Shown here piece after piece: positions 1 through 64,000 of a stretch of DNA of 64,000 nt. The stretch covers positions 21,820,036-21,884,035 of the forward strand of contig NC_068989.1 of assembly GCF_001194135.2 (NCBI RefSeq). The letters run 5' to 3'. Each line of letters starts with the position of its first letter. The first letter of the stretch is position 1. Below the pieces are notes generated by a model. The model ran no database searches, had not been told where the DNA came from, and saw nothing but the letters and a program-made list of their open reading frames with translations. The stretch is from Octopus bimaculoides (lineage: Eukaryota). The translations under genes and the position numbers were made by a program.

Positions 1-484
1 CCCACACATCATAGTGAAACTGAAGTTTTGGGAGTATAAATTGGCTGAGAGGGTCCCCTAACTGGACCTTCTTACTTAGTCTGTTACTATCAAGACCACT
101 CCCTCCATCTTTATATCACTCATCCTTCACCTTCCTCTCCCAATTATTACAACCTTGTCCATAAGTTTCATAACTTTGATGTTGGCTTTCTCTCTTAATG
201 ATTTCAATTAATTGTACCACTATTAGTTCCATGTATGATAAGGTCTTAACATTCAGAAACCAGTTTATAACAATTTTGAATAAAAAAAATAAATAAAACA
301 GCAGCAAAATATTGTTCAAACCACATGAGTAGATGGAAAACAATGATGATGATATTTGTTGCATCATTAATTCAATATCAAGTTGACATTGGTTGCAAGC
401 TTGTAGGAAATGATTGGAGATTTGGTTGCTATTTCTAGCAGGTTAAGTGAATTAGAAGCTCTCTCATTGACACTTTTTATAAGT

Positions 485-1375
485 TTCTAAGAGGACACAA
501 GGCCTATAATTTTGGGGAAGAGTTAAGTCAGCTAAAGCAACTCTTGTACTTGACAGGCACTTTATGAATCCTAGACAGAGAAGGTAACAGTGATTTTGAT
601 GGAATTTGAATGCAGAATGTAAAGAACCAGAAATACTGCAAAACATTTTGTCCAAAGCTCTAACAATTCTTTCCCTTAACCTTCTTTCTGGTCTCCCATT
701 CTACATTAGCTTAGATTTCAAAGGATAAGTGCCATGATAATAGGAGAGAAGCTGACATAGGAAACTGGAAAGAAAGTTAGTATATAATCATGGCAATAAC
801 AACAATAATCCTTACAACTAAAGGCACAAGGCCTGAAATTTCAGGGTAAGGGACTAGTCAGTTACATCGACCCCAGTGTTTCACTGGCAGTTAATTTATC
901 AACCCTGAAGGGATGAAAGGCAAAGTTGAACTCAGCAGAATTTAACTCAAAATGTAAAAACATTAAATACTGCTTAGCATTTTACCTGGTGTGCTAACGA
1001 TTTTGCCAGCTTGCTGCCTTATAGTAATAATAATAATCCTTTCTACTGTAGACAGAAGGCCTGAAATTTGGGGTAAAGGATTAAGTCGATCGCATCGACC
1101 CCAGTGCGTAACTGGTACTTATTTAATTGGCCCTGAAAGGATGAAAAGCAAAGCTGACCTTGATGGAATTTGAACTCAGAACATAGCAACAAATAAAATA
1201 CCACTAAGCATTTCGCCTGGCGTAATAATAATCCTTTCTATTATAGGCACAAGGCCCATAAATTTAAGGGAGGGGGCATGTTGATTACATTGCTCCCCCC
1301 AACCTACCTCCCAATGTTCAACCGGTACTTATTTTGTCTGGCATGCTAATAATTCTACCAGCTTGTCCACCTTAA
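485..1375 (-). mobile_element. Cluster of four degraded copies of tRNA-derived SINE family A
   Basis: The motif ggcacaaggcctgaaatt...atcgaccccag...gatgaaaggcaaagt...gaatttgaactcag recurs at ~490, ~815, ~1045 and ~1240. Its reverse complement begins with an A-box/B-box tRNA-like head (gagttcaaattcc). Confidence 0.8.
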
Positions 1376-1706
1376 TAATAATAATAAAAATGACTGGTTT
1401 TTACTATTTCAACCAGTTTACAGCAGTGATTCATTCAGTTGCCTGCAAACAGCAACGGCAATCGTGATTCAAAGCATGTACATTATGTGTAAATTTACAT
1501 CGACTGTTTTAAAGGGGTTAAATCAAGAGCAGATCATACAAGGAGTATGTAGGACTGGGCAGTAGTTCATTGAGAGAAAGGGGCAGAGGGGGAGAGAGAA
1601 AGGAAAAAGAGGGTATTGAGGAGAATATGAAAGCAGGGCAGAGCGATGGCTAAAAGAGAATAGGCAAAAGTAACTAAAGCAAAATATGAAAATAGAATAA
1701 AGTCCT

Positions 1707-2000
1707 GATGTGGCTGGGGAGTTAAGCTTGATTCCCAACCATGTGGTCTTGGGTTCAGTCTGCACGATTTGGTACATGGAAACAGAAAGAAGCCTGTAGT
1801 GCGTGTGTGTGTGTTTGTCACTCACCACTGCATGACAACTGGTGTTGGTTTGTTTATGTCTCCATAGCTTAACAGTTTGGTAATAGAAAGTGATAGAATT
1901 CGCTTAAAAAAATAAATATTGGGGTTGATTTGTTTGACTTAAAGCCTTCAAAGCAGTGTCCCAGCATGACCACAGTCCAATGACTGAAACATGATAAAAG
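1707..2000 (+). mobile_element. Bipartite SINE family C (tRNA-like head + internal microsatellite + tail), internally deleted
   Basis: Head aagcttgattcccaaccatgtgg..gggttcagtc, then gaaacagaaagaagcc, (GT)n and tail gacaactggtgttgg...cagcatgaccacagtccaatgactgaaac. It matches the copies at 6738, 32170 and 50268. Confidence 0.75.
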
Positions 2001-2004
2001 AAAT

Positions 2005-2262
2005 ATGCAGGTGGCACGTAAAAAACACCATTTTGAGCATGGCCGTTGCAGTACTGCCTGACTGGCCCTCATGCTGTTGGCACGTAAAAGCAACCACTAC
2101 ACTCTCGGAGTGGTTGGCGTTAGGAAGGGCATACAGCAATAGAAACTCTGCCAGATCAGATTGGAGCCTAGTGCAGCCATCTGGTTTGCCAGTCCTCAGT
2201 CAAATCATCCAACCCATGCTAGCATGGAAGGCAGACGTTAAATGATGATGATGATGATGATC
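2005..2262 (+). mobile_element. Family D: non-LTR (RTE-like) 3' end with (TGA)n tail
   Basis: ggagtggttggcgttaggaagggcat...aacccatgctagcatggaaggcagacgttaaa followed by (tga)n. About ten copies occur in the window. The RTE assignment is inferred from the tandem-repeat tail. Confidence 0.7.
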
Positions 2263-2499
2263 TAACCGCCTACACTTTTTTCTGCAAAATAGGGGTAGTT
2301 TATCCTGTTCAGGCTATATTATTAGCATTATCCTGCATTTGAAAATTTAAAATCACTTCTTTAACTTTCTAAGACATCTCAACGCTTCTAAAAGCAAACT
2401 TCGTTTGTTTGTTTACGTTTATCATAATTTGAATTTAATATATNNNNNNNNNNNNNNNNNNNNNNNNNNNNNNNNNNNNNNNNNNNNNNNNNNNNNNNN

Positions 2500-2552
<53 letters not shown>

Positions 2553-2591
2553 AGGTGGAAAAAGAAAAAGCAATAGAATAATCAAGTTAGC

Positions 2592-2805
2592 TTAACTCTT
2601 TAGCATTCAGATTACTGTCAAATGTAGTGCTTATTTATCTCCATTGTTTTGAATAAATCATGCATTATCTTGAAGCTTTGAGATTTCAATGATATGATTG
2701 TTTTTAGAATGATGTCGTTGGGGAGGTATGAGAGATCTGGCTGGTTTGAACATAAAACAAGAAGATTTGGGCTGAGTATGACTGATTTAAATGCTAAAGG
2801 GTTAG
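2592..2805. mobile_element. piggyBac-type MITE (family G)
   Basis: Ends ttaactctttagcatt...aatgctaaagggtta, giving a TTAA + CCC...GGG + TTAA architecture. Further copies at ~19320-19500, 33583-33810 and 35445-35621. Confidence 0.7.
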
Positions 2806-3201
2806 ATACACGACAACACCTTCCAGTAGTAGTAGCAGTCCAGTAACCCAAGGTTGCCAAGTTGAAAGTCAACCAATAAAGATCAGTTGTAGCAGAATGG
2901 TAGGTTAACTCCAATAATCTTGAATTCTCCTTCAAAAAGTTAGTGAAAAGAAAATGTTTATTCAGTCAGTCAGAAGTTGAATTTTCAGACTGACTGCACT
3001 AGATATGATAGCAGAACAATAACTCAGCAACAGCATGAAGGTCCAGCCTGTATAACTGATGAGTGGCCTACTAGATTGCTATTCTAGATGCTAATACTAC
3101 CAAGATCAATAAGAGGAAATATCAGTAACTTATTGGAACAGGTAATGAATAACTAGACTAAATGATGTCATGAGTCATAATGAAACATTTACTCAATTTA
3201 C

Positions 3202-3236
3202 CTCCATGTTAAAAGGAGGCATTCGTGGAACAATAT
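3202..3236 (-). CDS. Candidate 35-nt internal exon (ILFHECLLLTW..)
   Basis: ttgcttacAG|ATATTG...TGGAG|GTaaat. The paralogue at 43794-43828 keeps AG/GT and the same length. Five of the seven differences fall at third codon positions. Confidence 0.35.
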
Positions 3237-3624
3237 CTGTAAGCAAACCTGAAGAAGCCTTGGTGGAGCTGCTCAACTTGCAAGAAATAACAGCTATGGG
3301 TTCCTCAAAATCACATCCTACAATTTGTAAAAGAATGTATAACATAATGCAATCTTAGATTAAAAAAAAAAAAACAGCAGGGTAGTAATGAATGGGATGG
3401 TTTAAGGCTTTTTTGGTTAAAACTTGGAGTGAAATAACACAAGACAGTTTTGGCAAAGGAGCATTGTCCTTGTTACGTGGACACAAGACAACATTGATTG
3501 TGCATATTTTAGATTATATTTCCATCATATGTTACAGCAATTCTTCATTTTATTGTGAAGGCAGAGAACAGTTCTGACAGGCAATATACAAAACAATCAA
3601 CCAAATAGCTCTAAAGCACATGAG

Positions 3625-3800
3625 CCAGTGTCATAAAAAAGCACCTAGCACACTCCGAAAAGTGGTAGACATAAGGAAGGGCATCCAACCATAGAAACCA
3701 AGCCAGATCAGACTGGAACCTGGTGCAGCTCTCCAGTTTGCTAGCTCTGGTCAAACCATCCAACCCATGTGAGCACTGAAAACAGATGTTCGATGATGAA
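3625..3800 (+). mobile_element. Family D RTE-like 3' end
   Basis: aaggaagggcatccaacc...caaaccatccaacccatg...gatgatga. Confidence 0.65.
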
Positions 3801-4514
3801 TAAGTTTGTTTGGCACAGCAGAAATGACTTTTCTCTGAAGAAGGATCCTGCCCGAAACATTGAAATTTACATATTCACATGGAATACAAATTTATTCAAT
3901 TGTGCAGATTTTGTTGATCTTCGCTAATGCAAATCAAGATTAGTTTCTTTCAAACATGGTTCTACTTTCATTCTTAAAGCGTCTACTTCTAATCATTGCT
4001 ATTTAAAAATGGGAGCTTGCAGATGACACAGAATGTCATGATAGGTCTTCCTTGGTCTATTCATTTGAATAGTCCACAAGAGAAATTAAAAAATTATTTT
4101 GGACAATTCACTTCATGTGATAATACATTTGGGAAAAGAATGACTGTCACCACATTACATTTTTTGTCATCTTTAAATCTGAAGCATAGTTTCAACTGAA
4201 GAAATCATTACAAAGACACAATGCAGAAGATCTGCAGAAGCTGGAAAGAAATTAGATATATTTTATTAGGTATACAAGGTTAACTTAAAGTTGCTGGGAA
4301 TTATAGAGATTGGCTGATAAATGTAGGAATGAAGGTCATGTACATACTGGCTGAATTATTTTGACTGTAGAGAGTACATTTGGAAGAGGAAAATCAAGAT
4401 AGACATAGGAAGGACCAGTGAATTCAGATTTCAGAATGTTGTACCCAACCATAGACGAAATGATAAAGGGTTGATGAGAATGAGTGATATGATGTACAGT
4501 AGGCCTGTCTAGAC

Positions 4515-4784
4515 CAGGGGTTTTCAAACTTTTTGACTTGCGGACCCCTTTATATTTCAGGCTTTACCTTAGGGACCCCCTTATAACAGCTTATGAAATT
4601 TATACATAAGTATTTGCTTAAAATAACATATTTTTGCATTTATTTATTTAACAGCATTTAACAAATAGGTTTATTGTCAATTAAAAGATTTTGATTAAAA
4701 AACATATATAAAATCAAATTGCCCATAAAAGGTATTTGCAGTCCACGGACGCCCTGTCCGCAGACCACAGTTTGAAAACCCCTG
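4515..4784. mobile_element. hAT (Charlie-like) MITE, 270 bp
   Basis: Perfect TIRs CAGGGGTTTTCAAAC / GTTTGAAAACCCCTG. Perfect 8-bp TSD GTCTAGAC at 4507-4514 and 4785-4792. Confidence 0.93.
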
Positions 4785-5754
4785 GTCTAGACAATGCCAG
4801 TTCGAGAAAACTGATATTATATGACAATGATAGACAAGAAGTTCAAGATATTTCTGAAAAGACGCAAAACAAAGCAGGCGATCCCATTAATGTATGTCCT
4901 ACAACTGTAACTCATGTTATCAATACTACAAAGACATGGGAAATAATATTTACATAAAACCTCAAGGTAATGTATTGCATTCATTCTTTACCATGTTCCC
5001 TATACACTATTCAGCTTTGTAACAATAACATGAAAATAAAACCAAGCTGTAGGCAAACAAAAGCTAAACGATGAATTTTTTTTTTAAAGTCCAACTTGCA
5101 TATGCTTGTCAATAAACACAGCACAATGTATAGCTCATTGCCATAATCAGCAAGGGCACAGTATTTATATATAGAGCAGAGTTGACAACTACCTTTAAAT
5201 GTAAATAATAAAACATAAATCACTGCAGTTTTCCATCTGAGAATACTGTAAACACAACAGATAGAGAGTCAGCAGGTGTTGTCTACAGGTTGGTGATTAT
5301 TTTAAACTATAGATATGAGGGGGATTTTATAAGCAATGAAATAGTTTCATAAGCAATGAAATAGTTAACAAGTAGTTATTTCATCAACTACAAAGAAAAA
5401 TTACAATGGCAAAATGACTGATGTTTTTTCAATTGAAATGTTATATGCTACAAATCCATATTTCATTATTGGTTTGTTGCTGAGCTGGTCACTGGGCAAT
5501 AAACAGGGCTGTAAGGAAGGCACACAACCAGCCCCAAATTGCAAGAAAAATGTCAAAATTGTGAGAGAACAGTGTTAAGAATTGATTATCAAACTAATTA
5601 GGAATATCGACACTGAAATCAAAACCTCTCATACTGTGAGCCAATCCCCCCATGCCCACCCCAGCCATGATAGAGAAAATAATTAAAATAATCTTTAAAT
5701 GATTTTTAAATGTTAAAATATTAAAGTATTAAATAATATCTGTACATAGAGATG

Positions 5755-6530
5755 TCATTATCATCGTTTAACATCCGCTTTCCATGCTGGCATGGGTTGG
5801 ACGGTTTGACTGAGGACTGGTGAGCCAGAGGCTGCTACAGGCTCAATCTGATCTGGCAAAGTTTCTACCACTGGATGCCCTTCCTAACGCCAACCACTCA
5901 GAGTGTAGTGAGTGCTTTTTACATGTCACCAGCACGAGGGCCAGTCAGGCGGTTCTGGCAATAACCATGCTCAAAAGGTGTTTTTACATGCTACCTGCAC
6001 GGGAACCAGTCCAGTGGCACTGGCAACAACCACACTCGAATGTTGTTTTTCACGTGCCACCAGCACATGTGCCTGTAAGGCGACGCTGGCAACGATCACA
6101 CTCAAATGGTGCTTTTCATGTGTCACCGGCACGGGAGCCAATCGGTGGCCCTGGCAACGATCACGCTCAGATATGCTTCTTTTAACATTCCACTGGCACA
6201 AGTGCCAATCGAGCGGTACTGTCATCAGCCACATCAGCGATTTTGATTTGTTTAACTTGCCTCAATAGGTTTTTCGCACTCAAAGTCCATTGTCCAATGA
6301 ATGAGGGGTACTCATAAGTGGGCCGGTTACACTCCACGTTCGGATGTGCTTTTAATGTCCCACTGGCACGAGTGCCAATCAGGTAGTACTGTCGTCAGCC
6401 ACGTCAGCAATTTTGATTTCACTTGCCTCAATAGGACTTCACAAGCAAGGTTTATTGTCCAATGAATGAGGGGTATTCATAAATGGACTGGTTGCACCCA
6501 CTGGCATAGGCCATGGGCTATGGTCTCACT
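5755..6530 (-). mobile_element. Long family D copy with internal ~60-bp minisatellite and ~170-bp tandem duplication
   Basis: It begins catcgtttaacatccgctttccatgc and contains ggatgcccttcctaacgccaacc. The unit cgtgccaccagcac..ggcaac repeats about 4 times (5915-6180). 6180-6350 is similar to 6350-6510. Confidence 0.75.
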
Positions 6531-6737
6531 TGTGGAGAACTATAAATATAGGTCATTAATCCAATTTTTTCTACATAATCCCACATACTATCCTAGAGTA
6601 GGATAACCAAACACACACAACTGTGTTCATGTGTTACAAATTGTTTATTTTAGACATAAATAATATAATAAAGAAATTAGAAATAAAACCATTGAAAGAC
6701 TAGTAGAAAGCAGGGTATATAAATGTTTTATCTAACT

Positions 6738-7066
6738 TTTCTTTTACCTGTTTCAGTTACTGGATATGGCCATGCTGGAGCACTGGCTTCAAGAGCTTTT
6801 AGCCAAACAAATTAACCCCAGTACTTTCTTTTTAAGTTTGGTACTTATCCTACCAGTCTCTTTTGCCAAAATGCTAAGTTATGGTGATGCACACAAAGCA
6901 ACATACACACACCACAGGCTTCCACACAGTTTCTGTCTCCCAAATTCACTCACAAGGTATTGGTCAACCCAGGGTTAAAGTAGAAGACACTTGCCCAAGG
7001 TACTGAACAGTGAAACTTGAACCCAAACCCACTTGGTTAGAAAGTAAGCTTCTTAGCCACGCACCT
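6738..7066 (-). mobile_element. SINE family C, near full length
   Basis: Tail ttttacctgtttcagt..ccatgctggagc plus head cacaaggtattggtcaacc..gaagacacttgcccaagg in reverse orientation. Confidence 0.8.
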
Positions 7067-7128
7067 GTGTGTGTGTGTGCATGTAAAAAAAAAGAGTTTC
7101 TGCATACACTAATGGATTTTCACATGTG

Positions 7129-8340
7129 CGAGGGGTGTTCATTAAGGTTTCCCCTGACCCACTTCCTAAGGGCTGAGATAGAAGAAACCTGGAATAATTA
7201 TTAGCCCTTCTCTACATAACCACCACCAATGTTGAAACACTCTTTCCATCACTTTATGCAGCTGTGAAGACCTCCTCTGTAGAAGTCGGTAGGTTGCATC
7301 TGGAGCCAAGACTTTACCTCAGGAATAAGTTCATCGTCATCCGATAAGGACTCTCCCTTAAAGGTTGGAATGACGTGGAAGTCACATGGTGCAAAGTCAG
7401 GAAAGTAAGGCGGGTGAGGAAAGATTTCATAGCTGCAGGAGTGTGCTTTCATCTGGGCAACATGTGCATTGTGAACTGGAGTGTTGTCTTCGGGGAGGTG
7501 AACCCCTTTGGTCAGCATTCCACGCCTCTCTGCTTTGATGGCGTCCCACATTTTCTGCAGCAGAGAAGCATAATATGCCCCATTAATTGTGGTGCCCTTT
7601 GCCAGAAAATCCATTATCACCAATCTATGTTGGTCTTAAAAGACTGTGAGCATCACTTTGCCTGCTGAGGGTTGGACACAAGCCTTCTTTGGAGATGGTG
7701 AATTATCATGCTTCCATTGTTTCGACTGGACTTTAGTCTCAGAATAATAGAGATGGACCTAGGTTTCCTCCTGGGTGATAAGTCTGCCGGAAAAGTCCTC
7801 CTCGTTTTCTTGGCACATTGCCAAAAGAGCCTGAGAGTAAGTAACTTGTTCCTGCTTCTGAAAAGGTGTGAGCATCCAGGGAATCCATCATGCAGACAAC
7901 TTCCACATATGCAAATGGTCATCAATGATTTTTGGCACAGACCCTACACTTATCTTCACTTCTTGGGCTAGTTGCCAAATGATTATGCAGCAATCCTCTA
8001 GAATGGTGGCTTCTGCTTTCTGGATGATGTTGTCATCAATGGCAAAATGTGGTCATCCAGGAATAAGAGCAGTTTCCACTGATATTCGACCACATTTGAA
8101 CAGGTGATGCCAGTACTTGATTACAACGTACGATGGAACATCATCACCATAAACTTTTTACATCTTTCATTTCATCAAAAGTCTCTTTTGGTACACAACC
8201 TTTCAAGTATAAGAAGCTGATCACTGATCTGCATTCATCTGCCTCCTTTATAATACTTTAGTTCACTTCAAAAGCTGTAAAAGACAAATGAATGTTAGTG
8301 GAGAGCTAATCCTGTCTCTACTCATCAAACACGAACTTCT
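7129..8340 (-). mobile_element. Decayed mariner (D,D34D-type) transposon; transposase pseudogene ~7201-8255
   Basis: Translated motifs RSVISFLYLKG, DNTPVH, PHPPYFPDFAPCDF and terminal GYVEKG*, interrupted by stops and frameshifts. TIR-like cgaggggtgttc at 7129. The other TIR was not found, so the right boundary is approximate. Confidence 0.9.
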
Positions 8341-9125
8341 GGATTCTACCTTCTTTCATCCTGGATTTATTCATTCTGGACTGTTTTTATTCTGAACTCT
8401 ACACTCTCCGGCTGCACCTCTCCTACCCACGGATTACATTGGACCTATCTACTGTATGATTATACCTGTACAAGTTCCATTTCCTGCAATAACCAGATGT
8501 GGATCAGGGGAAATCTTCAAGGAACACTACTTGTACATCCAGTAAAAGGAGTATTCCTGCTGTACATAGTATATAGTAGCTGATAACTGCAGAGAAGCTT
8601 TGAAATGCATATCATAAGCCTGTTATGCAGATAACATTAACTGAACCTATTTACTACTAGATAATATTTAAATCTCGTTTAGTCCAAGATACAAGATGTC
8701 AAACCTTTTGTTCATCAAGCAAATACTCTATAAATTCAGCCAGTTGTGAGGTATTTCATAATATGCATTTCCTTAAAAACTAACATTAACTACAACACTA
8801 TCTTGCTTCAGCGATCACCAAGTGATATTTACCACAGCATAAACATTATCTCCAGAAAACTAAACTAAACTAAAACAAACCACTTTTACTTAACCTAATT
8901 CTAACATCTGAAAATGGACATTAAGAGAACCTAATTGCTCACAAATAAATCTTGTGATAGTGCCAAAGAAGCATAGCATTAGATCTATATTAAGATTTCC
9001 TTGAAAACTCACCTTTTCCAAGAAGCAAATAAATCCATATAGAAGCACACATGTACAACTTCACTTGTAGGCTCAAACATTTTAAAATATTTGTTGGTGA
9101 GAAAGAAAAATATATTTAACAATAA

Positions 9126-9287
9126 GTGCAGGCATGGCTGTGTGGTAAAAAGCTTGCTACCCAACCACATTTCCAGGTTCAGTCCCACTGAGTGGCACCT
9201 TGGAGAAGTGTCTTTTACTAAAGCGTCAGGCTGACCAAAGTCTTGTTAGTGGATTTGGTAAACGGAAACTGAAAGACTCATACATAC

Positions 9288-9318
<31 letters not shown>

Positions 9319-9583
9319 CACACACATATATATATATATATACACACACACATATATATATATATACACACACATATATATATATATATACACACACACA
9401 TATATATATATATACACACACACATATATATATATATACACACACACATATATATATATACACACACACATATATATATATATACACACACACATATATA
9501 TATATATACACACACACATATATATATATATACACACATATATATATATATACACACATATATATATATACACACATATATAT

Positions 9584-9623
<40 letters not shown>
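9126..9623 (+). repeat. SINE C head followed by a higher-order (TA)n(CA)n microsatellite array (9281-9623)
   Basis: gcatggctgtgtggtaaaaagcttgc..., then a repeating ~22-24-bp unit of TA and CA runs. Confidence 0.9.
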
Positions 9624-9624
<1 letters not shown>

Positions 9625-10496
9625 AAAATTAACAGAATGAGATAAAAATCCAAGGCTATGAAAAATTTCAGAACATTTATAAAGAGAAGGTCGTACAGCT
9701 GTTTTCGCGATATTTTATATATCCCTTCATCGGAGACGGTGTGAGAAAATGGTTAAGCAATAGTTATTCTAGATAAGATATGAAATAGAGAGTGAAGTGG
9801 AGGAATGAAAACAGACGTGAGATATGCAGGGATATATATATATATATATATACATATAAATTTGACATGGGTGATTCTTTCTGGTCTTGGGTGGAATTGT
9901 GAGAAAAATTACACAGATGTGTAGAATGATCCAGTGGTGATGCTGGGCTTTGTATTTTTTCATAGCTCCCATGGTTGCCGAGATAATCTACTATAATAAT
10001 ACTCTTGTATTTATGAATGAGAAAGGAAGGGGTGATAGATGAATAAGGAAGGAAGGAGTGATGTCACACTTGGTAGTCGGATGACGAAAATTGTACGCTA
10101 AAAAAATAAATCAAACAGCGTTTCAACTGTGAATATATGTGTATGTAAATGTATGTGTGCATGTGTGTGTGTGTGTGTATGCACAATGGAAGTAGAATGG
10201 TTCATCTTTGTTAGCTTAGTATTTATTTTGATTTGGTTGAATCTTGGTTGGTTTTTTTTTTTTTTTTGGTGGTCAGTTATTTTTAGTATTTTGACAAAGN
10301 NNNNNNNNNNNNNNNNNNNNNNNNNNNNNNNNNNNNNNNNNNNNNNNNNNNNNNNNNNNNNNNNNNNNNNNNNNNNNNNNNNNNNNNNNNNNNNNNNNNN
10401 NNNNNNNNNNNNNNNNNNNNNNNNNNNNNNNNNNNNNNNNNNNNNNNNNNNNNNNNNNNNNNNNNNNNNNNNNNNNNNNNNNNNNNNNNNNNNNNN

Positions 10497-10532
<36 letters not shown>

Positions 10533-10542
10533 GTATTATTAG

Positions 10543-11205
10543 TGTGTCTTTGTTTGCCCCCCAACCATCACAGCTTGACAACCAGTGTTGGTGTGTTTAC
10601 ATCCCCTTAACTAAGTACAAAGCTTAAAACAAATAAGCCTTGGGGTCAGTTTGTTCGACTAAAACCCTTCAAGGCAGTGCTCCAGCATGACTGCAGTCAA
10701 GTAACTGAAACAAATAAAAGAAAAGAAAGAAAGAATCAAGTAATGCCTTTTAGAGGAAAGAATCTGATCTACTCCCTTTTCAATTCATATTTTCTAACTA
10801 AGTAGTAGAATCCTGTCAACTAACATTCTCCAAACTCCTTCATAAGCATACTTAGGAAAATAGTTTTCGTAACAGGCACGGGCATGGCCGTGTGATAAGA
10901 ATTTTACTTCCCAACCACAAAGTCTTCTATTATAGCCCACATAAGGCTGACCTAAACTTTGAGTGGATTTGTTAGAGGGAAACTGAAAAAAGCCCGTAAT
11001 ATGTGTGTGTGCACATATTAGTCTCATCATCATCATCGTCGTTTAACGTCCGCTATCCATGCTAGCATGGGTTGGACGATTTGACTGAGGACTAGTGGAC
11101 CAGGAGGCGACACCAGGCTCCAATCTGATTTGGCAGAGTTTCTACAGCTGGATGCCCTTCCTAACGCCAACCACTCCAAGAGTGTAGAACCACTCCGAGA
11201 GTGTA
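10543..11205. mobile_element. Adjacent SINE C tail (10543-10725, +), SINE C head (10875-11020, +) and family D end (11025-11205, -)
   Basis: Diagnostic motifs cagcttgacaaccagtg, ggcatggccgtgtgataag and ggatgcccttcctaacgccaacc. Confidence 0.75.
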
Positions 11206-13067
11206 GTCTCCTTGTCTTAATAAATGTCTGTCATGTGAGCAGTGTCGTTAATTTCCAGTCTTCTGTGAAAATATTACCTTATTTGGAAACAAGTGAAGGT
11301 TAGCAACAGGAAGGGCATCCAACCCCAACAAATTGTCTGACCCATGCAAACATGGAAAGATAATAACGAAGGTGATGATACAGACTATCTGAATTAATAT
11401 TCTCTACCAGAGTTACAGGACTGACCCAGACTCTCTTTATTTCAATAGATGGGTAGAACAGCAAAGTTCTATGATAACACAAGAAACTACAACCATTCCC
11501 ATTAGTATTTAACATTTTTCTTTACTGTCATGGTCAGAAAGGTCAGATTGACAACTTTGTTTCTAACTGGGAGTTGAGAGACTAAGATTATTTTTCTTTC
11601 ATTATGCAAAAACAATTCAATTGCTGCAGTCATCACATACTCTTCCTTACCTTCCCTTTAACATTTACCATCCTNNNNNNNNNNNNNNNNNNNNNNNNNN
11701 NNNNNNNNNNNNNNNNNNNNNNNNNNNNNNNNNNNNNNNNNNNNNNNNNNNNNNNNNNNNNNNNNNNNNNNNNNNNNNNNNNNNNNNNNNNNNNNNNNNN
11801 NNNNNNNNNNNNNNNNNNNNNNNNNNNNNNNNNNNNNNNNNNNNNNNNNNNNNNNNNNNNNNNNNNNNNNNNNNNNNNNNNNNNNNNNNNNNNNNNNNNN
11901 NNNNNNNNNNNNNNNNNNNNNNNNNNNNNNNNNNNNNNNNNNNNNNNNNNNNNNNNNNNNNNNNNNNNNNNNNNNNNNNNNNNNNNNNNNNNNNNNNNNN
12001 NNNNNNNNNNNNNNNNNNNNNNNNNNNNNNNNNNNNNNNNNNNNNNNNNNNNNNNNNNNNNNNNNNNNNNNNNNNNNNNNNNNNNNNNNNNNNNNNNNNN
12101 NNNNNNNNNNNNNNNNNNNNNNNNNNNNNNNNNNNNNNNNNNNNNNNNNNNNNNNNNNNNNNNNNNNNNNNNNNNNNNNNNNNNNNNNNNNNNNNNNNNN
12201 NNNNNNNNNNNNNNNNNNNNNNNNNNNNNNNNNNNNNNNNNNNNNGTTGAGAGACTAAGATTATTTTTCTTTCATTATGCAAAAACAATTCAATTGCTGC
12301 AGTCATCACATACTCTTCCTTACCTTCCCTTTAACATTTACCATCCTTCAGCACCTGTCCGTCATTCATTATATTCACCCCCATAAGCTATTCCCTACCT
12401 CTCACACTCCCCATACACACTTACAAACTCTACTCATTTACACTCCAATCTGTCCCTACTCCTATTCACTTTGTACTTTCAAGGTCCACTCTGACACCTC
12501 GTCATCACTATTTTACCTCTTTTTCAGCTCACCTCTGTTACTTCCAAACACACTCCTATCATGTGAGTAACCATGTACCTCCTCAACAGCAAGAACCATG
12601 TTCTGTTCTGGCTCTTTCTTTCAAACTGTAACCTCACATTTCCTAGCATAAAGCTACCGCCTTCCTTACTGTAGCCCTATTCTGTCAAAGGAGATATTAG
12701 TCTTGTTAACAGTATGGCAACCCAATGCTGGTGCCATGAAAATGACACTGAATACATTTTTGATGTGTTTGGCATGAAGAAAGGCTTCCAGACTTTGAAA
12801 CTATAATGAAGCAGACATTGGAGCACAATGTGATGCTCATATCTGTCAGATTATGTTAAACTGTCCAACCCATGCCAGCATCAGACATGGACACTAAAAG
12901 ATGAATAAATGAATGGATGGAGATTATATATACATATATATATATATGTATGATAAATTCAAAAAAGGATTAAAATCTTTTACAAGAATTTTATCAGGAA
13001 GCCAGTGTGTAAAAAAATTCATAAGGGAAATTTCTATTCCCAAGAATATAATTATTCGTTTATATTT

Positions 13068-13219
13068 ATATAAGGTCATTACTACAGAATAATGCCACAC
13101 ACTAGACTTCCCAAATAAACACAATTAGTACTGAACGCGAGGAATTGCTTTCCTCACATTCGGTACTAAATGTGTTTATTTGGGAAGTTTAGTGTGTGGC
13201 ATTATTTTGTAGTAATGCC

Positions 13220-13226
<7 letters not shown>
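13068..13226. repeat. Near-perfect ~150-bp palindrome (probable hairpin MITE)
   Basis: The 68-bp arms 13077-13144 and 13150-13217 are reverse complements with 6 mismatches, around a 5-nt loop. TA-rich flanks. Confidence 0.9.
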
Positions 13227-13276
<50 letters not shown>

Positions 13277-13939
13277 GATGACAGGGTTTTTTTCACTATC
13301 TTTCTAAATCCAATCAAATGGCTTGGGTCAACCAGGGGTTATAGTAGAAGACATTTGCCCAAGGTCCCCTGCAGTGGCACATGGTTGGGAAGCAAACTTC
13401 ACAATCACACAGCTATGCCTGTGTCAAAATTTCCCTCTAGTTGCTAAGAAGTTAAAAAAAACAAGTATCCCTCAGATATGGAGTTAATATAATTGACTAT
13501 ATTTTCCTTCGCAATTTGTGGCCTTGTGCCAATTTTAAAAATAGTTATTCAATTATCTCGTTTTCTATTTCTTAGAATGATTTTCCGGAGAAGGAAATCG
13601 TCTGTAGGCTAAAAATGAAGATATAGATCAAGTTATTTAGCCCTAGGCAGCCCTGATTCAGCAGATCTCTGATCAAAAAGTTTTCAATTGTAACTAGACT
13701 ATCAGTTTTTATCTATGTATAGTGTACTCCAGACTACACTACCTAATACGTCCTTCCCATTTCTACTTCAGTAGCATGTGGTTTGCGGAACATTCAGCTA
13801 CTGTTTCTAACTAAATAAGCAACCAAATTGATTTAATTTTGATCAAATAAAAAGATTTATATTTTCCTGGTCTAGTAGAAGGGTCTGTACTGGTATCTTT
13901 CACTGGCCCCCTAAGACCAGCAACATGCATTGATAATAT

Positions 13940-14879
13940 TCCTCTTAAATGGTTGCAAATAGATGACTACAAATAAAATACATTCTGGGAAGGAAGGTAG
14001 AGAGAGACCTTAATGGGGAATGAGGATTTAAATGATACAGATAATGAAAGAAAGAGAAGCAAATTGGGAGTGCATAAGNNNNNNNNNNNNNNNNNNNNNN
14101 NNNNNNNNNNNNNNNNNNNNNNNNNNNNNNNNNNNNNNNNNNNNNNNNNNNNNNNNNNNNNNNNNNNNNNNNNNNNNNNNNNNNNNNNNNNNNNNNNNNN
14201 NNNNNNNNNNNNNNNNNNNNNNNNNNNNNNNNNNNNNNNNNNNNNNNNNNNNNNNNNNNNNNNNNNNNNNNNNNNNNNNNNNNNNNNNNNNNNNNNNNNN
14301 NNNNNNNNNNNNNNNNNNNNNNNNNNNNNNNNNNNNNNNNNNNNNNNNNNNNNNNNNNNNNNNNNNNNNNNNNNNNNNNNNNNNNNNNNNNNNNNNNNNN
14401 NNNNNNNNNNNNNNNNNNNNNNNNNNNNNNNNNNNNNNNNNNNNNNNNNNNNNNNNNNNNNNNNNNNNNNNNNNNNNNNNNNNNNNNNNNNNNNNNNNNN
14501 NNNNNNNNNNNNNNNNNNNNNNNNNNNNNNNNNNNNNNNNNNNNNNNNNNNNNNNNNNNNNNNNNNNNNNNNNNNNNNNNNNNNNNNNNNNNNNNNNNNN
14601 NNNNNNNNNNNNNNNNNNNNNNNNNNNNNNNNNNNNNNNNNNNNNNNNNNNNNNNNNNNNNNNNNNNNNNNNNNNNNNNNNNNNNNNNNNNNNNNNNNNN
14701 NNNNNNNNNNNNNNNNNNNNNNNNNNNNNNNNNNNNNNNNNNNNNNNNNNNNNNNNNNNNNNNNNNNNNNNNNNNNNNNNNNNNNNNNNNNNNNNNNNNN
14801 NNNNNNNNNNNNNNNNNNNNNNNNNNNNNNNNNNNNNNNNNNNNNNNNNNNNNNNNNNNNNNNNNNNNNNNNNNNNNNN

Positions 14880-14913
<34 letters not shown>

Positions 14914-15400
14914 ACACAATGGGCCTCTTTCAGTTTCTGTCTACCAAATCCATTCACAAAGCTTTGGTTAGCCCGAGGCTATAGAAGACACTTGCCCAAA
15001 GTGCCACGTAGTGGGACTGAACCTGGAACCATGTGGTTGGGAAGCAAGTTTCTTGCCACACAACCACGTGTGTGCCTATATCATTGATTGGCAATACCAC
15101 ATTGGAAGATATGAAATTTCTGTTCATGGAGCCAGTGCTGGTTTGGCGTAATGTATGTAGGATGCATATTGGTTGCTGCCATCACCTCTCATATGTTGGA
15201 AGCTAGCAGAGTCATGGAGGTTGCCTTTCTTGAGAACAAGACACGCTCTATCCTGTTTCCGAAAGAGCTTAGTACAATTGATGAAGATTATGAAGAGAAG
15301 GAGGCTTAATAACAGAAGGAATATTGAAACTGATGTATTTCTAATGTGAATGTAATATTGTGGTGTTTAGCTTTAAGTCAAAATTGATCAAATAGACCTA
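13940..15400 (-). mobile_element. CR1-like LINE relic, paralogous to 47400-48750, interrupted by a gap and a SINE C head (14920-15075)
   Basis: 13940-14078 aligns with 47400-47550. 15085-15400 aligns with 47965-48050 and 48590-48750. Confidence 0.65.
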
Positions 15401-17072
15401 AGACCATCTTTTTTATTTTTCATTTTATTTTTAGATAGCCTATCTATATTATTAGGAAGCAGCAGTAAAAGGTGACTTCAAGAAGCTGAACCTTATGAAA
15501 GCAGTAACAAAGGACAGCACAAGTAGCAAGATGCTATGCAGAAAAATGCCCTTCCAACCCATGCAAACATGGAAAAATGTATGTAAAATAATATCTAGGA
15601 CTATATTATCACCTGCATCCTTACTAAAGGAGTGTTTAAATTTACTAAGTACCAGAAGTTCACAGCATAAAAAGTTTCAGCTATTACAAAATATGTGCAG
15701 TGATTGAAGCAATATATGAAAGGATGCAAAGAATAGAGAATTCAGGATACATAAAGTGGGTTTAGACAGAGGACCAGCTTGTTATAGTAGTAATAGAAGG
15801 CAGAGACAAAGAGGAAAGTGGGTGAGATTATGGTTCAAGTACATGAGGAGAATTTGCTAAATCAGCCAAATAGCCTTCATTTTTGAGCAATGCTACCAAG
15901 GGCATTCACATATGTAGTAGTAGTATTGTTCAAGATTTCTGAGCAGTAGTCTTTCAATCATAAACATTGGGGACTTATTGAGTTAGGTGCCATTATTACA
16001 CTGTAGGCTGAATATTTGAAAGCCAATCTTTTCTGAACTTTATTCTATTCATTCCAACTGCTTTATTTTTAACTTTTGAGTGTAAATGATCTTCATCTGC
16101 TAAAAGTAGCTGGCCCAAATAAAATTCCAGCCTTGTATTTAAAAAAAAAAAAATAGGAGGCCTCAATTCTAATGCAGTTATTCAATTATTTGTCTCAAGG
16201 AAGTGTTTCTTAAGTGCATGGATGAAGTCTATAGTTTGCTGTTTTCAAAAATTCTAGCAACAGTTTTTTTCCATCTCAACATAGGTCAATTATGGGAGTA
16301 TTAAAGTTAGTCTTAATAATTCATTATTTTTATCTTACAGCATGATAATTATAAAATTATGTTAAATTCAGTTGAATATCAGTGTCAAAGTGTTTTGCTT
16401 TTTGAAAGTCAGGATGTATTGCACAAGTAAAAATGATGGTGGGACAGTGATCTAAATAAATCTAGCTGCTTGCAAGTGATTTTACACAAGGAGACAACAA
16501 ACAGGTCTCCAAACCATCAAAGATGAAATAAAAATGAATGAACATCACCATTACACATGGATCTTAAGATTAATTCTTGTGATTAGTAAAACCGTTGCTA
16601 CACTCCATGTCAATCATAATCAGGCTAATGTTCAAAGTCATTCTAGTTCGATCATATAGGCATAACATATCTAAGATTAGATTATGTTATGTAGCCATGC
16701 TCTTTTCAAGATAGCTGCGTGTAATTTGAGAGAGGTTTATTGAATGGGACAACTGAAAACAGGATCTGAGAGTAGTTCCTTGCCAACAGCATGTAATCAT
16801 AGCTCAGTCACTACTCCTATGAATTGGGTAAAAGCTTAAACAAAAGACACCAGATTTTTTACTAATAGAGGACTACCATGATACCAGCAACACAGGCATT
16901 AAAAATGGGTTTCTCTTCAGCTCTGATAGTTTAGCAACTGTTTTCTCTGTGCTACTTATAATAAGGATCACTGCTTAAGGTTAGAGCATATCACTGCCCT
17001 ATACAATAAGTTATGAATTAGACTGCTAAAATGCTTTAGAGTAGCTTCTTTAGTTTCTTTGTTTACATAACC

Positions 17073-17270
17073 CAGCATTTCTCAACTGGCATTCCCTGGA
17101 ATCCTAGGGTTCCGCAAAAGGTTTCTAGGGGATCCCCAAGAAAGAGTGAGATAAGTTAATGATAATTTCATGATCATAATATTACTATACATGCACAACA
17201 TGTTATAGGCTATTGTAATATAGACATCATCCTATCTAACCTATTATGTTATCAAAAAAATATAACCACC

Positions 17271-17305
<35 letters not shown>

Positions 17306-17475
17306 TATACATATGTATGTATGTATGTATATATGATATTTACCATGTGAACTACGATGAAAAAAATATGAGAAAGATATGGTATATAATTTTTTTTTTT
17401 TTTTTTGTGCAGGGGTTCCTTAAAACATGTAATTTATTTTAAGGGTTATGCAAGGGTAAAAAGGTTAAGAAACTG
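17073..17475. mobile_element. hAT-type MITE with internal (TA)n
   Basis: Imperfect TIRs cagcatttctcaac / gttaagaaactg. Perfect 8-bp TSD ACATAACC at 17065-17072 and 17476-17483. Confidence 0.85.
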
Positions 17476-20400
17476 ACATAACCTATGGGTGCTATATGTG
17501 TGTGCCACATATGTCGTAAAGAACAGTTTACATAATAGTTAATACCAAGATTCTTTAAGGAGGTAGGGTATGATGAGAGATTTAAGTGCTAATCTTAGCA
17601 TGTCAAATTACTTTATAGAAACATCCTTCAACACTTGAAAGGCTCTCTCATTGGTCCCTTTTAAATGTTTATGACGTTGTTTGTAATAGAAAAGTTGCCA
17701 AATTATACAAAACCTGATAGATTAGCTGTACTCCTTATTAATGGGCATATTTTCTTTGTTTTTGTCAAATATTCTAAATTAAGCCTTCAGTGAGATTTAC
17801 GCATGTGGTGCTTTAGAAATAGCATTGATATATTTGTATGTTGCACTTATAATTTAGATATTACATACAAGAAATAGGAATATCTATGTCATGTATGATA
17901 TACAATAGAGATATAGCAGGTGGAGTGGGATTACTCCCCAGGTGCAGGGGCAGTGCATAATTTTCCTCTGGTTTACCATGACTGTTAAGTAAAGCATCAA
18001 AAGAATCTCTGCTCTCAGATGCTGAGGTCTCTTAGTATGTAATTGGTATTGAGTGATTTTCTCTAAAATTGCTTGAAGTTTAGGTGTAACTACATTTGCT
18101 TACAACAGCTAAGCTGTCCTACAGCTATTTTGTAGCTTATGTATCCTCGGTTGCAAACAGACTCGTGTGGTGTTTTGAGTGATGTGAAAGGCCATAATGG
18201 TTGGAATGCTATTACAAAAACAAACAAACAAAAAAAAAACAATCTAGGAAAGTTTTATTGTAAATTATATATATTTGACTGTATGTGGTCTTCAAGGAAT
18301 GCTTGAAATAACTTTGTAATAAGTGGAAAGTGGAGAAAACAGCCCAATGTTGTTCTATTGATTCAATATTAAAAAAAAAGATAACAGTTAAAACTAAATG
18401 AGATGAGTTACAAAGTAACATAGTTTGTATATGGAAAGAAGTGTAAACTATGTGAGATGAGTGTTTAGCCCACGGAGAGCTTTGATAAGTATGGCAGTTA
18501 AGCAATAAACAGAAATTTTTTGCTTTATCATGCCAAGGTCCCAGCTGTGCATTCCAGGATGTAGTCTGACAGTTTGGACATACTGTATTCAGACCATGAT
18601 CCACTAATTCCGTCTTCTTGCAGACTTTGGTGGTGATCCCAAGAGAAATGTGGGGATGGTGGACTTGGTCAAAACATGACAGTTGCTCTTCTTTTGCATT
18701 TATTTACCAGTGTATGCAAACCAACATGTTTTTGAGAATTAGAAAAGTTATTTGATGCAACTGCCATCTGTATGTTAAGAGGAGCGGGTGTATCTTTATC
18801 AGGACCGAGTGGGAAAGATAGTATTTTGCAGACGTGTTGCGAGTGACCATGCAAAAATGAGAGGTGTTGTCAGGGATGGAATTTGATGTGACAAAAGAAC
18901 AAAAAAAAAAAAAAAAAAAAAAAAAAAGGCCCATTCATGTCCAGGTGATTACTTTGCATATTTTTGTTTCATTTTTATACATGGATTAAGCATATGGTTT
19001 GTGTGCAATCTGTGATGACACAAAATGAAGTTGGTCTTTGCAGTTTGTTATGGAGATATTAAGGTCTCAGGCAAGACTGGTAAAACTGATGATAAATCAA
19101 ATGTACACTCGTGTCTTTCTCTTATTCAAATACAGAGCTTGCAATTGCTTTTAGTGTGCATAATAAGCCTTTCACTTCTTTAACTATGATTCTATGTGCT
19201 GGGGATGATAAGGTACAGTGTGTAATTTGTAGTGACTATATTTTACATATGCAGTATTGTTATGCAGTTGAGTGTAAGAATTGTTTATATTTGGTGTTTC
19301 TGGTAAGAATTTGGTGTGTGCATTCAGATTAATTTATCAAATGTAATGCTCATTTATCTTGAAGCTACAAAATACTACTAGCTTCAAGATTTTGAGGATG
19401 TAATTGTTTATTTTTAGAATGACATTGTGAGAGGCTGGATCTGGCCAGTTTCAACATGAAACCTGTAGAATATTTGGGCTGGATATGGCTAAAGGGTTAA
19501 AGTTGGTCTGGACACCAGATTTCTAAGTAACTGATGTATGGTCAGAGTGGTTATGGGTCTTTGTCTGGAGAATTACAGGATAAAGTAGCTAAAATGTAAT
19601 GTGTATGAGACTGAATGTATGCTTTGTGGAACTGAATAGACACAAATTTATAAGACAAATTCTTGTGGTTCTAAATTCAGGAAATCACAGATTCTCAACA
19701 GCACAACTACAAGTTTGTGAGTGTTTTAGTTTTAAGGGCAAGTGTGTATTTGCCTTATTTTCAAAAGGAGCATCTGCTTAAACCAGTTCGTGTACATATT
19801 ACACCTGTCCCATTTCATGCCATATTTCTATACTTTTTGTATAGTAAAGTTTTATATTGATGCCTCAAACTGAAGGACATTCAACTGCCCATGTGTTTTG
19901 TCCAGGAAATGAAAAAAAAAAATATGTAAAACTGAATTTGATTTGAATTAATTCTGTCAATGACTATTCAGTTTTCCACTATACATTTTTTTAAAAATTG
20001 AATATTATTTATTTCCTGGAGAGCAGAGAGGTGTCTTACTGACAAACTATTGTTCCCAATCAGATCGATGGTAAGGTTACATTTGATTAGTAATATCTTG
20101 ATTTCTGTTCTTATTGGTCTTCTTCATTCTTTCTTGTCCAATACACACACAAAAAAAAAAAGAAAAAACGCACAGACACTGATCAGGTAGGTAAGGCTTA
20201 ATGTGTTCATTTAATTTTTGTGCAATATCAAAAGATGCTTTTACAGAATGGCAAAACAGAAAAAAAAAATTAATGGAATTGGTAGGGGGAGGGGTAACGA
20301 GCAATCCCTTACAATACTGTTCAACTGTTATTTTTAGCAGCAGTCATGTGCTAGCTCTGTCGGTCAGTTGCTTTTACAGTCAAAGAGTAAAATATATCTC

Positions 20401-21741
20401 GTCTTAAAACAAGATGTGAAAAAAATAATTGAAAAACAAATTATTTTCCAGATTCGCTTATTTCCATATGAATAGTGAAAAATTCAGAGTTCGATAGTAG
20501 TGATGGATTTACAAAAAGGTGAAAATTTGGTATTTTGAAGAAAACTATATTTACAGAATGGTAATTTCAGATGTATTACAAACATGACAGTTTAAAAAAA
20601 AATAATGAAAAAGAAAAAAAAAGTAGGGTTGGAGGATTAAAAATGTTAAAAGAAAAATAGCAATTATTTTTCTAGAAAGATATTTAAGAAACTCGAATAC
20701 CAAAGAACGACTATTATGGTTAAACCGAGCACTTTGTTCGGTTTAATAGTAATAGTTATTCTGAACTAATCTGAAACTTGGCTGACTATAACAATTTCAA
20801 GCTTCCAAGGTTAGGGATTTTCGGAGGTACGTTTCCTTGCAATGTAAAAAAAAAAAAAAGAAGTGCTGAAATAATCATTATTTCGCCACATCTTGTATGG
20901 GCGAACGAGCAAACTAAATTATATATTTATAACTACTTATGGTCAGCGATTTTGAGGGAAAAGAAAAACTAACACGATGTATGTGGGACTTGAACGAAAA
21001 GACGGTAGATATCAAACTACACAAATGGTCATGTATGTGCCATAAAGGGATAGAGAGATGAGATACAGTAATAGTCATTTTTTTTTCTCCAAAGGCACGT
21101 ATAGCGATGTAAGTGAACCTGTACACAAGCGAAAGTGGACAGTAGACATGGGTTAGCTAAAACAGAAATAATAGGCTATGTCGGCAACAGTTGGTTTCGT
21201 TCTAAAATGGTTTATTAAGATTCATTTATGGGGTGCATGCAAAGCAGTCAGGGAATTTCCAGAAAACAACGACGATGCCAATGCTGAAGGGAAAGGAAAC
21301 CTTTTAAACGACCAAACAACAAATCTTATATCTTTTCTATCTCGTCCCACCAACTTTTTACGGCAAAATTATAAAAGCAACATTTCACATATCTTCCATA
21401 GTAAATACAGAGATAAATACNNNNNNNNNNNNNNNNNNNNNNNNNNNNNNNNNNNNNNNNNNNNNNNNNNNNNNNNNNNNNNNNNNNNNNNNNNNNNNNN
21501 NNNNNNNNNNNNNNNNNNNNNNNNNNNNNNNNNNNNNNNNNCGAGGATACTCGGACAGTGTTTGGTGTGAAATATAAAATGAAAGTCGTGTGAGAGAGAA
21601 AACATGGTAAATGAAAAGCGAAAGGAGAGGGTAAATAGTGCATTTTTATAGACAACACGGTTACATTTAATAGTCTTGAGTGAGTTTATGTTGGCAGAAC
21701 TGAATAGGTATAGGCAGAACAAGAAACAACATTAAACATAC

Positions 21742-21798
21742 CTTGTATTTGTCAAAACCGGCAAGAATAGACGGTGTGAGACCGACTATATCAGCCAT
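21742..21798 (-). CDS. Candidate first coding exon, 19 codons (MADIVGLTPSILAGFDKYK), phase-0 donor; product unknown
   Basis: caagATGGCT start context (YY1-like AAGATGG) and donor AAG|gtatgt. CpG-rich surroundings and a CCAAT box 62-66 bp upstream. The start is duplicated at 52558. Confidence 0.55.
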
Positions 21799-21900
21799 CT
21801 TGATAGAGCAGACAATATTGTAAATGCGAGCGTTTGATCGGTAATATATGCTCTATTGACCAATCAGAGATGCCGTTGCAAAAGACTGTTGGGATTTATG
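21799..21900 (-). promoter_or_regulatory. Candidate promoter: CCAAT box (21860-21864) plus a GA-rich tract upstream
   Basis: attgaCCAATcaga in CpG-containing sequence next to the ATG exon. A purine-rich GAGA tract follows at 21900-22200. Confidence 0.45.
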
Positions 21901-22225
21901 CAATGACGGATAGAGAGGCAGTGAATGGGATGGACGATATGAAGACATAGAGGGGGAAGAGAAGGAAGCAGAGAGAGAGATTAAAAAAAGAGATAGAGAG
22001 AAAACGAACGGGAGAATAGAAACAAAGCATGAAAGACAGACAGGGGGGGAGAGAAGTGAAGCAGAGAGACAGAGAGAGAGGGACTACGTATATGAAGAAA
22101 TAGAAGAAAAAGAAATAAAAAGTGTGAGACAGGTATTTAGTCAATGAAACGAGGGAAAGAACGAGATACAGCGGAAGTAAACAAAAACGTACAATGAAGG
22201 GGTGTGTGTGTTTATACGCGCAAAC

Positions 22226-23526
22226 AATTAGGACCAATATAAAGATCCTCACCAGTTAACGAAAACAAAAAATAAACCCCAGCCTGCTGGGTGTTAACAA
22301 CTGTGTAGAAAACGAATATGAAAAAAAAAATTGCACAAACGAACCTAGGGGTGGGGAGATCACAAGATCTTCAGATTCTCCATAGCCGAAAACATGGGAT
22401 TCCGTAAAAAAAAAAATAAAAAAAAAATCAATATATATCCATTTTTCTGAAAGTTAGGGAAAAATCGGAGGAGGTTTCTGATTTGGCGGGCGCCACTTTT
22501 TATTTAAAATTTTCTCAATAACACTAAAGGTGCACATTTTATAGGGGGAATCGCATGACCGTGATATGTAGAATACATTATCGAAAGCGAAAATCGCCAA
22601 AATGAAAAAATAAAAAAGTTACAGCGGTTTTCCCAGTGTCTAAACCCAATGTGCATCACACTAAGAGTAAAAGATGTTTTGTATGACACATTCTACCAGT
22701 GTACCAAGTTTGAAAATGTTTCGATAAGAAACGTTAAGAAAACAAGTAGCGCCCGCCAAATCAGAAAGATCCGCATCTGATTCTGAAAAAAAATTTGTTT
22801 GTAAAAAAAATTCAATTTTTCAACAAACAAAAAAAAAATGTCCCAACCCCCTCCCAATTCTACGGCCTTGGCCTTCGAGCAGGCTACCCACATGCTAGAA
22901 ATAACAGCCAAATCTCACAAAACTGCGATAACATAATGAAAGAAATATGTAATCAATCTACTCACCTTTCTGCAAAAATTTCTTTCAGAGTAATTTCCCG
23001 CAGTAATATGACAAAGTAATTCATGTGAAATTAAAGTGTTTATTTTTTATATTTTTTTGTTTTGTTTTGAAAGTTACAAAAAATATGAGTACAGAAATAA
23101 CAGCAAGCTCTTTTGAAAAAAGAAAAGTAAAAATAGCAAAGAAATACTGTGACAAAGTGAAATTAAAGAGAATCATTTGACCAGCGCAAAACATCGTGTG
23201 TTTGTGGAACTGAAAATGGCCTTGCTCATTTGAGATTTGGCTGTTATTTCTAGCATGTGGATAGCCTGCTTGAAGGCCAAGGTCGTAGAATTGGGAGGGG
23301 AGGTTGTTGCGTTTATTTTATTTATTTATTTTTTAATATATATCCATTTTCCTGAAAGTTATGAGGGGGAATTGGGTCTTGTGAATTTTCCGAAAGTCCT
23401 CTCCCCACCCCCAGAGTCGTTTGCGCAAATTGATTTTTTTTTTTTTTTTTTTTTTTTCATATTTGTTTTCTACACAGCAGGTTTTGTTTTCGTTAACGGA
23501 TGAGGATCTTTATATTGACCACAATT
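22226..23526. repeat. 1.3-kb foldback structure with three pairs of inverted repeats
   Basis: Outer arms 22226-22367 / 23377-23526. Perfect 19-bp IR 22475-22493 / 22749-22767. ~75-bp IR 22844-22917 / 23231-23306. Confidence 0.8.
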
Positions 23527-25429
23527 AGTGTTCGATAAAACAGATGTGTAACGAAATACTTGACACACCAATAATTTAATGTCCGATTTCATTGTAAAAA
23601 AAATATTAAATATGCAAATTTTAGTTTACTCAAATCTGTAATATACGTGGGTTGATAAGCAATGCATTGGTGGATAGTTACAGGTGGTACACTGCTGCAG
23701 CAGGAAACTCCTAAGAATCGAAACGAATTTACAGCTGTTAGCCTTATCCCAACACCGACTTTTTTTTTCGGTCTGAACAAATATTGTGCAGACGAATTGT
23801 TTATAATCGTCCTAACATTACCAGTTGGCTAAAAAGGAAAAAAATCCATCCTCATCAGCATCATCAAAGAAATTCCAGAAGCCTGGAAAATAGTTACATG
23901 AAAGATATTGAGAACGATTCCAGCTTATAAAATATATTCCAATAGCTACTATCACTGTAGCAATAATAATTATTATTCCAGTGAGGCATGAGGTTTTTTT
24001 TGGGGGGGGGCGTATAATTTACGAAAAAAAAAGAAAATCTGTTAGAATCATCAAAAGGTTTCATTTCATTTGAAGTTCATGAGAAAAAAAAATTTCTCAA
24101 ATGAAAAAAAGTAGCGTGTACGGTTTATATCAATGAGTTTGTATTTCTCACAAAACCTATGGAAGATGGAAAAACAGAAACCAAAAACCATTATTTTCTG
24201 TAAATCTTTCTGCATTGCATTTTATAGTCATTGAAATTTAAAGTTGTGATTATCTCCCTTGTCATTTTTAACAAGAATTAGTCATTTGGAAAATTACTAT
24301 TCTCATCACAATTTTAAAATATCTCACCTTACAACATCAAGTATATTAGCAACAACTAAACTATTAAATCTATTTTACAGTTTCTTCAGCTACTAGACAA
24401 AACAATAGAATTTAAAAACAAGCAATAAAAAGGTGTATGGACATGACAGAATATATAGACTTCACACAATGAGAGTGCATGCGGCAAGGCAGTTATCATT
24501 CCATCTTTATTCAAATGGTATATCGATAGAAACATTATCTAATGGGTTAGCTTTTTTTTTTTTTCATTAAATATGTGAAGAGGGATTTGGTTGTTGTTTC
24601 TAATAGGTTGCACTCTGACATAGTGACTCCTCCACAAGGGTCATTGTGTTTACCATTATGTTCAGCATGAAAATGAGACAGTGAGAGCTGTGATGGAAAT
24701 ATGTAACACTAGTACAGGGCCTCAATTTTAGTGGGTAGGAGAAGACAATTTAACTGAATCAATATTTGCCTGGTTCTCCCTTTTATTATCCAGCAGAAAG
24801 ATGCATATTAGAGGTGACTTCAGCAGAATTCGAATAAAGAAATATATCCAAATAACAAAAGGCATTCTATTCACTTGTCTAAGGATTCTGTTAATCCAGT
24901 TCCTCTTGACGAAAGAAAAATGCCAAAAGAGAAACTGCGAGAAAGAGTAATGCATTGTCTTAAGCAAGAAAAGAACAGAGGCTTCCTTAAATATCAAAAC
25001 TCTTCAAGATATGTGAAGTGTGATGCAAGTTGGAAAGAAAAAAAAAAACCTTAGAAAACAAGAAAAGTCAAAGTTTATAAGGAATGGTTGACTGACAGAG
25101 CTCCCTTCCCTCGCCAAGAGGAAAAGGTCAGAAGTGGGAGCTGAGAGGTAAAGAATGGCAATTGGATAAAGAGAGTATAGTACAATCCAGTAAAAGCCAG
25201 TTTTAAATGTGTGTGTGCATTTAGTTATAATAAAAACTATTTTACATTAATCTGATGGGTTACTCTATACTTTTGTAAAGTACAAATTTATATTCATAAA
25301 TGAGAATGTTGTTGGCAGTGATTTTGAAGTTTCAACCAGTTAAGCCATGATCAGACTGTGATGTATTAGAGTTAGTCTTATATATTTTTGCTCCCATTTT
25401 TATACATAAATATATACACACCTATATCA

Positions 25430-26040
25430 GCCCCACTTTAGCATATATCTCAAACAGAATTGAACAAACAGCAAACAAACTCTACCTCCACGAAACAGGA
25501 AGGTTAAAATCCCTATATACTAATCAAATTGCTTATAGAACAATGTTAAAGAGAAACATAAACATACAACCTTTACTCAAATATTTTTGTGAACATAAAG
25601 GCACAAAAGAAACAACTTTCAATACTAACGAAGTCATGACATGCCTGATTAATCACCCCAACCTTACAAATGAAAACAAGAAATATCCTAAATATCAACA
25701 TGATTAGCCTAAATTTACCACCTACATACTTTTGAAAAATAAGTTGACACACCCAATTCCTAAGGGCTTAAATACTGGACTTTGTACCTTTGGCCCTTAC
25801 ATTGTCAAAACAAATTATTAAATCCACCAAAATCAATAAAAAATACTGTCATACCTCATGCTTACCTAACAAAAGAGAAACTACATACGTGTTTACAAAG
25901 TTCAACGTGCATTGATAAATTCTAAACAATAACCCCAAATTTAATCAAAATGTTTCCAAAACACCTTTCCATAATAAACCATGAAAACTTAATTACCACC
26001 GCACTCAACATAGACTATATAAAGGCAAAACTAACTCTAA
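25430..26040 (+). mobile_element. Possible decayed L1-like LINE 3' fragment
   Basis: Strong A/C strand bias and broken frames containing KYCHTSCLPNKRETTYVF, reminiscent of the C-terminal Cys/His motif of L1-clade ORF2. Confidence 0.35.
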
Positions 26041-26889
26041 TGCATTGCAGTGTGATGATGATTTAGCTGGCCGAAACTTCAGAGTCACTCTTAACATTCT
26101 TGTTTAAGAATAAGTTTCTGATCTTTGCCTTGAGGAAATGTATAACATAATTACTTCTAAATTGATATTATTGAATTGTAAAAGTAATTTTACAATGAAA
26201 TGTTCTCATAAATATAGAACATTTAAATATTTCAATACTAAATAACCCATCAATTATGATTGCTTTTCCTACAAACTGATAGGCATAATTTTTCTAAAAC
26301 ATTTCTTAGCATATTTAATTGATAGAAAACTAATTGTCATGACATAGGATTTCTATGTTCCTATTCATTCATTACATACTGACGTCATCAAAAGTTAAAT
26401 ATTAAACTGGATTTTCTTAAAATATTATATTTCTTCTTCACATTTATTTTTGCATGCATTCATTTATTAGAGATATTTTCTAAGTTCACTTTTAATTTAA
26501 AGTATTTTGAATTGCTTTGATAATCTGTGTTTGCATATATTTTCAGATGCATTAATTTGACTGGTATAAAATACCAGTCAAATTAACATAACTTTTTCTG
26601 TATCTAAATATGTTGACACAATAGAAATGATAGTTGGTAATGTATGGTGCAATCATCAATTAAAGATGTGATTTTCTCCTTTCTTATTTTTGTTGTCTTA
26701 TACTCTGAATTTCTTGAAATGATATTTGGATTTACTTTGCCATACATGAAGAATTATCTTGAATGTTTATTCTATTTGCATTTATTGTTATCTGATTGTT
26801 GGATATAGTTAACCAAATTCATTTAACACCTCATGCTTTATAGATATCTGCCTGGATTTATTAATCCCTTTTACTTCTTGATATCTATA

Positions 26890-27697
26890 TGAGAGCTGAT
26901 CACACGGTAAAGCCACTTGGTACAGATTGACCTTGTATTCTGCTGTGCATGTGCACTAAGTTTTAATGTTCTAGCTCACTTCCACTGTTTACAACAGTGC
27001 TTCAAAGGAACATGTGTAGTGTGTGATCATGACACTGACCATGACAGAGAAAATTGAGCAGAGAATCTGCATCAAATTTTGCCAAAAGTTTGGCAATACC
27101 TGCTCAGAGTCCAATGCAAAGTTTTCAAAAGGTTTTCATCGTTCTCAACACAATCAAGATCTTGTGCAACTGAAACCTCGAGTGTCTTTTTGGTCAGCTG
27201 AAAACAGTTTTGACACATATCTCATACCCAAATCTTCAGTGATAATGGACTGAACTGAACCGTAACTAATCTGCACATCCTCTGATAACTCACAGCTGCA
27301 TGCACATTTGCAATGTTTTTCTCAGTTCTGCTGGTTGCAGGTCTCCCAGAACGTTCATCGATATCAACATTTTTTCAGCCATCTACGAAACGTCTGAACC
27401 ACTCGTACACTTGTGTGCAGCTCATACACTTCTCTTCATACACTTTCTGCAACTTTGTGTAGGCCTCTGAGCAGGTACTGCCATGACAACTTTCTCTGTC
27501 ATGTTCAATGCAACAATCACATACTACACACCTTCCTTCCAAGCAGTGTTGTAAGAAGCAGCAGTGAGCTAAAATATCAAAACTTAGTGCACATGCACAG
27601 CAGAGTTCAAGGTCAATTTGTGCCGAGCAGCTTTACTCTGCATTCTTTAGCTTCGTTACTATGGCAACAGTCCGGACACTTATTGATCAGCAAGCGC
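26890..27697. mobile_element. Non-autonomous mariner derivative with the 5' end present at both termini
   Basis: The plus arm encodes MTEKIEQRICIKFCQK. The minus arm encodes ...YTKLQKVYEEKCMS..QVYEWFRRF..DIDERSGRP. The two leaders are reverse complements, with TIR-like tgagagctgatca / tgatcagc. Confidence 0.85.
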
Positions 27698-27736
27698 GCA
27701 CATGTGTGTGTGTGTGTGTTTGTGTGTGCGTGCGCG

Positions 27737-27772
<36 letters not shown>

Positions 27773-28363
27773 CCCCAGAGGGGATTAACACACATTACTG
27801 ATAGCATATATAATAATACTACAGTTGGATCCAGAGAAAAGATATCTAATGATGGCATGACAGTACTAATGATGGTTCTTTCATATGTAATTACATTGCT
27901 ACAGATCCTGGAAGATATAGTCAATTGTAATATTTAATATATGATTGTTACTTGATCAAACATGAAAAGATGAAAGGCAAAAGGCCATTATGTAACTTAG
28001 AGGGAGAGGACAGAGTACACAGTACTCAACCAGTAACTTTGTCTTATAAACACAGATGAGATTGAAGCAAAGATCATAAATGGTCATAACTAAATTAGCA
28101 CATGACCAATTTTGCCAATCCACTGCCCTTCCTTCATTCATTTTTACATCAGTTTTTCTGATAGTATGGGTTAGACAAATATGTTGCTGAGGCATTGTTA
28201 TACAAATAGATACTCTTCCTGACACTAATTTTCAGTTGGTTTGTATCCCACATGGCTTAAGAAGTACAAAGCAAAGGAACAGTTTATTGACAGAGGTACC
28301 AACAACAATGCCATCCAATTATGATTTTCATAAAAGAAAGCACAGATATAAAACACAAGCACA

Positions 28364-28413
<50 letters not shown>

Positions 28414-28416
<3 letters not shown>

Positions 28417-28556
28417 GACTTCTTTTTAATTTCTATCTGCCAAATTCACCCAGGGCTTTGGCTGACCCATGGCTACAGTTGAATATACATGCCTCATGTG
28501 CCATACAGTTGGACTCAACCTGAAACCGCATGGTTGAGAAATGATACAACCATACC
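28414..28556 (-). mobile_element. SINE C head preceded by (CA)n
   Basis: ttctatctgccaaattcacccagggctttggctgaccc...gcatggttgagaa. Confidence 0.65.
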
Positions 28557-28791
28557 TGTAACTATTCATTTATGTTAACAAAGACAAGAACTGAAGATAG
28601 ACATTACGAAACAACTGAACAATAGTATTATAAATTCAGTGAAGCTTTTTTTTAGCAGGTATACATATACACAAACATACATACTCAGTAATAACCTGAA
28701 GTCAAAACGCAAAGTTTTGAAACTAAAAGCTACTCCTTACCAGTTTTAAAACTGGTAAGGAATAGCTTTAGGCATCTCACAAGATAACCAA

Positions 28792-29010
28792 TATTCTTTT
28801 CTACTCTACGCATAAGGCCCGAAATTTTTGGGGAGGGGGGCCAGTCGATTACATCAACCCCAGTATGCAACTGGTACTTAATTTATCAACCCCGAAAAGA
28901 TGAAAGGTAAAGTCAACCTCAGCGGAATTTGAACTCAGAACATAAAAACAGATGAAATACTGCTAAGCATTTCGCCCGGCATGCTAACGCTTCTGCCAGC
29001 TAACCACCTT
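28792..29010 (-). mobile_element. SINE family A, full length with TSD
   Basis: Complete head-to-tail copy flanked by the 13-bp direct repeat ACAAGATAACCAA (28779-28791, 29011-29023). Confidence 0.9.
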
Positions 29011-29208
29011 ACAAGATAACCAACATTAAAACATTGACTCGAATCAACAGTCAATATAAATAGACAATATTATGCTATTTCCATTATAGTATAATATTTT
29101 ATAGCACACTACAATATTATACTATTTCTATTCAGACAGTAACGTGAATAGTTAAGTTAGTGTTAACATAGTTAATGTAGCTGAAAAGCAAAAATCCAGT
29201 TAAAAGTA

Positions 29209-29640
29209 CAGATATGGGTTGAAAAGTTCATAGAGTGACTCTGAAGGTAGAGCTATGGAATCTTGCATGCATTCATTTCAGCTCTCTTATATATAACTGC
29301 ATTGCTTCTTTCCAGGTAAACTGACACCTGACTGTTCAAAGAAGGCTTTAAAAGTAACTAGTAGCGACTTGAAAATGGACAAAATATGGCATCATAATGT
29401 TATCAAAATATGGCATCATAGTGTTATCAAGTACCAGCAGAAAAAGAGTTTGGCCCCCAAGGACATTCATGCTGACATGCTTGCTACATTAGAGGATGAC
29501 ACGCCATCTTTATCAACAGTGCAAAAGTGGGTAGCTGAATTTAGGAGGTGAAGGCAGAGTTTTACAGATGATCCAAGATCTGGACGACCTGCAGCTTCCA
29601 CCACCGAGGAAAACAATGAATGTGTTCACCTCATATTTGA
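29209..29640 (+). mobile_element. Mariner 5' fragment (N-terminal HTH region)
   Basis: MDKIWHH..VIKYQQKKSLAPKDIHADML...STVQKWVAEFRR*...DDPRSGRP. It starts after TA with a TIR-like gggttgaaaagttc. Confidence 0.8.
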
Positions 29641-30438
29641 TGAAGAAATACAGGAGGCATGGTTCAGTTTTGATAGACTTTCTCAGCAAAGCAGAGAAAG
29701 TCTAACAAGTCTTATAATATTGGACATAAGTAATTGTGAAAAATTAGCTGATTTAAGAAAATTATCATTGATGTTAGTCACTGAAGGAGTAATATGAATA
29801 ATCCTATTAGGTAGGGTAGATAAGAGTGTAAATCAGGAAGCCTAATCAAGCAATGATCAACCTGAGACACTATGTTCAAGAATGGTGTGATCTTTTTTTT
29901 ATGCAAGTCAGTTTATCGTGACTTTTGAACTCTAAACAATGAACATGATTAAAAAAAAATCTCTAAAGCTTCCCCTTTTGTAAGATATTTTTGCTCATTA
30001 GACTTTTCATTAGTAAGTTATGAATTAGTCAAGTGTATTCAGGAGTACATGAACACACATATGTGGGTGATATACAGACACATATGAGTCATTAACGGGT
30101 TTTAAAATAATTATATATAACATGTGATGTGCAATCTTTCACAATCATCAAATTTTTTTTTTATTTTTAGATGATTTAAAACTGTTGAATGGTGCACAGA
30201 AACATCTTCGAAGTTAAATGAACAATATCCAGTTCATAATTTCTTAGTTTTGAAACTACATCACACATTTTACACCGTATATACGTTATATCAATTCTCA
30301 GTCTGTAACATGAATCAGCTAATTAGGTAAAATTAAATATTTGCACAGTCAGTACCTTGGGAAGTACCCTCTACTGTAGCCCTGGGCCAACCAAAGCCTT
30401 ATGAGTAGATTTAGTAGACAGAAACCTACAGCAGCTCA

Positions 30439-30476
<38 letters not shown>

Positions 30477-32169
30477 TAGTGTTCAGTGAAGGAAAGACGA
30501 CAAAAAAAGTTATCCATTTCGTGTGTTTAATGAATATAGTATAAATTTTTATTAGCTACTAATAGTTTCGTGTGATGAAAACAACACAGACAGCATTTTA
30601 TAACACATCTGGTGCCTTCATGCAATTTCAGGCAGTGCTCACATGGTGTGTGTGTGTGTGTGTGTGTGCGCGCGCACGCATGTGTGTGCATATGTCTTTC
30701 TACTGCTTGACAACCGATGTTGGTCTGTTTACATCCTTGTAACTTAGCAGTTCAGCAAAAGAACTCGACAGAATAAGTAACAGACTTAAAAAAGGGTGAG
30801 TACTAGTTGCAATTTGTTTGACTAAAGCCCTTCAAGTGCTGTCCCAACATGACTGCAGCACAATGTCTCAAACAAGTAAAAGAGAACTGATAAACAGTTG
30901 GATGCAATATCTTACTGTCAGGCATTTTGAAAGTCTTCATGGTTTATTAAATAATAATAGCTGCCAAACTAACTGTTGATACTTTCATGTTTGAAATAAG
31001 TGTTATGTGATAGAGTAGACAACAGCTTCCTGTATCATCAAGTTTGTTTATTGCAATTACTCTTATGCTGCTAATGAAAAAATACAAAGCAATAGATCTG
31101 AAGACAATATATCAGTAATACTTATCACTAAATGCTCAGTTAGTTGATAGGCAGCAAGTCAACTGCACAGAGAGCAAAACTATTTTGTTTCAAACTAAGG
31201 ACCCACATACAGTTCACTATAGCATTTCAAAGACTGCGCATACATTTGGTCATAACAAAAAATATACTGAGCTCAATTATAATAAAATAAACTAAGAGAT
31301 ATCAGAAATATTATTGGAATATGAATTCCAACCAAAAAGTAGAAATATTCCCCTTAATAACATTTGTATTACTAAAAACACCATATTTGTATTGAGGCTG
31401 GTTTTATTCATCTTAGAGATTGTGTGTCAGAAAAACTGACACACAATTAGTTGACATCAGTATCACTATCCTTTATATATGTTTCTCTATTCAAGTTAGC
31501 ACATCTGCCTGGAAGGCTGTATTTCAACTTGGAATAATGAAAAACAAGAGCTTCATTTTGGTTTGCCAGTTGAGGGGATCAAGCCATACGCTTGGCCACA
31601 AAAGACTTCAGTGTTGATTATGAAATTAGCAAAAATGATTTATGATTTAAAGATGTTGTTTATACAAACATCTTCCAAATTACTTCCTAGTTGGGCTCAA
31701 AGTTGAATCAATCAGTATTTAACCTAGATGAAAAGATCCTTACTCCACATAATATAGAAAAAGATTTTAAATTAATAATAGTCTAACAACAAACCCTATA
31801 GAATATCTTAAAATCTCTGTTTTGCTATGTAAGTCTCAAGAATTAATATAAATTAAAAAATAAGATTGAAGATAAAAATCAATAACTGAGGAATTATTTA
31901 GGAATTATTTGGAAATTAGTTTTGAAAATATGTTTTGAAGCTGCCTTATTGAAGAAATATCTGACGGCAGGTCCTAAATATTATCATCTGCCATTTTTCA
32001 CACAGAACCATATGAAATGAGATATAGTTGTAATATATCAAAATCTAAAGAATGAAGTTGTTTTAATTCATCAGATGTANNNNNNNNNNACACACACACA
32101 CACACACACACGCACACACACGCACACACGCACGCACACGCACACACACACACACACACACACCGTTTA

Positions 32170-33080
32170 TCTTTTACTTGTTTCAGTCATTAGACTGTAG
32201 GCCTTTGAAGAATTTTAGTCAAATGAGCTAACCCCAGTACTTATTCTATCAATCTCTTTTGCCAAACTGCTAAGTTACAGGGATGTAAACACAAAAAAAA
32301 TACCAAATGTCAAACAGTAGTGAGGGGATAGACACAAACACATGCAGACACACACACACACACACACGATGGGCTTCTTTTAGTTTCTGTCTACAAAATC
32401 CACTCACAAGGCTTTGGTCAGCCCAAGGTACCATGCAGTAGTGGTATGAACCCACAACCATGCAACTGGGAAGCAAATTTCATACCACACAGCCACTCCT
32501 GCGCCTATATACACACACCCACAAATATTCTCACCTACATCTTTTCACTTGTCTCGGTCATTTGACTGCAGCCATGCTGGAGCACTACCTTGAAGGGTTT
32601 CAGTCAAACAGATCGACCCCAGGGCTTATTTTTTAAGCTTTGTTCTCCTGGTCTTCTTTGCCAAACCACAAAGTTACGGTGATGTAAACACACTAACACC
32701 AGTTGTCAAGCAGTAATGCAAGGACAAACAGACACAAAGACACACACACATGTGTATGTGTGTGCGTGTGTATGTGTGTGTGTGTATGTAAAAGGCTTCT
32801 TTCAGTTTCTGTCTACAAAATCCACTCACAAGGCTTTAGTAGAAGACACTTGCCCAAGATGCCATGCAGTGGAACTGAACCCAGAACCCTGTGGTTAAGA
32901 AGCAGGCTTCTTACCACACAGGCTTCTTTCAATTTCCATCTACAAAATCCACTCACAAGGCCTTGGTCAGCCCAAAGCTATAGTAGAAGACACTTGCCCA
33001 AAGTGCCATGCTGTAGTGGTATGAACCCGCAACCATGTGGTTGGGAAGCAAATTACTTACCACAGAGCTACTCTTGCACC
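32170..33080 (-). mobile_element. Two SINE C copies (32170-32495; 32540-33080, the second with a duplicated head)
   Basis: Tail + (CA)n + head order, twice. The head motif aaaatccactcacaagg occurs at 32398, 32818 and 32945. Confidence 0.85.
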
Positions 33081-33582
33081 TATACACACACACACACACA
33101 CACCTATATATATAAAACACACACACATATCTGCACACATACCAACATAGAAAGAAAGCACATTAAATAATTATGATGATGATAATGATGACACACACAC
33201 ACACACACACACACACGCACGGGAGGAAAGAATGCTATTAGCTATGGCAAGATGGCACAAATTTCTTTCCTTAAAATAAAAAAAAAATTTTTTAAAAAAC
33301 ATTACAAAAGTTTCTATTGAATGTCTCCTATCCCTCTAGTATTTAATAACATAAAAAGTCAGATTCATTTTTTTTTTTTTATTCAGTACTACTAGAATAG
33401 AAAGAAAATTTAAGAAAAAAACGCATTGTCATTACAGTAAAGTTAAGAATATTAGTCACATAATTCAAGTATCACTCATAAAATACCCAAAACAATAAGT
33501 AAAAGTAGGAAAATAGAATATGTATGTTGTAAACTTCAGAAGTAAGTGTGGAGTATTCACCATACAAATATAAATCTGAGAT

Positions 33583-33810
33583 TTAACCCTTTAGCATTCA
33601 GGTTTCTTTGTCGAGCGTATTGCTTTTTTATTCACATTGTTTTGTACTAACCATGCATCATCTTGTAGCTTCAAGATTTTGATCGTGTGTTTGTATATTT
33701 TTAGAATAACCTTGTAGGGTAGGTGTGCCAGGTTGCATTTAGTCAGTTTTAACATAAAACAGGTAGAATATTTGGGCCAGGTATGGCTGGATTAAATGCT
33801 AAAGAGTTAA
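33583..33810. mobile_element. piggyBac-type MITE (family G)
   Basis: TTAACCCTTTAGCATT ... AATGCTAAAGAGTTAA. Confidence 0.8.
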
Positions 33811-34914
33811 CAAGCAAAAGGTGTTTTGGGGGACTGTCTCTGGAAAGTAAAGGATAGGCTTCCCTTTTTTACAATTAAAGCTGGAATGTACAAATGTATA
33901 AATTTCCAGTTATAAAGCTGGTCAACTAATGTAACAGTTATTTCCAATGAAAATATAACTTTTAATAATGAAATTTTGTTAATTTGTCATACAATTATTT
34001 AATCTGAACACAAATTTTGTCTAATGTAAAATTTTTAGTAACCTTTAATTCCTGTCTAGATTCTACTTTAACTATAGTTAAAAAAAGGGGAAGTGGTTAG
34101 TCTTAAATAATTTCAGCCATACACCAAATCTTGAACAAGCAAACGATGAAACCTCTACGTGATTTTTCAATCTGCTTTAAATACCAGCCAAATCAAGGGT
34201 TTTAAAACACACACACATATTGGCTGATGTGGTTATAAATTAGGATAGTCATGGATGGAATGTCTTTCATCAAGGTGAGCTCAATCAGGGCTAGTACTAA
34301 TCAAAATCTCCTCATGGTGCACACACCAACTTCAAAATTATAAGCTGAATGTCAACTTTAGCAGTCCAGGATGGTCTCCCCTAATGACACAGGACCACAA
34401 ATACTGTGAAGGGTAGAATACACTGCTTAACAGGTACTTCATTTTATCGACCCTGGAAAGACAAAGGGGAAAAAGCCAACCCCAGAAGGATTTGAACTAA
34501 GACTATAAAGAGTCATTCATAACTGACGCCAGGAATTTTGTTTGCCAAACTAGTATTTCTGCTACTATGAGGCCTTTCTCTGACTAAATATCAAAAATAA
34601 TGCTATATTGCATGGGCAAGAATAAAACCTTGTTTATTTACTACTAACAGAATACAAAGGTGACATGAATGAACTAACAACCATCTAGATCAGTTGTGCA
34701 GAATATCTGAAATACCAGGAGTTTATTGTAAATACATATAAACCTGGGGTGGTATATCTACACTGAAAAAAATAATGAATCTTGAATTATATAAGATTCA
34801 GTGCACTGACATGGCCACAGCCTTAGGGCTGAAACATATAAAAGAATAAAAATTGTAATGTAGATGTCTTGCAAACAACTCTCACATGCAAGTGCTACCA
34901 GTCAAGAACTCTGC

Positions 34915-35430
34915 ATACTGGAAGCCAGCATGTGTATGGGGTCATCGGGAGAGAATGCGTGCCGTTTCGGGGCCTACCTCTCGATAGCATTAATGCGCAC
35001 CAGCCCCTATCACTGATATGAGGCCCCGCTTGCTAGATCAACTGGTTATTAAAAACAAAGCTCAATATTTCTCTAGCCATCGCTCATCGTCTATTTTTAA
35101 CCAAATCCAGTGGCTAGCCTTCTCCACTGTAGTTTGGACATCGGTCACGGTGGTATTTACTTTACGATGAGTTAGGCCTAACGATAACAACAGTCGTCTC
35201 ACACTGTGTCCAACAAACCCTCTACATCCAACTTCGATTGGAAAATTCTCCACTTTCCAGCTTGCGTCTTCACATTCCTCTAGGTTTACATAACGGTCAA
35301 TCTTTCGAGCCCAAGCGGCGTCCATATTATCTTCATGAGGAACCGTTAACTCGACTAGATTTACAACTTACCTTCTTTCACACTACATTAAAATGTCCGG
35401 TTTTTCCGTAACTGGGATGGGAAAGAATGT
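34915..35430 (-). mobile_element. 5'-truncated non-LTR retrotransposon with restriction-like endonuclease (HERO/NeSL-like)
   Basis: ELTVPHEDNMDAAWARKIDRY...FPIEVGCRGFVG...ASHWIWLK, a PD-(D/E)xK-type C-terminus, followed by a GC-rich 3' UTR. Confidence 0.8.
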
Positions 35431-37339
35431 TTTGGTATTAAGACTTAACCCTTCAATATTCAGATTACTTGTCAAATGTAATACTTATCTATTCATATTG
35501 TTTGGAATTAATTATGCATTATTTCATAGATATTGTAAGGTAGGCCAGATCTGGCCAGTTTGAACATAACACAGGTAGAATATTTAGGCCGATTATAGCC
35601 AGTTTAAAGGTAAAGGATTAAATACTGTTGTTTCCTTATAGATTTTTTTGAGAATATCAGTGGAAACAGTCGCAATGTGAATGAAACTTTGCCCACGTGC
35701 ACCGGCTTTCACCCCCACCCATGTCTAACTAAACACCTGAGGTATGTTATTTGTCCTGACATGCAAAGGGGTTCTCTATACAATGTAACTAACCATTAAT
35801 TATACCACATATCCTAAAATGCAAAATGTACCCCGTTTCTGGCTTAACTGGTCACATGAAGCATACCATGTATCCTACATGCAAGAGGCTCCCTCTACCC
35901 TGATCTAACTGACTGCATGAGATATACCATGTGTTCTAACAAGTGAAACAAATGTAAAGTAGAAATGTAAATATATATAACACTGAACATCACACTTGCA
36001 ATTAATCCCAAACTAATCACCCTACTGAAACAATATAGCAACAACCAGCAATAAGCCTCTTAATTACTAATGCTTTGCTGACATACAAAAGGCTCACATC
36101 ACTTGGGGAAAACTAGACACATTTATAGTTAAGCATGGTAATAGAATGTTTATAAAGATTAGCTCAATTGATCTGGGGTTTCATCGTTGTAACTATTGTA
36201 GCTGGTTCTATCAAATAATCTAGACTGGGGTGAAATACTGAAGGTTGACATGGCTGACTCGAGGTCAAACAACATGAGGTAATGGTCATAGAGATATGAT
36301 CAGACTTTCAAAACATGAACACCCACAACTTACTTCCTCTCATTATGATCCAGGACTATTATAACCAACGTGTAATGTCCCTTTTTTAAGATGGTGAAAT
36401 GTGATTTGTTGCAGGTCACCAACTACATAGAGGATCCCTTATAAGCTTGATTATTTCACATGTTCCAATTTAGTTTAATGATGTAGTGCAATTTCATTTC
36501 ATACAGTGCAGGATTTTGACTGGTTTCTACTTTGGTTTCATAGCTCAGTCAAGAGAATGGCCACCAACCTTTTGCATGAACTCAGAAGCTGGGTAGGGGA
36601 CATCAAGATAAACTCAGACTGAGAACTCGGGTCGAGTGTTTGAAACAGAATTAGTACTCCACGAAAAGGAACTCAAGGAAAGCAGGGCAGATGGAAGGTT
36701 TAAACCAAATGATGGATTAGGATTTGTTCTGACTGAACATATTTTGAGAAAAAAAAAAAAATATACCACAGCACACTAATATGAATGGCAAAAATGAAGA
36801 TATAAATTTTTATTATGTTGAGGGGGCTTTGGGAAAGTAATACATTTCCCTAACAATGTAACAAGATATAGCAATTTGTTAAACGAATCTACTAATTATG
36901 CTACAGATAGGGAACTGTGGTGAAAATGGATTAATAAGTTTGGATACACAACATTTCTTTCAGACTACTCCTTATGGAAAGAGAATGTGATGAAACAAAA
37001 TATCTTGATAGTTACATTGTACCCCCCAATACAATGCAAATATTATGACAGTGTGCAGTGAGTTTGCACATGAAACTGAAGCATGCGCTAAACATGACCT
37101 GCATCTAAAAATAATCAGGAAGTTACATAACACTATAAACATTATTTAATAGCACATGCTTTTTACACCTCTGAGCCTAATCATTCTATTCTGCATATTT
37201 AGAAATATCACATTGAGGCACAGAAACAGAAAACACGAAACAAAATAGAAAAAAAAAGAAAGAAATTATGTGGTATATCATTACATGCTGATGACAGTTG
37301 CTGTCACACCTGAAAATCTTATTAAGCTGGTGAAGGTAT

Positions 37340-37600
37340 GTGCAGGCAAGATGCATGCTAAAGAAGTTTGCTTCACACCCATGTTGTTCCAGGTTCAATC
37401 ACACTGCACAGCAACATGAGCAAGTGTCTTCTTCTGTAGACCAGGGCTGACTTATGCCCTTTGTGAGTGAAGTTAGTAGACAGAGACTGTGAAGAAGCCC
37501 ATCATTTACATGTGTGTGCATCTGAGTGTATGCATGTGTGTGCATCTGAGTGTATGCATGTGTGTGAGCATGTTCAAGCATGCATGCATACATGTTGATA
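37340..37600 (+). mobile_element. SINE C head followed by a 24-bp tandem repeat (tgtgtgtgcatctgagtgtatgca x2)
   Basis: gaagtttgcttcacacccatgttgttccaggttcaatc...gagcaagtgtcttc. Confidence 0.65.
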
Positions 37601-38439
37601 CGTGTCACACAGGACTAAATAAATCGTCTGATTGAGTGGGAGAATAGTAGAGAGGGAGACAGCTTTATGCAGTATCAAGAAGATAAAGTATGAAAGATGG
37701 GGAAGGAACAGGTTTCTTGCCATAGAGGAAATATCTAGTTCCCTCACACAATATATGGTGGGTGGACAAGAATAATCAGGGTGGAAAGAGAGAAAAAGAT
37801 GATCCTGGTGAGGTATCACAGCATATCCTCAAGATACAAGAAGGGAAATGGAAGAGTGTGAAGAGAAAGGACTGAGAAAGTTAAATGGGTAGAGGATGCG
37901 AGAGAGTGTAGAAGGAGAGTGGGAGATGGTTAGAGATGGGGTAGGGGTAAATGTAACAAATGGAAAGTAAAGGTGGAGGGGTAGTCAATGATTAATATGA
38001 ATTGGAGAGAAGGTGATAAGATTGAAGGATGGATATCATTAAAGTGCTTTTAATTAGCATTTGATAAAAGCCAGAATATAAAGAATATTACTCGATTTTT
38101 GCCTCTAAAATGTTGTAAAAATTTGATGAATAGTAATAGATTGACCACAACTAATATTCCAGCTATTATTATCTCATACACATATGTTCGTCACTGGAAC
38201 ACTGTGAGCAGTTGGGGTGGTATTGCTTTGCTTACATAGATTTTTTTTTATATTACTAGTGGTGAGAGTAAGCAGAGCGATAACAGGTAAATTTTGCAGG
38301 ACTTTATGAGGTTTAAAATATTGCTCATGTTGATATTTATAGAGAAAAGTGGTGTAGATATGTTTAATGTTTGGTTTAGTATGAGACACAGAAAGACTGA
38401 CAAGTGGAAGAATCAGGTTGGTTTTAGGTAATGGGACAG

Positions 38440-38770
38440 TGAGGGCGTGATGCTCGTAGTAGCAGTAGTTATGGCGCTTTGGAGTATGCAGTGTTAGTAG
38501 TGATGGACAGTGATGGTATGGAGCTTATAGTAGTAGAGCCTACAACAGCAGCAGCAACGGTGGAGTATTGGTATGGTGCTGTGGTAAAAGCAGTAATGGG
38601 ATATAGCTTAAAGCAGCAGTCATGGACAGTGAAGTTATGGGGCTGCAATAGTAGCAGTGATGACAGCAGTGGTACGAAGCTAAGAGTGGTAGCAGTAGCG
38701 ATGGATAATGCTGGTATGGAGTTGCAGCAGTAGGGGAAACAGTGAGGTGATTAAGGTGCTGCTACCAAAT
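38440..38770. repeat. Degenerate (GTA/GCA/GTG)-rich low-complexity tandem repeat
   Basis: Recurrent ggtatggagct..gtagtag..gcagtaatgga units. Confidence 0.6.
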
Positions 38771-40222
38771 TCCAACCCTGTAGTAGACACGAAAGTGGTG
38801 CTTTATATGCAGTATATTACTCTTGTCCATGAAGGCAGGAACTAAGCATTACTCTGCTCATGAAAGTGGGTAGGGGGTAGCAATAAATTCAGTTTTTGTT
38901 GGGGTTTTTTTTATACCTTTTTTAAACTCTTAATTACCATGCAAATACATAAATTTCCATAGATACCAAATTTATGACAACATATTTCCACTCATTCTTT
39001 CCTTGCATGAGTTTTGGATAAAATCAAAGAACAAAGTAATATTATATCTTCTGCCATTCATGAAGATTCTGTACTAGTCTATCGTCAAAATTAAATTGAT
39101 TGAAACTGATATGATAATCAATGTTTTATATATATATATATATATACATACACATACATATATATAAGCAGAGACAGGTGTTGTCTGCCTTCAGAGAGAG
39201 AAGCTTTTCCCACGTAATACAGGTGCAGTCTATTTTAAAAATACATATTACCAAAGACAGCTGCATTCTATTTGTCATTTACTTGGTCATGTCCCCATAT
39301 ACAGGTACCATCTACCTGAGAAATGTATGTCCTAGAGATAGGTCCCATCTACATCATTTACATGGAAACTAATCATCATTATTGACCAACTGATGTGCTG
39401 CTGTTGTTTAAAACCAACACAGAATTGCTCAACCACACAACTTAGTCCCTAATGTAGATCAGACATATGTAATTTTATAGATTTGCTGTAGTTTTGCTTG
39501 TTTTTTGGGGGGGTTTTCTTCAGTGATTTACAATGCTGATTCAATTAATTGAACCACTTTTTATTCAATGTAAGATAATTTAAATTCTTCACACACAGAA
39601 ACCAGCTTCTTTGGCATGAATATATGGCAAAATAGATGTTGGATCATCAAAGAAGCCTACAATGATTACTCCACCTGTTAGAAATAAGAGCAAAATATTA
39701 CTCAAATCACACCCTATTGTCTTAAAAAAGGAAGAAGACATTGGATAATGTCTTTTTATAGCTTAGAGAAAAGCAGAGAATTTATGGCTTGTGGAGTAAA
39801 CTGGGGAAAGAAACTAAGACCCCTGTGATACTACATTAGAAAGAGTCATCACATAAAGAGTTATTCTAAGATTTAGTTCAAATGGTCACTACAGAGTGAA
39901 CTTTGTATAAAGCAACAAACAGTCAAGTGATGGTGTCAAAACCCAGAAGACAGATAGAGTTTCCCATTTGATATCTGTTATATGTAGTCCTACACACATC
40001 ATTACGAAATAAGACAAGATGATCAAGGCTGAGTACCTTTAATCATAGGTCTGCTCAATCAGGACTAACTTGGGATTAAATACCAACAGCTTTATGTTAC
40101 AACTAATACAAAATTATATCAAACGAGTTGGTTACAATAGAAAATATATTAGTATGAGAAAACATTAAAAAACACACACACAAATATAATTCATGAAATA
40201 CAGATGTGTATAATATTTATGT

Positions 40223-40601
40223 GGAGGCGCAATGGCCCAGTGGTTAGGGCAGCGGACTCGCGGTCATAGGATCGCGGTTTCGATTCTCAAACCGGACGTT
40301 GTGAGTGTTTATTGAGCGAAAACACCTAAACACGAGGCTCTAGCAAGGGATGGTGACGAACCCTGCTGTACTCTTTCACCACAACTTTCTCTCACTCTTA
40401 CTTCCTGTTTCTGTTGTGCCTGTAATTCAAAGGGCCAGCCTTGTCACACTCTGTGTCACACTGAATCTCCCCCCGAGAACTACATTAAGGGTACACGTGT
40501 CTGTGGATTGCTCAGCCACTTGCACGTTAATTTCACGAGCAGGCTGTTCCGTTGATCGAATCAACTGGAACCCTTGTCGTCGTAACCGACGGAGTGCCAA
40601 C
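40223..40601 (+). mobile_element. tRNA-derived SINE family B1
   Basis: A-box tggcccagtggttagg and B-box ggtttcgattc. It matches 59723-60090 along its full length. Candidate TSD TAATATTTAT at 40211-40220 and 40609-40618. Confidence 0.9.
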
Positions 40602-41717
40602 TGACTAATAATATTTATAATGTGAATACAAACATGGAATGGCAGTAAACTGCAATATTTTGTCTCAAAAAAAAACCTATCAAAGAGACATGTGTAAAAA
40701 CAAGGATTCACTCAGAAAGCCAGTATATCTCCAGGCATACGTTTTGAGCTGATTCGGTCATCATATCAAGATACTGAGTTGCTCTAAGACTAGCTTCAAA
40801 TAGTCACAAAAGAGTGTCCTCTGGAAATTCTGAGCTAAGCTGAAAATGCTTGTTCTGATATAAGAATTAATAAATAATACATTTAATGAGTTGTGTAAAA
40901 GCTAATATTTTCACTGGAAACAGGTGTTACATTAAAATACCAGTGTATATAACAATGTGTGTATAAGTGTGGGATGATGTTTAGTTATAATATTTTATTT
41001 CAGAGAAACATCTCACAAAGACATAAATGATAGAAACTTTACTGTAGAGAGACTGCTTGGCATTCAAGTCATTACATTTTTTATAGCACATTAAAACTTA
41101 ACAAAACTATGAAATGCCACAACACACACACACACACACACACATATATGTAATTATATTTCTATCACACTCCTATTCATCTTGGCTCTTCTGTTCTCTT
41201 TTATTCGATTCATTAGCTAGGTCGCTGAGTGAATAAATGCAGGAGAGTAGTGAGGACTCTAATGCGGTACAAGGCAATTCCCAAGGGGGTGGTGCCACTA
41301 TGATTTCATCTAGGATACTTTGCAAAATAGTTAGGAAATGAGATATGGGGTGCTAGACAAGATCCTTTAGTCTTGTCAAGAACATGGTAATCCTTTCTAG
41401 TACTGGTGCCATAGTAAAATGCACCCAGTTCACTGCAAAGTGTGGGATTGAGAGGACTGTTTAGTCTTGTTGAAGACATGACAAGATGCTAATGCTAGTG
41501 CTATAATAAAATGCACTCAGTACACTCTGTGAAGTGGTTGGTGTAAGGTAGGATAACCAGTCATAGAAACCAAGTCAGATATAAAGAGATATGGTCCTTC
41601 ACTCCATTTAACCCAACTCCATATAGAAAGTGAATGGAAAACAATGGCAATAATATATTTTATGCCGCCTTTAACTCAATGTTTTCAAGTTGACATTAGT
41701 TACAAGGGTCTGTCATC

Positions 41718-42015
41718 GTATCGTCGTCGTTTAACGTCCGCTTTCCATGCTAGCATGGGTTGGACGATTTGACTGAGGACTGGTGAAACCAGATGGCTAC
41801 ACCAGGCTCCAATCTGATTTGGAAGAGTTTCTACAGTTGGATGCCCTTCCTAATGCCAACCACTCCGAGATGTAGTGGGTGCTTTTACGTGCCACCGGCA
41901 CGAAGGCCAGTCAGGCAATACTGGCAACGGCCACGCTCAAAATGGTGTATTTTCCGTGCCACCTGCACAGGAGCCAGTTCGGTTGCACTGGCAACGATCT
42001 CGCTCGAATGTCTTT
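41718..42015 (-). mobile_element. Family D RTE-like 3' end
   Basis: cgtcgtcgtttaacgtccgctttccatgctagcatggg...ggatgcccttcctaatgccaacc. Confidence 0.8.
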
Positions 42016-42589
42016 ACGGAATATAATTCTAATTCCTTTAACAATCCAATTGAAAATGGTATCTAGCAAATTGTTAGTCATCAACTTCACCTTCTATACT
42101 CTTTTACATATGACATTCATAATAAGTATTACATACCAGGATACAGCTACATTCTCAAAAAATACTCAACCAGACTTCCACTGAATCTACAGTCACTACA
42201 CAAAGCATTTACTGAATGCAAGCATAATAATAATCTCAGATTAATTTGCTATGTAGCATCTAATTTACATTCTTAAAATAAAGTCATTAGAAATTTACAA
42301 AGCATTTTATCTAAACTAATTACAGCAATGTGAAATGAAAAACGAGAATTAATGAAATTATGATAGAACTCGTTGGGATTCATCCACAAAGAATGGATTT
42401 ATAATTAGTCATAGTTTAGCCTTAAGTCAGACTGGATCCAGCAGATCCATGATCAAAGGTATTCCATCAAGGGGCTACATTATCCAAAATGTTCTTCCAT
42501 GAAGCTTGAAAGGTGTCAGTGAAGATTTGGTTGCAATTTCTAACAAGACAAGCACCTTGGTAGAAGCTCCCTCATTCGCTATTTTCTAC

Positions 42590-42815
42590 ATTGTTTCTAA
42601 CGTAGACAAAAGACCTAAAAACTTAAGGCAAAAGGTCAGTCCTTTAAATTGAACCCATTAAATTGAATATTTGACTGGAACTCTATTTTATCGATTCCTG
42701 ATGGATGAAAGGCAAAGTTGACTGTGACAGGATTTGAACTCAAAACGTAAAGATCTACAAAAATTACAGCAAGACATTTTGTCTGATGCCCTAACATTCT
42801 TGCTCTTAATGAACT
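42590..42815 (-). mobile_element. SINE family A, degraded
   Basis: gatgaaaggcaaagttgac..gatttgaactcaaaacgtaaag. Confidence 0.7.
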
Positions 42816-43793
42816 CTAGCCTCTTATTTTTCATTAGCTTGGCTTCATCAGCAGTTTTTTCTTTTATTAGATTTCGAAAGTTGTAAGTCATGACAACAAG
42901 AGAAGCTGACACAGGGAGCTTAGATAGGAAATTAGCATTATTGTTACAATAACTATGATTGTTTTTCTGAGTTTTAAATCAAGATAACATCAATACAAGA
43001 ATTGAGCTCATCACATTTTTGAGAGCATTACTTTAAATCTGTGAATTTGCCATTTGCTATGCTTATAGTGTTTGTATGTGAGAGAAGGTTAGACATATGG
43101 TAATATATGGTTGAGAGGAAAGGGGAAATGAGAGAGAGAAGACAGGAGGATAATTCAGTGGTGACAAGAGACATTGACAAGGAGGGAAAAAGATGAGGAT
43201 AAAAGAGGGAGAGGGATACGCTCAGAGAATGTGAGAAGGGAAATAAGTAGAAGGAAAGAAGAGAGAGAGATAGCAGAGAAAAGACAGAAATGACAGGGTG
43301 AAAAAGAGATGAAAATAAAATATGGAAAACAGATAATGGTAGGGAAACAAGGCTGAAAACATCATAGAAAAATGGGAGTGGCAGTGGTAGGAGTGATAGT
43401 CCATTAACCCAAGATTATAGAGTTAAAATTCAACCAATGAAAATTGGTAATACCAGAATATTAGGTGAACTCTAAAAGGTGTTATATTCTGTCTTTTGGC
43501 AAAAACATTTTTGTTCCAAATTAAGAGAAAGTATTTATTTAGTCGGTCAGGAGTTGAAGTTTCAAGCAGATTGACCACACAAGACTTGATAGCAGAACAA
43601 TAGCTCAACAGCAGTATGAAGGTCCAGACTGTATAACTGATGAACAGCCAGCTAGATAGCTATTTTAGGTGCTAATACTACCAAGATCAACTTCCAGATC
43701 AATAAGAGGAAATATATGCAGCATATTGGAACAGGTGATGAACAACCAGAGTAATTGATGCCATGAGTCATAATGAAACATTTACTCAATTAC

Positions 43794-43828
43794 CTCCATG
43801 TTAAAAGGAGATACTCATACAATAATAT
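43794..43828 (-). CDS. Candidate 35-nt exon, paralogue of 3202-3236 (ILLYEYLLLTW..)
   Basis: tttgtcgtAG|ATATTA...TGGAG|GTaatt. Confidence 0.35.
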
Positions 43829-46800
43829 CTACGACAAACCTAAAAGAACTGCAATTTAGCTGTTCAACTTGCTGGAAATAGCAGCTAAAGCTCCCTAAAA
43901 AAAATACACTATCATTCATAAAAGTAGAATACATTGGATAACACTTTTCTAGATATACAAAAAGACAGGACAGTAACAGATGGAATTATCATAGATTTAT
44001 TGACCAGCACTTGGGATAAAATGGCAAGGCATCACTGTCCCTGTTACTTAGCTAACCCCTGCTTAAGCAGATCAAATGGTGTTAAAATGTTTGCTATTCA
44101 TATTTATTTGATTCTAACGAAAAGGTGTAACATTATAGATTATTAGGATATTAGGTGTTGAGTGGAGTGAGAATTTCTCTCCCATCACTGGTACAATGTC
44201 CATAAATAAGCACAGCATTTGACTCTCAATGGACTAGTCTATCTGAAAGCAGGACAATTATAGCTCACTACCATTAGCAGCAAGGGCACTGTATTTATAG
44301 AGCTGAATTAACAGTTACCTTTAGATTTAAATAATAGAACAGTCAATCACTGCAGTTTTCTCACTGAAAATACTGTAAATGAAGCAGATAGAGAATCAGT
44401 ATGTGTTATATACAAGTTGGTGAATATTTTAAACAATAGATACGATGGGGGGTTCATAAGCAATTAAATACTTTACAAATAGTTATTTCATCAACCACTG
44501 AGAAAAACTACAATAGTAAAATGTCTCCTGGGGCTAAATTACAGCAACATTCATCCTAAACCAGGACTGCCATGTTATGTTGGCAAAAATCTTTACTCCA
44601 AAGTACTGTTGCTGAATATCTCTTGTGAGATTTTTAAAAATAGTAATTTTCTAATGTTTACAATATGGTGAAAATAAGTCCATAACTCATTTGGTAACAG
44701 TGGTCGTACTAAAGTATTCGTTTAAATAAATTGTATCTATAGAAAAATTGGCTTGATGGTTCCCATCTTTCTCCAAGAAGTTAGGGGAACATGTGGTTTA
44801 AACCAAACAAGTTAACAAAATACAGCATCTCCACTGCTTACATAGCACTGTATGAACTAATGTTACCTATTTATTAAATAATATGAGTGAGTGCTGAAAA
44901 GCTCCTAGCTTTTAGGGTATCATGAAAAGTATGGTTGGCACCCAGCATTCTAAGTTCTTTTAGAGGGTTTAGGAAAACTGAAGGACCACTGTAATAAGTG
45001 TGTGAATCTGAAAGGGGAATATGTTGAATAAAATCATAATTAACCGATCCTCCTGTATTTTTTAATACCCAAAGACAGGAACTTTTCATCACCTCCTCGT
45101 ACATAAAGCTTTTGTTCAGTCTAACATACAATATGTCAACACTTTTTTTTCATGAAGCAATTATTCTATAAACTCAGTCAATTATTAAGTATCTATAATA
45201 TGGATTCTCTAGAAAACTAACAATCTTTAATTTGTTTCATTTTGACTGCAGCCATGCTGGAGCACCGCCTTAATTAACTGAAGGGATTTGTGGCTTGTCT
45301 GCCTTCCTACTTATTAAGACTTTGGTTTTTGCTAGGTTGACTATAAGGACCTTCGATTCTAATCCTTGCTTCCACAACTGANNNNNNNNNNNNNNNNNNN
45401 NNNNNNNNNNNNNNNNNNNNNNNNNNNNNNNNNNNNNNNNNNNNNNNNNNNNNNNNNNNNNNNNNNNNNNNNNNNNNNNNNNNNNNNNNNNNNNNNNNNN
45501 NNNNNNNNNNNNNNNNNNNNNNNNNNNNNNNNNNNNNNNNNNNNNNNNNNNNNNNNNNNNNNNNNNNNNNNNNNNNNNNNNNNNNNNNNNNNNNNNNNNN
45601 NNNNNNNNNNNNNNNNNNNNNNNNNNNNNNNNNNNNNCAATGAAAACTAACCATTCCGAAGATTAATCGTAGACGCGTTTCTGGATTATGAGTGATAAAT
45701 ACTCAATTTCCTTCATCGATACGATATTCCAGTAGTAAATTCGACTATGCTAGCAAACTGTGCATGCATGAACGAGTAACATTCTACATCGACACAGATC
45801 TGAAAGCATAACCGAATCTACCTTGGCCAGCCAGCCCACTATCCTTCCTTCAAGAAATTACCATGTGTGTGACAAGCAATACCGCAGAGAATCTGCGTTT
45901 ACTAACAGGGAGTGAATAATTATTACAAATTAAAAGGGTAAAGGATTATCAATTTATTAATAAATCAACAATTAATAATTTTCACCAAGCCCTTCGGTAT
46001 GTAAGCACCATTATCGGTGGAGAACTTATTTAAAAGTTCAAATATTTTTATAAACATAATTAAGGGACCAGCAAATATTTGCTTCACCACACACACATAT
46101 ATATATATATATATAAAAGACAGACTTCTCTCTTTAGTTTCCGTCTATCAAATCTACTCACAAGGCTTTGGTCAGCCGAGGCTATAATAGAAGGCACTTG
46201 CCCAACGTGATATGCAGTGGTACTGAACCTGGGACCATGTGGTTGGGAAGCAAACTTCTTACCACACAGCCACACCTGTTGTTTATGTTTATGAATCAAT
46301 GAATTGCAACCATCACTGCCTGTACAAAGGAGATGTAATTATGTTACAACTATCAAAGAACATCAAAAAAAAAAAAAAAAAAAAAAGACTGGAGGATGCT
46401 TCAGAAGAGATAAACAGAAAAATTAAAATGAGTTAATTAAATCTGATGATTAATGTAATCCAATAAGGTGACAAAAAATAGAATCTGTAAACTACCAGGG
46501 AAAATTAGTTTTACTGTTTATTCGCATCCTTTTACATTCATCGTCATAATTTAACATCCAGGTTCCTTGCAGGTATAGGCTGGATGGTTAGGTAGGACCC
46601 GGCAAGAGCAAGGACTGCATTGTACTCCAGTATCTTCTTTGGTATCATTTCTATGGTCGGATGCCCTTCCTAATGTCAACCACTATATAGTGGATACTGT
46701 GGTGCTTTTTTTATTACCCAATAGCACCAGTGGGGTTACTGTGTAACTTACAAGACTATAAACCACAAGGCAGGTCCTTATACAAAGAGATGAGGGGTTA

Positions 46801-47399
46801 AAGCTTAAGAGAAGAGGGCAGAGCAGGTTTTTTGTTGTAGAGGAGGGGGGGCTACTCAGATTTAGACAAGAGAGAGACAATAATTAGTTGGAGCTGCAAA
46901 GAGATGAAACCTTCACCAGTAAACTTTTCCTTGCAAGACGTACATAAAATGAGATATATTTGATTATATTCTCCTCTATAATTTGTGGTCATGTGCCAAT
47001 TTCAAAATAGATATTCAAAAATATCCCACTTTTCTGTTTGCTAGAATGATTTTTCCAAAAAAGGAACTGGTAGCTGTATGCTGAAAAAGAAGATATTGAT
47101 TGAGTTATTTAGCCCTAGGTAGCCCCGATTCAGTAGATCTCTGATCAATTGTAACTAGACTATCAGTTTTTATGTTTTTATCTATGTATAGTGTACCAGA
47201 GATTACATTAACCAATATGTCCTTTATTTCAGTAGCATGTGGTTTGAGGAACATTCAGCTACTGTTTCTAACAAAATAAGTGACTACATTGACTTGATTT
47301 TGATCAAATAAAAAAGATTTCTATCAGCCCAGTCTAGTAGAAGGGTTCTGTACCCATATCTTTCACTGGCCCCCTAAGACCAGTAATACACATTGTTAA

Positions 47400-48750
47400 T
47401 ATTCCTCTTAAATGGTTGCAAATAGATGACTGCAAATAAAATGTGCAGGAAGGAGTTCTGGGGAGGTAGTTAGAGAGACCTTAATGGGGAGTGAGGATTT
47501 AAATGATACAGATAGTGAAAGAGAGAGAAGCAAATTGAGAGTGCATAAGTGAGACCAGTTGTCCAGCTCTCAAAATCAGAGACCACAGTAACATTGGCAA
47601 AGGCAGCATGTCAAATAGGCCAGTCAGTCAAATGGCCTTTCTTTGAATGCAGTCTAAGATATCCAGGAGTGTGTGTGTGTGTAGCATCTGCAGACCTAGT
47701 TACAGGAATAGTGCTCCATTTCAAAAGTTGAGCTTTGTAGACGATTAATATCTGAAATATTTTCTGGTGCTGAAGTTTTGTAATGCCGTGTTTGTTATGT
47801 CAAGGATATGTGTTCATCAGAAGAGGTCCTCACTGATGGTGAGATCTAGCATTCATAGCAAATTTGAGGTTTCTAGTTGCATGCTGCTTGTATTTGGGGT
47901 GGTGGGGAATAAATTTTTATCAATGTGTGTAGTGATTTTTATATTTGTATTGTCGAAGGAGATAGGATTGGCAAGACCTCAATGAAAGATATTTATGAAT
48001 TCTCTGTTTATGAAGCCAGTGCAGGTTTGGTATGGGGGAGTGTATGATGCATGTTGATAATGCTTAAAATTAGGTTAGGGAGAAATGAAAGGTGCTATCA
48101 TCAGTGTAAAAGTGGGCATTGTTAGAAGTGACAGAAAATAGATTGCTAGCATATAGGAGAAAATGTGTGAAGGACAAAATTGAACCCTGAGGTCACATCA
48201 AAGTTGACAGAATACAGGCCAGAGAGAGCTCAACATATGCCATAATAGTTGATCTGACAGAGAGTCAGCAACACAAGAGACAGGAGATAGAACAGTTTTG
48301 CTAGCAGATTTGCATGCTAGACAGGTTTAAAAGTTTTAATACTGTTGAAGGTAACAATACTACTTTCCCTAAATTTATTAAGTGTGGAACTCTACAGGTA
48401 ACATATGAGAGTAGGACACTGGAACATTTGATGTTGCAAAAGATATACTGGTGGTCATTAAAAAGGAAATGAGATTCAATGTATTCAATGTAATGAAGGG
48501 AGTTATTCTTAATGGCTGTTACAATCCCCTTTGAAATGTAGGAAGTAAATGTGATAGGACAGTAGTTAGAAGGGTCCAGGATGTTTTCCTTTTAGGAAAT
48601 GGGACTCACTGCATCTTGTTTTCAAAAAGATTACTATAACTGGTGAAGATTATGAAGAGCTTAATAATAGATGGAATAACCAAACTAATATAATATATTC
48701 AAAGCAAATGTAATGTAGTGGTTTTTGCTTCAAATCAGACACTTGAGCAA
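47400..48750 (-). mobile_element. Decayed CR1/Jockey-group LINE, reverse-transcriptase region
   Basis: Broken frames give DPSNYCPITFTS, FLFNDHQY, VTSGFNFV (a decayed PQG block) and FYTDDSTF (YTDD at 48097-48108). Confidence 0.8.
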
Positions 48751-49724
48751 GAAAGAAGCAAAAAAAAATGAGGTATAAAAAGCGCCCACACATAAAATTT
48801 TATATGCAAAAGTGTCGCTAAAGATCTGAAGCTAACAAAAAGGGAAAACAAATGGAGAAATGGTCAGAGACATCAAATATCACCAGTTTCAAATAAGACT
48901 ACCCTTTTCCCATGTAAAAATGCAAGTAAATATCAATGTACATGCATAGACACATGTTACCAAATGACCACTGACTTCCAAGTTCATCCAATCTTTGACA
49001 GGTTTTAAAAATTACTGAATTCCCCAAAGCAGAGTTGGTGGGATTGCTGGTTTAGTCACCAACAACTTGGTCACAAGAAACTTGAAATATACATCAGGTC
49101 ATTGACATTACATAAGTTAAAAGTAATTAGTAAGTTAATGGTAAGACCTAATATAGATGAAGCACTAGCAAACGAATGCTTCATGTTTGAACTAAAAATA
49201 TTTTTAAGATTGTAACAACAACAAATTTAGATAAGTTACAATACCCAGTGTCATGTTTTATTGTTCTTGATTCAACTTGAATTAAGGTCAATAAAATAGG
49301 CATCAATGACAGCAAAGACTGAACATGTTATTGATATATATACACTCCCATTGTAGACTAATTTACAAGTATATCAGCTTGAAAACACTGGTTCTTATCC
49401 AATCAGCAAAGTTAAGCAATGCATCACTGCTATGATCAATGCACTTGAATAATCAATTGGGAAACATTAACTGTCTTATATATCTTTAGTTTTCTAACAA
49501 CAGTTGAGCTCACCTGGTTAAGAATTCTCAATCAAGACATCCCAAATTTGTTTCTACTTGCCCAAGATGCAGAACATAGCTTCAGGTTGAACCCAAGCAT
49601 TGTGAGTTAAATAGGTGAGACAGAAAATGTTTGGAAGCCTACTGGTTTGACTGTCCCTTATAATTCAATGGACCAGCCTTGTCATACAAACACATTGACT
49701 CTCCTTGATAATTAGGTTAGAAGT

Positions 49725-50035
49725 GCATATCATCATCATTGTTTAACACCCATTGTCCATGTTGGTATGGGTTGGACAGTTTAACCAGGGCTGGTAAGCT
49801 GAGGGGCTGCAACAGACTCCAGTCTGATTTGGAATGGTTTCTACAGCTGGATGCTCTTCCTAACGCCAACCACTCCAAGAGAGTAATGGGTGCTTTTTCA
49901 TGCCACCGGCACGGGTGCCAGTTGCATGACACCAGTATCTGCCACATCTACGATTTCACTTGGCTTGATGGGTCTTCTTCACAAGCACAGCATATTGCCA
50001 AAGGTCTCCATCATTTGTCATTGCCTCCATGTGTA
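49725..50035 (-). mobile_element. Family D RTE-like 3' end
   Basis: catcatcattgtttaacac...ggatgctcttcctaacgccaacc. Confidence 0.75.
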
Positions 50036-50267
50036 AGTGGATATTAAGGACAAAAAGGATTTTGACACAAAATTACAAGCTGAATATTTAAGTGTTTATT
50101 TATATCTGTTTATGGCCCTTATCTTAACCTAAAGTTGTAGATAAATGTGAAACTCCTATGAAAAACAGGTTCTCAAATATGAAAATTGTAATTAACCACC
50201 AACTCTTACCTAAGTTTAACAACAAAAATTTAGGGACTAGATTTTATTAACACAACGAATTATTCTT

Positions 50268-50794
50268 TTATTCTTTTACTTGTTTCAGTCATTTGACTGT
50301 GGCCATGCCGGAGCCCCAACTTCAGTTGAACAAATCAACCCCAGGACTTATTCTTTGTAAGCCTAGCGCTTATTCTAACAGCGTGTAAACACACCAACGC
50401 CAGTTGTCAAGTGATGGGCAGACAGACAGACAGACACAAAGATACACACACACACACGTGTGTGTGTGTGTGAAGGTGCGTAGCTTAGTGGTTAGGGCTA
50501 TTCGGCTCACGATTGGAAGGTCGTGCGTTCGATGCCAGGCGACGCGTTGTGTCCTTGGACAAGACACTTAATTTCACGTTGCTCCAGTCCACACAGCTGG
50601 CAAAAATGAGTAAAATCTGTATTTCAAAGGGCCAGTCTTGTCACACTGTGTCACGCTGAATCTCCCCGAGAACTACGTTATGGGTAAACGTGTCTGTAGA
50701 GTGCTCAGTCACTTACAAGTTAATTTCACGAGCAAACTGTTCCGTTGATCGTATCAGTCGGGACCCTCGTCGTCGTAATGGACGCACTGCTCCT

Positions 50795-50837
<43 letters not shown>

Positions 50838-50995
50838 GACCGCTCTTCTTTCAGTTTCCGTCAACCAAATCCACTCATAAGGATTTGGTCGGCCCTAGGC
50901 TACAGTAGAAGACACTTGACCAGGTTGCCACGCACTGGGACTGAACCTGGAACCATGTGGTTGGATAGCAAGTTTCTTACCACACAGTCACATTA
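50268..50995 (-). mobile_element. SINE C split by a nested SINE B2
   Basis: Tail 50268-50445, head 50835-50995, with the insertion lying inside the internal microsatellite. Confidence 0.85.
50472..50783 (+). mobile_element. tRNA-derived SINE family B2 (CORE-like middle, 3' half shared with B1)
   Basis: Head gtagcttagtggttagg...gttcgatgcc and gtgtccttggacaagacactt. Tail caaagggccagtcttgtcacactgtgtcacgctgaatctccccgagaactac... is shared with B1. Confidence 0.85.
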
Positions 50996-52546
50996 TATCA
51001 GCTTTCCTTTGAGATCGTTAACCTTTCGTTCAATCTTCTCAGGGGAAAGGGACACTGTAAGTGAACCCCTTCTCCGAGCCAAACGTATCATGGACAGAGA
51101 GAAAAGAATGCCCCCCCCCACCCAATACTTAACAGGTACTTTATCGAACTTGGAAGAATGAAACGCAAGGTGACCTAACCGGGATTTAAACTCCAAGCGC
51201 AGCGAATGGATATCGTGAGGCAATTCTTGTTGACACTCCTCCAACACCTCGGCCTATCCGCCACCTTATTCATTTTCTCTTGCCATTCATAATCATTTTC
51301 TCTTCCTTTCGAAGTATTCATTTCAATTATACTGTACCGCTCCGAGAGATCTCTTTCTCGATCGTTGTTTGTGTAGCCTAGGTTCAGTTACGATGGAGCA
51401 AGCTTAGAGAGATGGTAGGGTGAAATAGGAAGGAAATTTGTCTATCTGTAACAGTTTCAACGACCAGGTTAAGGAATCATTCGTATGTTCGTTTCCTTGG
51501 AATGTAAAAAGGGGCTAAAAGAGTCCAACTAGGTTATGAAATTACCTCTATTTTATTGTAACTTGTATGGTTGAACGAGAGAACTAAATGGTGCATTATT
51601 ACAATATGGTTAGCGATTCTGAACATAGGTATCAAACTACAAGAAACAAAGTATATAGCTCGGTGCTCTCTTGCGCCTGACACCCATCTGACGGTCAGGT
51701 ATGTGTTATAAAGGGACAGAGAGATGAGATCTAGAAATAGTCACGTTTTCTTTTTCAAAACAATGCATGTATAGCAATGTAAGTGAATCGATACTCAAAG
51801 AAGCGAAAGTGGACAGCAGATAAGGGTTAGCTAAAACAGAAATAATAGGCTATGTCGGCAACAGTTGGTTTCGTTCTAAAATGGTTTATTAAGATTCATT
51901 TATGGGGTGCATGCAAAGCAGTCAGGGAATTTCCAGAAAACAACGACGATGCCAATGCTGAAGGGAAAGGAAACCTTTTAAACGACCAAACAACAAATCT
52001 TATATCTTTTCTATCTCGTCCCACCAACTTTTTACGGCAAAATTATAAAAGCAACATTTCACATATCTTCCATAGTAAATACAGAGATAAATACATTCAC
52101 GAGAAAATAAAGGAAAAATGCTTGGTCGTTANNNNNNNNNNNNNNNNNNNNNNNNNNNNNNNNNNNNNNNNNNNNNNNNNNNNNNNNNNNNNNNNNNNNN
52201 NNNNNNNNNNNNNNNNNNNNNNNNNNNNNNNNNNNNNNNNNNNNNNNNNNNNNNNNNNNNNNNNNNNNNNNNNNNNNNNNNNNNNNNNNNNNNNNNNNNN
52301 NNNNNNNNNNNNNNNNNNNNNNNNNNNNNNNNNNNNNNNNNNNNNNNNNNNNNNNNNNNNNNNNNNNNNNNNNNNNNNNNNNNNNNNNNNNNNNNNNNNN
52401 NNNNNNNNNNNNNNNNNNNNNNNNNNNNNNNNNNNNNNNNNNNNNNNNNNNNNNNNNNNNNNNNNNNNNNNNNNNNNNNNNNNNNNNNNNNNNNNNNNNN
52501 NNNNNNNNNNNNNNNNNNNNNNNNNNNNNNNNNNNNNNNNNNNNNN

Positions 52547-52670
52547 TATATCAGCCATCTTGATAGAGCAGACAATATTGTAAATGCGAGCGTTTGATCG
52601 GTAATATATGCTCTATTGACCAATCAGAGATGTCGTTGCAAAAGACTGTTGGAATTTATGTAAAGATGGA
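52547..52670 (-). promoter_or_regulatory. Second copy of the candidate promoter and start codon (ATG at 52558; the rest of the exon lies in the gap)
   Basis: Identical to 21787 onward for ~86 bp, including the CCAAT box. Confidence 0.45.
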
Positions 52671-52880
52671 GAGAGAAATATAGAGATGGAAGAGAGAGAG
52701 AGAAAGAGAGAGTAAGTGAGAGAGTAGTAGTAGCAGAGGAAAAGACTAAAGAAAAACGTGACACAAACACGCGCACATACATATTTTATATATATAGTCA
52801 GCAGAAGTTATAGTGACTGAAGGATTGTGTGGTACTACTAAAGCAGCACGGTCCCGAACGCGCAGCCGCGCGTCCGCGCC

Positions 52881-53041
52881 AGCCAGTCGTGAGTGGTCGA
52901 TCCCAACCCCAACCCTAACCCTAAACACGTATTCATTTGCACACGCGGGTTAGGGTTAGGGTTAGGGATAGGGTTAGGGACAGGGTTAGGGTTAGGGTTA
53001 GAGACAGGGTCAGGGCTAGGATCGACCACTCACGACTAGCT
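52881..53041. repeat. Palindromic element: 23-bp IR enclosing (CCCTAA)-like and (TTAGGG)-like arrays
   Basis: agccagtcgtgagtggtcgatcc / ggatcgaccactcacgactagct match at 22 of 23 positions. About 3 C-rich hexamers, a spacer, then about 11 G-rich hexamers. Confidence 0.9.
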
Positions 53042-54019
53042 AGTGNNNNNNNNNNNNNNNNNNNNNNNNNNNNNNNNNNNNNNNNNNNNNNNNNNNNNNN
53101 NNNNNNNNNNNNNNNNNNNNNNNNNNNNNNNNNNNNNNNNNNNNNNNNNNNNNNNNNNNNNNNNNNNNNNNNNNNNNNNNNNNNNNNNNNNNNNNNNNNN
53201 NNNNNNNNNNNNNNNNNNNNNNNNNNNNNNNNNNNNNNNNNNNNNNNNNNNNNNNNNNNNNNNNNNNNNNNNNNNNNNNNNNNNNNNNNNNNNNNNNNNN
53301 NNNNNNNNNNNNNNNNNNNNNNNNNNNNNNNNNNNNNNNNNNNNNNNNNNNNNNNNNNNNNNNNNNNNNNNNNNNNNNNNNNNNNNNNNNNNNNNNNNNN
53401 NNNNNNNNNNNNNNNNNNNNNNNNNNNNNNNNNNNNNNNNNNNNNNNNNNNNNNNNNNNNNNNNNNNNNNNNNNNNNNNNNNNNNNNNNNNNNNNNNNNN
53501 NNNNNNNNNNNNNNNNNNNNNNNNNNNNNNNNNNNNNNNNNNNNNNNNNNNNNNNNNNNNNNNNNNNNNNNNNNNNNNNNNNNNNNNNNNNNNNNNNNNN
53601 NNNNNNNNNNNNNNNNNNNNNNNNNNNNNNNNNNNNNNNNNNNNNNNNNNNNNNNNNNNNNNNNNNNNNNNNNNNNNNNNNNNNNNNNNNNNNNNNNNNN
53701 NNNNNNNNNNNNNNNNNNNNNNNNNNNNNNNNNNNNNNNNNNNNNNNNNNNNNNNNNNNNNNNNNNNNNNNNNNNNNNNNNNNNNNNNNNNNNNNNNNNN
53801 NNNNNNNNNNNNNNNNNNNNNNNNNNNNNNNNNNNNNNNNNNNNNNNNNNNNNNNNNNNNNNNNNNNNNNNNNNNNNNNNNNNNNNNNNNNNNNNNNNNN
53901 NNNNNNNNNNNNNNNNNNNNNNNNNNNNNNNNNNNNNNNNNNNNNNNNNNNNNNNNNNNNNNNNNNGAGTTAAAGCTATTTATAACAAACTATGAGCTCC
54001 CGAAGGCTTCAGAATTTTA

Positions 54020-54125
54020 CTCTATCACGTGACCTTATTAGGGGCCGTGATTGGTCAGTTTGCGTTCTGGCGGGAAAGGTTCGAAGAAGTTGCCGATTCG
54101 AATAATGATCAGTCACGTGATGACA
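54020..54125. promoter_or_regulatory. Candidate CpG-rich promoter motif cluster
   Basis: E-boxes TCACGTGAC (54025) and GTCACGTGA (54112), ATTGG (54050) and E2F-type TGGCGGGAAA (54068), all within 100 bp. Confidence 0.45.
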
Positions 54126-54342
54126 AGGTTAATGGGTTCTCTACTACGCTCGCATTTATTTATATTTAAATGAGAAGGTTGTATGTAATGGCGATAGTAG
54201 TTTGTATCTAATGACGGGAGGTAGTTTCACTACACATTGATTTGCCCGGGTGCCTATAATGTTACCAGGATGGCTATGTCTCCAGGTAAATGCCTTCAGG
54301 AAAATCTTGGATGAGGAAGGATCTAGAGGGTCTGTTCTGAAT

Positions 54343-54545
54343 GTAGCGAGCTGGCAGAATCGTTAGCATGCAGCGCAAAATGCTTGGCGGCATTTCGTCG
54401 GTCTTTATATTCTGAGTTCAAATTCCGCAAAGGTAGACTTTGCCTTTCATCTTTTCGAAGTCGATAAAATTAATACCAGTAGAACATGGGAGTGAATGTA
54501 ATCGACTTACTCCTCCTCAGAAATTGCTGGCCAAATTTTGAAACT
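54343..54545 (+). mobile_element. SINE family A
   Basis: gcgagctggcagaatcgttagc...gagttcaaattccgc...gactttgcctttcatc. Confidence 0.85.
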
Positions 54546-54735
54546 AATTTACCTGAAATACAATACAATGTCTCAGAGCCAGTGATGGAGTCAGTACATA
54601 GTCGATCGGCGTGCTTGAAATAACAGCCAAATCTGTATAAGAAATGGGATGGTTGTGATCGGAAAGTCTTTCATAATTTGTCTGCTCTATCAGAGTTGAC
54701 TTGGTGTTAAGAAAACACAACAACGAATTACTTAC

Positions 54736-54796
54736 ATTGGATTTTAACTGATGGTATATGAGCAAGTAAGGAGCTCCATTCACATTGGCTGAGCAG
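54736..54796 (-). other. Candidate 61-nt spliced exon (coding status unknown)
   Basis: Strong acceptor ttcttcatatattttcttcAG| and donor |GTAAGT. Two of three frames are open (CSANVNGAPYLLIYHQLKSN or LLSQCEWSSLLAHIPSVKIQ). Confidence 0.4.
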
Positions 54797-54989
54797 CTGA
54801 AGAAAATATATGAAGAAGTATAAGTAATGAATGATTGTGATGACGATGATGATAATGATGACGATGATAATGATGATGACGATGGTGGTGGTGGTGGTGA
54901 TGATGATGATGATGATCTTCATCATCATCATCATCATCGTCGTCATCATCATTGTTCAGTCCTGCTGACACAGGAGGACCTACAACTAT

Positions 54990-57900
54990 CATTCTCTAAC
55001 CTACAGGCTTATACTTAATGCCATCCTATCAACTGTTGCCGTTTTTGGAAATCTCGCCCATATTTCAGTAAATTCACTGTAAATTTCTGTAAAGGACAGT
55101 ACCTTTCTCTCCATTCTCACTTTTTCTCCTACCACCACCACTCCACACACACATAAAACTTGAAAAAGTCGTCGAGTGCCCCGTAACAAAAGATAAGCTT
55201 CAGCTTCTCGAACCTCTCAACATCCTCCACCACACTACCTCTTTCATTATGGCTATGAGAGGAAAACTGTTTTTCTTGCATGATGGAAGAAGGGTGGGTT
55301 GGCAGTTCTCACGATGGACTTGGCCGATAGCTGGATCCCTTCCAGGCGCTATTGCAGTTGTTCGTCATAAAGTTCACACGTCAACAATTCCCGGACACTG
55401 AAATAGTGAGTGCAAAAACAGTTTTGTCACTCAGAGTGCATATCTGAAAAGCCTATCTGACGGTATTTCCGGGCTGTAGAGTTTATCCCAAATCAATAGC
55501 ACTCCTCGGTAGAACAGCCAGGCCAAGGATTTCTGAAATTTATCTAAAGTAGACCCCAACTTGAAAGTTTTTTCAGAACAGGTCAGTCAGGCCGTCCTCA
55601 TTGAGACCCAGAGTTTCCCCGAGATTGTTGCCGCTCTCCCTTGCTATTAGACTTTTATGCATTGCTAATGTGAAATTTCCACCGGTCCGACTTCAAAGAG
55701 GACAGTAAGCGTTTGATGACTCTTAGATGCCAAGCAACCGTTTTTTTTTTTTAATCCAAGACTGCAACTCCGTCAAAGAGATGAGCTCCGGAAAGATATG
55801 GCCTTCATATGGAAACTACACCAGTCCGCCAATCAAGAATTTCTGCAGGTAGCCTTAGCTCGTGTCTGCACATAAACAGCCGTAGCATACCGAGCCATCC
55901 TAATAGAAGACGCTAGCGACAGAAGGTCCACGCGTTCCTTACACGAAAAGGTGTAAAGGATGCGTTCCAGATTAGAGCATATACCCCAATCTGATTAAGC
56001 GGAAACTGGAGGAAGACTCAACGGTCAAATGATAAATTATGACTGAGTTGCTGTAAGCGACCGCCATTTCTACACAACCTTTCGCGAATGGCTTACTTTC
56101 AGCCCATGCTTTGGTAAGGCTAGCAAGCCACTTTGATTGTAACCGTCCAAGTACCGATGCATATGGACGTCAAGGTCGAATCAGATCCCGAGAAGTTTAA
56201 CTAGTTCCACAGCGATGTCCGATAACGTGGGCCTACCGTATTTGCCGCACCCGTGTATAAACCGCATCCCCGATTTTCGGTCCCCGACGGGGAAGAAATG
56301 TGGGGGAAACCGGGAAATAACTGGGGCTAATGAAAAAGGAGAAATGCAGGATGAATACAAAATTCAGTTTCATGATGATTTCATACTTAACAAACAATTC
56401 CCACTGCTATCATTAATATTCATAATCATTAAGGGAAAGGATAAAGTCCAGGTTTTAAATGCAAGAGATAAGAGAACGTCTTTTTATTATGTGTGTTTAT
56501 ATGATTTATTCATATTGTAATCTTTATATTCTTTCTTGACAATGTGTGGTCCTAAAAAGGACCGACCCTAATGGGTAGAGAGTTCATTCAAAGCCCAAGA
56601 ACCCTTCGTCGTCAGACGACTTGTTGAAGACCTCGTAGAGTTGATCGTCTGCATATGCCAGTTCATCCTCGTTATCGCTGGAAGAGTCGAGAGAGATGGC
56701 GTCGTCTTCCCACAAGATGTCATCTTCTGTGTCGTCGAGCGCGTTGGATATGCAGCACTTCAGGAAAGCCCGCTTGATGATGTCTTCTGGAATCTCCTCC
56801 CAGACCTTCAGGATCCACTCGCAGATCGTCCCCAAGTCGACTTTCTTCGTGTACCCCGTCTTTGTAATTCCCTTTGGTGTATTAGCCATCCAATCCTCCC
56901 AGCGGTGCTTGAGACGGTCCTTAAACGGCTTGTTGATTGCAACATCAAAAGGTTGAAGAAGGGATGTCATTCCTCCGGGGATCATTACCACGTCGATGTT
57001 CAGACGACGTATCATCGCCTTGGTTTTTTCTGACTTGGGACATCTGAATGCGTCCAGGATCAGGAGACTCCTTCTCTGATGCAGTCCACTGATGCACCTC
57101 CCCCACACTACACGAAACTAGTCCTCGATGAGTGCCTGGTCCATCCAACCTTTCGCTTGGGCTCGAACGATGACCCTTCCGGAAGCTTGGCGTTTCTGGG
57201 TAGTGTCTTCCTCTTGAAGACAACGTACGGTGACAGCTTTCCTCCGTCAGCCGTGCAAACCAGCATCACCGTAAAACAATCATTCTCGTGACCTGTCGTG
57301 ACGATTTCCCCTGTCTTCTCCCCGTTCTCAGCAACAGTTGTCGCCATCGGAAGATCGAACGTGTGGGGAGTTTGGTTTGCGTTGCCGATGCGGCTCAGAG
57401 AGTACTGATGTTATAAGAGCGTATGACGAACAAAATGGAGATGACACTGAAATAAGAATATTTAAACAGCTGTTTTACTAGCTTTAACGGCAAAAATTGT
57501 CAGGGGAGCTAGTACGACGTGAATCTTGGATAATTACATGAAATAATGTCCGGGTTTTAGACTGACTTTTCCTTCTACCCGTGTATAAACCGCACTCACC
57601 TTTTCCTGGATTTTTCGTCAGAAAAAGTGCGGTTAATACACCGGCAAATACGGTACTTCTCTTGAGTGTCAAACTGAAATCCTACAGGCATTTTCGGAAT
57701 TATCAGTCCTCCAGCAACCGTCTCATAGTCTTGTAGTGTCGATAACTTTTACGGTGATATCGTCCGACACAGATCTCTCGAATCCCATCTCAAAATGGAG
57801 ACATCTTAATAGTTTTAGCTTCCGCAATAATAACTCGAGAACCAGGATGTACAGAAGATGTGAAAGAGAACATCATCTGCAGACTGAGTGTGAAATATGA

Positions 57901-59100
57901 AACCGTTCCGATAGCTGGCCGTTCATTCTGATCACTGAACAGATGCTGCTGTGCATTACTGCAATCCAGCTACTGAAAACGAATACGAAACCGTCTGCTT
58001 TCAGAACGGTTGCCTATCACCAATGGTCGACCCCATTGAAGGCTTTCGACTCATCCAAATTGATCGTACTTCAACCATAGCCAGTTTTATTTCCAACACT
58101 TTCAATTATATATCGCATAAGGTAGCGGTTGTCGCGGAATGGTCTATTGAGGATAACAGAGGTTTGCGCTTCCAAGACCAAATCACCATCGATAAGCGCC
58201 AACATTTTTGCTAATACCGTGGCCAAAATTTCAAACTCTCCATTTATTGGTGTTACTAACTGGAAATTATCCCTAACATTTTCCTTATTGGCGTAATTTC
58301 TCCCCAGCTCACAGAACAGGCAATTCTCCAGATCTGCTACCACTTGAGATATATGTCAACCACGAGGTCACCAAATAAGTGTAACATATAATCATAAATC
58401 TGGTATGCAGACTATTCAATTCGGTTGTGATGCCTTTTCAAATTGCCTGGTCTAGCATGCTTATTAGCTACTCTTCCACTCTATTTCTGTCTATCTCTAG
58501 CTCTTTACTAAACGCCAACAATTTTGATCTAATTTCCTTCTTTAAGGCGCCTCACCACCGTTTATGATAGTCCCAGTCAACTGTTGTTTGACTAGCCCGT
58601 TAATCTGATCCATGTAATCTTTGTGAACTGGAAGAGATGTGTTCCACTTATAACAGTTAGGTTCCTATGAATCAACCGTGCATATCACAAATTTGTGGAA
58701 TGTAAGTCGACCAGTATAAATTATGGCCTCCCAACAGTTTCCCTGACGAACACTCTAAGTACGAGCAAGATGACCCATAATGGTTGCTCCATGTTCAAAC
58801 GGGCGCTTTTGAGAAATTTAGTCAGTACCTATCAGACAGTTGGAAATGTCCGAGTAGGTTTCCATTTTTTTTTTTTTTACCGCATCGTACATTTAAAATA
58901 CAATTCCAATCCTCCTACTTGTCTTAAAGCATTAAATGTTCCCAAGAAAGTGAAGTATTCTTTGAAAGGCTTTTTGATGGCCTGTTTTTGTCAACTCTTT
59001 TCCTGAAATTTCTAGCAACCTCCCGAGAAATTATACGTGAGCGCCTTGTCTATGTCCACTGATGTTTTTATTAAAATTTTGTCTTTGGGTGTTTGGAGAA
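54990..59100 (-). mobile_element. Decayed L1/Tx1-clade LINE ORF2 relic, interrupted by the pogo element
   Basis: RT motifs ILATVLAK..AQTSVILNR..DN.YLMRYII, NLDESKAFNGVDH, SVIRMNGQLS and SDDITV. C-terminal KVRMERKVLS..W. The reading continues across the insertion site. Boundaries are approximate. Confidence 0.8.
56236..57653 (-). mobile_element. pogo-family (POGK/Tigger-like) DNA transposon, internally deleted, 1418 bp
   Basis: TIR CCGTATTTGCCG at both ends, TA TSD at 56234-35 and 57654-55. DDE_1-type ORF pieces GNANQTP, LILDAF and LLQPFDVAINKPFK with an acidic tail. Frameshift near 57108. Confidence 0.93.
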
Positions 59101-59159
59101 TAAATTCCTCAGATTCTTCCCTTTTATTGCTTTGTATTGCCATGATATATAGTCCATCA

Positions 59160-59708
59160 ACTCACTGTTGTTTTTGCTTATTTATAACAATAATGTTATA
59201 AATAATAACTTCCCAGGGGCCATGCTGTAAGAGCACCGTTTTCTGTAGTCTTTGAATCAGCTTTCTCCTTTCTGGTTTTGAGAAGCCTAATTTCTCAAGA
59301 TTGATATTTAGGCAGTGCATTATATATCCCAGTGTCCCAATAATTACAGGTATAAATATGAACTTGTAATCTGGATAGAGTAACTGTAAATTTCTCAATA
59401 GTTCAGCGTAGGTATTTTCTTTTTCTCTGTTCTTTAACTTTATGTTAACATCCGTTGGGCAGCTGATTTCCACAACTGTACACAGTTTCTCTTCTCTATC
59501 CCAAATCATATTGTCAGGCTATTGCGTTTATATTTTATTGAGGTTTTCACTAGGACATTCCATCAGTACTCCTTTTTATTTTGAATGGCTATGACTTCCA
59601 CCATACTGTGGGTTCTTATTTCTTTGTGCTTGGGGGTTATCCTTTCGACGGATCTCGTTATACAGTGTCCTAGCTGCAACATGTCTCGTTGGTAGATAAT
59701 ACCGTGAT
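59160..59708 (-). mobile_element. Fragment of an R4/Dong-like non-LTR element (restriction-like endonuclease domain)
   Basis: PDNMIWDREEKLCTVVEISCPTDVNI..KENTYAELL...IPVIIGTLG, with an upstream His (RHVAA). Confidence 0.75.
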
Positions 59709-59722
59709 ATGTATGTATGTGT

Positions 59723-60090
59723 GGAGGCGCAATAGCCCAGTGATTAGAGCAGCGGACTCGCGGTCATAGTATCGCAGTTTCGATTCCCAGACCGGGCGTC
59801 GTGAGTGTTTATTGAGCGAAAACACCTAAAGCTCCACAAGGCTCCGGCAGGGGATGGTGGCGAACCCTGCTGTACTCTTTCACCACAACTTTCTCTCACT
59901 CTTACTTCCTGTTTCTGTTGTACCTGTAATTCAAAGGGTCAGCCTTGTCACACTGTGTCACGCTGAATATCCCCGAGAACTACGTTAAGGGTACACGTGT
60001 CTGTGGATTGCTCAGCCACTTGCACGTTAATTTCACGAGCAGGCTGTTCCGTTGATCGGATCGACTGGAACCCTCACGGAGTGCCAACAA
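59723..60090 (+). mobile_element. SINE family B1, second copy
   Basis: Colinear with 40223-40601 and flanked on both sides by (ATGT)n. Confidence 0.9.
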
Positions 60091-61751
60091 AATGTATGTA
60101 TGTATGTATGTATGTATGTATGTATGCATGCACGTATGTATTCATACAAGTGAAAATATGTAATATAACTGTGTGTACAATTGTACGTATACATGTGAGC
60201 ATAAATTTATGCACACGTTTCAAGGTATGGTAATACAAGCAGGAAAATTATTCAAAGCATGAGTATATATATATATATATATTATTTATTTAATCGGCAG
60301 AAGTTAGTGTGTGTGGCTTTTGAACCACTTTGTAACTCCTGTTGATTAAATAAAAAAAATACATACGTACACATGGATTTGTCAACACATGAATATGCTT
60401 AAGTGTGTATGGATATCTATGCATGCATGTCTATGTGCGTATCTTTGTGTATATATAGGTGTTCTTTTGTGCGATTATGTATATTCATATATGTATGTGT
60501 TCTTTATTTAGTCGACGAAAGTATTATATTATTTTATGAATAGTCGAGTAAGTAATGGGCCACGATCGTAGAGGCATGTGTGTAACTGATTTAATCAAAT
60601 TTCATAGTATCTTACTGGAATTTATTTATTCAATATCGACGCATAAGGTGCAACAGAGAAAATTTCGACTATGAAATTTGAATATTACTTGGTAAGAAGA
60701 AGTAACTCTTAATGTTAGAGTTATTTCCCTTGGTCCATTATTTCAGCAGATGTCATAAGCCTGTAGTTACATCTATCTATTATTAAATTGCTGGTTAAAT
60801 GATGCGTGTACTTTTTGTGTCAGTGATTCGTAATATTATTTCTATATATTTATCGTCCTAAAATGAGAGGATTTTCTCTCCACTTTATAAAATCAAGAAA
60901 TTTTAAATTTTAATTGCGACTCAGCATGTTACAGCAGATTTCTTTTCATTCGAAATCGGATTCCCGACCTTAAGATCGTCAGCTGAATACCTTAACCACT
61001 AAGCCACGCATCTTCAACTAGAGTGATCTAAATTAATTAGAGCTCCACCAAAGGGAAGCTTTTAACCTATACTTTCAACGATGTATCGCACGAGCTGGAT
61101 GATGTCCTAGATGAAAGCATCGGAATCGGATGGATCTGTGCAGAAATGATAGCATTCACGATCAAAGCGCCAGAATTTATATTAGTACCTTGACCAAACG
61201 TTTTAATGCAAAGTTATGAGTTTTTGAAATTATCGATGATGTCCCATTTGTTTGCGTCCTTCTTCAGCAGCGTTGCCTGGCTCACACAATCAAGAATTCT
61301 CTCGCTGGCGCATCTGAGCTCATACCACAAGGAATTTTCTGTTTCACACAACTAGGAATGCTCGCTTGTTGGACAACCCAGCCAAACTCGGCGAGTTGCT
61401 CCTCGTCCAACAAATTAGTATCTCACACATCTCAGCTACTATTATCGGCTTTTCGCACATCACGCAGTTCAGGGAGAGCCACCACGGCTTGCCGTCAAAA
61501 CAAGCCTTAAGGTCCACTGTCACCGGTTTGTCGCTACCGATTTTTTTTTCTTTTGTTTTACTTCTAACTAGTGACCATTCAATTTGTGATCCTGTTTTAA
61601 CTACAGAAGCTTTACAGAAAAAGGAAAAAAAAAAATCATATTTCACTAATTAGTTTACGCTGTTGTCAGCTGATAAAATTTAAAGTATGTTCTTCAATGC
61701 AATTTTTTTAGTTCATGTAGTGGAAGAAACATGTGGTATTCATTTTAAATA

Positions 61752-62155
61752 TTCTTTTCTACTCTAGGCACAAGGCCCGAAATTTTGGGGAAGGGGCCAG
61801 TCGATTAGACCGACCTCCAGTACGCAACTGGTACTTAATTTATCGACCGCGAAAAGATGAAAGGCAAAGTCGACCTCGGTGGAATTTGAACTCAAAACGT
61901 AAAGACAGATGAAATACCGCTAAGCATTTCGCCCGGCGTGCTAACGTTTCTTTTCTACTCTAGGCATAAAGCTCGAAATTTTAGGGAGGGGACCAGTCGA
62001 TTAGATCGACTCCAGACACAACTGGTACTTAATTTATCGACCCCGAAAAGATGAAAGGCAAAGTCGACCTTGGTGGAATTTGAACGCAGAAGACTGACGA
62101 AATACCAGTAAGCATTATCGCTCGGCATTCTAACGTTTCTGCCGGCTCACCGCCT
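61752..62155 (-). mobile_element. Head-to-tail dimer of SINE family A
   Basis: ttttctactctaggcacaaggcccg unit at 61757 and again at 61951. Confidence 0.9.
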
Positions 62156-62422
62156 TTTAATTTGAAATATTAGGAGAAATTTTACTTTGTGATTTCCAAG
62201 ACAAGGGAGGTAACTGTTAGTATATGTGTTTCACGATGGTAAATTATGACATTACACAGGGCGCAACCATTACTCTGCGTATTAGGTACGTCGTACATCA
62301 TAAACTCGTGACGTCACACTTTGTGTGCACTTCTAAACGTAAAGTCACTTCCATTACATCCCATCTCTCTTCCTTGCAAACATTGCAAGAGATATTATTG
62401 TAGTCAATATACACACAAAGCA

Positions 62423-62735
62423 AGGCGGCGAGCTGGCAGAAACGTTAGCACGCCGGTCGACGTAATCGACTTAATCCCTTTGTCTGTCCTTGTTTGTCTC
62501 CTCTATGTTTAGTCCCTTGTGGGCAATAAAGAAATCAGAATCGTTAGCACGCCGGGGGAAATGCTTAGCGGTATTTCGTCTGCCGTTACGTTCTGAGTTC
62601 AAATTCCGCCGAGGTCGACTTTGCCTTTCATCCTTTCGGGGTCGATAAATTAAGTACCAGTGGCTTACTGTGGTCGATCTAATCGACTGGCGCCCCTCCC
62701 CCAAAATTTCGGGCCTTGTGCCTAGAGTAGAAAAG
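62423..62735 (+). mobile_element. SINE family A (head fragment plus near-complete copy)
   Basis: ggcggcgagctggcagaaacgttagc at 62424 and gaatcgttagcacgccggg...gggccttgtgcctagagtag at 62537-62730. Confidence 0.9.
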
Positions 62736-63027
62736 AATATACACACGAAGTTTAAGTTATGACAATATTTGGAACTTATATTATCAACTTCAAATAAACC
62801 CAGTTTTATATCCATTATCATTTCGATAAAGCAGCTTTCTTCAGAGTCCATGAATATATCTTTTTCAAATTTAACTGTCCATAAATGGTTTTTTTTTCTC
62901 TTTTTTCATTAAGAAAATAATCTTTTTAACTTCTTCAAACGTGGAAAGAATAATGAAATATGCTTTCTAGCAATTAACACAGTTCAACTTGTTAACTTGA
63001 AATTCAACATTTAACACAGTTTATGAA

Positions 63028-64000
63028 TCCCTCTTTTCTTGGAGCACTTCTCGAATTCAACAGTTCTTGATATCAATCCCAATGTTGGTTTTTCTTCCGG
63101 ATCTTGTAGATTGATTACAGATAGTGTTCGTTGTCTCAGACTCATTTGTATCACAGCTCATAGTTTCTTCACATTCTCCATTTGGCTGAACTGTTGGATT
63201 CTCAGCAGCTGTCCGCAGATGACGGCGATTTCGTCGATACTGTTTTGCATCTAACGTCGTTATGTTGTAGGATCTTGGTGCGTCATCAACTGATTTGACA
63301 ACTCCAGGCTTCCATGACTGTTTTTCTTGAATCCTGACATGCTGTCCAGGAATCAAGGGAGGTAACTCTCTACTACCTCTGTCGTAGTAGCACTTTTGCT
63401 TGTCTTGACGTGCTTTCAGCTGATCATGTAGCCATTTCTGGCTCTGAGCATGCACTTTGTCACTCTGAAATGAGCATCATGATTTCTCTTCAATATTTCT
63501 GTATTTAGTGTTGTAGGAACTACAACTTTGTCAGCTTTGAAGATGAGGTCATCAACAATAGTCAGTTCATCTTGAATATTCCAGCAGTCTCTCGCACTTG
63601 CTGGAACATCATTTCTGTTTTCTGGCCATCCGCACAGAATCACTGATTTCAGATGTTGCAGTCGTGGGTCATTTGCTGTGGCAATCCTGAATTCGCTCAG
63701 CTTTCCTGAGGTCATTGGTAGTTGTGATATTAGGTCCACATCACACTCGGTTTCATCAAACCAATCATTGCTTGCTTGAAGATATGTCCTGCTCAAGGCA
63801 TCTGCAACAATCAGTACTTTGCCGGGTCTGTAGGTAACTTGAAGATAATACTTCTGTAGACTCAGCCACATTCTCTGCAACCTCTGAGGAGCTCTACTCA
63901 AAGGTTTCTGAAACATGATTTCAAGGGGCTTTGTTTTCCCGTAGATGTACTGATGAAACTTCTCACATCCTACCATCTCTTTCTCAATCTGCGCTTACTA
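63028..64000 (-). mobile_element. Ty3/Gypsy LTR-retrotransposon pol fragment (RNase H end to post-integrase tail), running off the window
   Basis: YAQIEKEM..CEKFHQYIYG, PQRLQRM.L.LQ.Y, VADALSR, WPENR, EILKRNHDAH, KQKCYYDR, RSY..YRRNRRHL and TRSGR. A polypurine-tract-like AAGAAAAGAGGGA lies at 63028-63040. Confidence 0.92.

What the first reader, a model, noticed from the sequence alone, without database searches (positions are those of the whole stretch)
21150..21895. Near-identical promoter/exon-1 core inside an old duplication: recent gene conversion or assembly artefact
21150-21420 and 51824-52094 (271 bp) are identical as far as I can read them, and 21787 onward matches 52547 onward for ~86 bp. 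The immediately adjacent homologous flank (20770-21150 versus 51430-51824) is heavily diverged. The switch is abrupt, at gggttagc. The identical tract includes putative intron sequence, so purifying selection alone is an unlikely cause. This suggests that the regulatory 5' end of two paralogues was selectively homogenised. Both copies contain an N-gap inside the core, so mis-scaffolding of one contig is a real alternative.
Basis: partly seen in the sequence, partly recalled or inferred. Interest (0 to 1): 0.7.

Follow-up and report, generated by a model that had tools for sequence, protein, structure and literature searches.

The report
Gene-conversion patch between two old duplicates
Two old, badly decayed copies of a non-coding-looking stretch of an animal genome share a roughly 0.7 kb patch that is letter-for-letter identical, most likely because one copy was recently pasted over the other by ordinary gene conversion; it is real in the sequence but unremarkable, and only new sequencing reads can prove it.

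Summary
Window 21150-21420 equals 51824-52094 (271/271) and 21787-21872 equals 52547-52632 (86/86). The homologous flanks next to the tract are only 84-86% identical ignoring indels. A run of 357 identical sites was never reached in 20,000 permutations (longest 82).

The two copies belong to an old direct duplication (about 2.9-21.9 kb and 43.5-52.7 kb) that has decayed to 69-81% identity, with no sign of coding exons.

Each copy supplies what the other's gap hides. The patch is at least 639 bp long, or 723 and 809 bp using the gap estimates.

The best explanation is non-crossover interlocus gene conversion, probably recurrent. Mis-scaffolding of one contig is disfavoured. All four flank-to-core junctions lie inside contigs, the contig ends differ between copies, and the flanks share no exact word longer than 19 bp. 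Collapse of a few real differences cannot be excluded.

"Promoter" is plausible: both copies lie in CpG-undepleted islands and carry a consensus CCAAT box. "Exon 1 of two paralogues" is not supported. Neither candidate ORF has any homologue, and no Pfam or Rfam family fits.

This is an ordinary phenomenon in a draft assembly, so interest is low.

The parts
21150..21420 (.). Copy A, left part of the identical tract (271 bp); its contig ends at 21420
   Evidence: Identical to 51824-52094, 271/271, with a mismatch at the next base to the left
21421..21541 (.). Assembly gap inside the tract in copy A (121 N, length estimated)
   Evidence: Copy B supplies at least 37 bp of it, and the flanking contig ends do not overlap
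21542..21872 (.). Copy A, right part of the tract. 21542-21786 cannot be compared because it falls in copy B's gap. 21787-21872 is identical to copy B
   Evidence: 86/86 identity with 52547-52632. 21542-21786 has no other copy in the window
51824..52131 (.). Copy B, left part of the tract (271 bp identical, plus 37 bp that extend into copy A's gap)
52132..52546 (.). Assembly gap inside the tract in copy B (415 N, length estimated)
52547..52632 (.). Copy B, right part of the tract (86 bp), at the start of a contig only 499 bp long (52547-53045)
20773..21149 (.). Copy A, diverged left flank, homologous to 51433-51823. The best-conserved blocks hold a TATA-like CATAAAG (21041-21047; TATAAAG at 51707-51713 in B) and a GTAAGT (21109-21114)
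   Evidence: 68-78% identity with indels, 79-84% without. Motifs were read directly from the sequence and not tested statistically
51433..51823 (.). Copy B, diverged left flank
21873..21916 (.). Copy A, right shoulder (86% identical to 52633-52676), followed by GA-rich low-complexity sequence where homology is lost
52633..52676 (.). Copy B, right shoulder
21858..21867 (+). Consensus CCAAT box GACCAATCAG (on the other strand, the Y-box CTGATTGGTC), 5 bp inside the right edge of the tract. The same motif is at 52618-52627 in copy B
   Evidence: Read directly from the sequence. The match to the NF-Y consensus is from general knowledge, and binding was not tested
21178..21420 (+). Candidate orphan ORF (ATG 28 bp inside the tract), open for 81 codons into the gap. 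In copy B it runs 51852-52131, 93 codons
   Evidence: Open-frame P is about 0.01-0.02, but 8% of equal-sized windows do as well. No homologue, Pfam or PDB match. AlphaFold pLDDT is 55.8
21742..21798 (-).
   Evidence: No database protein shares even three 5-residue words with it
20001..24000 (.). CpG-undepleted island (observed/expected 0.65-0.96, against a background of 0.1-0.3) that contains copy A
50001..52131 (.). CpG-undepleted domain (observed/expected 0.78-0.95) that contains copy B. It is interrupted by gaps and resumes at 54 kb
13487..14078 (.). Largest collinear block of the old duplication (81% identical to 46954-47549). Other blocks: 2946-3296/43523-43887, 5119-5347/44250-44474, 15086-15171/47966-48056, 15250-15380/48613-48737
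   Evidence: All carry frameshifting indels and show no codon periodicity

Best explanation
The window holds two direct copies, about 30.7 kb apart, of an old segmental duplication that has otherwise decayed to 69-81% identity and has been broken up by transposon insertions. Within it, one patch of at least 639 bp (about 0.72-0.81 kb by the gap estimates) was overwritten in one copy with the sequence of the other. The mechanism would be non-crossover interlocus (ectopic) gene conversion: a break in one copy is repaired using the paralogue as template. The result is a patch with no differences, bounded on both sides by sequence that keeps the old ~15% divergence.

The last event is recent. Patch divergence is at most 0.84% (95% bound), which is no more than about 5% of the age of the duplication.

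Conversion between ~85% identical DNA is very inefficient. The likeliest history is therefore repeated conversion that never let this segment diverge, a self-maintaining island of identity longer than the ~200 bp needed for efficient recombination, rather than one late event.

The patch lies in germline-unmethylated, promoter-like chromatin (a CpG-undepleted island with a CCAAT box). Such regions are break-prone in many animals, which would explain its position without invoking selection.

Shown: the identity, the sharp boundaries, the diverged flanks on both sides, the contig anatomy and the CpG pattern. Inferred: conversion as the mechanism, its recurrence, the promoter function and the break-hotspot explanation.
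For: Exact identity of 271 + 86 bp with a mismatch immediately outside. Flanks are 84% (left) and 86% (right) identical on both sides, so this is a patch and not a crossover product. 0 of 20,000 permutations reach the 357-site run. The Jukes-Cantor distance is 0.168 for the flanks and at most 0.0084 for the tract.

Collinear diverged blocks show an old duplication of 9-19 kb.

Contig anatomy argues that both loci really carry the tract. The four flank/core junctions are inside contigs, the contig ends differ between copies, and the tract is not a free-standing contig. The flanks share no exact word longer than 16 or 19 bp.

Two independent gap-size estimates give similar tract lengths, 723 and 809 bp.

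The two tract gaps touch no simple repeat, unlike five of the other seven gaps. Contigs are expected to break inside a two-copy repeat that is longer than the reads or library inserts.

The tract length is within the published range for interlocus conversion: median 198 bp, mean 385 bp, up to kilobases (PMC3790853); 50 to several hundred bp (PMC3924818).

Both copies lie in CpG-undepleted islands. There is no match to plasmids or phages, so no sign of foreign sequence.
Against: No reads, depth or second assembly were available, so the physical existence of two identical copies is not proven. Both copies are interrupted by gaps exactly in the tract.

Inside a two-copy repeat an assembler extends contigs with reads from both copies, so a few true differences could have been merged into one consensus. 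'100%' may really mean 'at least about 97-99%'.

Background identity of ~85% (78% counting indels) is at the low edge for conversion. Rates in yeast are about 1000-fold lower at 83-85% than at 99% (PMC3924818), and converted human paralogues average 96% identity (PMC3790853).

The middle of the tract cannot be compared between copies: A's 245 bp lie in B's gap and B's 37 bp lie in A's gap. A continuous tract is therefore assumed. The window shows at least one definite scaffolding artefact (the 102-bp duplicate across gap 11675-12245).
Confidence: 0.65

Rival explanations
1. Assembly artefact in the strong sense. Only one locus truly has this sequence, or the second has a core as diverged as its flanks. 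The assembler or gap-closer extended the second locus's contigs with reads or a contig from the first.
For: Both copies have a gap inside the tract, and the right part of copy B sits on a 499-bp contig held only by scaffolding. The same scaffold has a proven artefact, 102 bp duplicated across gap 11675-12245. No independent assembly could be found.
Against: The tract is joined to diverged, locus-specific flank within contiguous sequence at all four junctions. The contig ends are not the same in the two copies, so one contig was not simply used twice. Outside the tract the copies share no exact word longer than 19 bp, so there is no shared k-mer path for a chimeric join at exactly the homologous position on both sides. 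If the true second core were ~15% diverged, it would have assembled as unique sequence. The gap-based length estimates of the two copies agree to within 86 bp (723 vs 809).
Confidence: 0.15
2. Extreme purifying selection. The tract is an ultraconserved functional element (a promoter core or a small gene) that has simply not changed in either copy since the duplication, with no sequence exchange.
For: The tract lies in promoter-like CpG islands and contains a consensus CCAAT box (sequence). It also holds an open 93-codon frame.
Against: There are zero differences in 357 sites with razor-sharp edges, while adjacent sequence is ~15% diverged with many indels. If the ORF is real, its synonymous sites would also have to be frozen. 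If it is not, most of the tract has no detectable function: no RNA family, no structure signal (z-scores 0.19 and 0.51), and no protein homologue.
Confidence: 0.05
3. The tract is a young mobile or multi-copy element that landed in both loci, or one member pair of a larger repeat family elsewhere in the genome.
For: The window is rich in transposons and SINE-like repeats. The rest of the genome could not be searched.
Against: Homologous, diverged flank runs right up to both edges of the tract in both copies. An insertion would therefore have had to hit exactly the same site twice, or to predate the duplication, in which case it would be as diverged as the flanks. No terminal inverted repeats or target-site duplication are visible at the edges. 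There are only two copies in 64 kb and no match in the viral or metagenome collections.
Confidence: 0.05
4. Another recombination route gave the same patch: a double unequal crossover, or replication-based template switching between the copies.
For: The end product, an internal patch of identity with both flanks diverged, is the same as for conversion. Complex multi-template repair has been proposed for some human cases (PMC3790853).
Against: Two crossovers within about 0.8 kb between ~85% identical direct repeats are far less likely than one non-crossover repair. Nothing in the sequence, such as microhomology junctions or inserted bases at the edges, calls for template switching.
Confidence: 0.05

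Closest known systems
Interlocus (non-allelic) gene conversion tracts in segmental duplications, e.g. the human survey in PMC3790853 and the review PMC3924818
   Same: A contiguous stretch is far more similar than its homologous flanks and is detected by the same run-length logic as GENECONV. The copies are intrachromosomal and tens of kb apart. The tract length of 0.64-0.81 kb is within the reported range (median 198 bp, mean 385 bp or 1364 bp depending on method; 50 to several hundred bp in experiments).
   Different: The background identity here is ~85% (78% with indels), well below the ~96% typical of converted human duplicates and at the edge of what experiments show to be efficient. No gene is identified, and no outgroup or population data are available.
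Human fetal G-gamma/A-gamma globin genes (classic case, recalled from general knowledge and not checked here)
   Same: These are tandem old duplicates in which the 5' part is near-identical and identity stops abruptly, with simple-sequence DNA near a boundary. Here GA-rich low-complexity DNA follows the right edge in both copies.
   Different: The globin case involves well-defined coding genes and was confirmed by cloning individual chromosomes. Here there is no confirmed gene and only a gapped draft assembly.
Duplication and collapse artefacts in draft assemblies (gap-flank duplicates, collapsed repeats reused in scaffolds)
   Same: Identical sequence abuts N gaps. The same scaffold contains a true example at 11573-11674 / 12246-12347.
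   Different: The tract is not repeated across a single gap, is not a free-standing contig, has different contig ends in the two copies, and is fused to locus-specific diverged flanks at all four junctions.
Non-methylated (CpG) island promoters with an NF-Y CCAAT box
   Same: There is a sharp local rise of CpG observed/expected to about 0.8-1.0 in a strongly depleted background at both copies. GACCAATCAG is present inside the tract.
   Different: There is no elevated G+C (36-38%), no transcript or transcription-start evidence, and no downstream exon with any homologue.

Membership tests
Interlocus gene conversion tract | Two paralogous loci in one genome, with homologous sequence on both sides of the tract | tested here: met
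   Left flanks 20773-21149 / 51433-51823 and right shoulders 21873-21916 / 52633-52676 align. Collinear older blocks reach back to 2946 / 43523.
Interlocus gene conversion tract | A contiguous segment significantly more similar than the rest of the alignment (GENECONV-type criterion) | tested here: met
   The run is 357 identical sites, against a maximum of 82 in 20,000 permutations of 148 differences over 820 columns.
Interlocus gene conversion tract | Divergence resumes on both sides (a patch, not a crossover product) | tested here: met
   84% identity on the left and 86% on the right immediately outside the tract.
Interlocus gene conversion tract | Tract length within the known range (tens of bp to a few kb) | tested here: met
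   At least 639 bp; 723 bp (A) and 809 bp (B) with the gap estimates, compared with PMC3790853 and PMC3924818.
Interlocus gene conversion tract | Donor and recipient similar enough for homologous repair (usually above 80% identity, with about 200 bp of near-identity) | tested here: inconclusive
   Flanks are 84-86% identical ungapped and 78% gapped, which is borderline (PMC3924818). The condition is satisfied only if the core was kept similar by earlier conversions.
Interlocus gene conversion tract | Tree incongruence: in the tract the copies group by species, in the flanks by locus | not testable with these tools
   No related genome was available. Scans of metagenome and viral collections found nothing.
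Assembly false duplication / collapsed repeat | The identical sequence touches contig ends or gaps | tested here: met
   Gaps 21421-21541 and 52132-52546 lie inside the tract.
Assembly false duplication / collapsed repeat | The duplicate is a free-standing contig bounded by gaps, or the same sequence repeated across one gap | tested here: not met
   The tract pieces are continuous with unique flanks. Only 11573-11674 / 12246-12347 shows the across-gap pattern.
Assembly false duplication / collapsed repeat | The same contig is used twice, so the ends are identical in both copies | tested here: not met
   The left contigs end at core positions 271 (A) and 308 (B). The right contigs start 245 bp apart.
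Assembly false duplication / collapsed repeat | Read depth and spanning reads inconsistent with two copies | not testable with these tools
   No reads were available.
Promoter with first exon of a protein-coding gene | Germline-unmethylated CpG signature at the site | tested here: met
   CpG observed/expected is 0.65-0.96 at 20-24 kb and 0.78-0.95 at 50-52 kb, against a background of 0.1-0.3.
Promoter with first exon of a protein-coding gene | Core promoter motifs | tested here: inconclusive
   The CCAAT box GACCAATCAG (21858-21867, 52618-52627) and a TATA-like motif in the left flank were read from the sequence. No enrichment test is possible on single short motifs.
Promoter with first exon of a protein-coding gene | An exon whose product has relatives, or paralogous coding exons downstream | tested here: not met
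   There is no homologue of either candidate peptide. No Pfam hit was found on copy A's minus-strand ORFs. The conserved blocks have frameshifting indels and no third-position bias.
Promoter with first exon of a protein-coding gene | Transcript or transcription-start evidence | not testable with these tools
   No expression data were available.
Known structured RNA gene | Match to an Rfam family or tRNA, or unusually stable folding | tested here: not met
   No Rfam hit even at E up to 1. No tRNA. Folding z-scores are 0.19 and 0.51.

The most novel reading that the evidence does not exclude
The patch is a self-maintaining island of concerted evolution confined to a promoter core (CpG island with a CCAAT box) and/or a small unannotated orphan gene. 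It would have been kept identical in two otherwise decayed duplicates by recurrent conversion, with selection favouring identical regulation or product. That would be a case of regulatory-element homogenisation surviving long after the surrounding duplication has eroded to ~85% identity.
Probability: 0.12. Interest if true: 0.45.

Novelty: new member of a known kind. Interest (0 to 1): 0.2.

Why it matters
If real, this is one more example of interlocus gene conversion. It has one mildly instructive feature: a perfectly identical ~0.7 kb island persists in duplicates whose remaining sequence is at the lower limit of identity for homologous repair. That argues for recurrent, hotspot-like conversion in open, unmethylated chromatin.

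In practice it warns annotators that divergence-based dating of this duplication would be wrong inside the tract. It also warns that the two gaps are repeat-induced and need long reads. It does not open a new question.

Tried and rejected
(1) Known RNA gene or intronic snoRNA: no Rfam hit at gathering threshold over the whole window, none at E up to 1 over 20500-22300, and no tRNA. Folding is no better than shuffles on either strand.

(2) The + strand ORF (93 codons) as a conserved protein: no Pfam hit apart from a sub-threshold BAH match at E 0.074. No PDB hit and no hit among 5.8 billion proteins. The exhaustive phmmer search against 1.84 billion representatives gave two hits, both translated tandem repeats that score by summing 7-12 copies of a short chance match. 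The AlphaFold single-sequence model has pLDDT 55.8 and pTM 0.26, which is uninformative. The open frame itself is weak evidence (P 0.01-0.02; 8% of windows do as well).

(3) The minus-strand 'exon 1' peptide: no candidate in the database shares three 5-residue words with it.

(4) Coding exons elsewhere in the old duplication: a six-frame A-versus-B blastp comparison gave only simple-repeat or SINE matches and the blocks that also match at DNA level. Codon-position and indel analysis was negative. A Pfam scan of concatenated minus-strand ORFs from 12.2-21.8 kb was negative.

(5) Independent assemblies of the tract: two metagenome scans and one viral scan returned 0 hits.

(6) Foreign or vector sequence: no match in plasmids or phages.

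(7) Transposon insertion: rejected, because homologous flank abuts both edges in both copies and there are no terminal repeats.

(8) Allelic haplotypes mis-scaffolded in tandem: rejected, because the flanks are 70-85% identical with many indels and the copies are separated by about 30 kb of unrelated sequence.

(9) GC-biased conversion footprint: the tract's G+C (35-38%) equals that of its flanks, so there is no signal.

(10) Not done: the third large protein search, on a pseudo-protein of all ORFs in the 20-24 kb island (built). I judged it too unlikely to succeed for its cost. The Pfam call on raw frames failed because of stop codons, and one permutation script timed out and was rerun.

Full report
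OBSERVATION. The finding is accurate. Window 21150-21420 and 51824-52094 are identical at all 271 positions, and the base immediately to the left already differs. 21787-21872 and 52547-52632 are identical at 86 positions. After that there are 6 mismatches in 44 bp, and alignable homology ends near 21916/52676, where both copies run into GA-rich low-complexity DNA. The left flank, 20773-21149 against 51433-51823, is clearly homologous but decayed. It is 68-78% identical counting indels and 79-84% ignoring them, with 19 separate indels.

Chance is excluded. Even at 7% divergence, 357 identical sites have P = 6e-12. When the 148 differing columns of the 820-column alignment are permuted, the longest identical run in 20,000 trials is 82, against 357 observed.

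THE GAP. The program asked for continuity across 21421-21541 to be tested first. The window has nine gaps. The one at 11675-12245 is false: the same 102 bp sit on both sides, so two contig ends overlapped and were not merged. The gap in this finding is different, because its sides share nothing. Copy B reads 37 bp further (52095-52131) into what is N in copy A, so at least 37 bp are truly missing there. That extension does not overlap copy A's next contig. Conversely, copy A's 21542-21786 (245 bp) lies inside copy B's gap of 415 N. The copies are therefore complementary.

If the tract is continuous it is at least 271+37+245+86 = 639 bp. With the gap estimates it is 723 bp in A and 809 bp in B, two independent estimates that agree to within 86 bp. 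Continuity and reading frame across the gap cannot be established. On the + strand, all three frames close within 16 codons after the gap.

CONTEXT. The two copies are part of a much larger and older direct duplication. Collinear blocks at 69-81% identity run through 2946-3296, 5119-5347, 13487-14078, 15086-15171, 15250-15380 and 20773-21916 in copy A. Their counterparts in copy B are 43523-43887, 44250-44474, 46954-47549, 47966-48056, 48613-48737 and 51433-52676. Dispersed repeats lie between the blocks.

The window is animal DNA with 37% G+C. It is rich in microsatellites, SINE-like repeats and dead transposons: pogo DDE_1, a mariner transposase and a retroelement integrase.

WHAT THE UNIT IS. 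I found no evidence for a protein-coding gene.

It shares no three 5-residue words with any of 5.8 billion proteins.
- On the + strand, an ATG at 21178 (28 bp inside the tract) opens a frame that stays open through the whole core, for 81 codons in A and 93 in B. This is only weakly unusual (P 0.01-0.02; 8% of windows of this size do as well). It has no Pfam, PDB or database relative. The two hits of the exhaustive search are translated tandem repeats, and the fold prediction is poor.
- None of the conserved blocks of the old duplication has a coding signature: frameshifting indels are everywhere and mismatches show no third-position excess. The minus-strand ORFs of copy A hit no Pfam family.
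- There is no Rfam family, tRNA or excess RNA structure.

What does stand out is methylation history. The window as a whole is strongly CpG-depleted (observed/expected 0.46, typically 0.1-0.3). Copy A sits in a sharply bounded 4-kb island at 20.0-24.0 kb (0.65-0.96), and copy B sits at the edge of another from 50.0 kb (0.78-0.95). The tract also carries a textbook CCAAT box, GACCAATCAG, at 21858-21867 and 52618-52627.

A promoter-like, germline-unmethylated region is therefore a reasonable reading. 'Exon 1 of two paralogous genes' is not demonstrated, and even the transcribed strand is open.

ARTEFACT OR BIOLOGY. The contig anatomy argues against it.

- The contigs are 14880-21420, 21542-32079, 45638-52131 and 52547-53045. 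The gaps therefore fall inside the tract, and each of the four junctions between locus-specific diverged flank and identical core lies within contiguous sequence.
- The contig ends are not the same in the two copies (core position 271 against 308 on the left; 245 bp apart on the right). One contig was therefore not pasted in twice.
- Outside the tract the copies share no exact word longer than 16 bp (left) or 19 bp (right). An assembler had no shared path on which to cross between loci at exactly the homologous point on both sides.
- Five of the other seven gaps abut microsatellites or telomere-type repeats. The two tract gaps abut none. That is what one expects if contigs were extended inward from unique flanks into a two-copy repeat longer than the reads or inserts.
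- The tract matches nothing in plasmid or phage collections.

The assembly cannot guarantee exactness. Inside the repeat, reads from both copies are pooled, so a handful of true differences could have been merged. That would change '100%' to 'very high', not the conclusion that identity jumps at the boundaries.

MECHANISM. A patch of identity with old divergence on both sides is the signature of non-crossover interlocus gene conversion. A single unequal crossover would homogenise everything on one side of it. The Jukes-Cantor distance is 0.168 in the adjacent flanks and at most 0.0084 (95% bound) in the tract. The last event therefore falls within the most recent ~5% of the duplication's history.

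The literature gives a caveat and a refinement. Conversion is mostly seen above 80% identity, drops about a thousand-fold at 83-85% relative to 99%, and works efficiently only with about 200 bp of near-identity (PMC3924818). Converted human duplicates average 96% identity (PMC3790853). A first-ever conversion between ~85% identical sequences is thus unlikely.

More plausibly, this segment has been converted repeatedly and never diverged, while its surroundings escaped. The slightly higher identity of the shoulders (84-86%, against 70-81% further out) fits varying endpoints of earlier events. Open, unmethylated chromatin as a break-prone site would explain why the island is where it is. That last step is inference.

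COMPARISON AND VERDICT. The tract length (0.64-0.81 kb) is within the published range: median 198 bp, mean 385 bp, up to kilobases. The closest classical parallel, recalled from general knowledge, is the fetal globin gene pair with its abrupt conversion boundary.

This is a new instance of a well-known process, seen in a gapped draft assembly, with no identified gene attached. I rate gene conversion at about 0.65, a strong assembly artefact at about 0.15, and the remaining alternatives at about 0.05 each. Interest is low. Long reads or flank-anchored PCR would settle the matter.

Noticed in passing
window 11573-11674 and 12246-12347 (gap 11675-12245): The same 102 bp occur on both sides of a 571-N gap. 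The two contig ends overlap and were not merged, so this gap is false and its stated length is meaningless.
   Followed up: yes
window 52888-53039: A palindrome-like element lies 270 bp right of copy B. A (CCCAAC/CCCTAA)n run and a 12-unit (GGGTTA)n run face each other, bracketed by inverted arms GTCGTGAGTGGTCGATC / GATCGACCACTCACGAC. A very CpG-dense stretch (52850-52885) precedes it. It abuts gap 53046-53966. This could be a head-to-head interstitial telomere-type repeat or a telomere-repeat-carrying mobile element.
   Followed up: partly
window 54001-63000: A 9-kb domain is not CpG-depleted (observed/expected 0.6-1.18). It coincides with transposon ORFs (pogo DDE_1 at 56587-57117, minus strand) and repeat copies, so these may be young, not yet deaminated insertions or an unmethylated domain.
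   Followed up: no
window 9135-9276, 14880-15067, 30370-30473, 32831-33068, 46097-46274, 50800-50990: A SINE-like dispersed family of about 140-190 bp at 78-84% identity, often next to (AT)n or (AC)n microsatellites and contig ends.
   Followed up: no
window 2006-2260, 5755-5999, 11024-11187, 41713-41967, 49715-49922: A second dispersed repeat family (about 160-260 bp, 75-91% identity, both orientations).
   Followed up: no
window 22848-22917 and 23231-23300: An inverted repeat with 70-bp arms (95.7% identical, about 310 bp apart) inside copy A's CpG island. It could be a MITE-like element or a hairpin. A second, older inverted pair lies at 26907-27056 / 27487-27636 (81%).
   Followed up: no
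window 9276-9624 and 17260-17340: A long compound TA/CA-type minisatellite array with internal periodicity (self-matches at offsets of 48, 72, 96 bp and so on). A related short array lies at 17.3 kb.
   Followed up: no
window 7252-7635 (-), 63060-63994 (-), 59165-59518 (-): Transposon remnants: a mariner-type transposase fragment (Pfam Transposase_1) and a retroelement ORF with a weak integrase zinc-binding match, plus further long ORFs with no family assignment.
   Followed up: partly
window 40220-40574 and 59720-60074 (also 50617-50778): A 355-bp repeat pair at 92% identity is the next most similar long repeat in the window after the finding's tract. A third, partial copy lies just left of copy B.
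   Followed up: no
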